Below are positions 1 to 64,000 of a stretch of DNA of 64,000 bases, in pieces. Both the position numbers and the translations under genes were made by a program. How positions within the stretch are numbered: position 1 is the stretch's first letter; each line of letters begins with the position of its first letter. The notes under the pieces are model-generated. The model saw only the letters and a program-made list of their open reading frames with translations, did not search any database and was not told where the DNA came from. The DNA is from Candidatus Saccharimonadota bacterium (lineage in GTDB: Bacteria; Patescibacteriota; Saccharimonadia; Saccharimonadales; Saccharimonadaceae). Location: NCBI GenBank assembly GCA_017511205.1, contig JAFWLE010000007.1, positions 367-64,366 of the forward strand, given 5' to 3'.

Positions 1-3000
1 AAAGGTATAAGTTACGGTCTGGTTGCTAGAAAGCGTTGAAGTAGATGAGACTGTAGCATTAGCTCCAGAATTGGTTAAAGTGAAGCCTGATACTGTTCTA
101 GTATTAGTGGTGTTTGGTTTAGTTGGAGTAGTGATTGAGCCTAGAGTAGTATTTCCATAAGTTACGGTTGTAGAAGTAGAACCAGTATTACCACCGTTTC
201 TATCTAGTGTGATTGTATAGGTATTAGGTGAACAGAAACCAGTAAGAGTAAGGTCTGATCCAGGTGTCATAGAAGCTCCTGAATTATAACTTGTACCAGT
301 ATCCGATGAGTTAGTATTCCAATGGCAAGTATGTCCTGATAGTGTAATAGTAGGAAGGGTAATTGACGAGTAGGCTCCGCTACTCGCGGTATAACCTGCA
401 TAAAGTGTGACAGTACCACTAGTATCAGTCCATTGTTTACTTGAGTTAGTATAAGCTGTACTAGCCTGCAGAGCAGGTGCAGAAGCTATAGTATCAGCAA
501 TCAGTGTACTAGTCTGAGTAGAAGTCTGATGCCAACCATTAAAGGTATATGTAGTAGTATTGGTAGACTTACAATTAGTAGCTGAAGTACAACCACTACT
601 TGGATAAGTAATGGTAGCATCATTAGCAGAAGTTGCCTTATTAAAACCAGAAATGGTTCTAGTACCAGTGGTATTAGCTTTAGTTGGATTAGTAATAGCG
701 GCTAGCGTAGTAGAATCATAAGTAGCCGTGGTAGAAGATGATCCACCAGTTCCAGTATTATTATTGAGATTCACTGTATAGGTATTAGCTTTACATATAC
801 CATAAAGTGTAATGTTGCCAGTAGGCGTAATTGTCGCACCTGAATTATACGTGTAATTAGTCGCGCTACTATTAGTATCCCATCCACAAGTATATCCTGT
901 CTTAGTAATAGTAGGAAGTGTTACTGTAGCAAAGGCTCCGGCACTCGCAGTGTATCCCGCATAAAGTGTCACTGCTTCAGCTGCCGTATAAGTCCATTGT
1001 GAACCGGCACTAGTATAAGTAGTTCCTGGCATTAAGGCTGGCGTAGTAGCATTATTTGCTATCTTATTCGTATTAGCTGCTTCTTTATACCAACCATTAA
1101 AAGTATATGTCGTAGTATTAGTAGATTTACAATTAGATGTAGATGTACAATTACCTGATGTCTGGAATGTTACAGTAGCTCCAGATGCATTCGTACCATT
1201 AGCGGCTAGGCCACTAATAGTTCTAGTACCAGTTGTATTAGCTTTAGTTGGATTAGTGATTGTAGAAAGTGCTGTAGCGCCATAGTTAACTGTTGTAGAA
1301 GCGGAGCCTCCTGTCCCACCATTATTATTAAGTGTAATATTATTAACGCAGACACCATAAAGCGTCAGGTTCCCTGTTGGCGTAATGACCTTACCAGAAG
1401 TATAGTTAGAATCAATGGTGGTAGCCGAAGAGTTAGTACTCCAACCACAAGTAGCACCAGTCCTAGAAATAGTTGGAAGTGTAATGGTGGAGTATGAGCC
1501 TACACTGGCATCCCAACCAGCATATAGTGTAGCTCCACTGGTTCTCGTCCATTTGCTATTAGAATCAGTGTAGCCACTTACACTAGCCTGAAGTGCTGGA
1601 GTAGTAGAGTTAGATGCCACAAGTGTACCGGTACCGGATGTATCATGCCAACCATTAAAGGTATAAGTTACGGTCTGGGTGCTAGAAAGCGTTGAAGTAG
1701 ATGAGACTGTAGCATTAGCTCCAGAAGAAGTGAGTGTGAAACCTGATACTGTTCTGGTATTGGTGGTGTTAGCTTTAGCTGGATTAGTGATAGTAGAAAG
1801 GGTCGTAGAATCATAAGTAGCCGTGGCAGAAGAAGATCCACCAGTCCCACCATTGTTGTTTAGTGTGACTGTATAGGTATTAGGTGAGCAGACACCTTGT
1901 AATTCTATGCTGGTACTTGGGGTAATAGTAGCTCCTGAATCATAGTACGTGCTGGTACTATTCTTATCTTGCCATCTACAAGTATAGCCTGTAAGAGTAA
2001 TAGTAGGAAGCGTTACCGTATTATATCCTGTAGAGCTAGAGTTCCAGCCAGCATAAAGTGTCGCAGCAGTTGTTCTCGTCCATTCACTATTGGCATTGGT
2101 ATAACCTGATACACTTGGCTTCAGAGCTGGGATTGCCGCGGTAGTAGCTACTAGTGTACCAGTACCCGATGTATCATGCCAACCATTAAATGAATATGTG
2201 GTAGTGTTAATAGATTTACAGTTAGAAGCACTTGTACAGTTAGAAGTAGAAGTCCCATAAGTAACTGTAGCATTTGTAGCAGAAGAAGTCTTAGAAAAGC
2301 CAGAGACTGTTCTAGTATCCACTGTATTACTACAAGCTGGAGTAGTAATAGCACCAAGTGCAGTAGCACCATAAGTAGCAGTTGTAGAAGTAGAGCCAGC
2401 TGTAGCGGATGTCGGGCAGTTTCTGTTTAGGGTGACTGTATATGAGTTGGCTTTACTATTAGCTTTAAGAGTTGCAATACCTGCTCCTACGGTGAAGTTA
2501 GTACCAGATACTGTGCCAGCACCAGAAGTCTTTTCAAGTGGTGTATCACCAGCAATATAACCAGAATTATAATTAATGGTAATTGCATAGGTTTGTCCGT
2601 AGGTTAAATTCTTAGTACCGTTTTTCGCTACAGTACTGCCATCTACTGTAAAGTTATTTACATTAGAATCACCTGTAAAGGTAATAGTATAGGTATTAAT
2701 CTTACAAATACCATAGTATGTACCAGCCGTAGAAGCATCTAGTACCACATTAGCTTGCCCAGAACTATAGGTAAAGTCAGATGCCGTCTTAGTCTTACTC
2801 CAACCACAAGTATATCCAGTCTTCGTAATGGTTGGGAAGGTGACGGAAGAACCACTGCCCCATTGTGCATAAAGTGTAGCCGTATTAGCTCTTTGCCAGA
2901 TTCCACCAGCTCCAGTATAGTCAGAGACATTCGCAACTAATGCTCCATTAGTAGAATTATCTATTACTTTGCTACCACCACTTGTTGCAGTATACCAACC

Positions 3001-5814
3001 GTTAAAGGCATGTGTAGTAGTAATAGCAGTAGGTGCAGTTCCTCCATTTACGGTCGCACCTGATGCATCGGTGCCGTCTGCCGTGAAGCCTGAAGCACTA
3101 TATTGTCTTATTGGTTTAGTAATGTTGGCAGAAAGTATGGCTGAATCATAAGTAGCATTTACGGAAGTAGAGCCAGCTGTGGTAGCGTTGGTGTTAGTAA
3201 GGGTGATGGTATATGTATTTGCTTTGCATATACCATATAGTACTAAGTTAGAAGTAGGAGTAATAGTTTGTCCAGAATCATAAGTGTAATTAGTCGCACT
3301 GCTATTAGTATCCCATCCACAAGTATATCCTGTCTTAGTAATAGTAGGAAGAGTTACTGAATGATCTGTCCATTGTGAGTATAAAGTTACGGCACTGGCT
3401 GTAGTATAAGTCCAAGCGGAAGAAGCATTAGTATAGGTTGTGCTTGGCTGTAAGGCTGGTGTAGTAGCACTAGATGCTACTTTAGTGCCGCCAGAAGTTG
3501 CTGTATACCAACCATTAAAGTCTGCCGTATTAGTAAGAGTACTAGTTGAAGAAATGGTTGCATTAGCTGCATTAGTCCCAGCGCTGAATCCTGATACTGT
3601 AAACTTCCTTTGTGGAAGAGTAATAGCAGATAGTGAGGTAGCTCCGTAGTTTACAGTAGCACTTGTAGAACCAGCAGTTGTAGCACCTGAGTTACTAAGT
3701 GTAATGTTATTAATACAGACACCATAAAGCGTTAAGTTCCCTGTTGGTGTAATGACCTTACCGGAAGTATAGTTAGAATCAATGGTGGTAGCCGAAGAGT
3801 TAGTACTCCAACCACAAGTAGCACCAGTCCTAGTAATAGTTGGAAGTGTAATGGTGGAGTATGATCCTGCACTGGCATCCCAACCAGCATATAATGTAGC
3901 TCCACTGGTTCTCGTCCATTTACTATTAGAATCTGTATAGCCAGATACACTTGGCTTTAGTGCTGGCGTAGTAGAGTTAGATGCCACGAGTGTACCGGTT
4001 CCCGATGTATCATGCCAGCCATTAAAGGTATATGTTACTGTCTGGTTGCTAGAAAGAGTTGAAGTAGATGAGACTGTGGCATTAGCACCAGAATCGGTTA
4101 GTGTAAAGCCAGATACTGTTCTAGTGTTTGTAGTATTAGCCTTAGTTGGATTAGTAATGGTAGAAAGGGTCGTAGAATCATATGTAGCTGTAGCTGAAGA
4201 AGATCCACCAGTCCCACCATTGTTGTTTAATGCCACTGTGTAAGTATTAGGTGAACAGACACCATAAAGTGTAGTGTTTCCAACTGGTGTGATATTACTA
4301 CCAGATGGATAAAATGGATTAGAGGCAGTCGTAGCACCAGTACTAATGGTAGTCCAACCACAAGTGTATCCAGTCTTAGTGATAGTAGGAAGCTTAATGG
4401 TTTGTGAGCTCCATCCAGCATAGATAGTTACGTTTCCGGAAGTATCAGTCCATTGTGAAGTAGCGTTAGTGTAGGTAGTGCTAGGTTGAAGTGCTGGAAT
4501 AGTACTATTGGTTGCGATGAGCTTGGAACTGTCATTATTATTAGCAGCCGTCTGAGTCTCATACCAACCAGTTAATGTATAAGTAGATTTACAGTTAGTA
4601 GCTGAAGTACAAGGGCCACTAGGTGTAGCATCATAGGTTACCGTAGCGCTATCGGCTTTATTACCGGAAGGAAGTGTAAAGCCTGAAACTGTATAGACCC
4701 TCTGGGGTTTAGTAATGAGAGACATATTAGTGTCTTTATATGTGACTGATGTATTATTAGAACCAGGTGTAGTAGCATTTGTCGCACTTAAAGCTACAGT
4801 ATAGGAATTAGCCTCCCATATAGCATGGAGGGTAATATTAGTATTATCAATGGTTTGGTCTATACCATAGTTAGAGTTAGCTGCGTATGTAGTACCACCA
4901 CAAGTTTGGTTACCAGTAATTGGATCATTAGTAGTGGCCACGTCACACCAGCCTCTAAAGGTATATCCAACCCTTGTAGGTGTTGCGCTGGATAATACTG
5001 TATAGCTCTGAGCTGCGGAAGTATCTCCTGCTATTTCAGCACTTTGTGGATTAGGTGAAGGCATATTATTAACTGTGTCTTCTGTGTTTTCATCGTAAGT
5101 AATGCTATAAACTATATTATTGGATACGGCTCTAATGATATACGTATTGCTATAAGATCCAGCTGGAAGAGTAGAAGTTACTCTAGCACCAATAGACAAA
5201 GTATAAGTATTATTGGAACTATTAGCTACATGTGTAATATCCAGAAGATCACCAGTTGTAGTTGGTGATGGCAAGAAGTTAGTATTATTAGTAATAGTTT
5301 GTGGTGTAGAGCCACTACTATCTATATACTGACTAGGCTTATAGCCCCACTTATCGTTATAGGCCGTACCAGAAGAATCGGAAAAAGTAGCTTCCGAAAC
5401 AGCCGAATTAAGAGTATAAATCTCATGGTTAGATGAATCAGTTAGACTAGTGGTATTATTACTAGCTGCAATAGAAAGAGTATAGCCTGTGAAGTTATCC
5501 GTCCTTACTGTAATAGCAGCATCTGATGATTTACCAAATACTCCTGTGGCACCTGGCAGAATATCTACCGAAAGTGTATCGGTACTGACACCAAGAGTGA
5601 GAGTAGCTTTTTTGGCTTCGGCAAAAACATTAGAAGCATTCAAATCACTAAAACTAACCAAAGCTACAACTAAGAAAACACCCAGGAAAGAAGCTAAAAA
5701 ATTGAACCAAGAATAAGATTTAACAGTGGAGGACACAAAATGCCAAGCACCTCCACAGCGCCTAGCTACAAATCTCAAAGATCTGGGCTTATTAGCCTCA
5801 CTCCACTTACTCAT
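1..5814 (-). CDS. Giant secreted or cell-surface repeat protein of at least 1938 aa, built from tandem Listeria-Bacteroides-repeat (Flg_new / InlB B-repeat-like) modules. The 3' end runs off the window.
   Basis: I scanned plus-strand triplets in register 1-3, 4-6 and so on across 1-1680 and 4441-5814 and found no tta, cta or tca. The middle was translated by eye without stops. The ATG at 5814-5812 follows an in-frame TAA (5817-5815), and GGAGGT lies 14 nt upstream. The N-terminus MSKWSEANKPRSLRF... has a hydrophobic anchor WFNFLASFLGVFLVVALVSF and a cleavage-like VFA/EA site. The body repeats YTVTLN..GG..ATYDST..P.K...VSGFT...YTFNGW(H/Y)...LYAGW alternating with LPTITKTGYTCGW...LYGVC. The ORF is missing from the supplied track because it has no stop inside the window. 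Confidence 0.85.
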   Translation of the reverse strand, partial: MSKWSEANKPRSLRFVARRCGGAWHFVSSTVKSYSWFNFLASFLGVFLVVALVSFSDLNASNVFAEAKKATLTLGVSTDTLSVDILPGATGVFGKSSDAAITVRTDNFTGYTLSIAASNNTTSLTDSSNHEIYTLNSAVSEATFSDSSGTAYNDKWGYKPSQYIDSSGSTPQTITNNTNFLPSPTTTGDLLDITHVANSSNNTYTLSIGARVTSTLPAGSYSNTYIIRAVSNNIVYSITYDENTEDTVNNMPSPNPQSAEIAGDTSAAQSYTVLSSATPTRVGYTFRGWCDVATTNDPITGNQTCGGTTYAANSNYGIDQTIDNTNITLHAIWEANSYTVALSATNATTPGSNNTSVTYKDTNMSLITKPQRVYTVSGFTLPSGNKADSATVTYDATPSGPCTSATNCKSTYTLTGWYETQTAANNNDSSKLIATNSTIPALQPSTTYTNATSQWTDTSGNVTIYAGWSSQTIKLPTITKTGYTCGWTTISTGATTASNPFYPSGSNITPVGNTTLYGVCSPNTYTVALNNNGGTGGSSSATATYDSTTLSTITNPTKANTTNTRTVSGFTLTDSGANATVSSTSTLSSNQTVTYTFNGWHDTSGTGTLVASNSTTPALKPSVSGYTDSNSKWTRTSGATLYAGWDASAGSYSTITLPTITRTGATCGWSTNSSATTIDSNYTSGKVITPTGNLTLYGVCINNITLSNSGATTAGSTSATVNYGATSLSAITLPQRKFTVSGFSAGTNAANATISSTSTLTNTADFNGWYTATSGGTKVASSATTPALQPSTTYTNASSAWTYTTASAVTLYSQWTDHSVTLPTITKTGYTCGWDTNSSATNYTYDSGQTITPTSNLVLYGICKANTYTITLTNTNATTAGSTSVNATYDSAILSANITKPIRQYSASGFTADGTDASGATVNGGTAPTAITTTHAFNGWYTATSGGSKVIDNSTNGALVANVSDYTGAGGIWQRANTATLYAQWGSGSSVTFPTITKTGYTCGWSKTKTASDFTYSSGQANVVLDASTAGTYYGICKINTYTITFTGDSNVNNFTVDGSTVAKNGTKNLTYGQTYAITINYNSGYIAGDTPLEKTSGAGTVSGTNFTVGAGIATLKANSKANSYTVTLNRNCPTSATAGSTSTTATYGATALGAITTPACSNTVDTRTVSGFSKTSSATNATVTYGTSTSNCTSASNCKSINTTTYSFNGWHDTSGTGTLVATTAAIPALKPSVSGYTNANSEWTRTTAATLYAGWNSSSTGYNTVTLPTITLTGYTCRWQDKNSTSTYYDSGATITPSTSIELQGVCSPNTYTVTLNNNGGTGGSSSATATYDSTTLSTITNPAKANTTNTRTVSGFTLTSSGANATVSSTSTLSSTQTVTYTFNGWHDTSGTGTLVASNSTTPALQASVSGYTDSNSKWTRTSGATLYAGWDASVGSYSTITLPTISRTGATCGWSTNSSATTIDSNYTSGKVITPTGNLTLYGVCVNNITLNNNGGTGGSASTTVNYGATALSTITNPTKANTTGTRTISGLAANGTNASGATVTFQTSGNCTSTSNCKSTNTTTYTFNGWYKEAANTNKIANNATTPALMPGTTYTSAGSQWTYTAAEAVTLYAGYTASAGAFATVTLPTITKTGYTCGWDTNSSATNYTYNSGATITPTGNITLYGICKANTYTVNLNNNTGTGGSSSTTATYDSTTLAAITNPTKANTTGTRTISGFNKATSANDATITYPSSGCTSATNCKSTNTTTYTFNGWHQTSTQTSTLIADTIASAPALQASTAYTNSSKQWTDTSGTVTLYAGYTASSGAYSSITLPTITLSGHTCHWNTNSSDTGTSYNSGASMTPGSDLTLTGFCSPNTYTITLDRNGGNTGSTSTTVTYGNTTLGSITTPTKPNTTNTRTVSGFTLTNSGANATVSSTSTLSSNQTVTYTF
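1330..1896 (-). repeat. Copy A of a 567-bp in-frame segmental duplication inside the giant surface-protein gene
   Basis: It is colinear with 3697-4263 at a constant offset of 2367 nt at the start, middle and end. Positions 1397-1466 match 3764-3833 perfectly (70 nt). Overall identity is roughly 90 percent by eye. Confidence 0.8.
3697..4263 (-). repeat. Copy B of the 567-bp in-frame segmental duplication
   Basis: See copy A. The length is 189 codons and I saw no indels. Confidence 0.8.
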
Positions 5815-6052
5815 TTACTCTATGTGTTACCTCCACTTTTAATAACACTATATTTATTTTATTATTGAATAAATAAAAAAGCAAGAGCAGAATCGTTAAA
5901 AAACTTACGTTAATTCAAATAGTTTTCCACAGGTTGACTTAAATCCCAAACATGTTTAGAATTTTTTGAGTCAACGCCAAGCGTTATTATTTTACAAAAC
6001 AAAAGAACTGTCCTGCCTTCAACAAAAAATAGCAAATCTAAAACCTAAAAAA

Positions 6053-6337
6053 CTATTGCTTACTAGTATGACGCTTATGCTCTATTCCTTTGAAAAAAGA
6101 AATAATAGCTGAAACTGCAAAGATTATAGCAAGACAAAGTAGAAAAAATGATACAGCGTCAATCAAAAAATGTTCTATCCCAAGACTAAAACAGTTTCCA
6201 ATTCCTTCTCCCCAACCATGATTTTCGCACCATTTATATTTATTTGGATCGTTAATTACCAACCTTAAAAATAAAAAAGCTAAGAGTGAAATAGTACTGA
6301 CGACAACACATTTCCATAAACTAAAACGCTTCATCAT
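6053..6337 (-). CDS. Small hypothetical membrane protein (94 aa, about 2-3 hydrophobic helices)
   Basis: The ORF has hydrophobic stretches (VVVSTISLLAFLFLRLV and AVSFFLLCLAIIFAVSAIISFF). It is tightly packed behind the TPR gene, whose stop is at 6339. I recognised no family. Confidence 0.5.
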   Translation of the reverse strand: MMKRFSLWKCVVVSTISLLAFLFLRLVINDPNKYKWCENHGWGEGIGNCFSLGIEHFLIDAVSFFLLCLAIIFAVSAIISFFKGIEHKRHTSKQ

Positions 6338-6338
6338 T

Positions 6339-7193
6339 TTATATCCGCTTCTTCCCCATGCGTGATTTCATAATTCCAGTTCGCATCGAAAGACCAGTTC
6401 GAGAAGTCGAACTTGCTTTAATCGAAGGACTAGATTTCGAATTATCAGTAGCTTTAGTCACAGGCTTTGGTTTAATTGCAGCCCTACGAGTAGGCATCAA
6501 ACGACGCCGTGCCGATCTCTCACGAACTGATTTACCACCAGACTTCGCTGCCCGTTTTTTTGCTGCTTCATTGTCACGAATAATCTGCTCTTCAATCCGC
6601 GCCGTAGTAGCCGTCGCCGCCTCGGTATCGCCAGAATTTTCGTAAATCGCTAAGATTTGCCGTAAGGTCGCTACTTTAGGATCCAGTTCATAGGCATTTT
6701 CAAGTGCATCAATCGCTTTTTTGATATTTCCCATTTTTTCTTCTGCCTTCGCAAGCGCAATATACCGCGCTGGCACGTCACCCTCCAAACTAATCGCCTG
6801 TCGAAAAGCCATCGCCGCCTTTTCATAAGCCCCCGTCTCCAGATAAATCAGCCCCGCATTATGAATTGAAGCCGGATTATTATCGAGCGACTGCGCAATT
6901 TCAAAACATTCCACCGCCTGATCATAGCGCTGGCTCTTAGCATACAAAATCCCCAGCCGGTTGTAAGCTGCCGCATTTTTTTCATCAAATTTCAAAATCG
7001 TAAGAAGTGCTTTTTCTGCCCGGAAAGGCTTCCGCTCGCGCATCGATGTCTGTGCAATCTGCCAAAGTTTCTTCATTTGAGCAGTATATTTAGCCGATTT
7101 TTCTTCAACGGGCTTGACTTTTTCTTCCATCGGGAAGAAAAAACATAGATATACCACGAAGACCAAAATAACTAGCACAGCTATCATGCTCAT
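6339..7193 (-). CDS. Membrane-anchored TPR-repeat protein with a basic C-terminal tail
   Basis: It has an N-terminal TM segment (IAVLVILVFVVYLCFFF). Tandem TPR-like 34-aa units follow (AAAYNRLGILYAKSQRYDQAVECFEIAQSLDNNP, ASIHNAGLIYLETGAYEKAAMAFRQAISL, and so on). Confidence 0.75.
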   Translation of the reverse strand: MSMIAVLVILVFVVYLCFFFPMEEKVKPVEEKSAKYTAQMKKLWQIAQTSMRERKPFRAEKALLTILKFDEKNAAAYNRLGILYAKSQRYDQAVECFEIAQSLDNNPASIHNAGLIYLETGAYEKAAMAFRQAISLEGDVPARYIALAKAEEKMGNIKKAIDALENAYELDPKVATLRQILAIYENSGDTEAATATTARIEEQIIRDNEAAKKRAAKSGGKSVRERSARRRLMPTRRAAIKPKPVTKATDNSKSSPSIKASSTSRTGLSMRTGIMKSRMGKKRI

Positions 7194-7196
7194 ATT

Positions 7197-7850
7197 TTAA
7201 CATAAGTTGGCAATAATTTGAAGTTTCAGATGGCCGTTTTGCAAAATCCTCTCGTAAACTGTCAAAAACTTCGTAAGTTTAGCTAAAAAAATCGGCTTTT
7301 TGGTCGAAAAATATGCCTTATATAACATCTGAATAGCCGCGTCAAGCACTATCAGAACATCTTCGCGTTTTTTTCTTGCCGTAATTTCATCAGCAAGTCC
7401 AGGTAAATCAGAATTTTTCGCCACAAGCAATCTTTTTGCCAAATTTTTCGTCTTTTCATCCACTGAAATTTTATCAAAATCCAATTTTTCGCGGTAAAAA
7501 TAAATTTCCGACCGACTAAGGATCGTCGGTAAAATCGCCGAAATTTCACTCGTTAACAAAATAAAATGAGTTTTTTCTTGCGGCTCTTCTAAGGTCTTCA
7601 GAAGCGCATTTGCCGCTTCTTCATTCATTGACTCCACGCGGTCAATCACAATTATCTGATCATTAGTTTGCTTCAAACCAAGTTTAGCAAGAAGTTCCCG
7701 CACCTGCTGGATCGTGATAGTCTTTTTTTCCTCCGGCTGCAAAACATACGCATTTTTTAGCTCTAATTTAAAATCTTTCGGCACTACAAAAATTGCCGTG
7801 CCGCATTTCAAAGCAATCTCAGGAATTAAAGAAAGCTCATCGAAAAACAT
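7197..7850 (-). CDS. holB: DNA polymerase III delta-prime subunit
   Basis: The motifs LLKTLEEPQEKTHFILLT and ILPTILSRSEIYFY are typical of HolB. I chose the internal Met (MFFDELS) at 7850 because the longer ORF, starting at 7898, overlaps the upstream gene by 62 nt. Confidence 0.8.
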   Translation of the reverse strand: MFFDELSLIPEIALKCGTAIFVVPKDFKLELKNAYVLQPEEKKTITIQQVRELLAKLGLKQTNDQIIVIDRVESMNEEAANALLKTLEEPQEKTHFILLTSEISAILPTILSRSEIYFYREKLDFDKISVDEKTKNLAKRLLVAKNSDLPGLADEITARKKREDVLIVLDAAIQMLYKAYFSTKKPIFLAKLTKFLTVYERILQNGHLKLQIIANLC

Positions 7851-8718
7851 TTTCAAAATCCTTTGGCAAGGGCGCCACAAAAGTTTTCCTAACTCCACCC
7901 GGCAAAGTAATCTCTAGCTCCTTCGCATGCAAAAACAGCCGTTCCGCCTTACCATCACCATAGACCGTATCACCCAGAATCGGATGACCCAAATATTTCA
8001 AATGTACCCTCAGTTGATGCGTCCGCCCCGTCGTCGGCCTCAGCTCAACCATCGAATATTGCTCATTTTCTTTCAAAACTTTATAAAAAGTCTCAGCTTC
8101 CTTACCGTTCGGATCAATTTTAAAGGTTGTCGGCCGCTTTAAATCGCGTGCCATCGGCAAATCAATACGCGCTTCCTTAAGTCTCAAAGAACCTACTACC
8201 ACGGCAATATATGTCTTATGCGCCTTGCGTTCCTGAAACTGTTTTTTCAAAAACCTCTGCGTTTCTTCGTCTTTCGCAAGAATCATCACGCCAGAAGTAT
8301 CGCGATCCAGTCGGTGAACTAAAAGCCCATAATGTTCCAAAGTATTCTCCGGACAATATTCGCCCTTCGCCATACTCAAAAGCCCAGCCGGCTTATTCAC
8401 CACTAGCACCTTTTTATCCTCGTAAATCGTTTCCGGCACCAGGTCAGCATTTTTCATCACCTGCGGAATCCGAAGACCAATTTTCACATCACGCTCGAAT
8501 TTCGTATTTGGCTTTTTCACTAATTCGCCATTCACCGTTACAAACCCATATTCGATAAACTTCTGGATAGTCGAACGGTTGTAGCTCTTAAAAATTTCGC
8601 TCATCAGAAGATCCAAACGGATTTTTTCGACCGCCTGTGTTTCTTCCGGTAAAGCTTTGTCACCATTAATCACGCGCGACATTTCCGGCTTGCTAAATTT
8701 CTTTCCTGTCCGAATCAT
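7837..8718 (-). CDS. rluD: RluA/RluD-family 23S rRNA pseudouridine synthase with an N-terminal S4 domain
   Basis: It carries the catalytic motif HRLDRDTSGVMILAK. Further motifs are GRTHQLRVHL and an S4-like N-terminus (RLDLLMSEI...VTVNGELVK). Confidence 0.85.
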   Translation of the reverse strand: MIRTGKKFSKPEMSRVINGDKALPEETQAVEKIRLDLLMSEIFKSYNRSTIQKFIEYGFVTVNGELVKKPNTKFERDVKIGLRIPQVMKNADLVPETIYEDKKVLVVNKPAGLLSMAKGEYCPENTLEHYGLLVHRLDRDTSGVMILAKDEETQRFLKKQFQERKAHKTYIAVVVGSLRLKEARIDLPMARDLKRPTTFKIDPNGKEAETFYKVLKENEQYSMVELRPTTGRTHQLRVHLKYLGHPILGDTVYGDGKAERLFLHAKELEITLPGGVRKTFVAPLPKDFENVFR

Positions 8719-8787
8719 ATTTTACCTAAGTCAAATAACATCTTAATACTTTCATTTTATCACATTTCGTGTTAAAATTAAAAAGTC

Positions 8788-8864
8788 GGGGCGTTAGCTC
8801 AGTTGATTAGAGCGCTACTATGGCATAGTAGAGGTCGCGAGTTTGACTCTCGCACGCTCCACCA
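8788..8864 (+). tRNA. tRNA-Ala (anticodon GGC) with encoded CCA
   Basis: I folded the cloverleaf by hand: acceptor GGGGCGT/ACGCTCC with the G3:U70 Ala identity pair, anticodon stem CTACT/AGTAG, loop ATGGCAT, T arm GCGAG-TTTGACT-CTCGC, and a CCA end. Confidence 0.93.
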
Positions 8865-8897
8865 CGGAGAAAGATTTAGGGGAAATTGAAACTAGCG

Positions 8898-8923
8898 AAA
8901 AATAAGCCGTAGGCTTATTTTTT
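8898..8923 (+). terminator. Intrinsic terminator downstream of tRNA-Ala(GGC)
   Basis: The hairpin is AAAAATAAGCC-gta-GGCTTATTTTT, with an integrated T run. Confidence 0.7.
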
Positions 8924-9077
8924 AATTTGGGAGAGTATCGACCAAAATGAACTTGTTCATTTTGGACGTATACGAACCCAAATTAAAATAACGAAGTTTT
9001 TTCGATAGTTTCTATTTCAAAACGCCCGACAGCGGAAGACATTTTGCTTTAGCAAAATGTCTACCACAGTCAAGCAT

Positions 9078-9884
9078 CTATATCGCTTTTGCATAAAGCA
9101 CAAGTCTTTGCGTAGCATCCCCACCACCAAGTGGCTGACCCGCACAAGTCATAATTGCAAGATCATAAGACACGCCTGCATCATAATCATAAGCTCTAGC
9201 AATACTATTCATATAATTTTTCTTACCACCGTTACGCCTAAGAGCACCATTAGCCGTCGAATTATCCTTATCGTAATACACCTTACTGCCCACTCTGTAA
9301 GTCGTCTCACGACCATTCACCCTCACTACAAATGTCGAACCCACGCCTAATCTAGAAATACCGCCAAAAATCGAAGCATAGTTATGACCATAAAGGAGCT
9401 TCTGAATCCGATTCACGTGGTTACCAGAATCCACTACACTACTCACGTTTACAATTTCAATCGTATTCCCCGCAATTGTAATCGAATTAGCTGGTGCTGC
9501 AGGCTTTGGAGCAGGTTTAGAAGCAGGCTGAGCTGCCGGCTTTGCCGTGTTAGTAGCTGGTTTAGCCGTTTGAGTTACCGGCTTAACACTAGACTTCTGT
9601 ACTGATTTAGCAGTTGTCTGAGCAGCAGATTGCGTAGCATTTGCAGCAGGTTTTTCATTGTTTTCGACCGCTTTTTCTTCAGACTTTTCAGTCTCTTTTT
9701 CAGCCTCCAAAAAACCTTCCTTCGAATTATCGTCTATCTTTACTGGCTCTTCAGAAACTTCCGCGGTAGCAGCCACATCATCATCCTCAGATAACGAAGC
9801 AGAATCAGTAGGCACAAAAAGGCTACCTAAACCAAATAAACCTAAAACCCCCGTTAAAACCATCAAAAAAAGGCTCTTCGCCAT
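9078..9884 (-). CDS. Sortase-like transpeptidase (class E/F-like) with an N-terminal TM anchor and an Ala/Pro/Lys-rich linker
   Basis: Its order of conserved residues parallels the second sortase in the window: GHN (LLYGHNYASIF), a TLxTC-like LAIMTCAG, and a distal Arg (QRLVLYAKA). The start was moved to MAKSLFLMV (9884), which has GGGAG upstream. Confidence 0.65.
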   Translation of the reverse strand: MAKSLFLMVLTGVLGLFGLGSLFVPTDSASLSEDDDVAATAEVSEEPVKIDDNSKEGFLEAEKETEKSEEKAVENNEKPAANATQSAAQTTAKSVQKSSVKPVTQTAKPATNTAKPAAQPASKPAPKPAAPANSITIAGNTIEIVNVSSVVDSGNHVNRIQKLLYGHNYASIFGGISRLGVGSTFVVRVNGRETTYRVGSKVYYDKDNSTANGALRRNGGKKNYMNSIARAYDYDAGVSYDLAIMTCAGQPLGGGDATQRLVLYAKAI

Positions 9885-9991
9885 AATTAACTCCCATTTA
9901 ATGACCAATTTATGTTTTAATTATATCACACTTAGCTTAAAATGTCAATGCTTATAAATCAAATACCAAAATTTGCCAAATCAAAGCCACT

Positions 9992-10002
9992 TGTGCTACA
10001 AT
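9992..10002 (+). promoter_or_regulatory. Extended -10 promoter (TGTGCTACAAT) for thyA-folA-glyA
   Basis: TGTGCTACAAT lies 17 nt upstream of the thyA ATG, and AGGAGG (10011-10016) sits between them. Confidence 0.55.
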
Positions 10003-10019
10003 TATAAAAAAGGAGGTAA

Positions 10020-10985
10020 ATGAACAAGTTTGATGAAAAATATATCGACCTCTGTCGACGTATCCTAAAAGAAGGCGAGGAAATCACTAATTACGCCAAA
10101 ACCGACCAGAGGAAGAAAAGTGATGCCTCGGCCATGCCTTTTCATAAAGCTCAAGGAGAGCAAGGTTCCGAAACCATCAGATTACCTCATCAAATTTTCC
10201 AATTCGACCTCGAAGAAGGATTCCCTATTCTCACCTCTAAAAAAGTAGCATTTAAAACATCTGTTCTAGAGCTGCTGTGGATTTTTCAAGTTGCTTCAAA
10301 CGATGTTCGGTGGCTAAAAGAACGTGGTGTCAAAATTTGGGACGAATGGGAAATCTCTGAAAAGGGCATCTATCAGGGGCGAAATATCAATCAAATCTTC
10401 CAAAAAAATCACCAAAACGAGCCAAAAACCGACTTTGCCCACACTATTGGTACCGCTTACGGCTGGATCGTTAGCCGCTATAATCTCGTCGAAAACCTCA
10501 TTGCTACCCTCAAAAATACCCCTGGCAATCGCCGCATGGTCCTTTCACTCTGGCAAAACGAATGGCTCGAAACCGCCGCTCTTCCCTCTTGCGTCTGGAA
10601 TTCAGAATGGAACCTCACCAATGGCCGCCTTAATCTGTTAGTTAATTCCCGCTCCTCTGATGTACCCCTAGGGCTCCCCTTCAATATCGTCCAATACGCA
10701 ATTTTTGATTATTTGATTGCTAGAACCATCGGTGCAAAACCCGGTCTCTTTACCTTTATCACCAACGACGCCCATATCTATAAAAATCAAATCCCCGGTA
10801 TTAAGGAACAAATCCGCCGCTATGACGAAGCAGTCAAAACTCACACGTTACCAAAACCTCCCAAGCTTTGGCTCAACCCCGAAATTAATGATTTTTACGC
10901 CTTTGATAACTCCAAAGACTTAAAAGATATCAAACTAATCGATTATAATCATCTTGGCGCCATCAAAATGCCAGTTACGGAGTAA
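10020..10985 (+). CDS. thyA: Thymidylate synthase (ThyA type)
   Basis: The motifs RRMVLSLWQ, LPSCVW, SRSSDVPLGLPFNIVQYA and NDAHIYKNQ match the ThyA active-site regions. Confidence 0.92.
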   Translation: MNKFDEKYIDLCRRILKEGEEITNYAKTDQRKKSDASAMPFHKAQGEQGSETIRLPHQIFQFDLEEGFPILTSKKVAFKTSVLELLWIFQVASNDVRWLKERGVKIWDEWEISEKGIYQGRNINQIFQKNHQNEPKTDFAHTIGTAYGWIVSRYNLVENLIATLKNTPGNRRMVLSLWQNEWLETAALPSCVWNSEWNLTNGRLNLLVNSRSSDVPLGLPFNIVQYAIFDYLIARTIGAKPGLFTFITNDAHIYKNQIPGIKEQIRRYDEAVKTHTLPKPPKLWLNPEINDFYAFDNSKDLKDIKLIDYNHLGAIKMPVTE

Positions 10986-10986
10986 A

Positions 10987-11460
10987 ATGTTTACAATCAT
11001 CGCTTGTATCGGCCAAAATCGAGAGCTAGGAAAAGACAATAAACTCATTTTTCATCTCAAGGACGATCTAAAATTTTTCCAAGAAACTACGCTAAACCAC
11101 AAAGTCGTCATGGGGCGAAAAACCTGGGAATCCCTGCCCCAAAAGCTCAAAAATCGCGAAAGCATCGTAATCTCGCGTCAAAATTTTGCGGGCCCTGACC
11201 TAATTGTCCACAATTCAGATGAATTCATTGAAAAATTTCAAAACACCCCCGAAGAAATTTTCATCATCGGCGGAGCAACCATCTACCAGAAATTTCTTCC
11301 CTTTGCAAAGTCGATTTATCTCACAGAAGTAGATACCCCAGAACCTACTGCTGACGCCTTTTTCCCTGTTTTTGACAAATCTAATTATTCTAGTAAACTA
11401 ATTAAAAAAGGCACTGAAAATGGTCTAAGCTATCAGATAACTCGGTATATTAAAAACTAA
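10987..11460 (+). CDS. folA: Dihydrofolate reductase
   Basis: MFTIIACIGQNRELGKDNKLIFHL...VVMGRKTWESLP...IFIIGGATIY is the typical DHFR signature. The ATG lies 1 nt after the thyA stop. Confidence 0.9.
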   Translation: MFTIIACIGQNRELGKDNKLIFHLKDDLKFFQETTLNHKVVMGRKTWESLPQKLKNRESIVISRQNFAGPDLIVHNSDEFIEKFQNTPEEIFIIGGATIYQKFLPFAKSIYLTEVDTPEPTADAFFPVFDKSNYSSKLIKKGTENGLSYQITRYIKN

Positions 11461-11507
11461 ATTTAAATTCCAAATGGACTTAATTTTACTTATAAAGAAA
11501 GGAAAAA

Positions 11508-12875
11508 ATGAAAGATTTAGTGTTTGACCTGATAAAACAAGAGAAAACCCGCCAAGAAGAAGGCCTAGAACTAATTCCCAGCGAAAACTACGTTTCTCCT
11601 GCTGTTCTCGCTGGAATGGGTTCGATTTTAACCAACAAGTATTCCGAAGGCTATCCAAGCTTCGAAGGTATCCCCGGCTGGGATGAAGCCAAAATTTCCC
11701 AAGAAATCCTTCCCAACTACCGCTATTATGGCGGCCAACAAAATGTCGATCGAATCGAGCGCCTAGCTATTAGCCGCGCTTGCCAGCTTTTTCATGCTGA
11801 TCACGCCAACGTCCAGCCCCACTCTGGCGCCCAAGCCAATAATGCTGTATACTTTGCCTGGCTAGAGCCCGGCGACACGGTACTTGGCATGTCACTTCCC
11901 GCTGGCGGGCATCTGACCCATGGCGCCTCTGTCACTCAAAGCGCCAAAATTTACAATTTTGTGAATTACGGCGTCACAAAAGACGGCGATATTGATTACG
12001 ACGAGCTCGAATCACTGGCAAAGAAGCACCATCCCAAAGTCATTTTAATCGGCTATTCTGCCTTTATGAAAATCCCTGATTTTGCCCGTGTCGCCAAAAT
12101 CCGCGATGATCTTTCAAAAGAAACCGGCGAAGAAATCCTACTAATGGCCGATATGGCTCACGTCGCTGGTTTAATCGCCGGTGGCGTTCATCCTAACCCT
12201 CTAGATTATGGCTTTAATGTGATGACCACCACTACGCATAAAACTTTACGCGGTCCTCGTGGCGGCTTAATATTAACAAAGGGTAACGTCGCTTCCCCTC
12301 TAAAAAAACCCGAAAAAACTCTGAAAAATATTCCTATTTTAATTGATCGTGCAGTCTTTCCGGGCACTCAAGGAGGACCACTAGAGCACATCATCGCCGC
12401 AAAAGCCATCGCCTTCGGCGAAGCCTTAAAGCCCGAGTTCAAAATTTACGCTAAAAACATCGTTGAAAACGCCAAATCTTTAGCCGAGGCACTGAAAAAA
12501 GAAGGCTTCATTCTCCAAGGCAACGGCACCGAAAACCATCTTATTCTCGTCGACATCAAAAAAAGCTTCGATATCGACGGCAAGTTCTACGAACAAGCTC
12601 TCGACCAAATTGGACTAACATTGAACGCCAATGCTTTGCCTAGCGACCCCTCCGGGTCCTTCCGTCCTTCCGGCGTCCGACTCGGCACCCCCGCTATGAC
12701 CACCAGAGGCCTTGGCGAAGCTGAAATGTCCCAAATCGCCACCTGGATGAAAAAAGTTGCTATCATCTGCCAAAAAGCTGGCTCTATCGAGAATCTCCCG
12801 AATTTTCAATCCGACCTCGATGCCCTCCGTGCCGAAGTCCGCACTCTTGCCCTGCGCTTCCCCCTTCCAGAGTGA
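11508..12875 (+). CDS. glyA: Serine hydroxymethyltransferase
   Basis: [15 protein letters not shown]...NKYSEGYP and the PLP-lysine region [14 protein letters not shown] are present. Confidence 0.95.
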
Positions 12876-12890
12876 TTTTCAAAGCACATG

Positions 12891-12917
12891 AAAAACCCCG
12901 GATTACTCCGGGGTTTT
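12891..12917. terminator. Bidirectional intrinsic terminator between the convergent glyA and helicase genes
   Basis: The hairpin is AAAAACCCCGGA-ttac-TCCGGGGTTTT, with an A run 5' and a T run 3'. Confidence 0.8.
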
Positions 12918-12929
12918 ATGAACGCCAAA

Positions 12930-15101
12930 TCACGATGTACTTCTCCTACGTCCAGAGCTTGCTATATTAGTAAATCCAGCCGCCAAAATAGCCTTTTTAA
13001 AAGATCCAAAACGTTTCATAAAAAGGGCAGAGCTAGGCAAAGAGGGCTCTTTGTCCACATCACGCTTAGAAGGAACTCGACCTATCCTTTGTCCATAATC
13101 CCATAACAATTTTAAAAGAGCATCATTCTCCTGCTCAGAAAAAGGCAATTCTAATTTCGCCATCCTTAGAGCAGACTCATAAGATGAAAATCTTTTCCTG
13201 TACATATCACTAGAAGGCATGTCTAAAGCAGCATCTATCTCTATCGTGGTAGGAGTATGGCCTATTTTCTCCGCGAAATCAACCAGCTTTTTCAAAAGCC
13301 AATCGTTGCTATATTTCTTATATCTCCAATTTTTGGCTCGTGGCAATCCCAAAGAATCACCTAGTTTTCCAATACTACCAAAACGATTGCGGTAGCAACC
13401 AGGAGAAGGCAATTTAGGATTATCTTTTATCTCTTCTGAATTTGGCCTTCGACCTAGTTCATTGGCAAACTCTAAATAAAGATTAGCCATTTCGTCATCG
13501 CTCAGATCATATGCTCCACGAGATTTACCTAACCCAGCCTTTTCTGTCGCAGCCATTAGGCCACCAAATCTATTACGATAGGTGACCGCTGATGGCATAT
13601 CCGGAAACTTGTTAAGATCCTTCGACGTAGGCACATGACCAACTCGTTCAGCACAAATACAAAGAAAGTCTAACAATTCCTTGTCAGAGTATCTCTTGTT
13701 ATTTGGCTTTAGCTCAAAACCAGCTAGTAAGCATGCCTCAACAAAACTCCCAAAATGATTGGCATATGTAGTAGCATTTGGCATATCCGGATCAGCATTT
13801 ACTTCCATTATAGATGGAGTATGGCCAAGTTTAATGCCAAACTCTTTCAAAAGTTGAAGCAATTCGTCATTCGAATATGATCCAACATAGTTTCGTGCCT
13901 TTTCAATTAGTTCAATGATATCCACCTTACGATCCCTGAACACTGGAGTATCGATCTCTAAGTTAAAAAACTCATGCTCTTCATCGATCTTCCTGTGAGG
14001 ATATCTAGAAATAGATTCATTAAGCTCCTTTTGAAGCTGGCATAGCATGCAAAAACGTTCAACCGCTCCCACAAAATCTAACACCAAAACTTTCCCTTTA
14101 TTCTCAGCCAAACGCAAACCACGCCCTAACTGTTGAGTAAAGACAATTTTGGACTGCGTCACACGAAGAAACACGATTACATCGGTTCTTGGGACATCTA
14201 TTCCCTCATTTAGCATATCAACTGCACAAACAGTCTTAATGCTACCAGAATAGAATCCTTCAAGCCTTTCCCGAACGGTGTCATCATCCAATTTGGAATG
14301 AATCACTACAGCATCACCCATAAGCTCTGCAAATCGTTCTGCATGTTCGATAGTCTGACAAAATATCACCGTAGTAGGATCCTTCTTGTGAGACAACTCC
14401 TCTTTAATGATGCGAACAATTTCTTCATCCCTTTTTGGCACAAACACCTTACGGTTGAGCTGACTCAACGAGATTCTAACTTCTGTATCCAAAAACTGTT
14501 GCAAATTCTGAATCTCGTCAGTCAAAACATGGTAATCTAAATCAGACAGCCAACCGTCTCTAATAGCCGATTCCAATCTGTATTCGAATACCGTTTTCCC
14601 AAAAATATCCTCAAGTCCAGCAGCATCCGTACGTTCTGGCGTAGCAGTCATACCGAGTAAAAACTGCGGTTTAAAATACTGAATCGCCTTCTTGTACGTT
14701 TCAGCTGGGCTATGATGAGCCTCATCCACAATACAGTAGGAAAACTCATCTGGTGCAAATTCATCCTTGTGAATGTTCACGGATTGTAAATTGGCAAATA
14801 GAAAATCCGTTTTTGTAGAAGCTTTTTCTACGCCATTATACATTCCGTAACTATACTCATCCCCAAAAACTTTCTTGAAATATTTCTTTGTCTGATACTG
14901 AATTGCTTGTGAATGACATAAGACTAAGACACGACCATCACGATGGCTTTTAAAATATTGAACAATATCAAAAGCGCTAGTAATAGTCTTCCCTAGCCCC
15001 GATGCCATTACAATCAAAGCTTTATTTTCTCCTTCAGCCCTAGCTTTACTAAGTGCCTTAATGCATTCTCTTTGATATACTCTTGGTTTATATGCGTTCA
15101 T
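12930..15101 (-). CDS. Stand-alone SF2 (DEAH, ResIII-like) helicase fused to five tandem homing-endonuclease-associated repeats (HNH_repeat-like)
   Basis: The helicase motifs are I ASGLGKT, II IVDEAHH, III MTATPER and VI QQLGRGLR. The C-terminal half has five units of about 60 aa with the pattern ..ELL..L......GH.P(S/T)..E.......P(S/N)...Y...FGS...A...AG(F/L). The start is set at MNAYKPRVYQ (15101), preceded by GGGGGG. Confidence 0.8.
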   Translation of the reverse strand: MNAYKPRVYQRECIKALSKARAEGENKALIVMASGLGKTITSAFDIVQYFKSHRDGRVLVLCHSQAIQYQTKKYFKKVFGDEYSYGMYNGVEKASTKTDFLFANLQSVNIHKDEFAPDEFSYCIVDEAHHSPAETYKKAIQYFKPQFLLGMTATPERTDAAGLEDIFGKTVFEYRLESAIRDGWLSDLDYHVLTDEIQNLQQFLDTEVRISLSQLNRKVFVPKRDEEIVRIIKEELSHKKDPTTVIFCQTIEHAERFAELMGDAVVIHSKLDDDTVRERLEGFYSGSIKTVCAVDMLNEGIDVPRTDVIVFLRVTQSKIVFTQQLGRGLRLAENKGKVLVLDFVGAVERFCMLCQLQKELNESISRYPHRKIDEEHEFFNLEIDTPVFRDRKVDIIELIEKARNYVGSYSNDELLQLLKEFGIKLGHTPSIMEVNADPDMPNATTYANHFGSFVEACLLAGFELKPNNKRYSDKELLDFLCICAERVGHVPTSKDLNKFPDMPSAVTYRNRFGGLMAATEKAGLGKSRGAYDLSDDEMANLYLEFANELGRRPNSEEIKDNPKLPSPGCYRNRFGSIGKLGDSLGLPRAKNWRYKKYSNDWLLKKLVDFAEKIGHTPTTIEIDAALDMPSSDMYRKRFSSYESALRMAKLELPFSEQENDALLKLLWDYGQRIGRVPSKRDVDKEPSLPSSALFMKRFGSFKKAILAAGFTNIASSGRRRSTS

Positions 15102-15232
15102 ATTGACCCCCCATTCTTTACAAGAAAAGCATCTTGCCGTTACCGGCAGAATGAGAGGCTCCAAAAAACCACCCATTCTACCGGCAAAAAGAGGGTCACT
15201 TTTAAAGTGCTTTATACGGTCACATTAAAACC

Positions 15233-15252
15233 TTATACTATATATAGTATAA
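15233..15252. promoter_or_regulatory. Perfect 20-bp palindrome TTATACTATATATAGTATAA overlapping the -10 element and start site of the helicase promoter (candidate operator)
   Basis: I read the palindrome directly from the sequence. Positions 15246-15251 of it double as the -10 hexamer on the minus strand. Confidence 0.5.
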
Positions 15253-15274
15253 CATAGAATGATATAATTGTCAA
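15246..15274 (-). promoter_or_regulatory. Near-consensus sigma-70-type promoter for the helicase gene
   Basis: The minus strand reads TTGACA (15274-15269), a 17-nt spacer, then TATACT (15251-15246). Confidence 0.6.
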
Positions 15275-15387
15275 TCTAAAGCAGTATAAATAGTATTAAA
15301 AACTGTTTCACCGTGCCCTCGCCCCGGGCGAGTGCACACGTTCTAGTAGACACAGCCTAATTTAGCAAAATTGTAACGCAAAATACA

Positions 15388-15415
15388 AAAATACCCTGAG
15401 AAAACAGGGTATTTT
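15388..15415 (-). terminator. Intrinsic terminator downstream of tRNA-Ala(CGC)
   Basis: The hairpin is AAAATACCCTG-agaaaa-CAGGGTATTTT. It is symmetric, with a T run on the minus strand. Confidence 0.7.
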
Positions 15416-15450
15416 GTGCATCAAGCGACTCTCTAAATCACTCATATTTA

Positions 15451-15526
15451 TGGTGGAGCGTAGGAGAATCAAACTCCTGACCTCGGCAATGCGAATGCCG
15501 CGCTCTATCAGCTGAGCTAACGCCCC
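15451..15526 (-). tRNA. tRNA-Ala (anticodon CGC) with encoded CCA
   Basis: The reverse complement folds as GGGGCGT-TA-GCTC-AGCTGATA-GAGC-G-CGGCA-TTCGCAT-TGCCG-AGGTC-AGGAG-TTTGATT-CTCCT-ACGCTCC-A-CCA. G3:U70 is present. Confidence 0.93.
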
Positions 15527-15585
15527 ATACACACATTATAACATATTTCCTAATTAATTCCAACGGAATTAATTAGTTTAAAACA

Positions 15586-15620
15586 AAAATTAAGTTGGAA
15601 TTCACTTCCAACTTAATTTT
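15586..15620 (-). terminator. Intrinsic terminator of the ribosomal protein operon (downstream of rpsI)
   Basis: It has a perfect 15-bp stem, AAAATTAAGTTGGAA-ttcac-TTCCAACTTAATTTT, followed on the minus strand by a T-rich run. Two more hairpins flank it (15550-15576 and 15642-15664). Confidence 0.7.
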
Positions 15621-15672
15621 CTTTCTGGCTTTTTCTACTGGACTCTTTTCCTCCGGAAAAGAGTTCAAGTGT

Positions 15673-16074
15673 TTACCGTTTCGAGAATTGTTCTTTCTTA
15701 CGTGCCGAGCGCAGACCGTACTTCTTGCGTTCCTTCTCTCTCGGATCGCGTGAAGTAAAGCCAGCTTTCTTGAGTACCGGACGTAAATCTGGCGCTTCCG
15801 TCACTAAAGCTTTCGAAATTGCAAGCTTAATAGCGTCAACTTGTCCAGCTAAACCACCACCTTTCACCAAAATCGTAATGTCGTACTCTTTTTGCTTTTC
15901 GGCTAACGCTAACGGATCAGTAATTTCAGCTAAATAAGTCTTATTGCCCGAAAGATATTCAAGCGCTGGCTTATCGTTAATTTTAATTTCACCCTTGCCC
16001 TTGTAAAGTCGCGCCGAAGCCGTAGCCGATTTGCGTCGACCAAGCCCGTAAGTATATTTTTTCGTCGCTACCAT
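15673..16074 (-). CDS. rpsI: 30S ribosomal protein S9
   Basis: 133 aa. The C-terminus ...RKKEQFSKR and GGGLAGQVDAIKLAISKAL are typical of uS9. Confidence 0.95.
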   Translation of the reverse strand: MVATKKYTYGLGRRKSATASARLYKGKGEIKINDKPALEYLSGNKTYLAEITDPLALAEKQKEYDITILVKGGGLAGQVDAIKLAISKALVTEAPDLRPVLKKAGFTSRDPREKERKKYGLRSARKKEQFSKR

Positions 16075-16499
16075 TATTTAATCTCCTTTGGATTTTGCGC
16101 AGTATGTGCATGTTCTGCTCCAGCAAAAACTCTTAATCTAGCTAATCGATCAGCTGCTAATTTGTTCTTTGGAAGCATACCCTTAACCGCTGCTTTAACA
16201 GCCACTGCTGGGTCTTTTTCAACCACTTCCTCAAGTCGAAGCTCTTTCAAAGCACCTGGGAAGCCGCTGTGACGATAATACTTCTTTTGAAGCATTTTAT
16301 CACCTGTCACCTGCAAATTCTTAGCATTAATTACCACTACATAATCACCCCCATCGATATGCGGTGTATAGGTAACTTTACTCTTACCCATCAATTTATC
16401 AGCAATTACTACCGCTAATTTACCAAGTGGCATTTTAGAAGCATCAACAATCCACCATTCGCGTTTTACTTCAGAACCTTTTTGAGAATAAGTTTTCAT
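16074..16499 (-). CDS. rplM: 50S ribosomal protein L13
   Basis: 141 aa. REWWIVDASKMPLGKLA and YYRHSGFPG are uL13 motifs. Confidence 0.95.
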   Translation of the reverse strand: MKTYSQKGSEVKREWWIVDASKMPLGKLAVVIADKLMGKSKVTYTPHIDGGDYVVVINAKNLQVTGDKMLQKKYYRHSGFPGALKELRLEEVVEKDPAVAVKAAVKGMLPKNKLAADRLARLRVFAGAEHAHTAQNPKEIK

Positions 16500-16924
16500 T
16501 ATTTATCCTCCTTTTTCGCTGATTTTGATTTCTCTGGCTTAGTTGCTTTGGCGTTGTATTCGTAGTCTATTTCATCGACAAAACTGATGGTAGCCATTTC
16601 GGAATTATCTCCCTTGCGGAAACCAGCCCGTTCAATCTTGAGATAGCCAGACTCGCGCTTAATTTGCGGAGCCACTACGTCAACTAAAAGCGTAGCCGCT
16701 TCTAAATCATTAAGTCTCGAAATTATCAAACGACGATTCGAAAGTCCACCCTTTCTAGCCATCGTGATTAACTTCTCTAAACTGCGACGAATCTCTTTAG
16801 CTCTAGCCAAAGTCGTCGTAATACTCTGATACCGGATGAGAGCACACATCAGCCCACGCGTCAGTGCCAATCTCTGATCGGTTTTACGGCCGAATTTTCG
16901 ACCTTTATACTCATGGCGATGCAT
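16499..16924 (-). CDS. rplQ: 50S ribosomal protein L17
   Basis: The N-terminus is MHRHEYKGRKFGRKTDQRLAL...TTLARAKE. There is a C-terminal Lys-rich extension. Confidence 0.93.
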   Translation of the reverse strand: MHRHEYKGRKFGRKTDQRLALTRGLMCALIRYQSITTTLARAKEIRRSLEKLITMARKGGLSNRRLIISRLNDLEAATLLVDVVAPQIKRESGYLKIERAGFRKGDNSEMATISFVDEIDYEYNAKATKPEKSKSAKKEDK

Positions 16925-16925
16925 T

Positions 16926-17876
16926 TTAAATATTTAACTCCGTTAACTTTTCTTTAACCTCGTCAAGCGCCTTTTGACCAAAACCTTTGAGATCCTTAAG
17001 ATCAGACTCCGAAAGGGTTACCAAATCCCGAATGGTCTTGATATCATTATTGATGAGAGCATTCGCGGTTCGTGCTGAAAGATCCAATTCTTCAATTGGC
17101 AACATCAAACCAGAATCGTCATCATTGGCATTGCTACCAGGCGCAGGACTAGACTCGACCTTTGTACTACCAGCTAAGGCTGTATACTGATTTACTAGAA
17201 TTGCAGCAGCTTCTTCGAAGGCTTCTTTTGGCGTAATCGTGCCATCAGTTTCTACCGTCATATTTAGCTGTTGCAAATTAGTATCTTGTCCTACACGAGT
17301 ATTTTCTACTTTGTAGCGAACTCGGAGCACCGGTGTAAAGACTGCATCAATTGCAATCATGTCCGAATGTAATCTCGAGTCACTAGATTGCTCAATAGTC
17401 ATATAGCCACGACCTGCCTCGACCACAAAATGCATTTTGAGCACGTACTTTGGATCATCAATGTGGCAAATCGTTTGGTTAGGATTGGCGATTTCTACTT
17501 CTGACGGAAGCTTGATATCTCCCGCAATCACACGCTTATCACCATCCTTAGTTGATTGTTTATCTCCCTTAATTTCTAGGCTTAGCTCTACTGGTGCATC
17601 GGTGTGCAGTTTGAACCGAATGTTTTTGAGGTTCAACATAATATCAACCACATCTTCCCGAATACCAGGAATCGCCGTATATTCGTGCGTAGTTCCTTCA
17701 ATCGAAAAGGCTGTGATTGCAGCACCTTTAACGCTAGAAAGCAAAACCCGTCTGAGAGAGTTGCCGAGAGTATTACCATACCCTGGGTAAAGTGGCTTAA
17801 TCACAAATTCAGCACTTGTTTTACTAAGCTCCTTGACGCTGTCAAGTTTTGCTTCATGAATATTTTTTGTTGCCAT
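16926..17876 (-). CDS. rpoA: DNA-directed RNA polymerase alpha subunit
   Basis: 316 aa. It has the N-terminal dimerisation domain (PLYPGYGNTLGNSLRRVLLSS) and the alpha-CTD helix-hairpin-helix (LDLSARTANALINNDIKTIRDLV). Confidence 0.95.
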   Translation of the reverse strand: MATKNIHEAKLDSVKELSKTSAEFVIKPLYPGYGNTLGNSLRRVLLSSVKGAAITAFSIEGTTHEYTAIPGIREDVVDIMLNLKNIRFKLHTDAPVELSLEIKGDKQSTKDGDKRVIAGDIKLPSEVEIANPNQTICHIDDPKYVLKMHFVVEAGRGYMTIEQSSDSRLHSDMIAIDAVFTPVLRVRYKVENTRVGQDTNLQQLNMTVETDGTITPKEAFEEAAAILVNQYTALAGSTKVESSPAPGSNANDDDSGLMLPIEELDLSARTANALINNDIKTIRDLVTLSESDLKDLKGFGQKALDEVKEKLTELNI

Positions 17877-17885
17877 TTTTTCTCC

Positions 17886-18503
17886 TTAGCGTGAGTAATA
17901 CTCAACGATTAATTGTTCATTAATGCCGGCTTCCGCTTCTTCGCGTTTCGGAAGACCAGTAATTTCAATCTTATATTTCTTCGCGTCGACCTTCATCCAG
18001 GAAAGTGGCGTAGTGTTCGCCGCCCCGATGACATTCGGAAGATTCTTGAAATATTCGGTTTTTACCGATTTTGGACGAACCTCTAGAACATCACCCGGGT
18101 TCAGGCGAATTGAAGGAATATCAATTCTCCGACCGTTCAAGGTAAAGTGTCCATGCGAAACTAATTGGCGTGCCTGCCGACGAGTCAAAGCAAATCCCGC
18201 GCGGAAAACGACGTTATCAACTCTTCTTTCCAAAAATTCCAAAAGCTTCTCGCCAGTTAAGCCATCTGCTTTTTGGGCTTCACCCATTAATTTCGCAAAT
18301 TGTTTTTCGAGTAAACCATACATTCGGCGCACTTTCTGCTTTTCGCGTAATTGCGTCAAATATAGGCTACCACCTCTTGCTCTTTTATCGCCGTGTTCAC
18401 CTGGAATCCCAGATTTTTTCGCCATTACCTTATGGGCTTTTGGCGCGAGCGCAAAACCTTCACGACGACTCTGTTTTACAATTGGAGTAATGTCCCTTGC
18501 CAT
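17886..18503 (-). CDS. rpsD: 30S ribosomal protein S4
   Basis: 205 aa. It has LREKQKVRRMYGLLEKQF and an S4 RNA-binding domain (RVDNVVFRAGFALTRRQARQLVSHGH). Confidence 0.95.
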   Translation of the reverse strand: MARDITPIVKQSRREGFALAPKAHKVMAKKSGIPGEHGDKRARGGSLYLTQLREKQKVRRMYGLLEKQFAKLMGEAQKADGLTGEKLLEFLERRVDNVVFRAGFALTRRQARQLVSHGHFTLNGRRIDIPSIRLNPGDVLEVRPKSVKTEYFKNLPNVIGAANTTPLSWMKVDAKKYKIEITGLPKREEAEAGINEQLIVEYYSR

Positions 18504-18934
18504 TATGGTTTCCTTTCTCCCTTTGGTCGCACACCACCATGCGCAATCGGGGTTACATCGGTAATACTATCGATTTTTATACCAACCGTCGAAATTGCTC
18601 TAATCGCCGCATCACGGCCTAGACCAATCCCAGAGACATAGACATCCACTGAATTCAACGCGTGGTTTTTCTTCGCAATTTCTAAGGCCTTTTCAGCCGC
18701 AACTCCAGCTGCAAAAGCTGTCCCCTTTTTAGAACCGCGAAAACCATTCGCACCTGCCGATGAAGCAGCCAGCACACCGCCAGACTTATCCGTCACACTA
18801 ATAATCGTGTTATTGAATGTTGCCTGAATATGTACTGCGCCACTATTTACAATTCTTTTACCTTTTTTAGCCTGTTTCGACTTAGGAGCTTTTGACTCAA
18901 CAGTCTCAGGCACTGTAATATTTTCTTCTGCCAT
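18503..18934 (-). CDS. rpsK: 30S ribosomal protein S11
   Basis: The core is HIQATFNNTIISVTDKSGGVLAASSAG...GSKKGTAFAA, with an N-terminal extension. Confidence 0.95.
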   Translation of the reverse strand: MAEENITVPETVESKAPKSKQAKKGKRIVNSGAVHIQATFNNTIISVTDKSGGVLAASSAGANGFRGSKKGTAFAAGVAAEKALEIAKKNHALNSVDVYVSGIGLGRDAAIRAISTVGIKIDSITDVTPIAHGGVRPKGERKP

Positions 18935-18943
18935 TTATCCTCC

Positions 18944-19330
18944 TTAAGTCTTACTTGCTGCCTTTGGTTGTGCACCACCGACCGCGATCGCCTTGCCCTT
19001 ACGAGTACGTGCATTCGTACGAGTACGTTGGCCGTTGACTGGTAATTTAGCCTTGTGGCGGATACCCTTGTAAGAATTAATGTCTTTAAGACGTTTGATA
19101 TTATTGCTCACGAGGCGCTTCAAATCACCCTCGACCCGATATTTCGCGGAAATAATGTCGTTGATTTTTTGTTCGTCAGCCTCGGTGAGATCTTTCACCC
19201 GAGTGGTAGGCTCGATTTTAGCCTCCGCAAGGATGGCTTTTGAAGTCGTGCGCCCAATTCCGTAAACATAAGTAAGAGCAATCCATACTTGCTTATCGGA
19301 AGGAATCACGACACTAGCTATTCTAGCCAT
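18944..19330 (-). CDS. rpsM: 30S ribosomal protein S13
   Basis: The N-terminus [26 protein letters not shown] is typical of uS13. Confidence 0.95.
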
Positions 19331-19333
19331 ATT

Positions 19334-19450
19334 TTAACCCTGCCTTTGCTTATTCTTAGGTTTTTTCTTGTTGATGACTCTAAGCACACCCTTCCGGCGT
19401 ACTATAATGTCATCCGGGGAAATCTTTTTAACACTCGCACGTACTTTCAT
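19334..19450 (-). CDS. rpmJ: 50S ribosomal protein L36 (38 aa, cysteine-free form), not in the ORF track
   Basis: My hand translation is [38 protein letters not shown]. It occupies the canonical slot between infA and rpsM, and the stop lies 3 nt before the rpsM start. AGGAAAGGA is upstream. Confidence 0.85.
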
Positions 19451-19569
19451 AGTGTCAAAATGTCCTTTCCTTTTTATACTCCAAAGTTTTCAAATCATAC
19501 TCGTATGATTTTTCGATTTTTACCTCTGTAATTTTACAGTTGTAAAAAACATACTCCAGAGCTTTAATA

Positions 19570-19794
19570 TTAATCCTTGAGCCGAAAGCTGATTCTACCC
19601 TTTGTAAGATCGTAAGGGGTTAACTCAACCTCAACTCTGTCACCCGGAACCAAACGAATATAGTTTTTTCGCATGCGTCCACTCATATGGGCAACAATAA
19701 CATGACCATTCTCGAGTTCAACCCGAAACTGGGTATTCGGTAGAGCTTCAACAACACTACCCGTGAGCTTAATCACTTCCTTTTGACTAGCCAT
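19570..19794 (-). CDS. infA: Translation initiation factor IF-1
   Basis: 74 aa. The S1-like fold sequence is [55 protein letters not shown]. On the minus strand, TTTACA, 17 nt and TACAAT (with TGn) lie upstream. Confidence 0.95.
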
Positions 19795-19853
19795 AAATTA
19801 CTTCTCAATTGTAGCACATAAAAACACTATTGTAAAGGCCAAAATTCCACTTT

Positions 19854-20546
19854 TTATTCCAAAACTAGCACCGCTCTCACAAACTGACGCGAAAGATAAG
19901 TCTGCCGACTTTGCGACCATTCACCCGTACAAGAAATCAAAGTCAGCGATTCAATTCCTTCTTCTGGCGACTGAGCCGCCTTAGCCATATAACTGTCCGA
20001 ATCGTTCAAAGAAATCGAAACGCTCTCGACTACACTATATTCAAACAAGACTCCATCACCCCGTTCAATCTGCAAAATATCCCCCGCCATCAAATCTGGC
20101 AGCCTTTTAAAAACGCCAGTCTTAGTCGGACCACCATTATGCCCATCGATAATCATCGTACCACCTTGCCCAGGTTTACTAGACCCTTCATACCAACCCA
20201 CGTCAAAAATATTACGTGGTGTATCTAGCTCACCTTTAGAGTTTACTCCCATCGGTAAAACTCTAGCGTTCTTCACCCCAAGTTTATCAATCGTTAAATA
20301 ACGCGGCCGATCCGGTGCCACATTATAATCTTTAATCGCTTCTTCAGTTGGCTCCGTCTCGTCTAGCTCCGGCGGTTCGTCGGCTGCCTCAGCTACTGCT
20401 CGTTCACTACCTTCTTTTTCGTCATAATAAGCATTTTCAAAACTAATCACCCGAATCAGGAAAATCAAAAGAAAGAGCGCCACTAACCCCCAGAAAACCC
20501 AAGTGGCAATTCTTCGCCAACCCTTAATTCTCAAGCTCATCGCCAA
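19854..20546 (-). CDS. Sortase-family transpeptidase (class F-like) with an N-terminal TM anchor
   Basis: It has the His motif IIDGHNGG, the TLxTC-type motif LTLISCTG, and the distal Arg in RQFVRAVLV. It sits where adk-map normally lies between secY and infA. Confidence 0.75.
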   Translation of the reverse strand: MAMSLRIKGWRRIATWVFWGLVALFLLIFLIRVISFENAYYDEKEGSERAVAEAADEPPELDETEPTEEAIKDYNVAPDRPRYLTIDKLGVKNARVLPMGVNSKGELDTPRNIFDVGWYEGSSKPGQGGTMIIDGHNGGPTKTGVFKRLPDLMAGDILQIERGDGVLFEYSVVESVSISLNDSDSYMAKAAQSPEEGIESLTLISCTGEWSQSRQTYLSRQFVRAVLVLE

Positions 20547-21954
20547 AATCGTCGTATGTTACCATCAATGCCCTAGAGTCTATCGACCGTAGATTCTCTA
20601 GCGCCACCGTCACTACAATGAGAAGCCCGGTACCAGAAATCGAAAGGCCAAGCGGCGAACCAGTTGTCAAAATGAAGATATAATCCGAAATAAACGGCAA
20701 CATTGCAATAAACCCTAGCGATAGAGCTCCAAACAAATCCAAATGGTTTACTACCTTACTAAGATACTTTGCCGTGCTAATCCCTGGCCGTACACCCTCG
20801 ATAAAACCACCTTGCTTTTGCAAATTGTCCGCAATTTCTTTTGTATTAAAGATAATCGAAGTATAGAAATAAGTAAACATAAATACTAGTAAGAAGTAAA
20901 GTGCTGGATAAACAAACCATTGTGCTGTGATACCATCCGGATACAGTGTCGCAAAATTGCTAGCCGAAGGCGCAGAAAAGACCGTCGTCAAAGTTTGACC
21001 AATCTCATTCTCAGCATCAAAGGTCGTAATCACCTGCCCCACGAGTGCCGGCAAAGACAAAAATGCCGTCGCAAAAATCACCGGAATCACGCCCGCCGCA
21101 ATCAACTTAATCGGTAAAATCGATTTAATCCCGCCATAAGACGAGTTTCCGTGCACCCTCTTAGCATAATTAATTGTAATAATTCGCTGCGCTTCGTTCA
21201 ACTTCACCAGGATAAATATCACAATTAACATAATTAAAGCAAATACCACAAACCCCCAGAAAATCGAAGCTTGCACCGGAAATTCCATGCCAAAAAGATT
21301 CAGGTTAATCTCGTCTATAATCGCCAGCCGCGCTGTGAGCGAGCCCATCATTGAAGGAAGTTGCGAAATAATGGAAGCAAAGATGAGTGTAGAAATACCA
21401 TTACCAATACCCTGCTCCGTAATTAGCTCACCCAACCACATCAAAATCACTGAACCAGCTGTCATTGCCGTCACCGAAAGTGCCCAATCGCCAAACGTCG
21501 GCGTGAAGTCCGAAGCTACATTAGCTGCCACCGTAGATTGATACAAAATAAAGATATAAGCGATTGACTGAATAATCGCTAGAGGTACTGTTAGAATACG
21601 GGTCCACTGATTAATTTTACGACGACCCACTTCGCCATCATTAGATAATTCTTCGAGCGAAGGAATCGCTTTGGTAATTAATTGCACTACAATCGAAGAG
21701 GTAATATAAGGCGAGAGACCAACCAAAATTATACTAAACGAAGCTAGGCCACCACCAGAAATCATATTGAGAAAACTCGAAAAATCAGACTTATCTAAAA
21801 GATTCGTCACGGCTTCCTTAAAAGTCGCAGCATCACCCATTGGCACTGGAATTTGTGCCAAAAAACGATAGGCCACCAAAATGCCAAAAATCACCATCAC
21901 CCGCTTCAGCATGTCTTTATTTTTTAGAGATTTGAAAATATTCTTGAAATGCAT
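20524..21954 (-). CDS. secY: Preprotein translocase subunit SecY
   Basis: 476 aa and about 10 TM helices. SecY motifs include GGGLASFSIILVGLSPYITSSIVVQL and ISTLIFASI. Confidence 0.95.
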   Translation of the reverse strand: MHFKNIFKSLKNKDMLKRVMVIFGILVAYRFLAQIPVPMGDAATFKEAVTNLLDKSDFSSFLNMISGGGLASFSIILVGLSPYITSSIVVQLITKAIPSLEELSNDGEVGRRKINQWTRILTVPLAIIQSIAYIFILYQSTVAANVASDFTPTFGDWALSVTAMTAGSVILMWLGELITEQGIGNGISTLIFASIISQLPSMMGSLTARLAIIDEINLNLFGMEFPVQASIFWGFVVFALIMLIVIFILVKLNEAQRIITINYAKRVHGNSSYGGIKSILPIKLIAAGVIPVIFATAFLSLPALVGQVITTFDAENEIGQTLTTVFSAPSASNFATLYPDGITAQWFVYPALYFLLVFMFTYFYTSIIFNTKEIADNLQKQGGFIEGVRPGISTAKYLSKVVNHLDLFGALSLGFIAMLPFISDYIFILTTGSPLGLSISGTGLLIVVTVALENLRSIDSRALMVTYDDFGDELEN

Positions 21955-22001
21955 AATTACCTCTTATTCTGTACTATATATAATATACCACACTAGGAAT
22001 A

Positions 22002-22031
22002 AAAAATAAAGGCTTTACAGCCTTTATTTTT
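22002..22031 (-). terminator. Intrinsic terminator after rpoC that also separates rpoBC from secY
   Basis: The hairpin is AAAAATAAAGGCT-ttac-AGCCTTTATTTTT. It overlaps the rpoC stop codon and has a T run on the minus strand. Confidence 0.75.
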
Positions 22032-25000
22032 TATAGATTCTCTAGATCCGCTTCGGTGGGTACTTTAGAGTCTGAAGTCTCAAAATCTTCAATCGGTCTT
22101 ACACCAGTTCCCACTGGAATCTTCCGACCAATGATCACATTCTCCTTCAGGCCTTTCAGATGATCAACCCGACCATTAATTGCCGCATTGATTAACACCC
22201 GAGTAGTATCCTGGAAGGAAGCTGCCGAAAGGAACGAATCTGAGAAGATCGAAACCTTCGTAATACCAAGTAGTAGGTTGTTATAGGTAGCCGGCTTCTT
22301 ACCGCTTTCCTCAAGTTCCTTATTCTCGCGAATCACTGCTGCTCTAGACGTGATATCACCAGAGACAAAGGTAGAATCACCCGGATCGACAATCTGTACT
22401 CTAGAGAACATTTGTCGTACCAAAATCTCCAAGTGCTTTGGTGAAATCTCGTGACCCTGCGCTGCATAGACAGACAAGACGTCGTTCATAATGTAACGCT
22501 CAGTCGCTTCAGTCCCCTTGTATTTCAAAAGATCTTGCAAGTTGAGAGAACCAGTCGTCAAACGATCGCCAGCCTTTACCGAATCGTTAGATTTAACCAC
22601 CAATTCCGCATCGCCAGGAATCTCTAACCTGACGGAAGCCGATGGAGCCGCTACTAGGATAATTGCATCCTTCACTAGCTCCACAATGCCCTTCTGTGAA
22701 GCCTTCACGGCTAACTTCTTACCGTCTTTTTCGATTAAGACATCACCGGCCTTCACTGATTCACCATCCTTCTTAGCTGGTTTCCGGCCATCTAACGGAA
22801 TTCTTTCAATCACGCCAGACTGAGCCGAAATTCGCACCACATAATGATTGCCGTCTTCCCAAACTTCCACTACACCATCAATTGGCGAAACGTAAGCTTG
22901 ACCTTTTGGTGTCCGAGCTTCTAGAAGCTCCTCTACACGCGGAAGACCTCTAGCGATAGCACCAGAACCAGCCACACCCGAACCGTGCTTAGTATCAAGT
23001 GTCAGCTGAGTACCTGGTTCACCTAGAGATTGTGCTGCAATTACGCCAACTGGCTCATTAGCAGATACTAGCGACCTTGTAGACATATCTACACCGTAAG
23101 CCTTACGTGGAATACCGTCTACTGCGGTGGTCGAAAGAATCGATTGAATCTTCACGCCATCAATCTTTTCATCTGCCTCAATCTGCTCTGCCATTTCTTT
23201 AGTGATAAGTTCGTCAGCTTCTAGATAACCTGGCACTGCTTCAGCCGTATAACGACCTCTAATCCTTGCGCTAAAGTCAATACCAGAAGCCTCAGTCTCA
23301 TTACGATAGACCATGAAACCAGGATCTTCTGCTACTTCATCGGTCGTAAACACATCTTGCGACACATCAACTAGACGACGTGTAAGATAACCAGAATCTG
23401 CCGTACGTAGAGCCGTAGACACCTGACCCTGACGTGCACCTCGCGTAGCAATAAAGGACTCCAAAGTATTTAAACCTTTCTTATAAGAAGATTTTACCGG
23501 AAGCTCAATCTCATTGTTGTTAATATCCACCATGATACCGATTTCTGCCGAAGCGAGCTTAATGTTCGAAATGTTACCACGAGCACCAGAGTTCACCATC
23601 ACTGCAATATCTGTATCCATTTCAGATAACTTGTCTTGCAGGAAATCTGAAATCTTTTTATCGATATCACGCCAGTTAGCAATCGTTAGCTTATAACGCT
23701 CTTCTTCAGTCACCAAGCCATCATTGTATTGCTGCTGAATCAAAGCTGTCTTAGCATCACCTTCTGCAATAAAGTCCTCAATCTCATCGTAAGTCGGATA
23801 ATCATCCTTAGCCGTAGAAATCGAAGCAATCGTTTCATATTCAAAGGCAAGATCCTTCAAGGCATCCGCAGTCTTAACTGTAACTTCTGGTCCATAAAGA
23901 TCAAAGATATCTGCCATCACCTTCGAAAGATGTTTCTTAGTCTGTACGCCATCATCATATGGATAATCTTCTGGTAATATTTCGTTAAAGATTACCCGAC
24001 CAAGCGTAGTATTTCTAATTTCCTTCTTCGCAAAGACCCGGATTGGAGTTTGCAAAGCAATGATACCATGATCATAGGCCATTTCAGCCTCGTAAACCGA
24101 CGAAAAGGCTTTCGGCTCGCCCTGATCAGTACCAGGCTTGTCATAAGTTAGATAATAAGCGCCTAACACCACATCCTGGTAAATCGCTAGGACTGGCGAA
24201 CCATCTGCTGGCTTCAAAAGATTCTTATTTGCCGCCATCAATTCCTTAGCTTCCGCCTGTGCTGCATCCGAAAGTGGTAGATGTACCGCCATCTGATCAC
24301 CATCGTAGTCAGCGTTAAAGCCCGAAGCTACTAATGGATGAAGCTTAATAGCTTTACCATCAATCAATCTTGGCTGGAAAGCTTGTACTGAAAGACGGTG
24401 CAGCGACGGAGCACGGTTCAAAAGCACGTACTTACCTTTAATCACATCGTCAAGTGCATCCCAAACCACTGTTTCCTTAGCTTCAATCAATCTTGAAGCT
24501 GCCCGGATATTATTAGCGTACTCATTACTGATAAGCCAAGAAATCACAAATGGCTTAAAGAGCTCAAGTGCCATTTGTTTCGGCAAACCACACTCCGTAA
24601 GCTTTAATTCCGGACCAACTACAATCACCGAACGGCCAGAGTAATCCACCCGTTTACCGAGTAAGTTCTGGCGGAAACGCCCCTGCTTACCTTTGAGAAG
24701 GTCAGACAAAGATTTAAGTTTCCGACGACCATTAGTTGAATTAGCTCCCCTTGAACCATGAGTAGCCGAGTTGTCAATCAGGGCGTCCACCGCTTCCTGC
24801 AGCATCCGCATCTCATTGCGGCAAATCACTTCTGGCGCATTTAAGTCAAGTAGCTTCTTCAACCGGTTATTACGGTTAATTACACGACGATACAAATCGT
24901 TCAAATCTGAAGTTGCAAATCTACCACCAGGCAGTGAAATCATTGGGCGTAGATCTGGTGGAATCACTGGGATCACTGTGAGGATTAAATCAGTTGGCTT

Positions 25001-25864
25001 AATATTAGCCGCCTGCATTCCTTCGAGCGTCTTCAAACGCTTTTGGATCCTCTTCTCCTTCTGCCCTTTGACTGTTTGTTCTTCAGCCCGTAATTTTTCA
25101 ATCAAATTATCGAGGTCAATATCGTCTAACAGCTTCTTAATCGCCGTAGCACCCATCTCTACCTCAATCAAATCTTCATATCCTTCTGGTAAATTACGAT
25201 ATTGTACTTCCGAAATCGTACCACCTTTGACAAACGATTCTAGAAGTGTCTTTTTAGCTTGGTAATCTTCCTCTAACTCATCTAATTCTTTCGTCTGAGC
25301 ATCTGCCAACGCTTTTACATCTGCATCTTTAACCTTAGATTCTTTTTGATAACGTAAACGAATCGCTTCACGCGCAGCCATCGTTTGGTTTTCTAATTCC
25401 TCTAAACGCTTATTTATTTCATCCGTTTTAGCGTCAGTGATGAGATAAGTCGCAAAGTAAACCACTTTTTCAATATTCTTCACCGAAATATCTAGAAGTA
25501 GCGACAAAGCGGAAGGAATCCCGCGCATAAACCAAATATGCGCCACCGGAGCCGCCAAAGCAATATGCCCCATCCGTTCACGTCGCGCAATCGACTTAGT
25601 GACTAGGTTACCTTCTTTATCAACTGCCGCTTCACGGCTTCTTACACCCTTCAACTTAGAATCGTGAGGATTAATATCCTTGGTTGGACCAAAAATCCTT
25701 TCACAGAACAAACCATCACGTTCTGGCTTTTGGGTACGATAGTTAATGGTTTCTGGCTTTGTTACTTCACCGTAGCTCCAATTCAAAATATCATCACGAC
25801 TCGCTACTGATAAACGAATGGAATCAAAGTCAGATGCTGAAATAAAATTATCCATCCAAGCCAT
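22031..25864 (-). CDS. rpoC: DNA-directed RNA polymerase beta-prime subunit
   Basis: The catalytic motif NADYDGDQMAVHLPL is present. The start is set at MAWMDNFISASDFD (25864), 1 nt after the rpoB stop. Confidence 0.97.
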   Translation of the reverse strand: MAWMDNFISASDFDSIRLSVASRDDILNWSYGEVTKPETINYRTQKPERDGLFCERIFGPTKDINPHDSKLKGVRSREAAVDKEGNLVTKSIARRERMGHIALAAPVAHIWFMRGIPSALSLLLDISVKNIEKVVYFATYLITDAKTDEINKRLEELENQTMAAREAIRLRYQKESKVKDADVKALADAQTKELDELEEDYQAKKTLLESFVKGGTISEVQYRNLPEGYEDLIEVEMGATAIKKLLDDIDLDNLIEKLRAEEQTVKGQKEKRIQKRLKTLEGMQAANIKPTDLILTVIPVIPPDLRPMISLPGGRFATSDLNDLYRRVINRNNRLKKLLDLNAPEVICRNEMRMLQEAVDALIDNSATHGSRGANSTNGRRKLKSLSDLLKGKQGRFRQNLLGKRVDYSGRSVIVVGPELKLTECGLPKQMALELFKPFVISWLISNEYANNIRAASRLIEAKETVVWDALDDVIKGKYVLLNRAPSLHRLSVQAFQPRLIDGKAIKLHPLVASGFNADYDGDQMAVHLPLSDAAQAEAKELMAANKNLLKPADGSPVLAIYQDVVLGAYYLTYDKPGTDQGEPKAFSSVYEAEMAYDHGIIALQTPIRVFAKKEIRNTTLGRVIFNEILPEDYPYDDGVQTKKHLSKVMADIFDLYGPEVTVKTADALKDLAFEYETIASISTAKDDYPTYDEIEDFIAEGDAKTALIQQQYNDGLVTEEERYKLTIANWRDIDKKISDFLQDKLSEMDTDIAVMVNSGARGNISNIKLASAEIGIMVDINNNEIELPVKSSYKKGLNTLESFIATRGARQGQVSTALRTADSGYLTRRLVDVSQDVFTTDEVAEDPGFMVYRNETEASGIDFSARIRGRYTAEAVPGYLEADELITKEMAEQIEADEKIDGVKIQSILSTTAVDGIPRKAYGVDMSTRSLVSANEPVGVIAAQSLGEPGTQLTLDTKHGSGVAGSGAIARGLPRVEELLEARTPKGQAYVSPIDGVVEVWEDGNHYVVRISAQSGVIERIPLDGRKPAKKDGESVKAGDVLIEKDGKKLAVKASQKGIVELVKDAIILVAAPSASVRLEIPGDAELVVKSNDSVKAGDRLTTGSLNLQDLLKYKGTEATERYIMNDVLSVYAAQGHEISPKHLEILVRQMFSRVQIVDPGDSTFVSGDITSRAAVIRENKELEESGKKPATYNNLLLGITKVSIFSDSFLSAASFQDTTRVLINAAINGRVDHLKGLKENVIIGRKIPVGTGVRPIEDFETSDSKVPTEADLENL

Positions 25865-25865
25865 C

Positions 25866-28800
25866 TTAGAACTCCTCTCCGAGATCAACAGTACCATCAT
25901 CTTCGTCAATCTCTTTTATCTCGATACCCTCATCAGCAAGCATTGCCTCGGCCTCGGAATCATCCAAGTCGAGAATCTGCGGCTCAGTATCCTTTTTATG
26001 CTGATCATAGATGGATTGATCATCTTTGTCTTTTTCAATATCTTTCGAAGTTTTCTCAATTGCATCACTTGCATCCGCCGATTCACCGTGATCCAGAAGA
26101 TCAACTTTGAGGCCTAAGCCTTGCAACTCCTTTACTAGGACATTAAAGCCTTCTGGAAGCTTTGGCCCTTCAATCGGTTCATGCTTAATAATTGATTCAT
26201 AGGCCTTCGCACGACCATACACATCATCAGATTTAATGGTAAGCATTTCCTGGAGCGTAGTCGCAGCACCATAAGCTTCGAGTGCCCAAACCTCCATTTC
26301 CCCGAAACGCTGACCACCATTTTGCGCCTTACCACCGAGCGGCTGTTGTGTCACCATAGTGTAAGGACCAGTCGAACGAGCATGAATCTTATCTTCTACC
26401 ATATGGTGTAGTTTCAGCATATGCATCACGCCTACACTAGTTCTTTCGTTAAATGGTTCCCCAGTCAGACCATCATAAAGTTGTACTCTACCATCGCGTG
26501 AGAAACCAGCTTTTTCTAGCTCTTCTGAAATCTTTTCATCTGGCACCCCGTTAAATGACGGTGTAGCCACTTTGTAACCAAGAGCCTTCGCCGCCATACC
26601 AAGGTGAATTTCAAAGAGCTGACCGAGATTCATACGTGAAGGCACACCCATTGGCGAAAGAATCACATCAATTGGTGTCCCATCTTCCATAAATGGCATA
26701 TCTTCTACTGGCAAAACCCGGGAAACCACGCCCTTGTTACCGTGACGGCCAGAAAGCTTATCACCTACCCCAATCTTACGCATTTCAGCTACGTAAATCT
26801 TAATCTGCTTAATCACACCGGCTTTAAGCTCATGACCCTGTTCACGCGTATAAACTCTAACATCCACGACTTTACCCGTCGACGAGCCATTCATTCTCAC
26901 AGAAGTATCGCGTACGTCCTTAGCTTTCTCACCAAAGATTGCACGAAGCAGTCGCTCTTCTGAGCTTAACTCCTGCTCACCCTTCGGTGTAATTTTACCA
27001 ACCAAGATGTCACCATTCTTCACTTCCGAACCCACCATCACGATACCATCTTCACCAAGATGTCTCAATGAGTGCTCCGAAACATTCGGAATATCCCGTG
27101 TTACTTGCTCTGGGCCAAGTTTAGTTTCACGTACTTCCACATCGAAATCTTGAATGTTAATCGAAGTCAGAGTATCATCCTTCACCAAACGGTTCGAAAT
27201 CACGATCGCATCATCCATGTTGTAGCCCCGCCATGGCATAAAGGCTACCAGAAGATCCCGACCGAGTGCGAGTTCACCATCGTGAATGGAGGCTCCCTCA
27301 ATCAGAGAATCACCCTTCTTTACCTTCTGGCCACGAGCCACTACGGTATGTTGATTATAACAACGATCATCGTTGGTCTTTTCAAAATGTTGCAATTTGT
27401 ATTCTTTGTCACCGCCCTTGTCGTAGGTTACAATTACACTCTCACCATCGGCTTTCTTTACAGTACCAGTACCAGAAGCCATGATAAGCTGCGGGGTATT
27501 CTTGGCGATTTCCCGCTCAATACCAGTACCTACCACTGGATTATCGTGCTTTAGAAGAGGCACTGCCTGCTTCTGCATCGCACAGGCCATCAACGAACGG
27601 TCAACCCGGTTCTTCTCCACAAATGGAATTAGAGATGCTGAAACACCCAAAATCTCCTTGTGTGCTGCATCAGTATGTGTTACTTTTTTGGCTTCAACCT
27701 GTGCCGGCGCTCCATGCACACGAGCTGAAACCCAGTCTTCTACAAATTTACCATTTTTGTCTAATTTTACCGAAGCATCCGCGATAATCATATCGTTCTC
27801 AGTATCGGCATCCATATAAACAATTTCATCAGTCACTTTGCCATTCTTCACTACTCGGTAAGGCGCTTCAATGAAACCGTATTTATTAATCTTCGCATAT
27901 GTGGCAAAGTTCAACACCAAACCCACGTTACCCCCTTCTGGCGTTTCTACGGTACAAATTCTACCATAATGAGTCGGGTGCGCATCACGCACATCAAAAC
28001 CAGCCCGTTCACGAGTGAGGCCACCAGGACCCATCGAGCTGAGACGACGCTTATGTGCTAATTCAGAAAACGGGTTCACTTCGTCCATTAGCTGTGAAAG
28101 TTGCGAGGTAGCAAAGAATTCTTTCACGGCTGCCACTACTGGACGTGAATTCAAAAGCTGCGACGGCGTCACATCATCAAGACTAGCCATTGACATCCGA
28201 TCTAAGATATTGCGTTGTAAACGTAGCATCCCTAGACGGAATTGTCTTTGAACCAATTCGCCAACTAGTTTTACCCGACGATTGCTGAGCGAATCGATAT
28301 CATCTGGTGCTTCTTGTGTATTATTCAAGCGAATAATTTCAGCTACAATCGCAACCACATCTTTCATCTGCAAGGTGCGAAACTCAGGTTTGTTTGGCGT
28401 ATCAAATCCGAGTCTACGATTTATCTTAAACCGACCCACATCAGAATAATCATAACGCTTCGGATCAAAGAAGGTCCTCTCGATCATAGATTTCGCGTTT
28501 TCAACCGTCGCAAGATCACCAGGACGCAATCTACGATAAACTTCAAGTAAGGCTTCACCCTGTGTAGAAGTCGTATCCTTCTCTAGGGTCGCCTCAATAT
28601 AGCTCTTTTCACCGTTATCGACTTTCTCAAACTGCTTTTTAATCTCTGATTGCGACATACCAAGAGCCCGAAGGAAAGTCGTTACTGGAATCTTGCGTCT
28701 ACGGTCAATCTTCACATACATCGCTCCAGTTGCCGAAGTCTCAAACTCGAGCCAAGCACCCCGACTTGGAATCACCTTGGCACCGTAGTAATTACGTAGT

Positions 28801-29246
28801 CCAATCGCTGTAGCATTGAAAAACACCCCAGCCGAACGAATCAATTGCGAGACAATCACCCGCTCGGTACCATTAATGATAAAGGTCGCGCGCTCAGTCA
28901 TCCAAGGATAATCACCGAAATAGATATCCTGTTCTTTCTTCTGACCGTTAGTTTTGTTCTCGAGCTCCACTACTACGTGCAGTGGTGCCTCATAAGTCGC
29001 CAAATTATACTTCGCTTCTTGCTCAGTTTCTTTTGGTTCTTTAAAATAATAATCTTTGAACCTTAAAGATAATTTTTGCCCAGTATAATCGTCGATTGGA
29101 TTTAACTCAGCAAAAACTTCCCGCAGTCCATTTTTGACAAAGTCTGCCCACGAATCTTTCTGGTGTGCCGTCAGATCCGGAATTGGCAAAGCTTGGTCAC
29201 CCTCGGTGAAAAATACCCTTTCACCTGACTTTGGTTTTGTAGCCAT
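25866..29246 (-). CDS. rpoB: DNA-directed RNA polymerase beta subunit
   Basis: Typical beta-subunit blocks are present ([20 protein letters not shown] and [15 protein letters not shown]). The start is set at [13 protein letters not shown] (29246), with GAGGTAGG upstream. Confidence 0.97.
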   Translation of the reverse strand: [1126 protein letters not shown]

Positions 29247-29462
29247 CCTACCTCTTTTTTTATTAGTGTTATTAATCTTTTCAACAATTTCAGACCACAA
29301 GACAAATAGCTCCTGCGTTTCAAATTGTTTCAGCGCCGAAGATTACTGCCTGCTTTCCCCCAGAGAGTCGCCAGCTCCCACAAAGTTACAAAAACAGGGC
29401 ACACTACTTCTTAATAAGAATAATATCACACTTTTAAAATGATTTCAAGAGCTTTCAGAACC

Positions 29463-29497
29463 AAAAAACGTCTTTCCAACGGAAAAAGACGTTTTTT
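29463..29497. terminator. Bidirectional-looking intrinsic terminator after the rpsP-khpA unit, upstream of the rpoB leader
   Basis: The hairpin is AAAAAACGTCTTTCC-aac-GGAAAAAGACGTTTTTT. Confidence 0.7.
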
Positions 29498-29599
29498 AGA
29501 CATAGATAAGCTCTCAACTATTCATTCCAGAAGCCGACTCGCAGTTAGTTAGCTTATGTTTAATTATACGCTTAAAAACTCACATGTCAAGTACTTTTT

Positions 29600-30064
29600 T
29601 TATAAATCCAAGTCATCTAAATCAGCCATCTCAGCGCGAGTTTTTTCGGCCAAATCCGAAGGTTTCTCTTCTTCGTCTTCCTCTTCTTCCTCGTCATCTT
29701 CTTCTGATTCTTCGTCGGTTTCCTCTTCAGATTCCGGTTCCGATTCCTTCATTTCCTCTTTTGGGGCTTCTTCTTTCTTAGATTCTGGCTTCTCCGATGA
29801 ATCACTAGCTGTGCCTTCGTCAGTATTCACAATTTTCAAATTGTACCTAGCATCTTGCTTAGTGCCAAGCGCTCTCAGAAGCACTCTAATCGCCTGTGCC
29901 GTCACACCGCGCTTACCAATTACTCGGCCGACATCACTTGGATCTACTGTCAAAGACAAAAGCACACCCTTCTCATCAATCTTGCGCTCGACTTCTACTG
30001 CATCAGGATTATTGACTAAAGTTTTAACGATATATTCTACAAATTGCTGGTCGATAGTAGCCAT
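29600..30064 (-). CDS. khpA: KH-domain RNA-binding protein (KhpA/YlqC-like) with a long acidic C-terminal tail
   Basis: It has VGRVIGKRGVTAQAIRVLL (a GxxG KH motif) and the conserved position after rpsP. The tail is EEEEDEEE-rich. Confidence 0.85.
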   Translation of the reverse strand: MATIDQQFVEYIVKTLVNNPDAVEVERKIDEKGVLLSLTVDPSDVGRVIGKRGVTAQAIRVLLRALGTKQDARYNLKIVNTDEGTASDSSEKPESKKEEAPKEEMKESEPESEEETDEESEEDDEEEEEDEEEKPSDLAEKTRAEMADLDDLDL

Positions 30065-30120
30065 GTTTCCTCCATTTATATTAATATACTTACATTATAA
30101 CACAAAAACGTTATGCTTTT

Positions 30121-30540
30121 CTATTCAGCTGATTTTTCTGCCGTTTCAGCAGTAGCTTCTGGCGCTGCCTCAGCTGGAGCTTCAGTGGGCTTAGCTTCGG
30201 CTGCTGAATCTGCCGCCGGTTCTTCCTTTGGCTGATTTTTGCGCAATTTATCTGCGTGTTTAGCAGCTACCTTTTTGGCATTTGGCTCTTTATACCATTT
30301 AGGAAGTTTAACACCATTCTTCTTTAGGATGAAAGCCACTCTAGAAGATGGTTGTGCCCCGTTAGTTAAGTATTTTTCTACCGCTCCTTTATCCAAAGTC
30401 AAAGCTTTAGTAGCGGGATTATAGTTGCCGACCTCTGCGACCACGCGTCCCGATAGCGGATGACGCTGTGATTCTTGGACGACTATCCGGTACGTAGGGT
30501 AATGCGTCCGGCCATTACGTTGCATGCGAATCGCTAGCAT
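30121..30540 (-). CDS. rpsP: 30S ribosomal protein S16 with an Ala/Glu/Pro-rich C-terminal extension
   Basis: The sequence begins MLAIRMQRNGRTHYPTYRIVV. AAGGAG is upstream of the ATG at 30540, and the extended -10 TGTGTTATAAT lies at 30570-30580 (minus). Confidence 0.93.
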   Translation of the reverse strand: MLAIRMQRNGRTHYPTYRIVVQESQRHPLSGRVVAEVGNYNPATKALTLDKGAVEKYLTNGAQPSSRVAFILKKNGVKLPKWYKEPNAKKVAAKHADKLRKNQPKEEPAADSAAEAKPTEAPAEAAPEATAETAEKSAE

Positions 30541-30593
30541 TTTTTCTCCTTTAATTATTAACAAAAACCATTATAACACATTTTTGTAAAATT

Positions 30594-30620
30594 AAAAAGG
30601 GAGGCTTTCGCCTCCCAAAA
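30594..30620 (-). terminator. Intrinsic terminator after the 187-aa orphan gene
   Basis: The minus strand reads TTTTGGGAGGC-gaaa-GCCTCCCTTTTT. Confidence 0.75.
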
Positions 30621-30627
30621 CATAAAA

Positions 30628-31191
30628 TTAAATATTAACTGCCTTTTTCTCGATTTCATCCATCCTTATCTGAAATCTCAGTATTCTGTAGATATCAATA
30701 GCGGATAAAACCTTATTATTCTTGAGCAACTTGCGAGCCTCACGAGAAAAATATTTCAAATTCTTCTGATCTACAAAGATTCTCTGTTCTGGCTGATGAT
30801 TACCATCGCAACAACCAGCAAAATAGTATTCAAACGTCATGAGGTCTAAGAAACGCTCAATATCCGTTATCTGTGCTATTTTTCTAGTTTCAAAAGCCTT
30901 ATTTAGCTCTTGGACCAATCGAATGCAACGATTATGACAGCTGTTAACGGCATACCCAATCTTTTGTACGCCAACGCGAACCTGATCATCACTCGCCTCG
31001 CTTAATCTGACCCCGTCTAAAAAAGTCTTAGAAAAATACAGAGCAGCGCCTCTAATCTCGCGTAAGGAATATCCATAACTTCTCCAGAGAAGGTTTACAG
31101 AATCCTTAGTATGCCTCACTTTCGAATAGTTTTCTAAAGCTTCAAGCAGTTCTTCAAAGATTTCTTTTATGCTTCTAATGTCCTCTGCCAA
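30628..31191 (-). CDS. Hypothetical cytoplasmic protein (187 aa), family not recognised
   Basis: The ORF has its own terminator and a 97-nt upstream gap. It has no TM segment. Cys/His clusters are CHNRC and GCCDGNH. By eye it is more AT-rich than its neighbours. Confidence 0.55.
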   Translation of the reverse strand: MAEDIRSIKEIFEELLEALENYSKVRHTKDSVNLLWRSYGYSLREIRGAALYFSKTFLDGVRLSEASDDQVRVGVQKIGYAVNSCHNRCIRLVQELNKAFETRKIAQITDIERFLDLMTFEYYFAGCCDGNHQPEQRIFVDQKNLKYFSREARKLLKNNKVLSAIDIYRILRFQIRMDEIEKKAVNI

Positions 31192-31288
31192 TTACTTCAC
31201 CCCCAATCAGACTACGGCAGCTACATCCTATACCCTCATCATAGCATAAAACACCAAAAAAATCAAGACCAACCCCCTGTAAATTCGA

Positions 31289-32008
31289 CTATTTATCGTT
31301 TTTCAAGTATTCTGCACGAAATTTCTTTACACCTTCTCTAGCTGCCTCAGTTTGCGCCTCTTGTTTAGAGTGGCCAACACCTTTACCTACAATCTTATCG
31401 TTCACATAAAGTCCCACCGTAAATCTCTTATCGTGATCCGGGCCTTCCTCTTTCAAAGTCCGATACGAAGGAGTTACCCCCTCATATTTTTGCGCCAATT
31501 CTTGAACGTAAGATTTCGCATCACGCCACAAACCTTCTTCCATCACTTTCTCAGCTTTCGACAAAATATGTTCATTCACAATCCGACGCGCCGCCTCGTA
31601 CCCTTGGTCTAGATACACCGCACCTAGCACCGCCTCAAAACAATCAGCCAAGATAGAATCATGCGCTCTTTCAGTACCTTTTTGTTCCCCACGCGACATT
31701 CTAACCAGCGGTTCATACCCCAGTTCTTTACCAGCCTCGCCAATCGACTCCGTCCGTACTAGCGCCGCCCGTACCGCTGTCATCACTCCTTCCGGCTCAT
31801 TATAGTTCCGATACAAAAAATCCGACGAAACCAGTTCCAGCACGGCATCACCCAAATATTCTAATCTCTCATTATGCTCATGAGTCGTCTTCCGATGCTC
31901 ATTCACGTAACTACGGTGGGTCAACGCCGTTACCAATAAATTAATATCATTAAACTTAATTCCTAATTTCTCTTTCGCAAATTCCTCATATGGAGTTAAA
32001 TCCATCAT
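31289..32008 (-). CDS. rnc: Ribonuclease III
   Basis: It has the RNase III signature ERLEYLGDAVLELV and a C-terminal dsRBD (HDKRFTVGLYVNDKIVGKGVGHSKQEAQTEAAR). Confidence 0.95.
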   Translation of the reverse strand: MMDLTPYEEFAKEKLGIKFNDINLLVTALTHRSYVNEHRKTTHEHNERLEYLGDAVLELVSSDFLYRNYNEPEGVMTAVRAALVRTESIGEAGKELGYEPLVRMSRGEQKGTERAHDSILADCFEAVLGAVYLDQGYEAARRIVNEHILSKAEKVMEEGLWRDAKSYVQELAQKYEGVTPSYRTLKEEGPDHDKRFTVGLYVNDKIVGKGVGHSKQEAQTEAAREGVKKFRAEYLKNDK

Positions 32009-32016
32009 TTTCCTTT

Positions 32017-32601
32017 CTAATTATTAAACTCCCCAGCTCGGATTTTCTTCTTAGCAATTAGCATCAATTTTTCAATATCCTCATACTCAATCACCTCAAG
32101 AGCGTCCGCAAAGGAGAACCACTTGATTCCTTTCATCCATTTTTCCGGTGTTGGCGTCTCATGACTATCCAGAGCCTGCACTAAATAAATCTGTGTAGTC
32201 ATCAGCACCAATTTATCAATTCTACGATATTTAAAGTGGATTTTACCAAGCCAAGTCAAAATCGAAACGTTTTTCAGCCCGGTTTCTTCCTCGATTTCGC
32301 GGCGCGCCGTCATTTTCGCCGTCTCGCCCGGTTCAATATGTCCCTTCGGAATGGTCCAGCGTTCCTTTGAATCCTGAATCAGTAAAATTTCAATATCTTT
32401 TCTATCTTTCGTAAAACGAAAAACAATGCCACCAGAAGTTGGTTCCCGCACAATCTCCTGAATCGCCGCCTTCCTATGAAAAACAGCTGATTTAATTTTA
32501 TCGAGAGTCGACTCCTTAATCCTTTCCGTCGGCAGCGCTTCTGGAACCTTTAGAGCTCTTCTCGCCGTCGGCTCCTGCGACGGTCTTTTCCTTTGTTCCA
32601 T
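32017..32601 (-). CDS. NUDIX hydrolase
   Basis: The Nudix box is GHIEPGETAKMTARREIEEETGL. The annotated Met start overlaps the nusB 3' end by 86 nt, so the true start is uncertain. Confidence 0.8.
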   Translation of the reverse strand: MEQRKRPSQEPTARRALKVPEALPTERIKESTLDKIKSAVFHRKAAIQEIVREPTSGGIVFRFTKDRKDIEILLIQDSKERWTIPKGHIEPGETAKMTARREIEEETGLKNVSILTWLGKIHFKYRRIDKLVLMTTQIYLVQALDSHETPTPEKWMKGIKWFSFADALEVIEYEDIEKLMLIAKKKIRAGEFNN

Positions 32602-33046
32602 TTTGTTTCTCTTCGGTAATACCTAGTTTCTTATAAGCTGTGCCTAGTACGCCATTGACAAACTTTGAGGAATTTTCGCTCCCAAAGGCCTTGGCTAACT
32701 CCACAGCTTCGTTAATGGCGACTTTCGGAGGAATCGAATCCTGGCATTCCGAAAGTTCATAAAGTCCCATCCTCAGGACATTTCGATCAATCGCTGCAAT
32801 CGAATCAATTGGCCACTCTGGCGCCATGGGCTGTAAAGCCTTATCTAATGTCTCAAAATTCTCTGCAACTTTATGCGCTAAGTTGTACACAAACTCCGTG
32901 TCTCCCAACGCCTTCTCATATGGCTCAATGTTTTTTGCTACGATAATGTCCAAATCGACTTCTTTATCTTTTGCCAAAGTTCTCAGTTCATACTCATATA
33001 AACTCTGTAGAACAATCACTCTACCTAAATGTCGATTACTTGCCAT
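32516..33046 (-). CDS. nusB: Transcription antitermination factor NusB with a C-terminal low-complexity extension
   Basis: The sequence has RVIVLQSLYEYEL...LRMGLYEL....PPKVAINEAVELAKAFG. Confidence 0.9.
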   Translation of the reverse strand: MASNRHLGRVIVLQSLYEYELRTLAKDKEVDLDIIVAKNIEPYEKALGDTEFVYNLAHKVAENFETLDKALQPMAPEWPIDSIAAIDRNVLRMGLYELSECQDSIPPKVAINEAVELAKAFGSENSSKFVNGVLGTAYKKLGITEEKQNGTKEKTVAGADGEKSSKGSRSAADGKD

Positions 33047-33059
33047 TTTTAATCTTCTC

Positions 33060-33218
33060 TTATTTCTTAGTTTTAACTTTTAAATTTGGTGTCTTCTTCT
33101 TAGTCTCGAAAGCTTTTACCGGTGAAACTTTGTTTACGCTCCGGGCCAGCTTCAATCTAAGATGACTCCTACGAAGCCCAGTTTTTCTCGGACTACTTTG
33201 TTTCTTAGGTTCAGGCAT
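33060..33218 (-). CDS. rpmF: 50S ribosomal protein L32 (52 aa, cysteine-free form), not in the ORF track
   Basis: My hand translation is MPEPKKQSSPRKTGLRRSHLRLKLARSVNKVSPVKAFETKKKTPNLKVKTKK. It has the bL32 N-terminal signature K..S....G.RRSH. AAGGAG lies 6 nt upstream, and TTGCAG-17-TAGAAT is further upstream. Confidence 0.8.
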   Translation of the reverse strand: MPEPKKQSSPRKTGLRRSHLRLKLARSVNKVSPVKAFETKKKTPNLKVKTKK

Positions 33219-33296
33219 TTTACTCCTTTAACGTTAATAGATAATTTTACTCATTCTACCACGTTTTTTAATACTCTGCAAGTAGAATCCTCTCAT

Positions 33297-33326
33297 GTAA
33301 AAAGCCTTGCCATTTCTGGCAAGGCT
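33297..33326 (-). terminator. Intrinsic terminator after the 176-aa membrane protein gene
   Basis: The hairpin is AGCCTTGCC-atttct-GGCAAGGCT, followed by TTTTT on the minus strand. Confidence 0.75.
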
Positions 33327-33333
33327 TCTGGGG

Positions 33334-33861
33334 CTAGCATAAACTGTATTTCTGCGCTTCCTCTTCGGCACGCAATTCTCTCTCACGAGCGTCATCTTGC
33401 TCGTTAATTTTCTTGACTAATTCTTTGTTGAGCTCGCGCAAATTCTCAATCGCTCTTGCCGTCCTTCCCTTCAGAAAGTCCAAAGCAATGCGATAATCTT
33501 CCTCGTCAAGCCTTCCTTTTTCTACGCCTTTTTTTGTTGCGCAAAGAGCGTCTAAATTAACGTAATACTCGTCCGACCATTCTTGAACCTCCTCCTTCGT
33601 GAAGTAATATTCATTCAACTCATATAGGGAAACGTGATTTGCCACTTTATTTAGCCAAAACATTATGCTATCAAGCTGCTCCTCACATTCTGGTCCAAAT
33701 ACATCGACATTCGTCTTGTATACGAACTTGATGCGATAATTCCTCGCACCAAAGAAAACCGTTCTCTTACCAGAAAAATAGTTAACCAAGAATTTAACCG
33801 CTAAAAAACTCACCGAAAGACCCAATCCAAGGCCAATTGTATAGACAAATATTCCTTTCAT
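33334..33861 (-). CDS. Hypothetical membrane-anchored protein (176 aa from the internal Met)
   Basis: The start MKGIFVYTIGLGLGLSVSFLAVKFLV is preceded by GGAGGGGG. The C-terminus is charged and looks like a coiled coil. I recognised no family. Confidence 0.55.
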   Translation of the reverse strand: MKGIFVYTIGLGLGLSVSFLAVKFLVNYFSGKRTVFFGARNYRIKFVYKTNVDVFGPECEEQLDSIMFWLNKVANHVSLYELNEYYFTKEEVQEWSDEYYVNLDALCATKKGVEKGRLDEEDYRIALDFLKGRTARAIENLRELNKELVKKINEQDDARERELRAEEEAQKYSLC

Positions 33862-34049
33862 TTCCCCCTCCTCTATTTCATCATAAATAAAGCAAACAAA
33901 ATTAATATTCCTACTAAAATGAATACAGCAGACGTGATATCCATTTCTTCCCTCCTTTAGCTTTAGCCCCAATTCTAAAAGATCGTAGGCTAAAAGCCTA
34001 CCTCCTTATATTATATCAAAAATAAGCCATTTTGTCAAGAATCCACCCC

Positions 34050-36335
34050 TTAAACCACAAAATTCAAAAGCTTAGCCTTTTTCACAAAAATCGTCTTTTT
34101 GATACCATCTTTAGTGTATTTCTTAATCTTATCTAAACCAAGCGCAGCATCAATGATCTTTTGTTCATCGTCTAAATCTTCAGCGTCTACCGTCAGATTT
34201 GCTCGTAATTTGCCATTTACCTGCACAATCACTTCCACAACATCTGAAGTCAGGTATTTTTCATCCCATTTCGGCCATTCGTCATCAACTTTCAATTTTT
34301 CAAGCATCTCCGAAGCCAAATGCGGTGCAAACGGCTTCAATAATTTCGCTAATACTACCAAATCTTCCTTTGTAGCCCCATTTTTATATAGCTCATTCAC
34401 ATATTCCATCAACGCTGCTACCGCAGTATTAAATTGGCACTTATAAATATCAGTAGTTACTTTTTTGACAGTCTTATTGCGAATAACAAGATTCTTATCC
34501 GTTTTAGCGATATTATCAAGCAGATTCCAGCATCGATTGAGAAACCGATACACCCCACCAACACTTCTCGGATCCCAAGCCGCATCTAGTTCTACCGGCC
34601 CGATAAACATCTCATAGGTACGTAATGTATCCGCACCATAGCCATCGTTAATCACGTCCAAAGGGTCAATTACATTCCCCTTAGATTTACTCATTTTCTT
34701 GCCATCAGGCGCATTAATATAACCGTGATAAATCAACTTCTTAATTGGCTCCCTAAAAGGCAATAGACCTTGATCTGCAAAGAACTTGCACCAAAAACGA
34801 ACGTAGAGTAAATGCGCCACCGCATGATCTGCCCCTGCATAAACGTCTAACGGTTCCCAATATTTAATCGCCTCCGGATCCCAAGCATGCTCCTGATCAT
34901 GCGGCGAAGCATACCGCCACAAATACCAGGAAGAACAAGCATAGCCATCAAGCGTATCTGTCTCGCGCGTCATTTCTTCTAAATGAGTTTTGCCAGTTTT
35001 TTCATCTTTCACTGGTACTTTAACTTTAAGCCAATCCTTCGCTTTGGCAAGTGCCGAACGACCCGAATTATCCGGCCTATAATCCTTAATTTCCGGAATT
35101 ATCACTGGCAGTTGGTCTTCTGGAATTGGATGCGGATTGCCTTCTTTATCATAAGCAATCGGAATTGGACAACCCCAATACCTTTGACGACTAATCAACC
35201 AGTCGCGCATACGATATTTTACTTTTGGCGTGCCATATAAATCACGATCCACTAGTTCGGTCTCCACAATCGGCAAGTCAAATTTCTCTGCAAATTCATG
35301 ATCCCGTTCATCCATCGCTGGCACTGCCATAATCGCCCCAGTACCATAGCCAGCTAGCACATAATCCGCTACCCAAATCGGAATCTTCTCCTTCGTAGCT
35401 GGATTAACCGCATAAGAACCCGTAAATACCCCTGTCTTCTCTCGACTTTCTTGCCGCTCAATCTCGGACTTCTTAATCGCCTCAGCCTTATATTTCATCA
35501 CCTCATCGCGCGTATCATCATTCACTAAATATTCCAACCCTGGATATTCCGGCGCCACCACTAGAAATGTTGCACCCATAATTGTATCCGGCCGCGTAGT
35601 AAACACTACTATATCACTACCACTATCTACAACCTTAAATTCTATTTCAGCCCCTACGCTCCGTCCGATCCAGTTTTTCTGCATCGTTTTAATTTTCTCT
35701 GGCCAATCTAGCGCATCAATCTCGTCTAATAACTCATCTGCATACTCAGTAATCTTAAAGAACCACTGTTTCATCTTTTTCTTTTCAACTTCGTGTCCAC
35801 AACGCCAACATTTGCCATTCTCCACCTGCTCATTCGCAAGCACTGTCTGATCCACCGGACACCACCACTGATATGACTCTTTTTGATAAGCCAAACCCTT
35901 TTTATAGAGTTGCAAGAAGCACCACTGTGTCCACTTATAGTACTCCGGATCCGAAGTATTGATTTCACGTGACCAATCAATCGCGTAACCTAAGCGCTTG
36001 GCTTGTTTTCGAAAATTATCAATATTTGTTTTCGTAACTTCTTGCGGTGCTGTACCAGTTTTAATTGCATAATTCTCTGCCGGAAGTCCAAAGGTATCAT
36101 ACCCGAACGGTCGCATTACGTTTAACCGTTGCTGCTCATAAAACCGCGTCAAAACATCGACTATCGTAAAATTCCTGACATGCCCCACATGAAGCCCAGC
36201 TCCAGAAGGATAGGGGAACATCTCAGCCAACATCATCTTTGGCACGCCTTTCTTTTCCTTGGCCTCAAAAGGCTTTTCTTTTTCCCAAATTTTTTGCCAT
36301 TTTGCTTCAATTTTTAGTGGGTCATATCTTTCCAT
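34050..36335 (-). CDS. leuS: Leucyl-tRNA synthetase
   Basis: It has the HIGH-type motif PYPSGAGLHVGHV and KMSKSKGN. The start is set at MERYDPLKIEAKWQ (36335). Confidence 0.95.
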   Translation of the reverse strand: MERYDPLKIEAKWQKIWEKEKPFEAKEKKGVPKMMLAEMFPYPSGAGLHVGHVRNFTIVDVLTRFYEQQRLNVMRPFGYDTFGLPAENYAIKTGTAPQEVTKTNIDNFRKQAKRLGYAIDWSREINTSDPEYYKWTQWCFLQLYKKGLAYQKESYQWWCPVDQTVLANEQVENGKCWRCGHEVEKKKMKQWFFKITEYADELLDEIDALDWPEKIKTMQKNWIGRSVGAEIEFKVVDSGSDIVVFTTRPDTIMGATFLVVAPEYPGLEYLVNDDTRDEVMKYKAEAIKKSEIERQESREKTGVFTGSYAVNPATKEKIPIWVADYVLAGYGTGAIMAVPAMDERDHEFAEKFDLPIVETELVDRDLYGTPKVKYRMRDWLISRQRYWGCPIPIAYDKEGNPHPIPEDQLPVIIPEIKDYRPDNSGRSALAKAKDWLKVKVPVKDEKTGKTHLEEMTRETDTLDGYACSSWYLWRYASPHDQEHAWDPEAIKYWEPLDVYAGADHAVAHLLYVRFWCKFFADQGLLPFREPIKKLIYHGYINAPDGKKMSKSKGNVIDPLDVINDGYGADTLRTYEMFIGPVELDAAWDPRSVGGVYRFLNRCWNLLDNIAKTDKNLVIRNKTVKKVTTDIYKCQFNTAVAALMEYVNELYKNGATKEDLVVLAKLLKPFAPHLASEMLEKLKVDDEWPKWDEKYLTSDVVEVIVQVNGKLRANLTVDAEDLDDEQKIIDAALGLDKIKKYTKDGIKKTIFVKKAKLLNFVV

Positions 36336-36342
36336 AATCTCA

Positions 36343-36357
36343 ATTATATCATATAAT
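36343..36357. promoter_or_regulatory. Back-to-back -10 hexamers in the 28-nt leuS/trmH-like divergent spacer
   Basis: The minus-strand TATAAT (36348-36343) lies 7 nt before the leuS ATG. The plus-strand TATAAT (36352-36357) lies 6 nt before the ATG at 36364. There is no room for an SD on either side. Confidence 0.5.
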
Positions 36358-36363
36358 ATAGAG

Positions 36364-36870
36364 ATGGAATTAATTTTGGTGTTAGACAACATCCGCTCAA
36401 CTTATAACGTTGGTGCAATTTTGCGCACTGCCGAAGGATTTGGCACTAAAAAAATCATCTTATCCGGCTACACCCCTAGAGTCCACGACCAGAAACTATT
36501 GCCACATTTACGCGAAAAATTAGACCACGAAATCGGAAAAACCGCCCTCGGCGCTGAAAATATGCTAGATATTTATGCATCTGATGATATAATTTCTGAC
36601 CTAAAAAATCTCAAAAAACAGGGATATCAAATCATCGGACTTGAAAACAACATTCAAAATGTGCCAATTTATCAGCTAAACGATCCTAAACTCAAAACCA
36701 AATTATCAGATAAAATCGTCCTCATCCTAGGAGAAGAGGTCCACGGCATCAAAAATTCACTCTATGATATAATTGACTTTTTCGTAGAAATCCCCATGCA
36801 AGGCCAAAAAGAATCTTTCAATGTTTCCGTAGCTACCGGCATCGCCATTTATGGTATAATGAATTTATGA
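36364..36870 (+). CDS. SpoU/TrmH-family RNA 2'-O-methyltransferase
   Basis: The motifs are LVLDNIRSTYNVGAILRTAEGFG, LILGEEVHGI and IPMQGQKESFNVSVATGIAIY. The start is set at MELILV (36364). Confidence 0.85.
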   Translation: MELILVLDNIRSTYNVGAILRTAEGFGTKKIILSGYTPRVHDQKLLPHLREKLDHEIGKTALGAENMLDIYASDDIISDLKNLKKQGYQIIGLENNIQNVPIYQLNDPKLKTKLSDKIVLILGEEVHGIKNSLYDIIDFFVEIPMQGQKESFNVSVATGIAIYGIMNL

Positions 36871-37073
36871 TAAAAGTTTATACTACCCCTACTTGCGCCT
36901 ATTGCCATGCCCTGATGGACTGGCTAGACGAAAAAGGCATCGAATACGAAGAGCTTGACGCCACCAAAGACAAAAGCATCACCGCTGTACCAGTCACCAT
37001 CATCGGTGATACGCGGATAGAAGGTTTCGACCGACCTGCCCTCAAAAGAGCCCTCAAACGCTCAGCTGCCTAA
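36867..37073 (+). CDS. Glutaredoxin-like (NrdH-type) small redox protein
   Basis: 68 aa. MIKVYTTPTCAYCHALMDWL carries a CxxC motif. It overlaps the upstream stop by 4 nt. Confidence 0.8.
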   Translation: MIKVYTTPTCAYCHALMDWLDEKGIEYEELDATKDKSITAVPVTIIGDTRIEGFDRPALKRALKRSAA

Positions 37074-37097
37074 TTCCTTATATCGAAAGATATATTT

Positions 37098-37126
37098 TTG
37101 ACAAATCGCGCTATTAGTTATATAAT
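37098..37126 (+). promoter_or_regulatory. Perfect consensus sigma-70 promoter (TTGACA-17-TATAAT)
   Basis: TTGACA is at 37098-37103 and TATAAT at 37121-37126, with a 17-nt spacer. It lies 45 nt upstream of the ATG at 37171, which is preceded by GAGAGGGGGG. Confidence 0.65.
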
Positions 37127-37170
37127 AAGTATATAAGGCGCAATTTAATAACTAGAGAGGGGGGAATTTT

Positions 37171-37812
37171 ATGATATTTAGCTTAGAAAAAGCCAATTTC
37201 TGTGCTAGACAATCATGTCCTAAATGGAATAAAAGGGGCAAATTTAGTCGCGAGTTCTATAGGAAACGTTATAGAGAAATGGCAATTGAACATTGCAAAT
37301 CTAAAACAGCTCAGCAACTAATCGAAAAATATAAAAATCTTCACGATGGTTGCGCATTAGTGCCAGAAGACTTCGTCTGGAAACTAATCGATACCTATCC
37401 TTTGCCATACAGCCACCCAGATTTTGCCAATTGGGAGGAAGATAATAGTAAAGAAGACTATTCACTCGTGCCCGACCAGAGCAATTGTGTGGTTAAACAC
37501 GACACCAGCTATGTAGCCTACAAAATTTATGAAGCTACCGGCTCCTGGCCCCAGAAAAAAACAAAGGAAGAGATCGATGCAAAAAACTGGGGTCAGTTCC
37601 TAAAAGAAGCTGGATATGAAACGATCGTCGAAAAACCAATCAAAAACGGCTATTTCGTTGGTATCAACCCAGATAAAGGAGAGCATGGCATTGTGGTCTG
37701 GTATGAAGGTACTTTAATCGACGGCAGTGTCATTACTACCACATATAAGAATAAAACCTATACCATCAATAAAGAAAACCCATCAGATTTCATCTGGATC
37801 AAAATCAAATAG
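37171..37812 (+). CDS. Hypothetical protein with a CHAP-like (Cys/His amidohydrolase) C-terminal half and no signal peptide
   Basis: Candidate catalytic residues are Cys in QSNCVVKHDTSYVAYKIYE and His in KGEHGIVVWYEGTLIDGSVITTTY. Their spacing and context parallel the clear CHAP domain at 40309-41475 (CQCTDYASY ... YGHVAWVESVNSNGSINVTEYN). Confidence 0.5.
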   Translation: MIFSLEKANFCARQSCPKWNKRGKFSREFYRKRYREMAIEHCKSKTAQQLIEKYKNLHDGCALVPEDFVWKLIDTYPLPYSHPDFANWEEDNSKEDYSLVPDQSNCVVKHDTSYVAYKIYEATGSWPQKKTKEEIDAKNWGQFLKEAGYETIVEKPIKNGYFVGINPDKGEHGIVVWYEGTLIDGSVITTTYKNKTYTINKENPSDFIWIKIK

Positions 37813-37819
37813 CGCCTAG

Positions 37820-37844
37820 GCCCGAGTTTAACTCGGGCTTTTTT
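37820..37844 (+). terminator. Intrinsic terminator whose loop is the stop codon of the convergent glycosyltransferase gene
   Basis: The hairpin is GCCCGAGT-tta-ACTCGGGC followed by TTTTTT. Confidence 0.75.
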
Positions 37845-39072
37845 CAATTACTTTTTTATAAATATTAGTAAACTTATCCAGTGTCCCTTCAAAATCATGT
37901 TCCTGGGCAATCTCTAGGGACTTCTTCGAAAAAGTAATCCGAAGTTTTTCGTCCTTCAATATTTTCACTATCGCTTTAGCAATTTCTGAAACTGAACCAG
38001 GCTCACAGAGGTAACCATTCTTACCGTTTTGGCATACTTCCGCTACTGCCCCTTTATCCACCGCAATCAGAGGTAAACCACAAGCTGCTGCCTCAATTAA
38101 TACAATTCCCTGCGTCTCAATTTCCGAAGCCGTAGCAAAAACGTCACCAAATTTATAAACCTCATATAGTTCTGGTGGCGTAATTCGTCCCAAAAAGTGA
38201 ATATTAGAATGTCCCTCCGCCATTTTCATTAGATGAACTTTATCTACTCCATCGCCCACAATCACCAATTGTATTTTATCTAACTCCTTCTCTGCCCGCA
38301 AAAACGCTTCAACTACCATACCAACCTTCTTTTCTGGATCTAATCTACCTAGATATAGCACGGTTTTCAAGTCTTTATCAAGCCCATACTTCTCATAAAG
38401 GCTTGGCGTAACTTTTCCAGGTTTAAAATCAGATAAATCCACTCCATTTGATACCGCCGCCACCGGCACCGGAAATTCAGTACCATCCTTGATCAAATTC
38501 CGAATCGCCATTTCCGTCGGCATCGTCACAAAATCACTTTTACTCTGTCGATTCCGAAAATACGCCGAAAGCAACGCATTAGTCGGCTTTCTCACAATCC
38601 CCGGCATATGAAGCGGCTCCGTCAAAACCTCTGGCTGATTATGTTCCGTCGTCACCACTGGAATCCCTCTTTTCCGCGCGTAGGAAACTACCGAAAGCCC
38701 GATCGGGTCCGATATCTGCACATGCACTACGTCTGGCTTAAATTCATCTAACACCTTTTTAATTTCTGGATACGGAAAAACCGATACCCTAAAGCCATTC
38801 TTATAAAAAAGCCGAGGCAACTTCACGCCAAACACTTTACGTTTCTCCGGTACATCATGAATCTGATCTGGATAAACTTTAGCCTCTATCGATTTTAAAT
38901 AAACTGTTTTTACGCCGTCTACCATTCGCGTATACGATTTACCAGTCTGAGACGGACAAATCACCATCACCTCATTTCCGCGTTTTGCTAGCCCTACCGC
39001 CAAATTATGTGAAAACACCGCCACACCGTTAATTTGTGGATAGTACACTGCTGTTGCTATTGCGATTTTCAT
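37828..39072 (-). CDS. GT4-family (GT-B fold) glycosyltransferase
   Basis: 414 aa. The N-terminus is KIAIATAVYYPQINGVAVF. The E-x7-E region is EIETQGIVLIEAAACGLPLIA. Confidence 0.85.
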   Translation of the reverse strand: MKIAIATAVYYPQINGVAVFSHNLAVGLAKRGNEVMVICPSQTGKSYTRMVDGVKTVYLKSIEAKVYPDQIHDVPEKRKVFGVKLPRLFYKNGFRVSVFPYPEIKKVLDEFKPDVVHVQISDPIGLSVVSYARKRGIPVVTTEHNQPEVLTEPLHMPGIVRKPTNALLSAYFRNRQSKSDFVTMPTEMAIRNLIKDGTEFPVPVAAVSNGVDLSDFKPGKVTPSLYEKYGLDKDLKTVLYLGRLDPEKKVGMVVEAFLRAEKELDKIQLVIVGDGVDKVHLMKMAEGHSNIHFLGRITPPELYEVYKFGDVFATASEIETQGIVLIEAAACGLPLIAVDKGAVAEVCQNGKNGYLCEPGSVSEIAKAIVKILKDEKLRITFSKKSLEIAQEHDFEGTLDKFTNIYKKVIEKSPS

Positions 39073-40265
39073 AGTTTTTTCGCTTTATCAAGTTGCGGAT
39101 CACGCATCGCATTCACATCTTCAAAACTACGTTCTACTTTTACATCCGGTTCGATACCAGTACCATTAATTGAGCGTTCTTTTGGTGTATACCACGAAGC
39201 CGTCGTCACCTTGAGTTTCGCTCCATCATCCAGATTATACAAATTTTGCACCACGCCTTTACCATAGGTTGTCTCACCGACAATCTTCGCCTTTTCGTAA
39301 TCCTGCAAGGCCCCCGCTACAATCTCCGAAGCCGAAGCAGTCGCGCCATTCACTAATACCACTGTCTTCATATCTTTCAACGCTGCTTTACCTGATTTCG
39401 AAGACATTTTACTATCACCAAAATGCAATGATTTCTGTAGTAGTATTTCTTCTCCGTCTAGCCAAAGACTTAGTATATCTTGTGCCGCCGAAACATAACC
39501 ACCACCATTTCCTCTAAGATCCAGAATTACCTTATTAATATGTTTATCCTTAAATTCATTGACAAACCCTTCAACTATACCGCCCGTATCTTCATCAAAA
39601 CGCGTTACCGTTATAATCGCCGTTTTGCCATCATATTCTACATAAGCCGAAACGTTATTAATGGTCTCTCGTTTCATTTTGAAAGTTTTTTCCTTGCCAT
39701 CACGCACCACCGTCACTTCAACTTCCGTGCCCGCTTCACCACGTACTTTTTGCGAAATTTCATCAGTCGAAAGATTATAAACTGCCTCACCATTTACCTT
39801 ATAGAGAATATCACCAGCTAAAATCCCAGCTTTCCTTGCTGGATTATCTGGCAAAGTCCGCAGTACTCTCACGTAACCATCCCTCAAGCCCATTTCTACA
39901 CCAATTCCTGCCCCCACAATACCATGTAAATCATCGTCAAATTTTGCCGCTTCTTCCGCATCCATATATACCGTATAAACATCACCTAAAGAATCAGTTA
40001 AACCTTTTTTAGCTCCTTCAATCGCATCTTCTTTAGAGATTTTTCCGTTATATGTCGTAGCTAGCTTATCATACACAACATCTAACTCTGACCAATCCGG
40101 TCGATCAGTAGATTCAAATCCTAAATACGGTAAGAAACTATCAAACAAACCCTTAAAGTTCAGACCAATAATCAGAAAAGCTAAAGATAAAAAGACACAA
40201 ACAATAACAGCGTTACCAAGACTAACCTTTCTTTCCTTCCATTCCATAGGTTTTTCTTTGTCCAT
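39069..40265 (-). CDS. S41-family carboxy-terminal processing protease with a PDZ domain
   Basis: The motifs are LDLRGNGGGYV, NGATASASEIVAGALQD and ETTYGKG. The PDZ region is PARKAGILAGDILYKVNG. Confidence 0.9.
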   Translation of the reverse strand: MDKEKPMEWKERKVSLGNAVIVCVFLSLAFLIIGLNFKGLFDSFLPYLGFESTDRPDWSELDVVYDKLATTYNGKISKEDAIEGAKKGLTDSLGDVYTVYMDAEEAAKFDDDLHGIVGAGIGVEMGLRDGYVRVLRTLPDNPARKAGILAGDILYKVNGEAVYNLSTDEISQKVRGEAGTEVEVTVVRDGKEKTFKMKRETINNVSAYVEYDGKTAIITVTRFDEDTGGIVEGFVNEFKDKHINKVILDLRGNGGGYVSAAQDILSLWLDGEEILLQKSLHFGDSKMSSKSGKAALKDMKTVVLVNGATASASEIVAGALQDYEKAKIVGETTYGKGVVQNLYNLDDGAKLKVTTASWYTPKERSINGTGIEPDVKVERSFEDVNAMRDPQLDKAKKL

Positions 40266-40308
40266 ATAATTATTCTATCACAAAATTAAATTCCATTTAG
40301 GATAAACT

Positions 40309-41475
40309 TTATTCAAAATGCAAAAACCTTACGCCAGCCGAGCCTACGCCATTACGTGAACAAAAATCCTTCGTATAACAGCCAATTGAAGGCCAATTCA
40401 CGTTGTACTCAGTAACGTTAATCGAACCATTCGAATTCACACTTTCTACCCAGGCCACATGCCCATAAGGCGATTGAGCCGTAGCTGGCCAAATCGCAAT
40501 TGTTTTCGGCGCCGGGCTATAATCAACATATGTGGTTGCACCATTTTTTGGCACTTTCTTACCAGCCCCATTGCCATAAGCATAAGCATGACCGCCCCAA
40601 GTATTAGTGACGCCCCATTCAGCTTTTGCTTTATAGCTCGCGTAATCAGTACACTGACAAATCAAACCACCATAGGGATACTTTATATTACTCCCCACAT
40701 AAGCATAATCCGAATTGCAAACATTCTGATACGGATAAGAATTACCCACCCCCTGCCATCTGCTACCATAGCCAGAAGTATTTGAAGGTGGCGTCCAAGC
40801 CATTGCCTGCACTTGCTTTTCCCAATATGCCGCTATCGCTTCCGCATCATCCGCATTCTTTTCATAAGTTGCCTTCAATTCCTTCTGATCAGCTTTTTTG
40901 CTAGCCAAAACCTCACGACTGCTCTCGTTCTCTCTTAAAGTCGCTTCCACTTCTGCCTTTTCCTTATCCAACTCGGCTTTTGCAGCTTTTACTCGATCGC
41001 TAGCTGCCGCAATCTCTTGTTTTACAACTTCTTCACGCGCCGCTTTTTCAGCTAAATCCGAAATCGAAGTTGCACCCGCCAATATCCGAATTGGCTCCGC
41101 ATCGGATTCGAAATGCATTTTTACTAATAGTTCCGCAAGAGCTGATTGCTCTTCTCCCAGTTTTTCCTCTGCCTCCGCAATCTTACGATTTAAAGTCTTG
41201 ATCCTAACCTCATTGCTTGCAATAGTTTTCGTAATATCGCTAATCTCCGTATTTAACTGTTGAATTATCTCACCAATCGAATCCGCTTTATCAGCGTAAT
41301 TCTTCGCCGCTTTTTGGTTATCCTGCATTTTCTTTTTCGCCTCTTCGCATTCAGTATCGCCAGATTTACAAATGTAAGCTTCTGCAGTCGAATTAATCAT
41401 CAGGCCAAAAAGACCAATTGCCACCACTAGAATTAAAGCCCATATTTTTATTTGTTTATGTTTATATATAACCAT
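40309..41475 (-). CDS. PcsB-like secreted peptidoglycan hydrolase (coiled coil plus C-terminal CHAP domain)
   Basis: It has a signal or TM segment, a long heptad-rich region, and a CHAP domain (CQCTDYASYKAKAEWG ... YGHVAWVESV). It lies directly downstream of ftsEX. Confidence 0.85.
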   Translation of the reverse strand: MVIYKHKQIKIWALILVVAIGLFGLMINSTAEAYICKSGDTECEEAKKKMQDNQKAAKNYADKADSIGEIIQQLNTEISDITKTIASNEVRIKTLNRKIAEAEEKLGEEQSALAELLVKMHFESDAEPIRILAGATSISDLAEKAAREEVVKQEIAAASDRVKAAKAELDKEKAEVEATLRENESSREVLASKKADQKELKATYEKNADDAEAIAAYWEKQVQAMAWTPPSNTSGYGSRWQGVGNSYPYQNVCNSDYAYVGSNIKYPYGGLICQCTDYASYKAKAEWGVTNTWGGHAYAYGNGAGKKVPKNGATTYVDYSPAPKTIAIWPATAQSPYGHVAWVESVNSNGSINVTEYNVNWPSIGCYTKDFCSRNGVGSAGVRFLHFE

Positions 41476-41496
41476 AAGCCTATTATATCACATTTG

Positions 41497-42531
41497 CTAG
41501 GCTTTATGCAAGTATCTTGACACCGCCAGTCGTGCTGAAATCTTCCCAATTATTGCTCCTACTACTACGAAAGCGAGATACACTAAAAGTAACTTATTTG
41601 ATTCGAGTACTTCAGTGATTAAATCCACGTTAATGCCATAATTCACGAGCTTTGGCGCCAAAAACTTAAATCCGAAATACGAAGCAGTCGCCGCAATTAG
41701 TCCCGCAATAATCCCACAAATTTCCGCTTCAATTAAAAACGGCCCACGAATGAAATTTTTATCCGCACCGACTAATTTCATCATATATATTTCCTCCCGA
41801 CGTGAGAAAATCGCCATACGAATCGTTGAGAAAATAATTAAAATCGAAATTACTAGAAACACCGCCGCTAGAATCATCCCGCCAGTCCGTGCAATCCTCG
41901 CCCAAGAAGTAATCGTCGCAATTTCCGCTCGGTTTACATCATAAGTCGGCACCATTTCTTTATCAGTATATTTTCTGAAGACTTCTCCCTCCTCCACAAT
42001 CTTCTTGATACTATCAAGATTATCTACATCATAAACCTTAATTCGCATCGTCGCTTGCATTTTATTGATCATCATTTTCTTCATATCATCATCTAGAATG
42101 TTCAAAATATCATCGCTACCCTGATTTTCCGCTATAAATTTCTCATATTCTTCTTCCGAAGTCGAAGTTTCCACGTGTTTCACATTATTGTCTTGCGAAA
42201 TTACCGTCGTCAACGTGTTTAATTCCTCAGCTGTCGTGTTAGGTTTAAAATAAATCGTAATATCAATCTTGTCTTTCATCATATCGGCTGTGCTAGTCAA
42301 AATTACACTCGCCACGATAGTCACAAATAGAATAATTAAGGTAATCGCCATCACCGCAGTTGCTGCACTAGACAGCCAAATATTCCGAGTAAACCCTCTA
42401 GTACCATATTTCAAAATCCGTGTCTTTTCCCGAATTATATGACGCTTCCGAGTCTTTTGCATCATATGCAAATTCTTCTTCGAAGCTTTTTTTAACTTCT
42501 TCTCATTTTCGGCTTTTGAATCACTCGTCAT
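41497..42531 (-). CDS. ftsX: Cell-division ABC transporter permease FtsX
   Basis: It has four TM helices and a large first extracytoplasmic loop. It overlaps ftsE by 4 nt. Confidence 0.88.
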   Translation of the reverse strand: MTSDSKAENEKKLKKASKKNLHMMQKTRKRHIIREKTRILKYGTRGFTRNIWLSSAATAVMAITLIILFVTIVASVILTSTADMMKDKIDITIYFKPNTTAEELNTLTTVISQDNNVKHVETSTSEEEYEKFIAENQGSDDILNILDDDMKKMMINKMQATMRIKVYDVDNLDSIKKIVEEGEVFRKYTDKEMVPTYDVNRAEIATITSWARIARTGGMILAAVFLVISILIIFSTIRMAIFSRREEIYMMKLVGADKNFIRGPFLIEAEICGIIAGLIAATASYFGFKFLAPKLVNYGINVDLITEVLESNKLLLVYLAFVVVGAIIGKISARLAVSRYLHKA

Positions 42532-43295
42532 TGTATCACCTTTCTTGGCCTCAAAGCATGGCCAGGTGTTTGCACTTTGCGTACCGGCGTCTTTGGCGCT
42601 GGTGTCTCATCCAGTTTATAGATGCCATTTGCTTTTTGATCGTTCACAATTTTACCATTCTTCAAAGTAATCACCCGCTTTTGTAAATTGTTTACAATCC
42701 CTTCATTATGCGTAGTCACCAAAATCGTCGTGCCAAAATCATTAATTTTCTTCAATAAGCCAATAATTTCTTGCGTAGTTAATTTATCCAAGTTCGCTGT
42801 CGGCTCATCCGCAATTAGGATCTTTGGCTGCCTCGCCACACTTCGCGCAATCGAAACGCGCTGCTGCTGACCGCCAGACAATTGATCCGGAAACTTCTTC
42901 GCTTGATCGAGCAAATCAACTAATTCCAAAACCTTCGGTACCGTCCGCCGAATTTCTTTGCCACTCATCCCAGCAATCTCTAACGCAAACGCCACATTTT
43001 CATACACCGTGCGACGTGGCAAAAGCTTAAAATCCTGAAATACCACACCAAGTCGTCGTCGATATCCAGGAATATGACGTTTCTTCACATAATCTAGATC
43101 AATCCCACCAATAATAATCTTACCCGAATCTGGAGATTCCTCTTTCGTAATCATCTTCATGAGAGTCGACTTACCTGCGCCAGACTTTCCCACCAAAAAA
43201 GCAAATTCATTTGGCTCAATATGAAGCGAGACATGATCAAGCGCCGGTTCTGAATCACCCGGATATGTCTTTGTCACAGAATCGAGAAGAATCAT
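42528..43295 (-). CDS. ftsE: Cell-division ATP-binding protein FtsE
   Basis: It has Walker A GKSGAGKST, the signature LSGGQQQRV and Walker B ILIADEPT. Confidence 0.92.
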   Translation of the reverse strand: MILLDSVTKTYPGDSEPALDHVSLHIEPNEFAFLVGKSGAGKSTLMKMITKEESPDSGKIIIGGIDLDYVKKRHIPGYRRRLGVVFQDFKLLPRRTVYENVAFALEIAGMSGKEIRRTVPKVLELVDLLDQAKKFPDQLSGGQQQRVSIARSVARQPKILIADEPTANLDKLTTQEIIGLLKKINDFGTTILVTTHNEGIVNNLQKRVITLKNGKIVNDQKANGIYKLDETPAPKTPVRKVQTPGHALRPRKVIQ

Positions 43296-43302
43296 AATAC
43301 TA

Positions 43303-45702
43303 TTATAGCATAAGTTCTATATGAAATGTAATATTTCGTGTTTTTTGGCCCTTGGCCTGATAAATTGTACCCGGCAGAATCTTTGCGTTCGCATATTTTG
43401 CTTGCACTTCCCTCAAAGCTTCCGCATAAGTTTTGTCCGTAGTCACTGTCAAATCTTCAGTCTTCTTTTGGCCAAATCGAATCACTTTTTTAGACGAAGC
43501 TTTTTCAAGAAGTTTTGGCAAATCAATCTCAAACCCAGCGAGGTATGGTGCCAACTTGAAATTATTTCTCACTGAATTCTTAAACTCGCCTACTACACCT
43601 AGATACTCGCCATCAACCCAAATTTCTGCTGTTCTCTTCGGCTCAAACGGCAAAGTCTCAGGCAGCTTTTGCTTCAAAGGTAAGAATTCAGCTTCGATAT
43701 TTAATTCCTCAAATAGTTTTGCTACGTATTTCTTTGCTAGATAGTAAGCCGTCTGAGTATTCTTTCTTTCAGCCACCAAGAACCCAAGTGAAATCTTTTC
43801 TGTTGGCACATTCTCAGCATCTAATCCCAAATCTTTCCGGTACACCTTATTCATTTCAAAAATGGCAAACTTTTTAACCGGCAATTTCTCATTTAGATAA
43901 GCCTTATCTAGTAAACTCGGCACGATTGATTGTCGTACGAATTGCAAATCCGGCGAAATTGAATTCACAATCCTATACGAATTCTTTGTATCAAGTCCCG
44001 CCTTTTCGAGTAATTTCCCGTTTATAAAACTATAAGTAAGAACTTCATTCGCACCATACTTACTAAGAGAATCACGCAAGCAACGCTTCAAATCAAACAG
44101 CGTATTCCTCCCTGCTGTTCCATGTAACGGCAAAACCGCCTGAATATTGTCAAATCCGAGTAAACGACCAATCTCCTCAATAATATCTTCCTTAATATGA
44201 ATGTCAGTCCGCCATTCCGGCGCCGTGATCGTCAAACCATCACCCTCACGCACCACTATAAACTCCACGTTCTTCAAAGTCTTCACAATCAGCTCTGTCG
44301 AATAGTCAGTTCCTAGTAAATCGTTAATTTCTTTTGTTGTAATTTTTACAACATTCTTTGGCTGCTTTTTGGGACATTCATCTGCTACCGCACTTATCTC
44401 GAAACCTTCTTTTAGCATATCGGCACATTCAAAAGCTACCGGCAAAGTCTGAAAAGCTGGCTGCCCTTTAGTAAATCGTGTAATCGCTTCTGAGAAAATC
44501 CCGTGTGCCATTTGAGTTTTACGCAAATTATACAGGCTAAATGTAGCCGATTCGATCAAAATATTCCTCGTGTTTTCGTCAATCATTGTCGACTTACCAC
44601 CCATTGCACCAGCTAACGCAACTGGCTTATCATTTGAAGTAATCACGATATCACTTTCGTTCAATTCAACCTCTTCATCATCCAAAAGAACTAGTTTTTC
44701 ACCTTTTTTCGCTAATCTCACAATCACCTTGGGTTTATCAGCTCCACCAACCTTAACAAACTTATCATAATCAAACGCATGCAAAGGTTGCCCAGTGAGA
44801 AGCATCAAGAAGTTCGTCGCATCCACGATCGGATCAATCGGCCGCATACCAGACTTAGCCAAAATCGTATCCTGCCAACTCAAATACTTTTTCTTAATCT
44901 CACCATGTTTTTCTAACACCACCGCCGAATACCTCGGACAAATGTTCTCGTCAGCAATTAGAATAGTTGGCAGCAATTCGGAACACGCTTTTTGGGGATC
45001 TCCGGAGGTTACGACCGAGGTAGAAGGAGCGTCGCCCCCGTGACGACGGGCGGCGACGACTCCGTGCCCCAAAAAGTCGTGTTCGAATTGCTGCCCTAAT
45101 ATTCCACTCACTTCTCTGGAGAATCCAATCATCCCAAACGTATCCGGCCGATGCGTTAAAGACTTATTTTCGATGTCTAAAATCAAATCGTTCAAATCAA
45201 ACACTTCCGCAAGCGTATCACCTGGTTTCGCCATCTCCGGATCTATTTCCACAATCCCTTCATGGTCATCACCAAGATCCAACTCGTCCATCGCTGATAG
45301 CATCCCATTCGATTCAAACTTACCCAACATTTTCCGCTTGCCAATCACAAAAGGCGCTGCCTCATGTACTGAAGCCGGCACAATTGCTCCTGGCGCAATC
45401 CAAGCTGCTAGCATTCCCTCGTGAACATTTGGTGCACCACAAACTACTTGCACTAGTCCATTCGCATTTTTCTCGACTTTATTAATTTCTCTGTCACCTA
45501 CATTTATTTGGCAAAGTGTTAAATGTGTTTCGGGAATTTTTTCCGCTTTTTCCACCCGCACTACGAAAATATTATCATACTTGTGCGTCTCATCAATTAC
45601 TTCCTCTACTTCCACTAGTCTCGCACCAATCAAACGTACCAATTCTTCATCCGAAATCGGGATATCAACGTATTTTTTCAACCAATTTAAAGATATTCTC
45701 AT
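43303..45702 (-). CDS. pheT: Phenylalanyl-tRNA synthetase beta subunit
   Basis: 799 aa. It has an N-terminal tRNA-binding domain, B3/B4 and B5 regions. It overlaps pheS by 4 nt. Confidence 0.93.
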   Translation of the reverse strand: MRISLNWLKKYVDIPISDEELVRLIGARLVEVEEVIDETHKYDNIFVVRVEKAEKIPETHLTLCQINVGDREINKVEKNANGLVQVVCGAPNVHEGMLAAWIAPGAIVPASVHEAAPFVIGKRKMLGKFESNGMLSAMDELDLGDDHEGIVEIDPEMAKPGDTLAEVFDLNDLILDIENKSLTHRPDTFGMIGFSREVSGILGQQFEHDFLGHGVVAARRHGGDAPSTSVVTSGDPQKACSELLPTILIADENICPRYSAVVLEKHGEIKKKYLSWQDTILAKSGMRPIDPIVDATNFLMLLTGQPLHAFDYDKFVKVGGADKPKVIVRLAKKGEKLVLLDDEEVELNESDIVITSNDKPVALAGAMGGKSTMIDENTRNILIESATFSLYNLRKTQMAHGIFSEAITRFTKGQPAFQTLPVAFECADMLKEGFEISAVADECPKKQPKNVVKITTKEINDLLGTDYSTELIVKTLKNVEFIVVREGDGLTITAPEWRTDIHIKEDIIEEIGRLLGFDNIQAVLPLHGTAGRNTLFDLKRCLRDSLSKYGANEVLTYSFINGKLLEKAGLDTKNSYRIVNSISPDLQFVRQSIVPSLLDKAYLNEKLPVKKFAIFEMNKVYRKDLGLDAENVPTEKISLGFLVAERKNTQTAYYLAKKYVAKLFEELNIEAEFLPLKQKLPETLPFEPKRTAEIWVDGEYLGVVGEFKNSVRNNFKLAPYLAGFEIDLPKLLEKASSKKVIRFGQKKTEDLTVTTDKTYAEALREVQAKYANAKILPGTIYQAKGQKTRNITFHIELML
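44989..45075. repeat. 87-nt GC-rich palindromic element embedded in frame (29 codons) in pheT
   Basis: The flanking 9-bp inverted repeat is TTTTTGGGG (44989-44997) / CCCCAAAAA (45067-45075). The internal hairpin is GGAGCGTCGCCCCCGT-gacg-ACGGGCGGCGACGACTCC (45026-45063). Local GC is clearly above that of the surrounding gene. Confidence 0.6.
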
Positions 45703-46661
45703 GGCTCAAACTCCCTCAAAAAGTTTAGATTACCCGCTTCGAAATTTCTCACGTCCGATAGTCCATATTTCAACATTACCAACCGATCAATTCCGCCGCC
45801 CCAAGCAAAACCATGATAAACTGTCGGATCAATCCCCGCCATTTTCAGGACATTCGGATGGATCATCCCACAGCCCAGCATTTCCAACCAATCACCTTTT
45901 TTGCCACCAATATTTTTCGGTTTTTCAATCAAAAGCTCTAGTGATGGCTCCGTAAATGGGAAATACCCTGGCTGGGTCCGAATATTCAACTTTTGTTCAT
46001 AATATTTCTCAAAGAAATCTTTCAAAATACCCAACATCTGCCCCATCGTACAAGTCTTAGAAACATACACCCCCTCGCATTGATAAAAAGTATGTTCATG
46101 CGTCGCATCCACGTCCTCATTACGATAAACTCGGCCTGGCACCGCCACAGCGATCGCCTTACCCTCATCTAGATACGGCTTATATTTTTTCAGAACTCGA
46201 TGTTGCATCGTCGAAGTATGAGCTGGTGGGATTAAATTCTCTTCCGTGCGGAAGGTATCATAACCATCCCGTGCTGGATGTTCTTTCGGGAAATTCAAGC
46301 TATCAAACATATGGAATTCATCGTCTAATTGCCGCGACTCCATGATATCAAAACCCATCATTTGATAAATTTCCGCCACTCGGTCTAATTCTGTCATCAA
46401 AGGGTGTTTCGACCCCAGTTCAGTAGGATAAAACTCTGGCAAAGGCTCATTCACTCCTGACCAGGCCGTAATATCAATTGGCTCAACTTCCTGGTCAGCT
46501 AATGCTTTTTCAACTTCAGCAATCTTCTGTAAAATTTCAGTCTTTTTGGCATTAATTTCTCTGCCAAAATCCGCCCGTTTTTCTGGCGGCAAATCTCGCA
46601 CTTTGGCAGCTTCAGTATTAACTTTTTTTAGCTCATTTTTTAGCTTTTCTAGCTCTTCCAT
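45699..46661 (-). CDS. pheS: Phenylalanyl-tRNA synthetase alpha subunit
   Basis: 320 aa. Class II motifs are present (HPARDGYDTF, GRVYRNEDVDATHEHTFYQCEG and GFAWGGGIDRLVML). Confidence 0.95.
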   Translation of the reverse strand: MEELEKLKNELKKVNTEAAKVRDLPPEKRADFGREINAKKTEILQKIAEVEKALADQEVEPIDITAWSGVNEPLPEFYPTELGSKHPLMTELDRVAEIYQMMGFDIMESRQLDDEFHMFDSLNFPKEHPARDGYDTFRTEENLIPPAHTSTMQHRVLKKYKPYLDEGKAIAVAVPGRVYRNEDVDATHEHTFYQCEGVYVSKTCTMGQMLGILKDFFEKYYEQKLNIRTQPGYFPFTEPSLELLIEKPKNIGGKKGDWLEMLGCGMIHPNVLKMAGIDPTVYHGFAWGGGIDRLVMLKYGLSDVRNFEAGNLNFLREFEP

Positions 46662-46684
46662 ATCTATTCACATTATACTCCATA

Positions 46685-46713
46685 TTGACAAAAAATCAAA
46701 ATTATGATATAAT
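46685..46713 (+). promoter_or_regulatory. Orphan perfect consensus promoter (TTGACA-17-TGaTATAAT) with no plus-strand ORF downstream
   Basis: TTGACA is at 46685-46690, TG at 46705-46706 and TATAAT at 46708-46713. It points into the 3' end of the minus-strand 868-aa gene. Confidence 0.4.
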
Positions 46714-46737
46714 AGAATTATCAATTTCCCGCAAATC

Positions 46738-49344
46738 TCAAGCCGCAAAGTTTTTACTTCTAATGCTATCGTATTCAATTTCCCCTCTTTTTACCGCATA
46801 ATAGTTCAAAGCGATACTTTTAGAGTGCTCCTCAAGCACAGTCTGTTCAAACATAATTAAGGGTTCACCAAAAGCAAATCTTGTCGTTGGATTATAATTC
46901 GCTATCCTCACCAAATAATTATAATAGCCAAGAGCCACTTCTGCTTCGGCTTTTGAAAGCCCTGACCTTTCCGCTAATATACCTGCAGCCGAATTATCTG
47001 TAGGATGCTCTGCCAAATACTCCCTACGAATCCTCACCGCCGTGCTCTCACTTCCTCCTAACAAAGCTTCAACTTCTTCTCTCAAAGCATGACCAGCATA
47101 CTTTTCGACTGTCGACTTATTGTCATTACTATCGCTAATCACATAAGCTGCCCCTGTCACTTTACCCTTATTCTCATCACTCACGGAATTGCAAGCGTCA
47201 TACATTCCAAAAATGTCCGCGATTACATCTATTATGCTTTTATCAGCCAACTCCTCACAAGCCTTTGCATTGTTTACGCCTACCGTTGGCCTACGACTCA
47301 TCCCATATTCCACAAATTCTTTGTATCCTTCTTCGTCGACTTCAAGTTCCTTATCCATATACTTAGTAGTAATTGGTCCAGACTGCGAACAATAAATATC
47401 AGCGCTTGAACCCACGCCACCAACCGTCTCGCAATCATCGCCAAAAGTCGTCATATAGCTGCTATCCTCACCATCCGCTATCGCACCACCAAATATACCA
47501 CCCAAAGAATTACCTGTCACACTAGCCAGTGAACCAACCGACGAAACCACCGAAACTCCACTCAACATCTGATTATTTTGAACTAAACTAGATGCAAAAT
47601 TATGTACGATACTACCTAGAAAAGTATTCGGTGAAGAAATGTCAAATGGACTCTTTGTAGCACGTTCTGCTGCCGCTTTTCTCGCCAAAGCCTCATTCAT
47701 CTCATGGCTATATGCTATCACCGTATCTTTATCAGCTGGCATCGCCCCAAGTGTAGCCATATTAATCGAATTAGAAACAAAAGAACCGCCTTCTACTGCA
47801 CGATTTCCGCCCACTATGCTCGTAAATAACTCCGAATTCTTATCCGTAACGGCAATTTTTACATTACTATTTGCCTTGTTTAAGACTTCTTTATCCGCCG
47901 AAATCCCTAAAGAAATTCCCAAAACCGAATTTGCTTCTTTCCGCCCATCAGAAGACACGGCTGTATCCTTAATTACTTCGTCGTTTGCCGAACTAGTCGA
48001 TTTTAATACTCGATCTCTGCCAAAATTAGCCGCTTCCTCTTTCGAAAAACTACCTTCCGAAGCTGCTGCCGAAAAATTCGGCGTATCGATAATTGAAATT
48101 TTCTTAGTTACTTCTTCACCGGTATTTACATCCGTATAAGTCACCTCAGACGATTCGTTTAAAACGTTCATCATTTGATTAACCGGGCCATCTCCTTGTA
48201 TTCTAGCTCGTTGTATTGGCTCTTCTATCGCCATAAATGCCGCAGCCGCCTTATATGGTTCATTCGCCGAAATTGCTGAATTCAAAAGTTGAGCCGCTTT
48301 CTCAGTAGATTTCTTAGCATCAATACTCTGTGTCTCGTCCGCTACATCTCCAATAATTTCCTCTGCTTCACCATTCATCTCCCTCGTAAATCCTTTTCCT
48401 TCCGCAGCCCCATTTACGCTTACTTCAGAAGACTCATCTAATAACCCCTCCAAAATCTTATAAAAATTCTCACGGTCTGTTTTATCATTGCCAGTAGCCT
48501 GATAATTATTAAACGAATGCCTCGAAAGACCCATTTCAGAATAGATTTCACCTACTTCCGAACTATAATAAAACTTTGCCGAAATATTCGCCGCTTCCGA
48601 AAAAGCCGCGTACATCTTTGGGTCTGCCTCTACCGCCGCCACAAAATTATCAGCCATTATAATTTCATCATTAAATAGTACCGCCAACTCGCCGTCCTTC
48701 ATTTCGACTTGAAAACCACTTCCCACCGCAGCAATATCTTTTCTCTCATCAATATTAGCAATAAAAGAATTCGTCCTCACAAAATCCCCACTCGCCGTCA
48801 CTTGCCCCACGCTGATACCAGCTGCTGCCAAGTCATTAGCGTAATTACTTGGTACCTCACCTTTGGTAAGAAAATGACTAGTCACAAACTCTGCTTGTTT
48901 TTCGAGAATTGCCACTGTACCAGTAAAGCCCAAAGTCTTTTGCAAATTATAATCAAGCGCCCCAATCATAAAAATCGGCGAGCCGATCAACGCTACAGCT
49001 ACTCCAATAATCAAAACTACTATTACTATAAAAGACCCAGCTGTTATTTTACCAAACGAAAGACCACCCTTTTTCTTACCATCCGATGCCGCCTTTCCAG
49101 CCCCAGAAAATAGTCCAGACGGTGATTTTTCAGCTGCCTGCGCAGCCGACGCTCCTTGAGCTGAACCGCCACCCGCGCCTTTAGTTGCCACCGCAGTCGC
49201 CGCAGCCTCCGCAGCTTTTAATCCCTCACTAAACTTACTTTTTTTACCATCTCCCTTATCTTTTTTATCACCCAAAAAATCCGGACGAATATCACTTCGT
49301 TTCATATCGCGATAAGGGTCATTTTCGCTAAGATTGTCGTCCAT
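46738..49344 (-). CDS. Large hypothetical membrane-anchored, probably extracytoplasmic protein (868 aa)
   Basis: The N-terminus is low-complexity and Lys/Gly/Ala-rich. A single TM follows (GSFIVIVVLIIGVAVALIGSPIFMIGAL). The ectodomain is about 740 aa, with six Cys confined to the C-terminal third. I recognised no family. Confidence 0.7.
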   Translation of the reverse strand: MDDNLSENDPYRDMKRSDIRPDFLGDKKDKGDGKKSKFSEGLKAAEAAATAVATKGAGGGSAQGASAAQAAEKSPSGLFSGAGKAASDGKKKGGLSFGKITAGSFIVIVVLIIGVAVALIGSPIFMIGALDYNLQKTLGFTGTVAILEKQAEFVTSHFLTKGEVPSNYANDLAAAGISVGQVTASGDFVRTNSFIANIDERKDIAAVGSGFQVEMKDGELAVLFNDEIIMADNFVAAVEADPKMYAAFSEAANISAKFYYSSEVGEIYSEMGLSRHSFNNYQATGNDKTDRENFYKILEGLLDESSEVSVNGAAEGKGFTREMNGEAEEIIGDVADETQSIDAKKSTEKAAQLLNSAISANEPYKAAAAFMAIEEPIQRARIQGDGPVNQMMNVLNESSEVTYTDVNTGEEVTKKISIIDTPNFSAAASEGSFSKEEAANFGRDRVLKSTSSANDEVIKDTAVSSDGRKEANSVLGISLGISADKEVLNKANSNVKIAVTDKNSELFTSIVGGNRAVEGGSFVSNSINMATLGAMPADKDTVIAYSHEMNEALARKAAAERATKSPFDISSPNTFLGSIVHNFASSLVQNNQMLSGVSVVSSVGSLASVTGNSLGGIFGGAIADGEDSSYMTTFGDDCETVGGVGSSADIYCSQSGPITTKYMDKELEVDEEGYKEFVEYGMSRRPTVGVNNAKACEELADKSIIDVIADIFGMYDACNSVSDENKGKVTGAAYVISDSNDNKSTVEKYAGHALREEVEALLGGSESTAVRIRREYLAEHPTDNSAAGILAERSGLSKAEAEVALGYYNYLVRIANYNPTTRFAFGEPLIMFEQTVLEEHSKSIALNYYAVKRGEIEYDSIRSKNFAA

Positions 49345-49374
49345 ATATTATATTATATACCACTTATTCTAATT

Positions 49375-49599
49375 TTAGAAAAATATAATCGAAATTACTG
49401 ACAAAGTTGCAAGCGCAATTAAAACAAACCACATCCAGCCAAATCGACCAGGCTTTTTTAAATCTCTTAAGTATTCCGCATCCTCCGCCAAATCTGGATC
49501 GTCCATTCTCTCTGTCTCTTCCGCACGATCCTTCAAATCTGCACTTATTCGCCTTGATAACTCGTCTTGGCTATTTTCTTTATTGACAATTATACCCAT
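49375..49599 (-). CDS. Small tail-anchored membrane protein (74 aa)
   Basis: The N-terminal half is acidic and the C-terminal TM is GWMWFVLIALATLSVISIIFF. It lies just upstream of the 868-aa gene on the same strand. Confidence 0.5.
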   Translation of the reverse strand: MGIIVNKENSQDELSRRISADLKDRAEETERMDDPDLAEDAEYLRDLKKPGRFGWMWFVLIALATLSVISIIFF

Positions 49600-49650
49600 T
49601 TTGTTATTCCTAAATAAATTATTGACTTTTTTATTATATCACAAATTTTT

Positions 49651-49661
49651 TGTGCTATAAT
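49651..49661 (+). promoter_or_regulatory. Extended -10 promoter TGTGCTATAAT for the MIP channel gene
   Basis: The same 11-mer occurs at 55121-55131. AAGGAGG is present before the ATG at 49689. Confidence 0.55.
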
Positions 49662-49688
49662 AATACTAATATCATTAAAGGAGGAAAA

Positions 49689-50621
49689 ATGGCGACCAAA
49701 AAGTCGAAAACGTCGAGCAAGTCTGAAAAGACCAAAACGACCAAATCCAAAACTACTGTAAAATCTACAGTAAAGACAGAGCACGCAGCTCCTAAAACTC
49801 ACACGGTGGTTTCATCAACAACAACAGCAACAACTAGCAAAAAATCTTGCCTTAGCGGATTCTTTGCTAGAAAATACGAACCAAAGGAAGGCATCTTCAC
49901 AGTTTTCAAAAACCCGAAGTTCTATGGTGCGCTTCTTGGTGAAATACTCGGCACAATGCTTCTAGCATTATTACTATTTTCAGTTTCACTCATGGGTATT
50001 GCTAGCCTAGCTACCTACGCCTTTGCAGTGATTGCAGTACTAGTAGCAGTCTACGCCTTCTCTGGCGCCTGCCTCAACCCAATCGTTGTTATTGGCATGA
50101 TGGCAAGCCGTCGCATGTCAGTTATCCGCGGTGTCATGTACGTCATCGCCGAAGTCATCGGTGCCTGGCTTGGTTGGCTTATCTTTAATGGCTTCCACCT
50201 AGCCGGTGGCGAAACAGCCTATGATATTCCAACTATCACTGAAGTTGGTGAAGGCCAATTCTGGATCTTTGCTATGATCGAGCTATTAGGCGCAATCATT
50301 ATTGCATTCTTCTATGCTCGCGCTCTTAGCTACAAGCGCAGCGTTTTCACCTTTGCTGCAGTTATCACTGGCGGCATGACACTTGCAATCATCGTCGGAT
50401 ATGTAGCATCTGCTGCTTTTCTCAGCTTGAACAACAACTTCATCATGAATCCAGCTGTAGCTATGATGCTTCAAATCTTCCCAACTGCGGGTGAGAGCTT
50501 TGGCGAAATCCTAGGTGGCATTTGCCAAGCCCTTTCAATCTACGTAATTCTACCAATGATTGGCGGCGTAGCCGGCTTCTACTTGTCAGATTTCACTAGC
50601 AAGCTTTCCGGTGAAGAATAA
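49689..50621 (+). CDS. MIP/aquaporin-family channel with a Lys/Thr-rich N-terminal extension
   Basis: It has six hydrophobic helices. The first half-helix motif reads NPI (CLNPIVVIGMM) and the second NPA (MNPAVAMML). The start is set at MATKKSK. Confidence 0.75.
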   Translation: MATKKSKTSSKSEKTKTTKSKTTVKSTVKTEHAAPKTHTVVSSTTTATTSKKSCLSGFFARKYEPKEGIFTVFKNPKFYGALLGEILGTMLLALLLFSVSLMGIASLATYAFAVIAVLVAVYAFSGACLNPIVVIGMMASRRMSVIRGVMYVIAEVIGAWLGWLIFNGFHLAGGETAYDIPTITEVGEGQFWIFAMIELLGAIIIAFFYARALSYKRSVFTFAAVITGGMTLAIIVGYVASAAFLSLNNNFIMNPAVAMMLQIFPTAGESFGEILGGICQALSIYVILPMIGGVAGFYLSDFTSKLSGEE

Positions 50622-50649
50622 AAATAACCCCTTCGGGGGTTATTTTTTT
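50621..50649. terminator. Bidirectional intrinsic terminator between the MIP gene and metG
   Basis: The hairpin is AAAATAACCCC-ttcg-GGGGTTATTTTTTT. Confidence 0.8.
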
Positions 50650-50659
50650 AGGATAAAAC

Positions 50660-52066
50660 TTATTTAGGGAATAACGGTGTTTCCGGTGGAGCAATTGGAT
50701 CTTTCAATATTTCTGAAATTTTTTCAGAAGCATTTGGCATAAATGGAGCCAGTTCCATATTGACCTGCAAAAGATCTAAAATCAATGTTTTCAAGCATTT
50801 TTCTAGCTTCGCCTTCTCACCATTCTTAGCTAACACCCAAGGCTTCTCATCATCAATACGTTTGTTCAAATCCTGTATCTTTTCCCAGACTTGGTCGAAC
50901 GCCTTACTAAATTCAAATCGTTCCATTAGCTCACAGTATTCATCGGAAAATTTCGAATCCACTCTACCTATTAAAATCTGATTTTTTTGTGCCAAAGTCG
51001 AAAGACGCTGCACTAAATTACCTAAATCATTTGCAAGCTCATTCTTGTAAGCTTCTTCATATTTTTCATCGGTATAGTCCGAATCAGCAAAAGTGTCTAC
51101 GTGCCTCAAGAAGAAATAACGAAAAGCATCTAAACCATATCTGTCAATCACTTCTACTGGATCCACCACGTTACCAATACTCTTAGACATTTTTTGCCCG
51201 TTCACTAGAATCATGCCATGAGATACAATCGCCTTCGGCAAAGGAAGGCCTAGACCAAGCAGCATTGCCGGCCAAATAATAGTATGGAACCTCAAAATAT
51301 CCTTGCCTACAAATTGTGCTGTCGCCGGCCACCATTCACTAGTATCTTGCTCCGGGTAACCTAAAACCGTAATATAATTCGATAGCGCATCAATCCATAC
51401 ATACATTACTTGCGATTCGTCACCCGGCACCGTCACGCCCCATTTCAATTGTTCACGCGGTCTAGACACTGAAACATCCGGCGAATCATCTAATAGCTTC
51501 AGTATTTCTTTCTTACGAAAATCTGGCAAAATCAAAAGCTCATTTTTTTCGATTTTTTCTCTAATTTGCTCTTTAAAATCTGAAATTCTGAAATAATAGT
51601 TTTCTTCTTCAATTCTTTCGTAAGGTTTTTGATGATCGGGACACACTGCATGATTCTCTTGATATTCTTTTTCAGTAATAAATCTTTCACAACCCGTACA
51701 ATACCATCCTTCATATTTTTCCAAATAAATGTGATCCTTCAATTTCTGCCAAATTTCCTGACACCTTTTTATATGAGATTCATCGGTAGTTCGAATAAAA
51801 TCAGTGTAAGAAATGTTTAGTTTTTCAATAAACGACTTGAAGGCATCCGAATTATCTTTCACGTACTTTTCAACTGGCAAATTCAGCTCTTCTGCTTTTT
51901 GATAAATCTTTCCACCATGTTCGTCCGTCCCCACTTGGAAACGTACCTTGTCACCTTTTAGTCTAAAGTAACGCGCCGCCGTATCAGCCAAACAATAATC
52001 TAGCGCATGCCCAACATGCGGAACACCATTCACATACGGTATCGCCGTAGTTATATATCTATTCAT
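50660..52066 (-). CDS. metG: Methionyl-tRNA synthetase (short form, 468 aa)
   Basis: It has the HIGH-type motif PYVNGVPHVGHAL, KMSKSIGN, and a CxxC...C knuckle (CTGCERF...CPDH). Confidence 0.95.
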   Translation of the reverse strand: MNRYITTAIPYVNGVPHVGHALDYCLADTAARYFRLKGDKVRFQVGTDEHGGKIYQKAEELNLPVEKYVKDNSDAFKSFIEKLNISYTDFIRTTDESHIKRCQEIWQKLKDHIYLEKYEGWYCTGCERFITEKEYQENHAVCPDHQKPYERIEEENYYFRISDFKEQIREKIEKNELLILPDFRKKEILKLLDDSPDVSVSRPREQLKWGVTVPGDESQVMYVWIDALSNYITVLGYPEQDTSEWWPATAQFVGKDILRFHTIIWPAMLLGLGLPLPKAIVSHGMILVNGQKMSKSIGNVVDPVEVIDRYGLDAFRYFFLRHVDTFADSDYTDEKYEEAYKNELANDLGNLVQRLSTLAQKNQILIGRVDSKFSDEYCELMERFEFSKAFDQVWEKIQDLNKRIDDEKPWVLAKNGEKAKLEKCLKTLILDLLQVNMELAPFMPNASEKISEILKDPIAPPETPLFPK

Positions 52067-52084
52067 GAAATGATTCTACAATAT

Positions 52085-53074
52085 CTATTCACCGTAGTCA
52101 AGCGAGTCATCGTAATCGTCATCTTCTATCGTCTCTACTGTGGTGTCTGATTCGGTACTCGTAGACGAACTACTAGTGTTAGTTGTAGTATCATCAAGCT
52201 CTTCTTCTTCAAGTTCTTCTTTAGTAGAATCCTTAGCCTTAGAATTACTGCTACTAGAACTGCTATCAGTAGTTGTCGAATTACCATTGTTATATTCAAG
52301 CTCTGGTTGATAAGTCTGCCCACCAGTAGGAGAACCATTGCCCCCACCGCCACCAATGGACGGCAAAACCAACATGACGACCAGTACAGCTATAACAATA
52401 ACCACTACTACGATTAATGCAATCAAAGTAGTTTTATTGGTCTTTGGCTTTTTAGCAGCATCTTTTTGATCCGTCGCAGGCTGCTTAGCTGGATCATTAA
52501 AAGAAACACTTGGAGTTTGTCCAGTCTTATCAAAAGGATTATCGCCCACTGGATCAACCTCTGCCGGAGCGCCTGCTGGACCAGACACTGCCGAACCAAT
52601 CGAACCAGGAGCTGGCTCTGCCGCTTTCATCGGAGCTTTCAATTCTTCTTCAATTGGATCCGGAGGAGTCGGAGCTTCTGGCACCATGATTGGGTCAGTC
52701 GCCGCTACACCACCCTGAGTCGAAGGTTGAATTACTGGATTCACTGGCGCACCGGGAGTCGCCGACGCAACTGGATTAGCTGGAACCACTGGATTAGCTG
52801 GAGCCACCGGATCAACTGGAACCGCTGGACCTGCTGGACTAGCCGGAGCGGCTGTCATCGGATCAACAGGCGCTGGACCAGCTGGTGCAGTCGGATTTAC
52901 AACTGGATTAACTGCAGCTCCTTGTAAAGGATTAGCCGTAGCCGGACTAGTTGGTGCTCCTGGAGCAGCAACTGGGCTCGCTGGCGCTACTGGTACAGGT
53001 CCTGGAGCCGGTGTCGGAGCCGGAGTAGGCGCTGGATTTGGTGTTGGTGTAGGATTATTATTAATTGGATCCAT
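52085..53074 (-). CDS. Pro/Ala-rich single-pass membrane protein with a Ser/Thr/acidic C-terminal tail
   Basis: 329 aa. The N-terminal 200 aa consist of P/A/V repeats. The TM is LIALIVVVVIVIAVLVVMLVL, and the tail is SSSSSS/EEEE-rich. Confidence 0.6.
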   Translation of the reverse strand: MDPINNNPTPTPNPAPTPAPTPAPGPVPVAPASPVAAPGAPTSPATANPLQGAAVNPVVNPTAPAGPAPVDPMTAAPASPAGPAVPVDPVAPANPVVPANPVASATPGAPVNPVIQPSTQGGVAATDPIMVPEAPTPPDPIEEELKAPMKAAEPAPGSIGSAVSGPAGAPAEVDPVGDNPFDKTGQTPSVSFNDPAKQPATDQKDAAKKPKTNKTTLIALIVVVVIVIAVLVVMLVLPSIGGGGGNGSPTGGQTYQPELEYNNGNSTTTDSSSSSSNSKAKDSTKEELEEEELDDTTTNTSSSSTSTESDTTVETIEDDDYDDSLDYGE

Positions 53075-53174
53075 TTTTTTCCTTCAAAATTAGATTATTA
53101 TTATTACGCTTATGCTTTTATTCTATCATACTTCCACAAAAAATACCAACGAATTTTTATCAAAAGCTAATTGT

Positions 53175-55088
53175 TTATCTCCCCCCGAAGCCACCTCCTC
53201 CGCCCCCTCCGCCGGAGAATCCACCGCCCCCACCACCAGAAAAGCCAGAAGACGAACCACCCCCAGAACTAGACATTGAGCTAGATGTATTAGCAATCGC
53301 AGATGCCGTATTAAGACCTCTAGTTAGTTCCGCTGCAGTAATTCCCGTAAGCAAATAATCTGGCTCGTCAATTTCCTTAAGCTCACAGTATTCTTTCATT
53401 TCTTCCATCCAACTCTCTTCCAAACCAAAAATCGCCGCATACGGAAGTAACTTTTCGTATAGTCTCACAATTCCCTCCGCCGAAGTATCAGCCCCCTCGA
53501 CGCTTTGGAGCATTTTCATTCGCTCAGCTTCTGCCATACTAATATATAGTTTTAATCCATCCATATAACGTGAAGCTTTCAAACCACTTTCTGTATGGTG
53601 TAGGTATTTTTGCGAGACATCCGAAAGTGTAATCACCACCACTACTGTCGCCACAATCAATGCTGTCACCGTCTGATAAAACTTATCATAAAACACAAAT
53701 TCCACTTGACCCGACAATTCTTCCAAGTTTAGAATCTGATCCAAAAAACTTAGCACCATTTTGCCAAGCATCAATACTACTAGGATCATGAATATACTCA
53801 TCACGATTATATCCATAACGCCATGTCCATTGGTTTCGCCAAATTTATATTTATCTTCCACTAATTTGTCATCTTTCAAATCCTTCACAATCTTATTTTC
53901 CATAGTTTTTCGCAACGCGATTAATCGGCTCGTTGATACGCGCTGCTTTAATTCAATTTTGTCTCCATTTTTCGGTCGCGTCCCCCCATTTAAAATCGAC
54001 AAAAGATCCATATATTCTTCTGCCACATCATCTAAATCCTTTACTAAAATATTCCATTTATGCTTGTCTGCTTTCTGAAATTCTATCTTTTTCTTGACCA
54101 CTAAATGCAGTATCATCGCCACCTTTACATCCTTCTTTTTGCCTACAAAGACTTCCGCCATTTCCGGCAAGCTATACTTATCAGGCTGGTACTCTGGTTT
54201 TACAAAAATTCCTTTATAAAATCTCGCCTTCTCCCTAGTCTTTGCGAACTTCCTCAGTTCAAAGAAGATTGCGAGTAGGCACAACGCGCCAGCCCCCACC
54301 GTAATCCATACATACGTATAATTTTTTTCCTGTGGCGGAATATAAGGTTCTGGCACTACGAAACTACCCGCTTTTAACTCCACGTCAAAACTCAAATTCT
54401 CAAAAGCCGCCAAATTCGACGCCATAAACTCTACCCCATCTGATGTCTTCGTGATTTTACATCTCTCCGAACCCTTTTCACCATATTTCCCCACATAGCA
54501 CCAACTTTCTCCCGTCCACACATCCTCATCCTCAAAATGCAATCTAGCTGTAACCTTGTCAAAACGTTGTTTGGAACCATTACCATTCGCATCCCAATAC
54601 AATTCTTGGAACACTTTTCCTTTTTCATTGAATTCCGTCACCACCCGCGAAAACTCATATTCAAAAGTATAAGTTTGTTTGCCAAGCACATAATCATTAT
54701 TACCAGTACAAACATCATAATATTGGTTCTTCTGGTCTTTTACATTCCTCTCAATACTATAAATCGGCTCTGGATTACCATTACGTGTCAATTTCAAATT
54801 ATCTCGTGTCAGTTTCGGCAAAGTCACATTCTTGCCATCCTGATTTGTAAATGCAATCTGCCGACAAATTCCTTTGTTTTGATCATAATTTGGAAATTCT
54901 GCCGTCGCACTCTCCTTCACCTTTAAACGCGAAATCCCCTCTTCGTCCTTGTATAAATAATAATCACCCGTAAAATCACTAAAATAAAAATTGTCGGTAG
55001 ACTTCGCCATTACCGGAGTCGACAAAATTGTTGATAAAATCGCTATGGCAAAAATAAAAACTCTCTTCATAAGCCCATTATAACTCAT
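53175..55088 (-). CDS. DUF2207-like membrane protein
   Basis: It has a signal peptide, an N-terminal beta-rich ectodomain, multiple TM helices and the characteristic Gly-rich C-terminus SSGGGSSSGFSGGGGGGFSGGGGGGGGFGGR. Confidence 0.7.
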   Translation of the reverse strand: MSYNGLMKRVFIFAIAILSTILSTPVMAKSTDNFYFSDFTGDYYLYKDEEGISRLKVKESATAEFPNYDQNKGICRQIAFTNQDGKNVTLPKLTRDNLKLTRNGNPEPIYSIERNVKDQKNQYYDVCTGNNDYVLGKQTYTFEYEFSRVVTEFNEKGKVFQELYWDANGNGSKQRFDKVTARLHFEDEDVWTGESWCYVGKYGEKGSERCKITKTSDGVEFMASNLAAFENLSFDVELKAGSFVVPEPYIPPQEKNYTYVWITVGAGALCLLAIFFELRKFAKTREKARFYKGIFVKPEYQPDKYSLPEMAEVFVGKKKDVKVAMILHLVVKKKIEFQKADKHKWNILVKDLDDVAEEYMDLLSILNGGTRPKNGDKIELKQRVSTSRLIALRKTMENKIVKDLKDDKLVEDKYKFGETNGHGVMDIIVMSIFMILVVLMLGKMVLSFLDQILNLEELSGQVEFVFYDKFYQTVTALIVATVVVVITLSDVSQKYLHHTESGLKASRYMDGLKLYISMAEAERMKMLQSVEGADTSAEGIVRLYEKLLPYAAIFGLEESWMEEMKEYCELKEIDEPDYLLTGITAAELTRGLNTASAIANTSSSMSSSGGGSSSGFSGGGGGGFSGGGGGGGGFGGR

Positions 55089-55120
55089 TTTGGCAAAACG
55101 AGCATCCCAAACAATCTAAA

Positions 55121-55131
55121 TGTGCTATAAT
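55121..55131 (+). promoter_or_regulatory. Extended -10 promoter TGTGCTATAAT positioned for a leaderless ldh mRNA
   Basis: TATAAT ends at 55131 and the ATG is at 55138, with 6 nt between. There is no SD. Confidence 0.55.
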
Positions 55132-55137
55132 ATGCTT

Positions 55138-56052
55138 ATGGATAATAATAAGATCATGATCGTGGGCACCGGAAACGTCGGCGCATCCATCGCCTACGCT
55201 TTGATCAATCAACGCACCGCCGTCAACGAAATAGTACTTACTGATATCATCGCTCACGATGCCGAAGGCGAAGCCATGGATCTCCGTGATGCTCTTGCCG
55301 TCTCACCTAGCTACGTCAAAATTTCAAACGGCACTTATAAAGACGCCAAAGACTGCGATGTAGTCGTAATTACTGCTGGCGCCGCCCAGAAACCTGGCGA
55401 ATCCCGCATGGATCTTTTGAAGAAAAACGCCAATATTCTGCAAGGCATGATCGAGCAAATTATGGATTCGGGTTTCGATGGCATTTTCCTAGTCGTTACC
55501 AATCCAATGGATGTTTTAACTTATTTCACCATGAAGTTCTCTGGCCTTCCCGCCGAAAAGGTCATTGGCTCCGGCACCGTCCTCGATTCTGCCAGACTAC
55601 GCACTCGTATTGCTAATTATATGAATATTAACCCAAAATCCGTACATGCTTATCAAGTAGGCGAACACGGTGATACTGAGCTTACTCTCTGGTCCCTTGC
55701 CGATGCTGGTGGCCAAAAAGTTTCTACCATGCTCAAAAAAGACATCCGAACCGACATTTCCGACTTTGTCAAAAACGAAGCTTACGACATTATTGAGAAA
55801 AAAGGCGCCACTTACTATGGTATTGCTACCTGTGTCGCTCAAATCCTCAATTGCATCTTAAACGACGAAATGCGCATTCTACCAGTCTCATCCTATGATC
55901 AATTTTCCGATACCTCCTTTGGCTGGCCTACAGTCGTCGGCCGCAAAGGTGTCATCCGTCGTCTCGACCTCACACTTTCCGAACACGAAAGCATTGAACT
56001 CCAAAAGTCCATCAATACTCTTAAGAAAGCTATCAGCTCGGTCAAGCTATAG
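55138..56052 (+). CDS. ldh: L-lactate dehydrogenase
   Basis: The motifs are IMIVGTGNVGASIAYAL, VVITAGAAQKPGESR(M)DLL and VGEHGDTEL. The start was chosen at MDNNK (55138). Alternative in-frame ATGs are at 55120 and 55132. Confidence 0.9.
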   Translation: MDNNKIMIVGTGNVGASIAYALINQRTAVNEIVLTDIIAHDAEGEAMDLRDALAVSPSYVKISNGTYKDAKDCDVVVITAGAAQKPGESRMDLLKKNANILQGMIEQIMDSGFDGIFLVVTNPMDVLTYFTMKFSGLPAEKVIGSGTVLDSARLRTRIANYMNINPKSVHAYQVGEHGDTELTLWSLADAGGQKVSTMLKKDIRTDISDFVKNEAYDIIEKKGATYYGIATCVAQILNCILNDEMRILPVSSYDQFSDTSFGWPTVVGRKGVIRRLDLTLSEHESIELQKSINTLKKAISSVKL

Positions 56053-56123
56053 AATCTTAAAACTAATTTTTGGAGGAATTAGCGAAAGCGTCGACAGCCG
56101 ACAAAAATAGTTTTAAGATTCTA
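56050..56123. terminator. Convergent-gene terminator structure: a 16-bp perfect inverted repeat whose arms contain both stop codons
   Basis: TAGAATCTTAAAACTA (56050-56065) pairs with TAGTTTTAAGATTCTA (56108-56123). The 42-nt loop has its own GTCG-acagc-CGAC hairpin. Confidence 0.6.
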
Positions 56124-57443
56124 TTGCAATGATTGTATATATAGTAATAGTTCTTCTTTAACGAAGTCGTCTTTCACTAATTCTAGCTCTTTCATGAAAA
56201 TTGGTGCCAAACGTTTTAGCCTCTCCTGACGGTATTTTTCATACGCTTCCGCTTCTGACTCCGATAAAGTATCAGGAAAATTCCGCCCTTTGTAATGAAG
56301 CAGCAGTTCTGGTAATCTTTCGTCGATAAAATCTGGGTGAAAATCAGCGAGTTCCTTCGGGCTAGCATTCCTCACCGCCGCCACTTTAATTCGATCCGCA
56401 TCATTGAGAAATCCATCGTATAACGCTTCTTCTGGCTCCAAAGCCTTCGGAAATTCCGGTCGGTTTTCAAATTCGCCCCGCATTTGCTCTGCAAACTCCG
56501 GATGTTTCAAAAGAATCTGCAAATTCTTTTCGACTTCCTCCTTTTCCAGCCCAATTTTCTCCCAGCCACCGTCATCTAAAACCGCAAGCGGTGCTACCGC
56601 CGGGCATTTATTAAAGCATAATTCTTTCACGATCGGGAAATAATTATCCGAAAGATCTTCCAGATTATAACGTAGATCATACACTAATACATTTCCATTT
56701 CGTCCCGCCGTCAGCGGTACTGCCACAGTAGATTTATTGAATTCGTTAGCATATCTTCCCGACGCATATACAAACGGTCTTTTGTCGTCCAAATTTACCA
56801 ATTTCTTTACGGCATTTTTCTCCCGCATTTTGTAAAGAAAATCAAATAGCTTCGGTTGCTTTTCCTTAATCATCTTCGCCACCGCAATCGTCGCAAATAC
56901 GTCAGAAAGTGCATCGTGCGCATGCTCATGCGAAAGTCCATTTAGTTTTGTCAAAAGCTCCAAACGATTCGTCGGCGCTCCATCCTCACGAAACGGCCAT
57001 TCGATTCCTTCCGGCCTAAGCGCCCGTGTCATCCTTACTACATCTAGCATGTCCCAACGCGATCTACCATCCTTCCACTCCCACTCATACGGATCATAAA
57101 AATTCCGCCAAAAAATCGCCCGCATAAATTCATCATCAAACCGCACGGTATTATAGCCTACCGCCACTGTTTCCGGCACAAATACTTCTTCCGTCACGTA
57201 TTTGCAAAACTCTGCTTCACTTATCCCATCCATCAAAGTCTTTTGTGGCGTGATCCCCGTCACATTGATTGCTCCTGGGCTCGGCAAAGCATCATCCGTC
57301 ATTTTCACTAGAATGTTCACCGGCTCACCGATAGGGTTCAAATCCAAATCCGTTCGCTGTCCCGCAAACTGCATAATCCGATCTTCCCGTGGCTTCAGCC
57401 CGCTCGTCTCAAGATCATAAAAGAAAAACGTTTTTTTACTCAT
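56121..57443 (-). CDS. sbcB: Exodeoxyribonuclease I
   Basis: The N-terminal DnaQ-like exonuclease motif is FFFYDLETSGLKPREDRIMQFAGQRTD...GEPVNILVK...LPSPGAINVTGITPQ, which parallels ExoI. 440 aa. Confidence 0.85.
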   Translation of the reverse strand: MSKKTFFFYDLETSGLKPREDRIMQFAGQRTDLDLNPIGEPVNILVKMTDDALPSPGAINVTGITPQKTLMDGISEAEFCKYVTEEVFVPETVAVGYNTVRFDDEFMRAIFWRNFYDPYEWEWKDGRSRWDMLDVVRMTRALRPEGIEWPFREDGAPTNRLELLTKLNGLSHEHAHDALSDVFATIAVAKMIKEKQPKLFDFLYKMREKNAVKKLVNLDDKRPFVYASGRYANEFNKSTVAVPLTAGRNGNVLVYDLRYNLEDLSDNYFPIVKELCFNKCPAVAPLAVLDDGGWEKIGLEKEEVEKNLQILLKHPEFAEQMRGEFENRPEFPKALEPEEALYDGFLNDADRIKVAAVRNASPKELADFHPDFIDERLPELLLHYKGRNFPDTLSESEAEAYEKYRQERLKRLAPIFMKELELVKDDFVKEELLLYIQSLQ

Positions 57444-57476
57444 TTTTTATTCCTTTGCTATAATAGGAAAGGGTTC

Positions 57477-57505
57477 TTGACATCACAAATTGTGTATGGT
57501 AGAAT
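57477..57505 (+). promoter_or_regulatory. Near-consensus promoter (TTGACA-17-TGgTAGAAT), with a second TGcTATAAT at 57456-57464
   Basis: TTGACA is at 57477-57482, TG at 57497-57498 and TAGAAT at 57500-57505. No plus-strand ORF lies downstream. Confidence 0.45.
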
Positions 57506-57517
57506 GAAATTATTGGG

Positions 57518-57589
57518 TTAATTACTCCGCTTAGGCGGGGTAATTTTTAGTTTAATATTGACTTTTATTTCATCAATTTCAACTTCCAT
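57518..57589 (-). CDS. Candidate 23-codon small ORF (MEVEIDEIKVNIKLKITPPKRSN) with a strong SD
   Basis: AAAGGAGGG lies 5 nt upstream of the ATG at 57589. The 3' end overlaps the hairpin at 57520-57545. I have no homology evidence. Confidence 0.25.
   Translation of the reverse strand: MEVEIDEIKVNIKLKITPPKRSN
57520..57548 (+). terminator. Intrinsic terminator on the plus strand, 15 nt after the -10 of the orphan promoter
   Basis: AATTACTCCGC-ttag-GCGGGGTAATT forms 11 bp with one G:U, followed by TTT(AG)TTT. Confidence 0.5.
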
Positions 57590-57745
57590 TTAACCCTCCT
57601 TTCTCCTGCCATTAAGTTTTTAATTTGCGCCAATCTCCCTTTCCTCTAGCCTATATATCACAACCGCACCCAAATTACAACCCCCACCAGGATCAATTAA
57701 TTATACTCACGGTTGCTAGGCGAGACGGATGCTAGGCCCTCTCGC

Positions 57746-57767
57746 GACCGCGCTTTAGGGCGCGGTC
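57746..57767. other. GC-rich 8-bp hairpin 49 nt downstream of the FISUMP gene stop
   Basis: The hairpin is GACCGCGC-tttagg-GCGCGGTC. It has no adjoining U run on the minus strand and sits in a GC-rich patch (about 57705-57770) of an otherwise AT-rich spacer. Confidence 0.5.
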
Positions 57768-57816
57768 ACTTAAGATTTTCATGTATGCGGCAGACAAGGA
57801 ACTTAAAAAGGCAAAA

Positions 57817-59289
57817 CTAGGAATCTAGCAAGCACCTCATTGAGAGTCCGTAGTAGCGACCGTAGCCGTACGTGGGGTTGACACTGCTTGAATACACGCT
57901 GAGGTCGTACATGATGCCGTCACTGCGCCTAGTAGAAGACCAGAAGTTGCCGCCCGTGCCCTGATTGTACGCCGAGCCACTGCCGAAGAGGCCCGACAGA
58001 GGAGTAGAAAGATTATATTGGAGGCTAGCGGTATTTGTTGCAGTTTGAGTAGTATTATAGTAACCATACAATGAATTATACTCACCACTAGAGTCACCAG
58101 TAGGCATTCTCCAGCCAGCCGGGCAAAGGTCTTCAGTGGCATTGCCAGAACTGGTGCCTTCACTTTTACCATTACCATAGCAGTAAGAGCCTGCAGATGC
58201 GGCACAGTAGTTGTAATATATTCCGATTTTACCACTACCATTACCATAGCTGGTGGTAGTTTGATCTTTGTAAGTGGAGATAGTCATAGGTACACTATAA
58301 AAGTTTTGGGAATTAGAAGACCAGGTCTCGTTATTGAGCGGTGCAGTTGGATATTGATCAGAAGTGGTACCACCACCATTCTTAAGATAGCCAAGTGATG
58401 TAGTAGAAGCGTTAGTGTTGCTGGCCGTAGTGTTATTCAGAACAGTTGAATCAGTAAGGTCTAATCTTAAGTTATCTAGAAGCCATAGATTTCCGTCTTT
58501 TAGTTTGGATACGCAGTATGGTTCCTCATCACGAGAATCTCTTAAGTAATATGGGGCTTCTTCAGTGAGGCTAGCTAGAACGGAAGCTTTATTGGAACTA
58601 TTGATATCCTGCATATACTTCACGCCCGGAACTTTAGTACTACAAGTTTCTGGTGGTGTAGGACCATCTTCTGTTTCCGGACTAGTCACCGCATAGAAGG
58701 TAATGATATTGGTATAAGTTCCGGCAGCCTGACTCGTAGAAGCCTTAGCACCTATTTTAAATTTGATAGATTGATTGTCTGCTGGACTAGTAGTTTCTAT
58801 TAAGGCTTTACCAGTAGCACCTTCATCATCATTATCTTTAGGAAGTCCTGAATAATTAGACCAAGTAGAACCATTATCATCTGAAATACGATAGCCCCAA
58901 GTATTGTCTGTGGAGAGACTAGCTAGACTAGCATTAGTAGCAATGCTAGTGAATTTGTAGTTACTATTCTCTGTATTTACAAGATCTGTATTAGTAGATG
59001 AAGTACCAGCTGTAGCAGTGAGATAATAGCCATAGGTAGCGTTAGTAGTGACACTTACTGTGAGTATATTACTATCTGCTACGGAGCCTGGAGTGAGGTT
59101 ATTAATGATCAGATCTGTACTAGCAGTATCAGAAGAAAGATTGATGGAAATAGTGGGGTTAAAGGTAAAGGAGACGTCGACATTATCCTGATAAGTCACG
59201 GCAGAAGTATCTATCACCCCTAAAAAGCCGCAAAAAACCGCCAGCATCAAAGCCAACGAACTAATTCTTACCAATTTTATACTTGTCAT
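57817..59289 (-). CDS. Secreted surface protein with an N-terminal beta-rich module shared with the giant protein and a C-terminal Fibrobacter-succinogenes-major-paralogous (FISUMP, TIGR02145-like) domain
   Basis: It has a signal or TM segment (ISSLALMLAVFCGFLGVI). FISUMP landmarks are YCVSKLKDGNLWLLDNL, GIYYNYCAA, LCPAGWRMPT, NFWSST and the terminal GLSMRCL. The start is set at MTSIKLV (59289), with AAGGGGAA upstream. Confidence 0.8.
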   Translation of the reverse strand: MTSIKLVRISSLALMLAVFCGFLGVIDTSAVTYQDNVDVSFTFNPTISINLSSDTASTDLIINNLTPGSVADSNILTVSVTTNATYGYYLTATAGTSSTNTDLVNTENSNYKFTSIATNASLASLSTDNTWGYRISDDNGSTWSNYSGLPKDNDDEGATGKALIETTSPADNQSIKFKIGAKASTSQAAGTYTNIITFYAVTSPETEDGPTPPETCSTKVPGVKYMQDINSSNKASVLASLTEEAPYYLRDSRDEEPYCVSKLKDGNLWLLDNLRLDLTDSTVLNNTTASNTNASTTSLGYLKNGGGTTSDQYPTAPLNNETWSSNSQNFYSVPMTISTYKDQTTTSYGNGSGKIGIYYNYCAASAGSYCYGNGKSEGTSSGNATEDLCPAGWRMPTGDSSGEYNSLYGYYNTTQTATNTASLQYNLSTPLSGLFGSGSAYNQGTGGNFWSSTRRSDGIMYDLSVYSSSVNPTYGYGRYYGLSMRCLLDS

Positions 59290-59448
59290 AATCGCACCAT
59301 TCCCCTTATAACTACCATTATACATTAGCACTTTTATTTACACAATAGTTTTTTACAAAAAATCTCCACAAAAATGCATAAAAAATTCCCCCGAGGCGTC
59401 CATTCTTAAAATGTTACCCCGAGGGATTTTGAAAGGAAAGTGAGATGT

Positions 59449-59838
59449 CTATTTATCATACTGATAGCAGCATAATAAATCATTCAGCTTTAACTTTCGA
59501 TAGTAGCCAATCTTGCAACCAGTGTAATAAAGTATTGCATAGGTGAACAGACCAACTACTAAAATAGCCATCGGCGCTACGACGAAAAGCGCGTAGAAAC
59601 CGGTTGTATCATCGGTACCCAACACGGCATCTAGGCCAGTCACCAAAGAGCGACCACCCCAAATAGCCATTGAAGCCGCCACAATGACGGCGAAGATTAT
59701 TGAGAAGAAGTTAAACATCTTCTCGTTATATCTTCTTCTTATTTTTCCATCTGCTATCCTATACTGGGCTATGCCCAAAACAGATATAACTATGAGTCCG
59801 ATAACGAATGCTATAATAGTGTTAAACATAATCCTCAA
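59449..59838 (-). CDS. Hypothetical integral membrane protein (129 aa, about 4 TM helices)
   Basis: The hydrophobic helices are IIAFVIGLIVISVLGIA, FFSIIFAVIVAASMAIWG, FYALFVVAPMAILVVGLFTYAILYY. Confidence 0.55.
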   Translation of the reverse strand: MRIMFNTIIAFVIGLIVISVLGIAQYRIADGKIRRRYNEKMFNFFSIIFAVIVAASMAIWGGRSLVTGLDAVLGTDDTTGFYALFVVAPMAILVVGLFTYAILYYTGCKIGYYRKLKLNDLLCCYQYDK

Positions 59839-59951
59839 CCCCCTTATCTGATTATGTATTGGTTCTTAGATTGAGATCCCTTTTTCTCAATCTACACCCT
59901 AATTATAGCACAAACACTTTAAAAAGTCAATACTAGCAACACAAAACTGGA

Positions 59952-60686
59952 TTATTCACTAGTAGCCGAGCTATTCATCACCTCGTCGTAATCCATCCCA
60001 TAAGAAGCATATTGTAACCTCATAGTAGCTTCTTCTAGCTCTTTCGAAAGCTTTTTCAAAGGATCTTTATTTGCAACCGTCATTACCATAAATTTCAACG
60101 GCTTATTCGTACCACCACAAATCTCTTTCGAATCTCCATAGGCTAATTCCCCAGGAATCGTGATTTCACGGATACCACCCATTTTCATACCCTTAACACC
60201 CTGGTTCCAACCTTCAATCATCCCCACCGAAGGGTCAATTGCGATGCGAAACCCAGTCGGATTCTCTGTATCATCAAACGACGAGTCAAACACCGACTCA
60301 TCAGCGCACCAGCCGATATAATAAGCTAAATAATTATCCTCAGATACGGTATCACCAGAGCCCTTCTCGATATCCTTCGTCTTTACGCCACCTTCATTTG
60401 CCGAATTCTCGTTATAACCCTTGACTACCTTCCCCTTATAGCCCAAGAATTTCTTATAATCTTTGTTTGTAGCCTCTTGAAACTCCTTCAACTTCTTATC
60501 ATAGGCCTCTTGATACTCCGCCACCTTAGCCTCATCTACCTGGCTCTCCTCTTCGTTTTTATTCTGCATTACCCCACTAAGAACTATCGCGGCATAGCTC
60601 GCGATAATCGAACCGACCATAATAATCGCGATAATTATAATAAACACCCTCTGTTTTGTACTGGTTTTTAACTCTTTTTCGTCCAT
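59952..60686 (-). CDS. Membrane-anchored FKBP-type peptidyl-prolyl cis-trans isomerase
   Basis: It has an N-terminal TM. The FKBP core is VKTKDIEKGSGDTVSEDNYLAYYIGW..DESVFDSSFD...GWNQGVKGMKMGGIREITIPGELAYG. Confidence 0.85.
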   Translation of the reverse strand: MDEKELKTSTKQRVFIIIIAIIMVGSIIASYAAIVLSGVMQNKNEEESQVDEAKVAEYQEAYDKKLKEFQEATNKDYKKFLGYKGKVVKGYNENSANEGGVKTKDIEKGSGDTVSEDNYLAYYIGWCADESVFDSSFDDTENPTGFRIAIDPSVGMIEGWNQGVKGMKMGGIREITIPGELAYGDSKEICGGTNKPLKFMVMTVANKDPLKKLSKELEEATMRLQYASYGMDYDEVMNSSATSE

Positions 60687-60715
60687 ATAAACTCCACTTA
60701 TTTTCTCTATTATAC

Positions 60716-60745
60716 CACAAAAATACCCCTATGAAAGGGGTATTT
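60716..60745 (-). terminator. Intrinsic terminator after rplO
   Basis: AAATACCCCT-atgaa-AGGGGTATTT is followed by TTTTGTGG on the minus strand. Confidence 0.75.
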
Positions 60746-60762
60746 TCTAAAACCAGTCAGAA

Positions 60763-61227
60763 TTAGCCTTTTTTCGCAGCGGGTTTCATCGGTACGGAAA
60801 CCTTTTTGAACGACCCACCAGCTTTCTCTAGAGCCGCTTTCGCAGTCTTAGAGATAAACTGAGTCTCTAGATCAATTTTTGCGGTCAAATCTCCCCGAGA
60901 AATCACCTTAACCTTGGCAAACGGAGTAGAAATTAATTCTGCCTTAGAAAGTGCAAAATTATCTACCTTACCCTTTAGACCATTCAATCTATCGGTGTAG
61001 ACCACCTCAGCCTTAGGATGGAAAGATTTAAAACCTTTGAGCTTCGGCACTGCCTGCATAATTGCACGCTGGCCACCCATAAACCCAGCTGGCATCTTGT
61101 TGTGACCAGCACGAGCTTTCTGACCTTTGGTACCACGCCCAGCCGTCTTACCTTGACCAGCGGCAATGCCGCGGCCTTTCCGAGACGGACGAGTGTTCTT
61201 CGTAACCTCTAAATCATTGTATTTCAT
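60763..61227 (-). CDS. rplO: 50S ribosomal protein L15
   Basis: 154 aa. The Gly/Lys/Arg-rich N-terminus is RKGRGIAAGQGKTAGRGTKGQKAR, and FSKTAKAALEKAGG is also present. Confidence 0.93.
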   Translation of the reverse strand: MKYNDLEVTKNTRPSRKGRGIAAGQGKTAGRGTKGQKARAGHNKMPAGFMGGQRAIMQAVPKLKGFKSFHPKAEVVYTDRLNGLKGKVDNFALSKAELISTPFAKVKVISRGDLTAKIDLETQFISKTAKAALEKAGGSFKKVSVPMKPAAKKG

Positions 61228-61976
61228 TACTTATTCTCCTTCTTAGCTGCTGGCTTTTTAGCGGCAGGCTTCTTAGCTGTAGCAGACTTAGCTGCAGGTT
61301 TTGCAGCCGCAGGCTTCTTAGCAGCCGGTTTAGCCGCAGTCTTAGCAGCCGGTTTAGCCGCCTCTTCCTTTGCGCCTATCCAATCTTTTCGCGCTACTTG
61401 TTGGCGTAAGCCTTCAAGCACAGCATAAGCAATATTTACCTTATTAGTCGAACCAAGTGACTTAGAAATCAAATTCTTTACACCGGTTAGACCCATAATG
61501 GCCCGGACTGTACCACCAGCGATAATCCCGGTACCAGGAGCAGCTGGTTTCATCAAAACATCTGCACCAGTTACCTTAGTTCGAGTTTCGTGGCAAATCG
61601 TTTCACCATCCATCTTAAAGGTAATCATGGTCTTTTTGGCTTTAGAACCGGCTTTGGCTACCGCCGTTGTCACGTCATTACCTTTAGCAACACCAATACC
61701 AATCCGATTTTTGTGATCGCCCATCGCAACTAGAGCTTTAAAGCGCATTCTGCGCCCACCAGCTACCGTCCTCGAAACGCGATCTACTGCAATAGTAATC
61801 TCATCAAATTCTTTTGGACCAGCATTTGCTCCACGCGCGCGATCACGACGATTACGTCGCTCCATCTTGCGCCCAGAAATATCCCGCGCTTGACGAGTTG
61901 CAGCTACCTTATCGTCCATCTTGAGAGTACCGGATTTGTTGATTACTCTCGGGGCTTTTTTCTCAGTTTCTGCCAT
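61227..61976 (-). CDS. rpsE: 30S ribosomal protein S5 with N- and C-terminal extensions (249 aa)
   Basis: The core is VDRVSRTVAGGRRMRFKALVAMGDHKNRIGIGVAKGNDV...GTGIIAGGTVRAIMGLTGV. The C-terminal tail consists of (PAAK)n-like repeats. Confidence 0.93.
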   Translation of the reverse strand: MAETEKKAPRVINKSGTLKMDDKVAATRQARDISGRKMERRNRRDRARGANAGPKEFDEITIAVDRVSRTVAGGRRMRFKALVAMGDHKNRIGIGVAKGNDVTTAVAKAGSKAKKTMITFKMDGETICHETRTKVTGADVLMKPAAPGTGIIAGGTVRAIMGLTGVKNLISKSLGSTNKVNIAYAVLEGLRQQVARKDWIGAKEEAAKPAAKTAAKPAAKKPAAAKPAAKSATAKKPAAKKPAAKKENK

Positions 61977-62306
61977 TTAAAACTCCAATCCTTCCTTGCG
62001 AGCGGCATCGGCTAATGCTGACATTCTACCCGCATATAATTTAGATCCACGATCAAATACCACTGTTTTGATCTTTTTCGCTTTGGCTTTTTTAGCAATT
62101 TCTGTACCAATCTTCGCTGCCTTTTCAGTCATCGTACCATCAAGCTTTTCGCCAACAGTAGTCGCCGAACAAAGAGTGGTCTTTTTATTGTCGTCAATTA
62201 CCTGCGCCACAATGTGACGGTTCGAAATATGAACCGAAAGGCGTGGTCTTTCGCTAGTACCAAAAATCTTGGCTCTAGTTCTTTTTGCTCTAAATTCAGC
62301 TTTCAT
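61977..62306 (-). CDS. rplR: 50S ribosomal protein L18
   Basis: 109 aa. The sequence has PRLSVHISNRHIVAQVIDD...VVFDRG.KLYAGRMSALADAARKEGLEF. Confidence 0.93.
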   Translation of the reverse strand: MKAEFRAKRTRAKIFGTSERPRLSVHISNRHIVAQVIDDNKKTTLCSATTVGEKLDGTMTEKAAKIGTEIAKKAKAKKIKTVVFDRGSKLYAGRMSALADAARKEGLEF

Positions 62307-62842
62307 TATTTCTTACCCGCCTTTCCTGCCTTGCGAAGGATTACTTCGTCGACATATTTAATACCTTTGCCCTTGTAAGGCTCAGGTTTCTTGAGGCTGC
62401 GAATTTCTGCCGCCACCTGACCGACCTTTTGCTTATCAATACCCGAAACGGTAATTTCCATTTTGTTAGTTGAAAGCTGCACGCCTTCTGGAGCATGATA
62501 TTTCACTGGATGTGAAAAACCCAGCGCCATTTCGATGTCAGATCCACCGCCAGAAAGACGAAAACCTACACCATTGATTTCTAGTTTTTTCTCGTAACCT
62601 TTGGTCACGCCAACTACCGCGTTGTTTAGAAGCGCACGTTGGAGTCCATGCCAAGCACGAGACTTTGGCTCATCATCCTCGCGGGTGACTTTAGCCACAT
62701 TTCCATCGATTTCAACCTTGGTTTTTGGTTGTACTGGGACAACGAGTGAACCCTTTGGGCCCGCGACAGTAATCTCTTTGTCGCCGACCGTAATTGTCAC
62801 TCCCGCCGGAATCTCGATGGGTTGTTTTCCGATACGACTCAT
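62306..62842 (-). CDS. rplF: 50S ribosomal protein L6
   Basis: The sequence has MSRIGKQPIEIPAGVTI...PEPYKGKGIKY. Confidence 0.95.
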   Translation of the reverse strand: MSRIGKQPIEIPAGVTITVGDKEITVAGPKGSLVVPVQPKTKVEIDGNVAKVTREDDEPKSRAWHGLQRALLNNAVVGVTKGYEKKLEINGVGFRLSGGGSDIEMALGFSHPVKYHAPEGVQLSTNKMEITVSGIDKQKVGQVAAEIRSLKKPEPYKGKGIKYVDEVILRKAGKAGKK

Positions 62843-62874
62843 ATCTTTTCCCTTGTTAAATTAATATCTGAATA

Positions 62875-62903
62875 ATTATACCATACCGCTTAAAAAAAGT
62901 AAA
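62875..62903 (-). promoter_or_regulatory. Promoter for an independent rplF-rplR-rpsE-rplO operon
   Basis: The minus strand reads TTTACT (62903-62898), 17 nt, then TGgTATAAT (TATAAT at 62880-62875). It lies 32 nt upstream of the rplF ATG. Confidence 0.6.
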
Positions 62904-62929
62904 CACCCCTGATAGTCACAAAACAAAAA

Positions 62930-63637
62930 TTACCGCAAAATCTTTTTTCTAAGGTTCACGTCCAAAATCAAAGCTAATTCTCGCGGATTATAATATTTAA
63001 GCAATTTCTTCCGCGCTTGTATCAAATAATCACTTCTTCCTGTCCTATGCGTGTCACTACCAAAAGCAAAAATCATCTTTTCCCTCGCCAATTTCTTAAT
63101 TACGCGCTCCGCTCCATTACCGTATGTGCCAATAATACTTCTCAGATTAGATTGAAGCAAAATTCCATCTTCATATAAATCTCGCACTTTTTGAAAATCA
63201 TCCTGCACGATCGAATATCTTTCCGGATGCGCCAAAACCACCTTAAACCCTTTCTCTCTTAGTTCACAAAGATATCCTTCATAATTCGGAAACTCACTAT
63301 TTAAGGGCAGTTCCACCAATAAATATTCGCTATCAGCTAGTGGCGAAAGCTCTCCCGCCTCCAAAAGCTCCGGAATTCGTTCATTAATATAGATCTCATT
63401 CCCAAGATAAAGCTTTACATCTATGCCAGCTGCCTTTAATCTAGCTTGTAATTCCCTCAATAGCTCCAAATTTTTCGATCGCGGCGATGTATAATCCGAC
63501 TCACATACATAGTGCGGCGTCGCAATTAGGTCCGTTACACCTTGGTCAAAAAGCCACTTAATAGTTTCGATGCTTTCGTCAAAATTCCTCGATCCATCAT
63601 CCACACCCGGCAAAACATGTGAATGAATATCTATCAT
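62930..63637 (-). CDS. cpsB: CpsB/CapC-type (PHP-domain) manganese-dependent protein-tyrosine phosphatase
   Basis: The N-terminus is MIDIHSHVLPGVDDGS. Further motifs are ...ATPHY... and ...GSDTH. Confidence 0.88.
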   Translation of the reverse strand: MIDIHSHVLPGVDDGSRNFDESIETIKWLFDQGVTDLIATPHYVCESDYTSPRSKNLELLRELQARLKAAGIDVKLYLGNEIYINERIPELLEAGELSPLADSEYLLVELPLNSEFPNYEGYLCELREKGFKVVLAHPERYSIVQDDFQKVRDLYEDGILLQSNLRSIIGTYGNGAERVIKKLAREKMIFAFGSDTHRTGRSDYLIQARKKLLKYYNPRELALILDVNLRKKILR

Positions 63638-64000
63638 TTCCTCTTCCCAGAATCTCCGTAATAATAATAGGTATTATAATACTTAGTCGATTTACGATTT
63701 ACTTCGTTAAAGACTAACCCTGCAATTTGCGCTCCTACCTTCTCCAAGGTCTCTTTCGCAGCATAAAGATCCGCCTTCGTAGTGAAGCCATCCTTTATCA
63801 CCATCAAAGTCTCATCCACCAAGCTAGACAAAATTACTGAATCCGCCAAGCCACCCACCGGCGCACCATCAAATATCACCACATCATAATGATCGCTTAA
63901 CATCTTTATTAAACGTTTATTCTTCTTCGAGGAAAGTAGTTCGCTCGGATTTGGCGGATATGTTCCACAAGTGATCACGTCTAGACTTGGAACCTTAGTC
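63634..64000 (-). CDS. cpsD: CpsD/CapB-type tyrosine-protein kinase (BY-kinase); the 5' part lies outside the window
   Basis: The frame stays open to the window edge (TKVPSLDVITCGTYPPNPSELL...). The sequence has DVVIFDGAPVGGLADSVILS (Walker B-like) and a C-terminal Tyr cluster (KYYNTYYYYGDSG). The start in the ORF track is an artefact. Confidence 0.85.
   Translation of the reverse strand, partial: TKVPSLDVITCGTYPPNPSELLSSKKNKRLIKMLSDHYDVVIFDGAPVGGLADSVILSSLVDETLMVIKDGFTTKADLYAAKETLEKVGAQIAGLVFNEVNRKSTKYYNTYYYYGDSGKRK

Follow-up and report, generated by a model that had tools for sequence, protein, structure and literature searches.

The first 5.8 kb of the window, as we call the whole stretch of 64,000 nucleotides that was analysed, holds the beginning of a real Saccharibacteria (TM7) gene that exceeds 3,000 codons. 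As the earlier note had read it, the minus-strand frame that opens at the ATG at 5814 runs to base 1 through 1,938 codons with zero stops in the window translation, and it continues off the window. A near-identical contig of an independent assembly (L004, 100% identical to the window except for one 478-nt patch) carries the same frame, open for 3,032 codons (9.1 kb) and still open where the contig ends, which bears out the claim of a very large gene. Neither these 9.1 kb nor the 5.8 kb of the window contain a stop codon that would mark a pseudogene. The length of the gene, at least 3,032 aa and at least 9 kb of DNA, is a lower bound, since L004, the only longer contig, ends inside it. The earlier hope of recovering the 3' end was thus realized in part, as the frame was extended but the end of the gene was not reached; a protein search for the C-terminus with module X2 returned a single 80-aa fragment on a mis-scaffolded contig, and a metagenome scan gave nothing but relatives at 62% identity or less. 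The absence of the gene from the supplied track of open reading frames, where no ORF of 80 aa or more is listed between positions 1 and 5814, is explained by the lister, which omits ORFs that run off an end. Upstream of the start codon lies a motif resembling a Shine-Dalgarno sequence, and codon 27, a GTG in the same frame that a second GGAGG precedes by 13 nt, is an alternative start. The features of the locus, with that of a small paralogue elsewhere in the window, are as follows.

5830-5834, minus strand: GGAGG, a Shine-Dalgarno-like motif read from the sequence, 15 nt upstream of the ATG at 5814.
1-5814, minus strand: 5' part of the giant gene, 1,938 codons; the frame runs off the window (3,032 codons in L004).
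5620-5814, minus strand: leader, aa 1-65, in which a long n-region, a hydrophobic helix (aa 36-55) and a predicted signal-peptidase site of AxA type, VFA|EA, are recognized.
5107-5619, minus strand: N-module, aa 66-236 (171 aa), an all-beta sandwich in the AF2 model, with no Pfam or NCBIfam model.
4816-5106, minus strand: SR0, a canonical Listeria-Bacteroides (InlB B-type) repeat with Cys at aa 290 and 305; Flg_new 29.4 bits.
2704-4815, minus strand: SR1 to SR4, composite super-repeats, each a long plus a short unit by Flg_new mapping (SR1 4255-4815, SR2 3715-4254, SR3 3226-3714, SR4 2704-3225).
2455-2703, minus strand: X1, an extra beta module of 83 aa (aa 1038-1120) between SR4 and SR5.
232-2454, minus strand: SR5 to SR8, composite super-repeats defined by their boundaries and identity matrix (SR5 1888-2454, SR6 1348-1887, SR7 793-1347, SR8 232-792).
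1-231, minus strand: start of SR9 (77 codons), cut off by the window end within a 497-nt stretch.
57817-59331, minus strand: small paralogue of 504 aa, with a signal peptide, a distant N-module and a C-terminal domain of Fib_succ_major type, and no Listeria-Bacteroides repeats.

The giant protein is built of modified Listeria-Bacteroides (LB) repeats. The whole protein matches the Pfam model Flg_new (PF09479) over nine stretches, with 60.8 bits against a cut-off of 27 (E=1.4e-16), as the earlier note had anticipated; of its parts, SR0 scores 29.4 bits, and the short and long units score 25.8 and 19.6 bits, both over part of the profile. The match to TIGR02543 expected alongside did not materialize: SR0 remains just under the cut-off of 20.95 (19.6 bits, E=8.9e-4), SR2 gives no match and neither does the whole protein at E<=1; a relative (P0181) scores 41.2 bits. 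Nor are the long and short units two distinct kinds of repeat, as had been proposed. The long unit covers positions 1-34 of the Flg_new profile plus a second stretch and the short unit covers positions 20-63, a mapping that corresponds to an LB repeat expanded by insertions and a truncated one. The AF2 model of one super-repeat, SR4 (pLDDT ~93), has InlB B-repeats (7nms, 7pv9, 2y5p) as its top PDB matches in Foldseek, with probabilities of 0.92-1.0 and target-normalised TM-scores of up to 0.61, but with weak E-values of only 0.06-0.2. Relatives in Saccharibacteria are labelled "InlB B-repeat-containing protein" by NCBI. The giant protein is of a kind that has been labelled in databases and never studied. 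LB-repeat proteins include InlB of Listeria and adhesin-like proteins of gut Bacteroidetes, Firmicutes and gut methanogens. The giant protein resembles InlB B-repeat proteins in its above-threshold Flg_new match, in its best predicted-fold match, in being secreted and in coming from an animal-associated microbe. Unlike them, it consists mostly of composite repeats, with insertions of ~50-70 aa and a truncated repeat bearing a Cys pair, has no LRR or internalin domain, is far longer (more than 3,000 aa) and stays below the TIGR02543 threshold, and its relatives with the same super-repeats lack an LPXTG or GW anchor.

The repeats were delineated by DNA repeat search and protein self-alignment; Tandem Repeats Finder reported none, because their period of ~500-560 nt exceeds its 500-nt limit and the copies have diverged. 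Instead of at least nine super-repeats of about 170-186 aa, the window holds eight complete ones (163-189 aa) and part of a ninth, its first 77 aa, and all are preceded by the canonical repeat SR0. The codons for FNGW (ccaaccRttaaa on the plus strand) recur exactly at 532, 1090, 1648, 2179, 2995 and 3508, six occurrences against 0.04 expected; position 4015, which had been listed with them, differs (CCAGCCATTAAA) and still encodes FNGW, and position 4564 encodes LTGW. Paired cysteines, previously ascribed to every unit, are found in all short units, but among the long units a CX5C pair is restricted to those of SR1, SR5, SR7 and SR8, and those of SR2, SR3, SR4 and SR6 have no Cys. The reported abundance of Thr, Ser and Asn is confirmed (22.1, 13.3 and 8.7%, against 5.7, 6.1 and 4.5% in the other minus-strand ORFs of the window). 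The interval from 2179 to 2995 does carry an extra module, X1, but its description as an unrelated Ig-like domain finds no support: it has no Pfam match at E<=1, AF2 models its first half with a confidence of 75-82 and its second half with less than 50, and similar modules are present in relatives (P0018 and L006).

The protein begins with what is probably a Sec signal peptide, judging from its sequence, with cleavage at VFA|EA. The export claim of the earlier note is thereby upheld on the basis of the helix, which is also seen in the AF2 model (aa 36-55), and of the conserved AxA site; the fibre or adhesin role that went with it is plausible. The proposed signal anchor is replaced by what looks like a cleavable signal, which is more likely because the Ala-rich AxA site is kept across 15 homologues, right before the first conserved strand of the following domain. 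This domain, the N-module, is the sole novel element of the giant protein, conserved yet undescribed. It carries the motifs TDNFTGYTLSI, YNDKWGYKPS and NTNFLPSP and is modelled by AF2 with a pLDDT above 90 across aa 70-230; it matches no Pfam or NCBIfam model and, by sequence, no solved structure, and the viral fold library gave nothing informative. A profile search retrieved 2,347 clusters, in nearly all of which it lies at residues ~30-230, and it marks a large family of modular secreted proteins. Among 42 sampled members, Flg_new occurs in 34, Fib_succ_major in 22, Big_2 and Lcl_C in 8 each and a tyrosine-phosphatase domain in 5. The family consensus shows the N-module conserved together with an LB repeat of the SR0 type, and the two named members in one cluster look-up are both from Saccharibacteria, a second look-up having yielded no named member.

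Relatives suggest how the missing part of the protein may end. A complete relative of 1,620 aa with the same super-repeats (L001) has a Fib_succ_major C-terminus (34 bits) and no anchor, and the closest relative by super-repeat (L008, 62% identity) also has this domain at its C-terminus (65.7 bits). The small paralogue, recognized by the N-module HMM (E=4.6e-14), scores 21.9 bits with Pfam Fib_succ_major and 35 bits with TIGR02145 (E=2.2e-8), which is under the cut-off of 41.65; this is the family architecture in its minimal form, an N-module and a FISUMP domain without a stalk. Fib_succ_major and DUF1566 are variable domains of C-type-lectin type and DGR targets (PMC5758913). The likeness of our family to FISUMP (Fib_succ_major, PF09603, TIGR02145) and DUF1566/Lcl_C proteins lies in the presence of the domain in 22 of the 42 sampled members, in both relatives and in the small paralogue. 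It differs in that those of Fibrobacter and Legionella are usually short lipoproteins (PMC5758913) and in that the domain is absent from the available 3,032 aa of the giant protein, which stop short of its C-terminus. In two other relatives (L006 and L010), an N-terminus of TasA/camelysin type, suggested by the motif 'AYFEA', was discarded, having no Pfam support.

We think it somewhat more probable than not that this is a giant extracellular fibrillar protein of gut-type Saccharibacteria, exported by Sec, with the N-module as its base, an LB stalk and a role in contact. After Sec export and the predicted cleavage at the AxA site, the mature protein would start with the beta-sandwich N-module and then a single LB repeat with a disulfide bond, both together forming a constant 'base' of this modular secreted family of Saccharibacteria. 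The base would carry a stalk of at least 14 composite super-repeats, with a few accessory beta modules inserted; as each super-repeat comprises two modified InlB B-type domains, one expanded and one truncated, the stalk would amount to at least 28 domains. By analogy with the closest relatives, it would most likely end in a Fib_succ_major (FISUMP) binding head and not in a sortase signal; both this missing C-terminus and the cell-attached end are what we infer for the giant protein. The giant threonine-rich fibre is probably an adhesin and could mediate adhesion to or contact with the surface of a host bacterium or with glycans of the animal gut, the repeats acting as spacer and the variable end domain binding. 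Flg_new proteins have been treated as adhesin-like and related to gut adaptation (PMC9723798).

Gram-positive fibrillar adhesins have a stalk of repeated domains, a single adhesive domain at the end and a sortase anchor, and the giant protein shares with them a signal peptide, a long tandem stalk of beta domains, distinct ends and extreme length. Were it such a classical adhesin, anchored at the N-terminus by a signal that stays uncleaved or at the C-terminus by a sortase-processed signal of LPXTG type, the N-module would be the distal adhesive tip. The window does encode a sortase (19854-20546; Pfam E=9.7e-17, active site TLISC), and a subfamily that shares the N-module (P0031, P0032, P0072, P0097, P0132) has a C-terminal P[LQ]GV[ST] motif followed by a transmembrane segment and a charged tail, an arrangement that would place the N-module at the distal tip, with a polarity opposite to the one we propose. 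However, these membrane-anchored members form a separate, phosphatase-bearing subfamily with few LB repeats, the relatives that do have the same super-repeats terminate in Fib_succ_major, and the conserved AxA site favours cleavage of the signal. An LPXTG-like motif with a hydrophobic tail was found in none of the 143 top family members, and neither a hydrophobic tail nor an LPXTG motif in any of the 17 metagenome relatives that have a stop codon. Of the two sortase-like genes previously counted in the window only this one was found; phmmer with it as query, a TLxTC scan and Pfam scans of 38 other ORFs gave no second. Its link to the giant protein is weak, because it is a single gene 14 kb away, adjoining secY, and because tails of LPXTG type are lacking in relatives built from these super-repeats. 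Unlike in Gram-positive fibrillar adhesins, moreover, the members of this family are conserved at the N-terminus and variable at the C-terminus, the putative binding end. We therefore consider a classical adhesin unlikely.

Similarly unlikely is that the N-module is a pilin-like donor-strand-exchange module that polymerises or docks on a surface fibre, the LB stalk being an arm on a filament. The best Foldseek matches of its beta sandwich are the donor-strand-complemented pilins CsuA/B (6fqa), Caf1 (3dsn/1z9s), CfaB (4y2l), FimF/G and PapE, together with CanA of the Pyrodictium cannulae (9h8b, 7uii), and a conserved beta strand directly opens the predicted mature N-terminus. In addition, a relative with similar LB repeats fused to a type IV pilin N-terminus (L007; N_methyl 28 bits) shows that filament subunits can carry stalks of this sort. 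However, the fold matches, whose probabilities reach 1.0 and whose target-normalised TM-scores reach 0.58, have E-values of 0.004-0.1, short of significance, and the beta sandwich is a fold that matches promiscuously; solved structures give no match by sequence. Unlike modular or donor-strand-exchange pilins, the protein has no class III signal, and no chaperone, usher or dedicated assembly gene adjoins the giant gene. Stand-alone N-module proteins were considered as the major subunit of a pilus and rejected, as the short matches all look like fragments truncated at contig ends.

That the gene is a pseudogene, or that its frame or repeat number results from mis-assembly of repeats, is highly improbable: two contigs (L004 and L002) end inside the gene, another (L005) holds a scaffolded, frameshifted copy and SR9 and SR12 of L004 have a 497-nt exact core in common, but the frame is uninterrupted in both assemblies, the repeats of the window (51-90% DNA identity) can be assembled unambiguously, 24 of the 32 changes between assemblies fall at third codon positions and complete homologues exist. 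The concern about collapsed repeats can be set aside within the window, where collapse is unlikely because the copies have diverged, mostly to 51-67% DNA identity with a maximum of 90% (SR6 and SR2, which are 96% identical as protein). Beyond the window the copy number is insecure because of the 497-nt stretch at the window end, which SR9 and SR12 of L004 share exactly. The predominance of third-position substitutions between the two assemblies indicates purifying selection. Diversity-generating mutagenesis was rejected as the source of the 478-nt patch, since 24 of the 32 changes are at third codon positions and they show no adenine specificity; a recombination tract or a strain mosaic accounts for the patch better. 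Short-read assemblies regularly break at genes of this family, and ORF tracks miss these genes where contigs end.

Saccharibacteria, whose genomes are reported to be reduced, live attached to other bacteria, and experimentally only type IV pili have so far been tied to attachment (PMC10633639, PMC12206443). Tn-seq in a cultured Saccharibacterium found 'multiple adhesins' to be required for epibiotic growth (PMC10633639). The fibrillar protein that we propose is a reasonable candidate for a contact protein, as it is encoded by a gene of at least 9 kb, belongs to a large unnamed family and has an N-terminal domain outside Pfam and NCBIfam. It is even conceivable, if quite improbable, that the N-module and its LB repeat have a pilin-like donor-strand-exchange fold and form a module, specific to Saccharibacteria, for docking or polymerisation. 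This module would mount interchangeable payloads on the surface of these episymbionts, such as lectin-like FISUMP heads, phosphatases, Ig stalks or, in the present case, more than 3,000 aa of stalk. The giant protein would in that event act as an arm of long reach that contacts the host cell and helps to decide which bacteria can be attached to. The annotation of thousands of Saccharibacterial proteins would improve if the N-module were described as a domain family.

Translation confirmed an uninterrupted minus-strand frame of 1,938 codons that starts with the ATG at 5814 and reaches base 1. The gene had indeed escaped the mechanical ORF list, in which no ORF in 1-5814 attains 80 aa, because frames running off an end are left out of it. 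The ATG has a GGAGG 15 nt upstream, and an in-frame GTG at codon 27 offers an alternative start. Through the TPR gene that neighbours the giant gene we reached an ENA contig (L004, 129.6 kb) in which the frame stays open for 3,032 codons until the contig ends. Over the 17.2 kb compared, L004 and the window are identical save one substitution at window position 94 and 32 in a single patch (window 4885-5362, 478 nt, codons 151-310), which spans the C-terminal half of the N-terminal domain (N-module) and the first Listeria-Bacteroides (LB) repeat. Twenty-four of the 32 fall at third codon positions, with six amino-acid changes, and fragment P0001 also has the L004-type allele. The patch has the appearance of a stretch exchanged by recombination or gene conversion; alternatively, one of the assemblies may be a strain mosaic. 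Together, the identity of the two sequences, the third-position bias and the frame still open in L004 indicate a gene of at least 3,032 codons under purifying selection.

Parts of the giant protein encoded on the minus strand
aa 1-65: leader, with a hydrophobic helix at aa 36-55 and a VFA|EA site
aa 66-236: N-module, with invariant Trp, Gly, Tyr and Pro positions and the motifs TDNFTGYTLSI and WGYKPS
aa 237-333: SR0, one canonical LB repeat (Flg_new, 29.4 bits) with two Cys
window 2455-2703: accessory module X1, without a Pfam match

The leader had been described as a signal anchor; however, an Ala-rich site occurs at the matching place in 15 homologues, immediately before the first conserved strand, and for this reason a cleavable signal peptide appears more likely. 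After SR0 come composite super-repeats of 155-189 aa, for which the earlier note had given at least nine copies of about 170-186 aa; the window has eight in full and L004 at least 14. Their long unit, an LB repeat split by insertions, covers positions 1-34 of the Flg_new profile and a second stretch; their short unit, with two Cys in every copy, is a truncated LB repeat that aligns with positions 20-63. Protein identity among super-repeats is mostly 40-60%, and the pairs SR2/SR6 (96%), SR3/SR10 (84%) and SR9/SR12 (100%) are recent duplicates. SR9 (L004 16963-17502) and SR12 (L004 18775-19314) have a 497-nt exact core in common; the window breaks off after 231 nt of SR9 (window 1-231), inside this core, and L004 terminates in a second copy of X2, an accessory module beyond the window that found no match in Pfam. 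Evidently, short-read assemblies break at these super-repeats, so that copy number past the window is uncertain and not trustworthy from short reads.

The Pfam model Flg_new matches the whole protein in nine stretches, its 60.8 bits exceeding the cut-off of 27, as the first reading from sequence had anticipated. TIGR02543 did not follow: SR0, at 19.6 bits, stays narrowly under the threshold of 20.95, and no match was obtained for the super-repeats. In the AlphaFold2 (AF2) model of SR4 with X1, confidence is high for SR4 (pLDDT about 93) and low in the latter half of X1. The best PDB matches of this model are InlB B-repeat entries (7nms, 7pv9 and 2y5p), with probabilities of 0.92-1.0 and TM-scores of up to 0.61 on a 72-aa target, but with E-values of only 0.06-0.18. 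Since Flg_new is matched and InlB B-repeats are the best structural matches of the model, the LB-repeat reading is supported. The description of X1 as Ig-like and unrelated was not established, and relatives P0018 and L006 carry similar modules. The codon motif for FNGW is exact at six of the positions proposed for it (0.04 expected by chance), but not at 4015, a one-base variant still encoding FNGW, nor at 4564, which encodes LTGW. The reported abundance of Thr, Ser and Asn holds (22.1, 13.3 and 8.7%, against 5.7, 6.1 and 4.5% in the window's other minus-strand ORFs). Plus-strand GC skew lies between +0.10 and +0.16 in the giant gene (1-6000) and between -0.10 and -0.33 elsewhere in the window, with values near zero at 58001-60000, with coding mostly on the same minus strand; the positive skew probably results from the excess of Thr (22%, ACN codons).

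The three relatives retrieved from reference genomes all belong to Candidatus Saccharibacteria, and two of them originate from sheep jejunum or ileum. Because NCBI already names relatives after the repeat ('InlB B-repeat-containing protein'), the giant protein belongs to a known kind; our literature search found no paper linking Saccharibacteria with LB repeats. Novelty is confined to the family defined by the N-module, which is absent from domain libraries (no match among Pfam or NCBIfam models) and whose only named members come from Saccharibacteria. A profile search of 1.84 billion representatives found 2,347 clusters at E<=1e-3, of which 396 also pass E<=1e-30, in proteins of 200-2,300 aa in which the module almost always occupies residues ~30-230; in the family consensus, it is conserved as a single unit with the first LB repeat. 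Among 42 sampled members, 34 carry Flg_new, 22 Fib_succ_major, eight Big_2, eight Lcl_C, five Flg_new_2 and five a tyrosine-phosphatase domain. A second, distant member lies in the window itself (57817-59331, minus strand, 504 aa), where an N-module detected at E=4.6e-14 stands between a signal peptide and a Fib_succ_major (FISUMP)-type C-terminal domain, without the stalk of LB repeats; L003 carries a similar gene at 1796-3172. The AF2 model of the N-module is all-beta, with pLDDT >90 over aa 70-230. The best PDB matches by Foldseek are donor-strand-complemented pilins (CsuA/B, Caf1, CfaB, FimF/G, PapE), the Pyrodictium cannula protein CanA and the N-domain of GH123 enzymes, a likeness that is suggestive only (E-values 0.004-0.1, TM-score on target <=0.58). 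Searches by sequence against solved structures gave no match, and a viral fold library nothing useful.

How the protein ends can be approached through its relatives. A complete 1,620-aa homologue (L001), with long and short units as in the giant protein, ends in Fib_succ_major, as does L008, the closest super-repeat relative in metagenomes (62% identity; 65.7 bits), and 82 of the 143 top N-module family members have a FISUMP-type "xRCx" end. Not one of these 143 has both an LPXTG-like motif and a hydrophobic tail, and none of the 17 metagenome relatives having a stop codon shows a hydrophobic or LPXTG tail. Where two sortase-like genes had been proposed, the window contains a single sortase (19854-20546, minus strand, active-site motif TLISC). 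It lies just downstream of secY (20524-21954, minus strand), and the two reading frames share 23 nt at the 3' end of secY, so that co-transcription is possible. A separate N-module subfamily (P0031, P0032, P0072, P0097 and P0132) carries a tyrosine-phosphatase-family domain (HCRVGADRTG), and at its C-terminus a conserved P[LQ]GV[ST] motif is followed by a transmembrane segment and then by a charged tail; this three-part arrangement, unlike LPXTG, could be a candidate Saccharibacterial sorting signal. For the giant protein, given the FISUMP ends of its relatives, the absence of LPXTG tails and the single sortase, we would expect a FISUMP-type or other globular head rather than a sortase signal.

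The other genes of the window are housekeeping genes (ribosomal proteins, an RNA polymerase subunit, secY, aminoacyl-tRNA synthetases, thyA, folA, glyA). An unusual fusion in this region, flanked by glyA and ribosomal protein genes, is a 748-aa ResIII/SNF2-type helicase with five 'homing endonuclease associated repeats' (12930-15176, minus strand; PF18780, 187 bits). The immediate upstream neighbour of the giant gene (6053-6337, minus strand) is an ORF of 94 aa that has two hydrophobic segments, is also called as a gene in L004 and has no family match.

The best reading is that of a fibrillar protein exported by Sec, in which a constant N-terminal base, formed by the N-module and one LB repeat, would carry a very long LB-repeat stalk and then a variable distal binding head. 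The N-module might serve in wall binding, in polymerisation or as the tip itself, and either end of the protein is a candidate for the cell-attached end. A 1,229-aa protein from a metagenome contig (L007, JAEEGL011209342.1, ORF 8960-12661) shows this kind of stalk in 'modular pilin' form: the N-terminus is that of a type IV pilin (GFTLIELL; Pfam N_methyl, 28 bits) and is fused to similar LB repeats, including the PTIT..G.TC.W short unit, which indicates that such stalks can be filament-borne. A role in adhesion or contact would fit with LB/Flg_new proteins seen as adhesin-like proteins of gut adaptation (PMC9723798), with C-type-lectin-type variable domains that include Fib_succ_major and DUF1566 (PMC5758913), and with the several adhesins needed for epibiotic growth in a cultured Saccharibacterium (PMC10633639).

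Follow-up and report, generated by a model that had tools for sequence, protein, structure and literature searches.

The target gene and its product

The window, by which we mean the whole 64-kb stretch of DNA analyzed here, carries on its minus strand a gene (57817-59331, hereafter the target gene) that has a GTG start codon; an in-frame ATG at 59325 gives 502 aa (the protein is given as 502/504 aa). The product is a secreted or surface protein composed of an N-terminal hydrophobic signal or anchor, a beta-sandwich domain (residues ~55-215) and a C-terminal FISUMP-like (Fib_succ_major/TIGR02145) ligand-binding domain (residues 230-502; 57820-58638, minus strand), which was delimited by profile matches, AF2 and Foldseek. 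The protein has more than 1,300 homologs, every one of them from gut or rumen Saccharibacteria, and the 324 relatives found in the GTDB representative genomes indicate a very large paralog family. The window is 99.93% identical to ENA scaffold_105, and so represents a different assembly of one and the same strain.

A first-pass annotation of the window had described the product as a FISUMP surface protein, and comparison supports a FISUMP-type C-terminal domain. The TIGR02145 match covers the entire model (E 2.2e-8) with 35 bits, which is below the cut-off of 41.65, and the PF09603 match reaches 21.9 bits, below a cut-off of 33.9 that many homologs of the protein do pass; the domain is a divergent FISUMP member. 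The AF2 model of the full-length protein has a pLDDT of 88 and that of the C-terminal domain alone one of 97.2. The best match of the latter in BFVD, according to Foldseek, is the model of a phage "Fibrobacter succinogenes major paralogous domain" protein (E 6.5e-5), and the full-length model yielded only weak pilin-like matches to the N-terminal domain. The C-type-lectin-like fold that the same annotation had anticipated was not borne out by modeling: searching the PDB by Foldseek with the C-terminal model of pLDDT 97 gave nothing at E <= 0.001, and hence no significant match to a solved CLec-fold variable protein. The best PDB neighbor, the Legionella Lcl C-terminal (DUF1566) domain, was not significant (E 0.49, TM 0.36), Mtd and TvpA were absent among the top 50 PDB matches listed, and a profile search of PDB sequences with the target protein gave no match. 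The FISUMP/DUF1566/CLec2 variable regions (VRs) constitute a published class of targets of diversity-generating retroelements (DGRs) (PMC5758913), and it is by this literature grouping of FISUMP/DUF1566 VRs that the target domain would be assigned to CLec2.

A switch in composition at the 3' end of the gene

The codon usage flip that had first drawn attention to the 3' end of the gene was recounted exactly: 32 of the last 61 sense codons end in C, tyrosine is encoded six times by TAC versus once by TAT, and GGC accounts for 8 of the 10 glycine codons; among the preceding 50 codons only 10 end in C, and TAT is used four times versus TAC once. The GC counts per 60 nt were likewise reproduced for 57841-58020 (33, 36 and 31), and the next segment, 58021-58080, was found to contain 20 rather than the 22 originally given, which is a minor correction. 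The last 61 codons have a GC3 of 0.75, a C3 of 0.52 and an A content of 0.19; the corresponding values for the remainder of the gene are 0.31, 0.21 and 0.30. When 2,598 sliding 61-codon windows covering 34 genes of the 64-kb window were considered, none reached the GC3 of the tail, 0.2% reached its C3, and 1% were equally poor in A. The switch begins at the same codon as the shared block described below. The NNC signature is absent from a paralog of the same organism (P0012, on L003), showing that the composition of the tail is not a family-wide trait.

Four genes share a sharply delimited block that coincides with the tail

Alignment of the window locus (L001) with L002, L082 and L101 delimited what we call the type-A VR cassette (57789-58011, minus strand), the presumed footprint of homology to a template repeat (TR). 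Counted from the last nucleotide of the stop codon, the block reaches 195 nt into the gene and 28 nt downstream. Its edges are abrupt at -195 and +28 in the four-way alignment, and it is located at the 3' ends of four genes from two species: the target gene and P0009 (L101) in the species of the window, and those of L002 and L082 in RGIG5768. The VR-like variation proposed for the C-terminus is real in the sense that the tail coincides with this block, and that the copies differ almost exclusively at codon positions 1 and 2. P0009 has the same block boundaries as the target gene, with other variable codons, and the 28 nt that follow the stop codon of the target gene are AT-rich.

The hypervariable part of the VR (57840-57998, minus strand), as defined by the differences between L001 and L002, consists of about 25 NNC/NNT codons that are embedded among invariant scaffold codons (LSG.F..GSA..QG..G.FWSSTR ... 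R..G.S.RC). Within these 159 nt, L001 and L002 have 36 mismatches, all 36 of which affect codon positions 1 or 2 and none position 3; outside the variable part there are 5 mismatches in 370 nt upstream and none in the next 51 nt downstream. The alignment of all four type-A copies has 54 variable and 167 invariant columns. Codon positions 1 and 2 account for 45 of the 53 variable coding sites, and at 44 of the 54 variable columns at least one copy has an A; a few third-position C/T differences among the copies are not explained by adenine mutagenesis. The residues found in the VR are dominated by the 15 amino acids that can be reached from AAC. As deduced from these comparisons, the ~25 NNC/NNT codons would correspond to AAC or AAT in the template. 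On L082, a stretch of AAC/AAT codons, RNNDNNMYNLNVN, has remained unmutated and is the same as in the deduced TR; the deduced type-A TR reads CCTCAGTCGGGCAACTTCAACAGTGGCTCGGCGAACAATCAGGGCACGAACGGCAACTTCTGGTCTTCTACTAGGAACAATGACAACAACATGTACAACCTCAACGTGAATTCAAGCAGTGTCAACCCCACGAACAACTACAATCGCAACAACGGAAACTCAATGAGGTGC.

Two further observations concern the recent history of these copies. Over 465 aa, two alleles of a sister type-A gene, P0126 and P0002, differ at 18 VR residues and nowhere else, and each of the changes falls on a codon deduced to contain A in the template. The VR of the target gene itself is identical in all three of its protein variants (P0001, P0121 and P0122; five contigs), so that no ongoing diversification of this copy was observed. 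It should be noted that the C-terminal 690 nt of the target gene are, outside the variable sites, 98.6% identical to a non-orthologous gene of RGIG5768, which is itself a mosaic, whereas housekeeping genes of the window organism and RGIG5768 are only ~78-79% identical.

DGR cassettes in related Saccharibacteria

Contigs of related Saccharibacteria contain complete cassettes composed of a FISUMP-type target gene, an accessory gene of about 320 aa, a DGR-type reverse transcriptase (RT) gene and a template rich in Asn codons. On L045, 24 of the 25 mismatches between the VR (8291-8590) and the TR (11253-11552) are located at adenines of the TR, and the same applies to all 23 mismatches between the TR and VR of L085. 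These two cassettes with adenine-specific mismatches indicate, by sequence comparison, that the protein family of the target is a DGR target in related Saccharibacteria. TRs with Asn codons adjoining an RT gene are also present on L096, L097, L105 and L106, and six Asn-rich TRs have been called as ORFs in public assemblies of other Saccharibacteria. The orientation and position of the TR differ between cassettes, being inverted in L085, L097 and L106. The L045 RT contains the motifs IGNYTSQ...YVDD, matches RVT_1 (E 1.2e-16) and aligns with Brt of BPP-1 (E 9e-21). The accessory ORF is conserved (309-326 aa), has no match in Pfam or NCBIfam, and gave a probability of 0.1 when compared with BPP-1 Avd by hhalign. 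Avd is not universal among DGRs.

RGIG5912 contains, away from its cassette, four paralogs having 9-20 non-adenine mismatches to the TR of that genome, and fossil VRs are therefore common in this FISUMP-type family. In addition, L065 resembles a decayed cassette, containing remnants of the accessory gene and no RT gene.

These data bear on the view that no retroelement is involved. The tail would then be a hypervariable loop region under positive selection, distinct in composition and shuffled by gene conversion among many paralogs, or else a GC-richer segment acquired horizontally. The size of the paralog family, its clear mosaicism and the failure to find a TR for this copy (see below) would fit such a scenario. 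However, neither selection nor conversion predicts that 36 of 36 differences affect codon positions 1 and 2 next to a fixed C or T at position 3, nor that the repertoire is dominated by residues reachable from AAC. The same architecture is demonstrably made by adenine-specific copying of a TR on L045 and L085, Asn-codon versions of the same scaffold exist in the form of TRs, and P0012 does not have the NNC signature. This view is already disfavored, and we consider it highly improbable.

A conserved stem-loop module downstream of the gene

The GC-rich hairpin noticed earlier 49 nt past the stop codon is present as described (57746-57767, minus strand). Pattern searching and folding identified an 8-bp stem, GACCGCGC/GCGCGGTC, that encloses a 6-nt loop (CCTAAA) and starts 21 nt beyond the end of the VR block; the pattern occurs once in the window, against an expectation of zero. 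A motif scan and alignment showed that the hairpin belongs to a conserved 3' module (57739-57782, minus strand) in which ATGAAAATCTTAAGT is followed by the stem-loop and GCGAGAG, and which begins 6 nt beyond the VR block. This module lies in a conserved intergenic element (57648-57780, minus strand) that is shared with the syntenic locus L004 of another species, with 88% identity over 133 nt as compared to 75-79% for the flanking coding sequence. The element has no family match in Rfam, at either gathering or E-value thresholds.

The possibility that the hairpin is specific to this locus, being shared only by the syntenic L004 and lacking at L002, was rejected, since the same module occurs with different stems behind cis-DGR targets. 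The composite motif has 20 occurrences in the 2.9 Mb formed by the window and the loci, always 39-74 nt past the stop codon of a VR or after a TR, and includes sites behind two verified cis targets. The other loci have five different perfect stems at the module position, and RNAalifold found compensatory changes at 4 of 9 pairs. The hairpin is one element of a conserved module whose stems covary and which is only seen 3' of these VR or TR repeats, in line with the proposed association with DGRs. Guo et al. are said to have described, in 2011, a hairpin/cruciform downstream of VRs. The stem-loop module is most likely the target-recognition hairpin, which would mark a recipient site.

Alternatively, the hairpin may not be a DGR element but a terminator or attenuator, a 3' RNA-processing site, or the 5' leader of the accessory-RT operon that was copied along with duplications of the target. 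This is a serious alternative, although we consider it less likely than not. In cis cassettes the module is always located directly upstream of the accessory gene, on L096 it follows a stand-alone TR instead of a VR, 47 of the 54 VR loci lack a strong perfect hairpin within 150 nt, and the module is missing at L045 as well as at L002, whose allele shows recent VR change. Arguing against this alternative, the stem in the window is followed by GCGGGAAAA and no U-tract, and the module is kept behind VRs lacking a downstream accessory or RT gene (window, L004, L012, L083 and L102). Moreover, only a few nt separate the start of the module from the end of TR homology in the window and on L085, and the stem begins about 20 nt past that end, a position that resembles the one reportedly occupied by hairpins or cruciforms 3' of VRs.

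Search for the template and the reverse transcriptase

As reported in the first-pass annotation, the window contains no TR and no RT gene: BLAST of the VR against the 64 kb returned only chance 11-mers and no TR-like copy, and no frame contains a Y-x-DD reverse transcriptase motif. Neither was an RT gene found on the contigs that carry the target gene, including within 10 kb of it, and no RT match lay on a contig of corresponding length; both TR and RT would be located outside these carrier contigs of 130-170 kb. A 47-nt pattern of the deduced type-A TR, with wobble Ns, had no match in the GTDB representative genomes, which include the type-A carrier RGIG5768, the JGI metagenomes or IMG/VR. 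A more general mid-TR pattern had no match in IMG/VR and one in the JGI metagenomes (L096), which is a genuine TR of another type that is 83% identical to the deduced one. When mis-called TR ORFs were searched with the deduced TR peptide, the six Asn-rich ORFs were retrieved, none of which is of type A. The contigs of eight RT lineages (P0170, P0168, P0166, P0162, P0167, P0155, L045 and L096) do not contain a type-A TR, and their TRs are 74-84% identical to the deduced type-A TR; none of the NCBI accessions checked for ten RT clusters is from the IKF92 or IKF20 MAGs. An Avd-type accessory protein was not found, the related cassettes having the unrelated 309-326-aa ORF instead.

These results may be taken to mean that the tail is a fossil or an imported VR, which was written by a DGR elsewhere or not recently, arrived by recombination between paralogs or species, and is now ordinary DNA in an organism lacking a type-A TR and RT. 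We view this as possible, but less likely than not. Besides the searches, it is in line with the invariance of the target gene's own VR over five contigs, with the 98.6% identity to the mosaic RGIG5768 gene, and with the relic-like VRs of RGIG5912 and the apparently decayed cassette of L065. It is less easily reconciled with the presence of a second type-A VR in the same species, P0009, that has different variable codons within the same boundaries, with the intact recognition-type module behind the target gene, or with the VR-only allelic change in the sister gene. In addition, the copies still agree at every scaffold position, from which it follows that little time has elapsed since writing. 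Finally, contigs with an RT gene are mostly 2-3 kb long, which explains why binned genomes lack it, and such absence from bins is to be expected.

Discussion

We propose that the block at 57789-58011 is probably a VR that was written by a DGR, and that the target gene is a non-adjacent target of this element. According to this proposal, an RNA copy of a TR rich in AAC/AAT codons would be converted into cDNA by a DGR-type RT, which inserts wrong nucleotides opposite adenines of the template, and the mutagenized cDNA would replace the 3' end of the gene. About 25 codons would thereby be turned into random NNC/NNT codons, changing ligand-contacting residues of the secreted FISUMP-type domain, whereas the scaffold codons would be copied faithfully from a template that avoids A, which would account for the higher GC3 and lower A content of the tail. 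The TR and RT would be located outside the 64-kb window and the 130-170-kb carrier contigs.

The variable-region interpretation put forward originally agrees with the VR-type variation, the cassettes in the family and the allele pair differing only in the VR; comparison, rather than an identified template, supports it. Adenine specificity for the window's own VR copy is inferred from related copies. We consider it slightly more likely than not that this organism possesses a type-A TR and RT that are still acting on the window's copy. The points that count against a DGR are that the type-A TR was not found in any collection searched and that the VR of this gene is invariant; further ones are the fossil VRs of RGIG5912, the third-position C/T differences and the AT-rich sequence after the stop codon.

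The VR-bearing target gene belongs to a known kind of system, being a CLec2/FISUMP-class DGR target in CPR bacteria. Among its nearest known counterparts is the DGR of Legionella pneumophila with the target LdtA (CLec2 VR class; DUF1566/DUF823/Fib_succ_major category "d"; Wu et al. 2018, PMC5758913). As in LdtA, the VR forms the very C-terminal end of a protein exposed at the surface, whose variable domain has weak, mixed Fib_succ_major/DUF1566 matches, and codons of the AAC type are scattered through a conserved scaffold ending in ...G.S.RC. Unlike in Legionella, the host is a CPR bacterium of the epibiont type, its target family has many paralogs per genome, the accessory protein of the related cassettes is an unrelated one of ~320 aa and not Avd, and there is no TR or RT adjacent to the target gene. 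Remote targets have been described for non-phage DGRs (PMC5758913). The system is similar to the TvpA DGR of Treponema denticola, which has several remote targets, in that one type of TR apparently serves several scattered genes (for type A, at least two in the window's species and two in RGIG5768); it differs in that the TvpA VR is of the FGE-sulfatase/CLec1 type and that the Treponema TR and RT are known, all targets matching the TR save at adenines, whereas the type-A TR was not found in the collections searched.

The mutagenic retrohoming logic would be the same as that of BPP-1 (mtd/avd/TR/brt), the RT of the relatives aligning with Brt including IGxxTSQ and YxDD, and a GC-rich stem-loop is present shortly 3' of the VR in both. 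In contrast to BPP-1, there is no Avd homolog, the orientation and position of the TR vary between cassettes, and the element is cellular and not phage-borne; the target gene shows no evident GC-rich IMH, the 28 nt after its stop codon being AT-rich.

DGRs of CPR/Patescibacteria were reportedly described by Paul et al. in 2017. The present system resembles the CPR/Patescibacteria clade (DGR clade 2; Roux et al. 2021, PMC8144416; PMC11661182), whose members are cellular, restricted to Patescibacteria and diversify surface proteins in reduced genomes. The CPR DGRs surveyed are mostly aquatic and have a single adjacent target, whereas here we are dealing with animal-gut Saccharibacteria, a multi-paralog FISUMP family and non-adjacent VRs. 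Surveys of DGRs in metagenomes detect only VRs that adjoin an RT gene and by design miss remote targets (PMC8144416).

More speculatively, gut and rumen Saccharibacteria might possess a DGR that combines a non-Avd accessory protein of ~320 aa, a TR that may lie on either strand or stand alone, a stem-loop address tag ("TTAAGY - stem-loop - GCGGGAA") that would license scattered FISUMP paralogs as targets, and VR-bearing C-terminal modules that are exchanged between paralogs and between species. As a whole, we regard this combined reading as rather less likely than not.

Saccharibacteria are obligate epibionts that need to attach to specific host bacteria. A secreted FISUMP-type family whose binding tips are rewritten by a DGR would be an obvious candidate for a determinant of host range. 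The RT and TR reside on unbinned contigs of 2-3 kb because TR/VR repeats break assemblies and, since surveys need RT adjacency, remote targets remain invisible unless they are recognized from the VR signature alone. The VR in the window was recognized in this way and illustrates this known blind spot; both the template sequence deduced here and the conserved 3' module are concrete handles for locating the rest of the system. If the combined reading is true, this would mean that an epibiont with a 1-Mb genome keeps an array of host-binding tips, each of which can be rewritten independently, from one small retroelement.

The variable tail of the window gene, a probable DGR target

The probable target gene lies on the minus strand at 57817-59331, as seen from the ORF and its translation, and carries the putative variable region (VR) at its 3' end. 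With the ATG at 59325 as start, the gene encodes 502 aa, with a hydrophobic N-terminus (signal or anchor) and the C-terminal sequence ...FWSSTR...GLSMRCLLDS*. In the last 61 codons GC3, C3 and A content are 0.75, 0.52 and 0.19, versus 0.31, 0.21 and 0.30, respectively, in the remainder of the gene. The change is abrupt, with its boundary between the codons CCT and CTG TCG GGC, and none of the 2,598 sliding 61-codon windows taken from the 34 genes of the window matched the GC3 of the tail. Recounting reproduced the codon figures of the first-pass annotation (32 C-ending codons, six TAC versus one TAT and GGC for 8 of 10 Gly in the last 61 sense codons; only 10 C-ending codons in the preceding 50) and its G+C counts per 60 nt, except in the bin 58021-58080, which holds 20 rather than 22. 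The tail would be poor in A and dominated by C/G-ending codons because its scaffold was copied from an A-avoiding template of which the adenines were randomised. A paralogue from the same sample (L003, 10001-11515; P0012) has an N-terminal half nearly identical to that of the window protein and a different C-terminal domain, and in its tail, where GC3 is 0.40-0.55, there is no NNC/GC3 signature; this signature is therefore no family-wide compositional trait.

The pattern of variation was obtained by comparison with L002, a non-orthologous paralogue that is 100% identical to a contig of RGIG5768, another species; between RGIG5768 and the window organism, housekeeping genes share only about 78-79% identity. 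When the two genes are aligned from the stop codon, with positions given relative to its end, there are 5 differences from -553 to -183, 36 from -182 to -24 and none from -23 to +27, and the sequences are unrelated from +28 onward. All 36 differences fall on codon positions 1-2 and none on position 3, which, together with the sharp edges, bears out the VR of the type made by diversity-generating retroelements (DGRs) that had been proposed at 57817-58003. This block (type A, 57789-58011) recurs with identical edges in L082, from RGIG5768, and in L101 (P0009), from the window's own species, neither of which can be aligned ungapped with the window gene 5' of -195. Across the four genes 167 columns are invariant and 54 variable; codon positions 1-2 hold 45 of the 53 variable coding sites, and an A is present in at least one copy at 44 of the 54 columns. 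The deduced type-A template, with all variable sites set to A, encodes ...SGNFNSGSANNQGTNGNFWSSTRNNDNNMYNLNVNSSSVNPTNNYNRNNGNSMRC. It is very likely that a DGR wrote the tail of the target gene. It should be noted that L082 (JAFWIK010000017.1) has, at about 5057-5095, nine unmutated AAC/AAT codons in a row, RNNDNNMYNLNVN, between mutated codons, a run that is unexpected under uniform adenine mutagenesis along one cDNA.

Protein family and predicted fold

For the target protein, over 1,300 homologues were retrieved, and those with a named source are all from Candidatus Saccharibacteria MAGs, mostly from ruminant gut assemblies. An ENA sheep-gut scaffold matches the window at 99.93% identity, and the NCBI 'IKF92' MAG encodes the same protein without a single difference. 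The C-terminal 270 residues gave below-threshold matches to TIGR02145 (FISUMP; 35 bits, E 2.2e-8) and PF09603 (FISUMP; 21.9 bits), and the viral model closest to the very confident AlphaFold model of the C-terminal domain (pLDDT 97.2) is that of a phage 'Fibrobacter succinogenes major paralogous domain' protein (E 6.5e-5). The domain is therefore FISUMP-type. No solved structure matched the model significantly, the top one being the C-terminal (DUF1566) domain of Legionella Lcl (E 0.49). The C-type-lectin-like fold expected by the first-pass annotation would thus rest on a grouping in the literature, in which the Fib_succ_major, DUF1566 and DUF823 VRs form the 'CLec2' class, to which 14% of curated DGRs belong, Legionella LdtA being an example (PMC5758913). 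The N-terminal beta-sandwich domain (58680-59160, residues about 55-215) weakly resembles the chaperone-usher pilin subunits CfaB and FimF/G (Foldseek E about 1e-3, TM about 0.47 on the target), and this modelled likeness could mean that the variable tip is displayed on a fibre- or pilus-like structure.

DGR cassettes in related Saccharibacteria

With the C-terminal domain as query, 324 relatives were retrieved from the GTDB representative genomes, nearly all of them in animal-gut MAGs labelled as Saccharibacteria or Nanosyncoccus. A complete cassette is present in L045 (RGIG5912): a FISUMP target gene (6732-8480), an accessory ORF (8655-9611; 318 aa), a reverse transcriptase (RT) of 437 aa with the motifs IGNYTSQ...YVDD, and a 300-nt repeat of which the second copy, the template repeat (TR; 11253-11552, plus strand), encodes ...NNGSPNNQGSNGNWWSSTRNNNNNMYNLNANTSNINPANNNNRNNGNSVRC. 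Of the 25 mismatches between its TR and VR, 24 are on TR adenines. Alignment with BPP-1 Brt gave E 9e-21 for the RT, which, as a query, retrieved more than 1,300 relatives, mostly on 2-3-kb contigs. In the P0170 cassette (L085) all 23 TR/VR mismatches are on TR adenines, and the homology stops about 27 nt past the stop codon, the position at which the type-A block also ends. Further Asn-codon TRs adjoin RTs in L096, L097, L105 and L106, and six TRs are annotated as ORFs in public assemblies. At the level of sequence, the FISUMP-type family is demonstrated to be a DGR target in related genomes.

In every cassette of the L045-type RT clade, a conserved ORF of 309-326 aa separates the RT from the target (or TR); the copies in L085 (3039-4004), L095 (3075-4004), L096 (1348-2286, minus strand) and L097 (2024-3004) are 39-51% identical to that of L045. 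Neither Pfam nor NCBIfam gave a match for the ORF, which has no detectable similarity to BPP-1 Avd and may represent a new DGR accessory protein family. The orientation of the TR varies: in several cassettes it lies 3' of the RT on the strand opposite to RT and VR (minus strand in L085, 5364-5545; L097, 4338-4532; L106, 2251-2300), and in L045 and L105 (2139-2312, plus strand) it is on the same strand. In L096 (ERZ842401 NODE-8858, 40-2604, minus strand) the order is TR, stem-loop module, accessory gene and RT; the roughly 7 kb available upstream contain no FISUMP gene, the neighbour being a membrane protein, and the targets of this DGR must be non-adjacent. An RNase J gene, absent from the window, lies directly 5' of the cassette or of a FISUMP paralogue in several species (L045, 3530-5734; L085-L087, 1-1039; L049; L060; L062), which suggests a conserved ancestral insertion site.

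The 3' hairpin module

The hairpin reported at 57746-57767, GACCGCGC-CCTAAA-GCGCGGTC, was confirmed and occurs once in the window. It is located within an intergenic element of 133 nt, which shows 88% conservation with L004, the syntenic locus of another species, is better conserved than the flanking CDS and has no Rfam family match. Common to L004 and absent in L002, the hairpin had been taken as locus-specific, a view overturned by folding the 3' flanks of more loci. The window, L004, L012, L083, L102 and the cis targets of the verified cassettes L085 and L097 have one 3' architecture, in which the end of TR homology is followed by (A)TGGAAAAAYTTAAGY, a perfect 8-11-bp stem-loop and GCGGGAAAA. 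The stems vary by locus (GACCGCGC, GCAATCTCGC, GCGGACCC, GCCCCGCACC, GCAATTCCTGC), each pairing perfectly, and RNAalifold found compensatory changes at 4 of 9 stem pairs in an unrefined alignment. In 2.9 Mb (window plus loci) there are 20 copies of the composite motif, every one 39-74 nt past a VR stop or, in L096, past the stand-alone TR. By analogy, the module would fit the hairpin/cruciform that, as Guo et al. reportedly described in 2011, marks DGR recipient sites. This role is a putative one; the module also sits just 5' of the accessory gene in cis cassettes, follows the TR in L096 and is absent from L002, L045 and most other VR loci. Beyond the module, the intergenic stretch 57648-57738 (GGGCCTAGCATCCG...TTGTAATTTGGGTGCGGTTGTGATATATAGGCT), part of the 133-nt element, could include a promoter or leader for the exonuclease I-like gene at 56121-57443.

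Is the window gene still a target?

As the first-pass annotation had stated, the window contains neither TR nor RT: there is no second copy and no Y-x-DD motif in any frame. The copy with adenine-confined mismatches whose search it had proposed was not found either, since a 47-nt type-A TR pattern had no relevant match in the GTDB genomes (RGIG5768 included), JGI metagenomes or IMG/VR, and a mid-TR pattern had none in the latter two; the TRs that belong to eight RT lineages share 74-84% identity with the deduced type-A TR. The contigs carrying the window gene or its paralogues have no RT, and none of the RT accessions checked derives from the IKF92 or IKF20 MAGs. Most RT contigs, as judged from the RT match list plus L089-L094, L098-L100, L105 and L106, are 2-3 kb long and have the accessory gene or the TR, and hence the VR/TR repeat, at one of their ends. 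In the organisms concerned, assembly and binning systematically split off the DGR cassettes.

This loss is one point in favour of a TR and RT elsewhere in the genome that still act on the window VR. Such a remote system is also favoured by the presence, in the same species, of another type-A VR that differs in its variable codons, the perfectly kept scaffold codons, the intact 3' module and the sister gene in L002, of which two alleles (P0002 and P0126; 465 residues) are identical but for 18 residues, every one in the VR, the sequence signature of a recent VR replacement. Against it, besides the unfound TR and RT, the window VR has the same sequence on all five contigs carrying the gene, and the C-terminal module clearly moves between paralogues and species by recombination. 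We consider the chance that the tail is a still competent remote target to be a little better than even.

As to the mosaics, over 690 nt at the C-terminal end the window gene (57789-58479) and L002 (10736-11426) are 98.6% identical outside the variable sites, and the N-terminal half of L002 (10084-10757) is 94.7% identical to another paralogue, L012; judging from these alignments, paralogues, and also different species, seem to exchange binding modules by recombination. RGIG5912 paralogues distant from the cassette have 9-20 non-adenine mismatches to the RGIG5912 TR, and fossil VRs therefore exist in the FISUMP-type family. In L065, accessory-gene fragments (10597-11168) lie directly 3' of a FISUMP gene and the next 4 kb lack an RT, so that this locus is possibly a decayed DGR cassette.

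Both DGRs in CPR bacteria and FISUMP/DUF1566-class VRs have been published (PMC5758913, PMC8144416, PMC11661182), and the window VR is not new in kind. Its setting is less familiar: the hosts are animal-gut Saccharibacteria, the targets are numerous scattered paralogous recipients, the accessory protein has no Avd similarity, and a variable TR orientation is combined with a conserved stem-loop tag.
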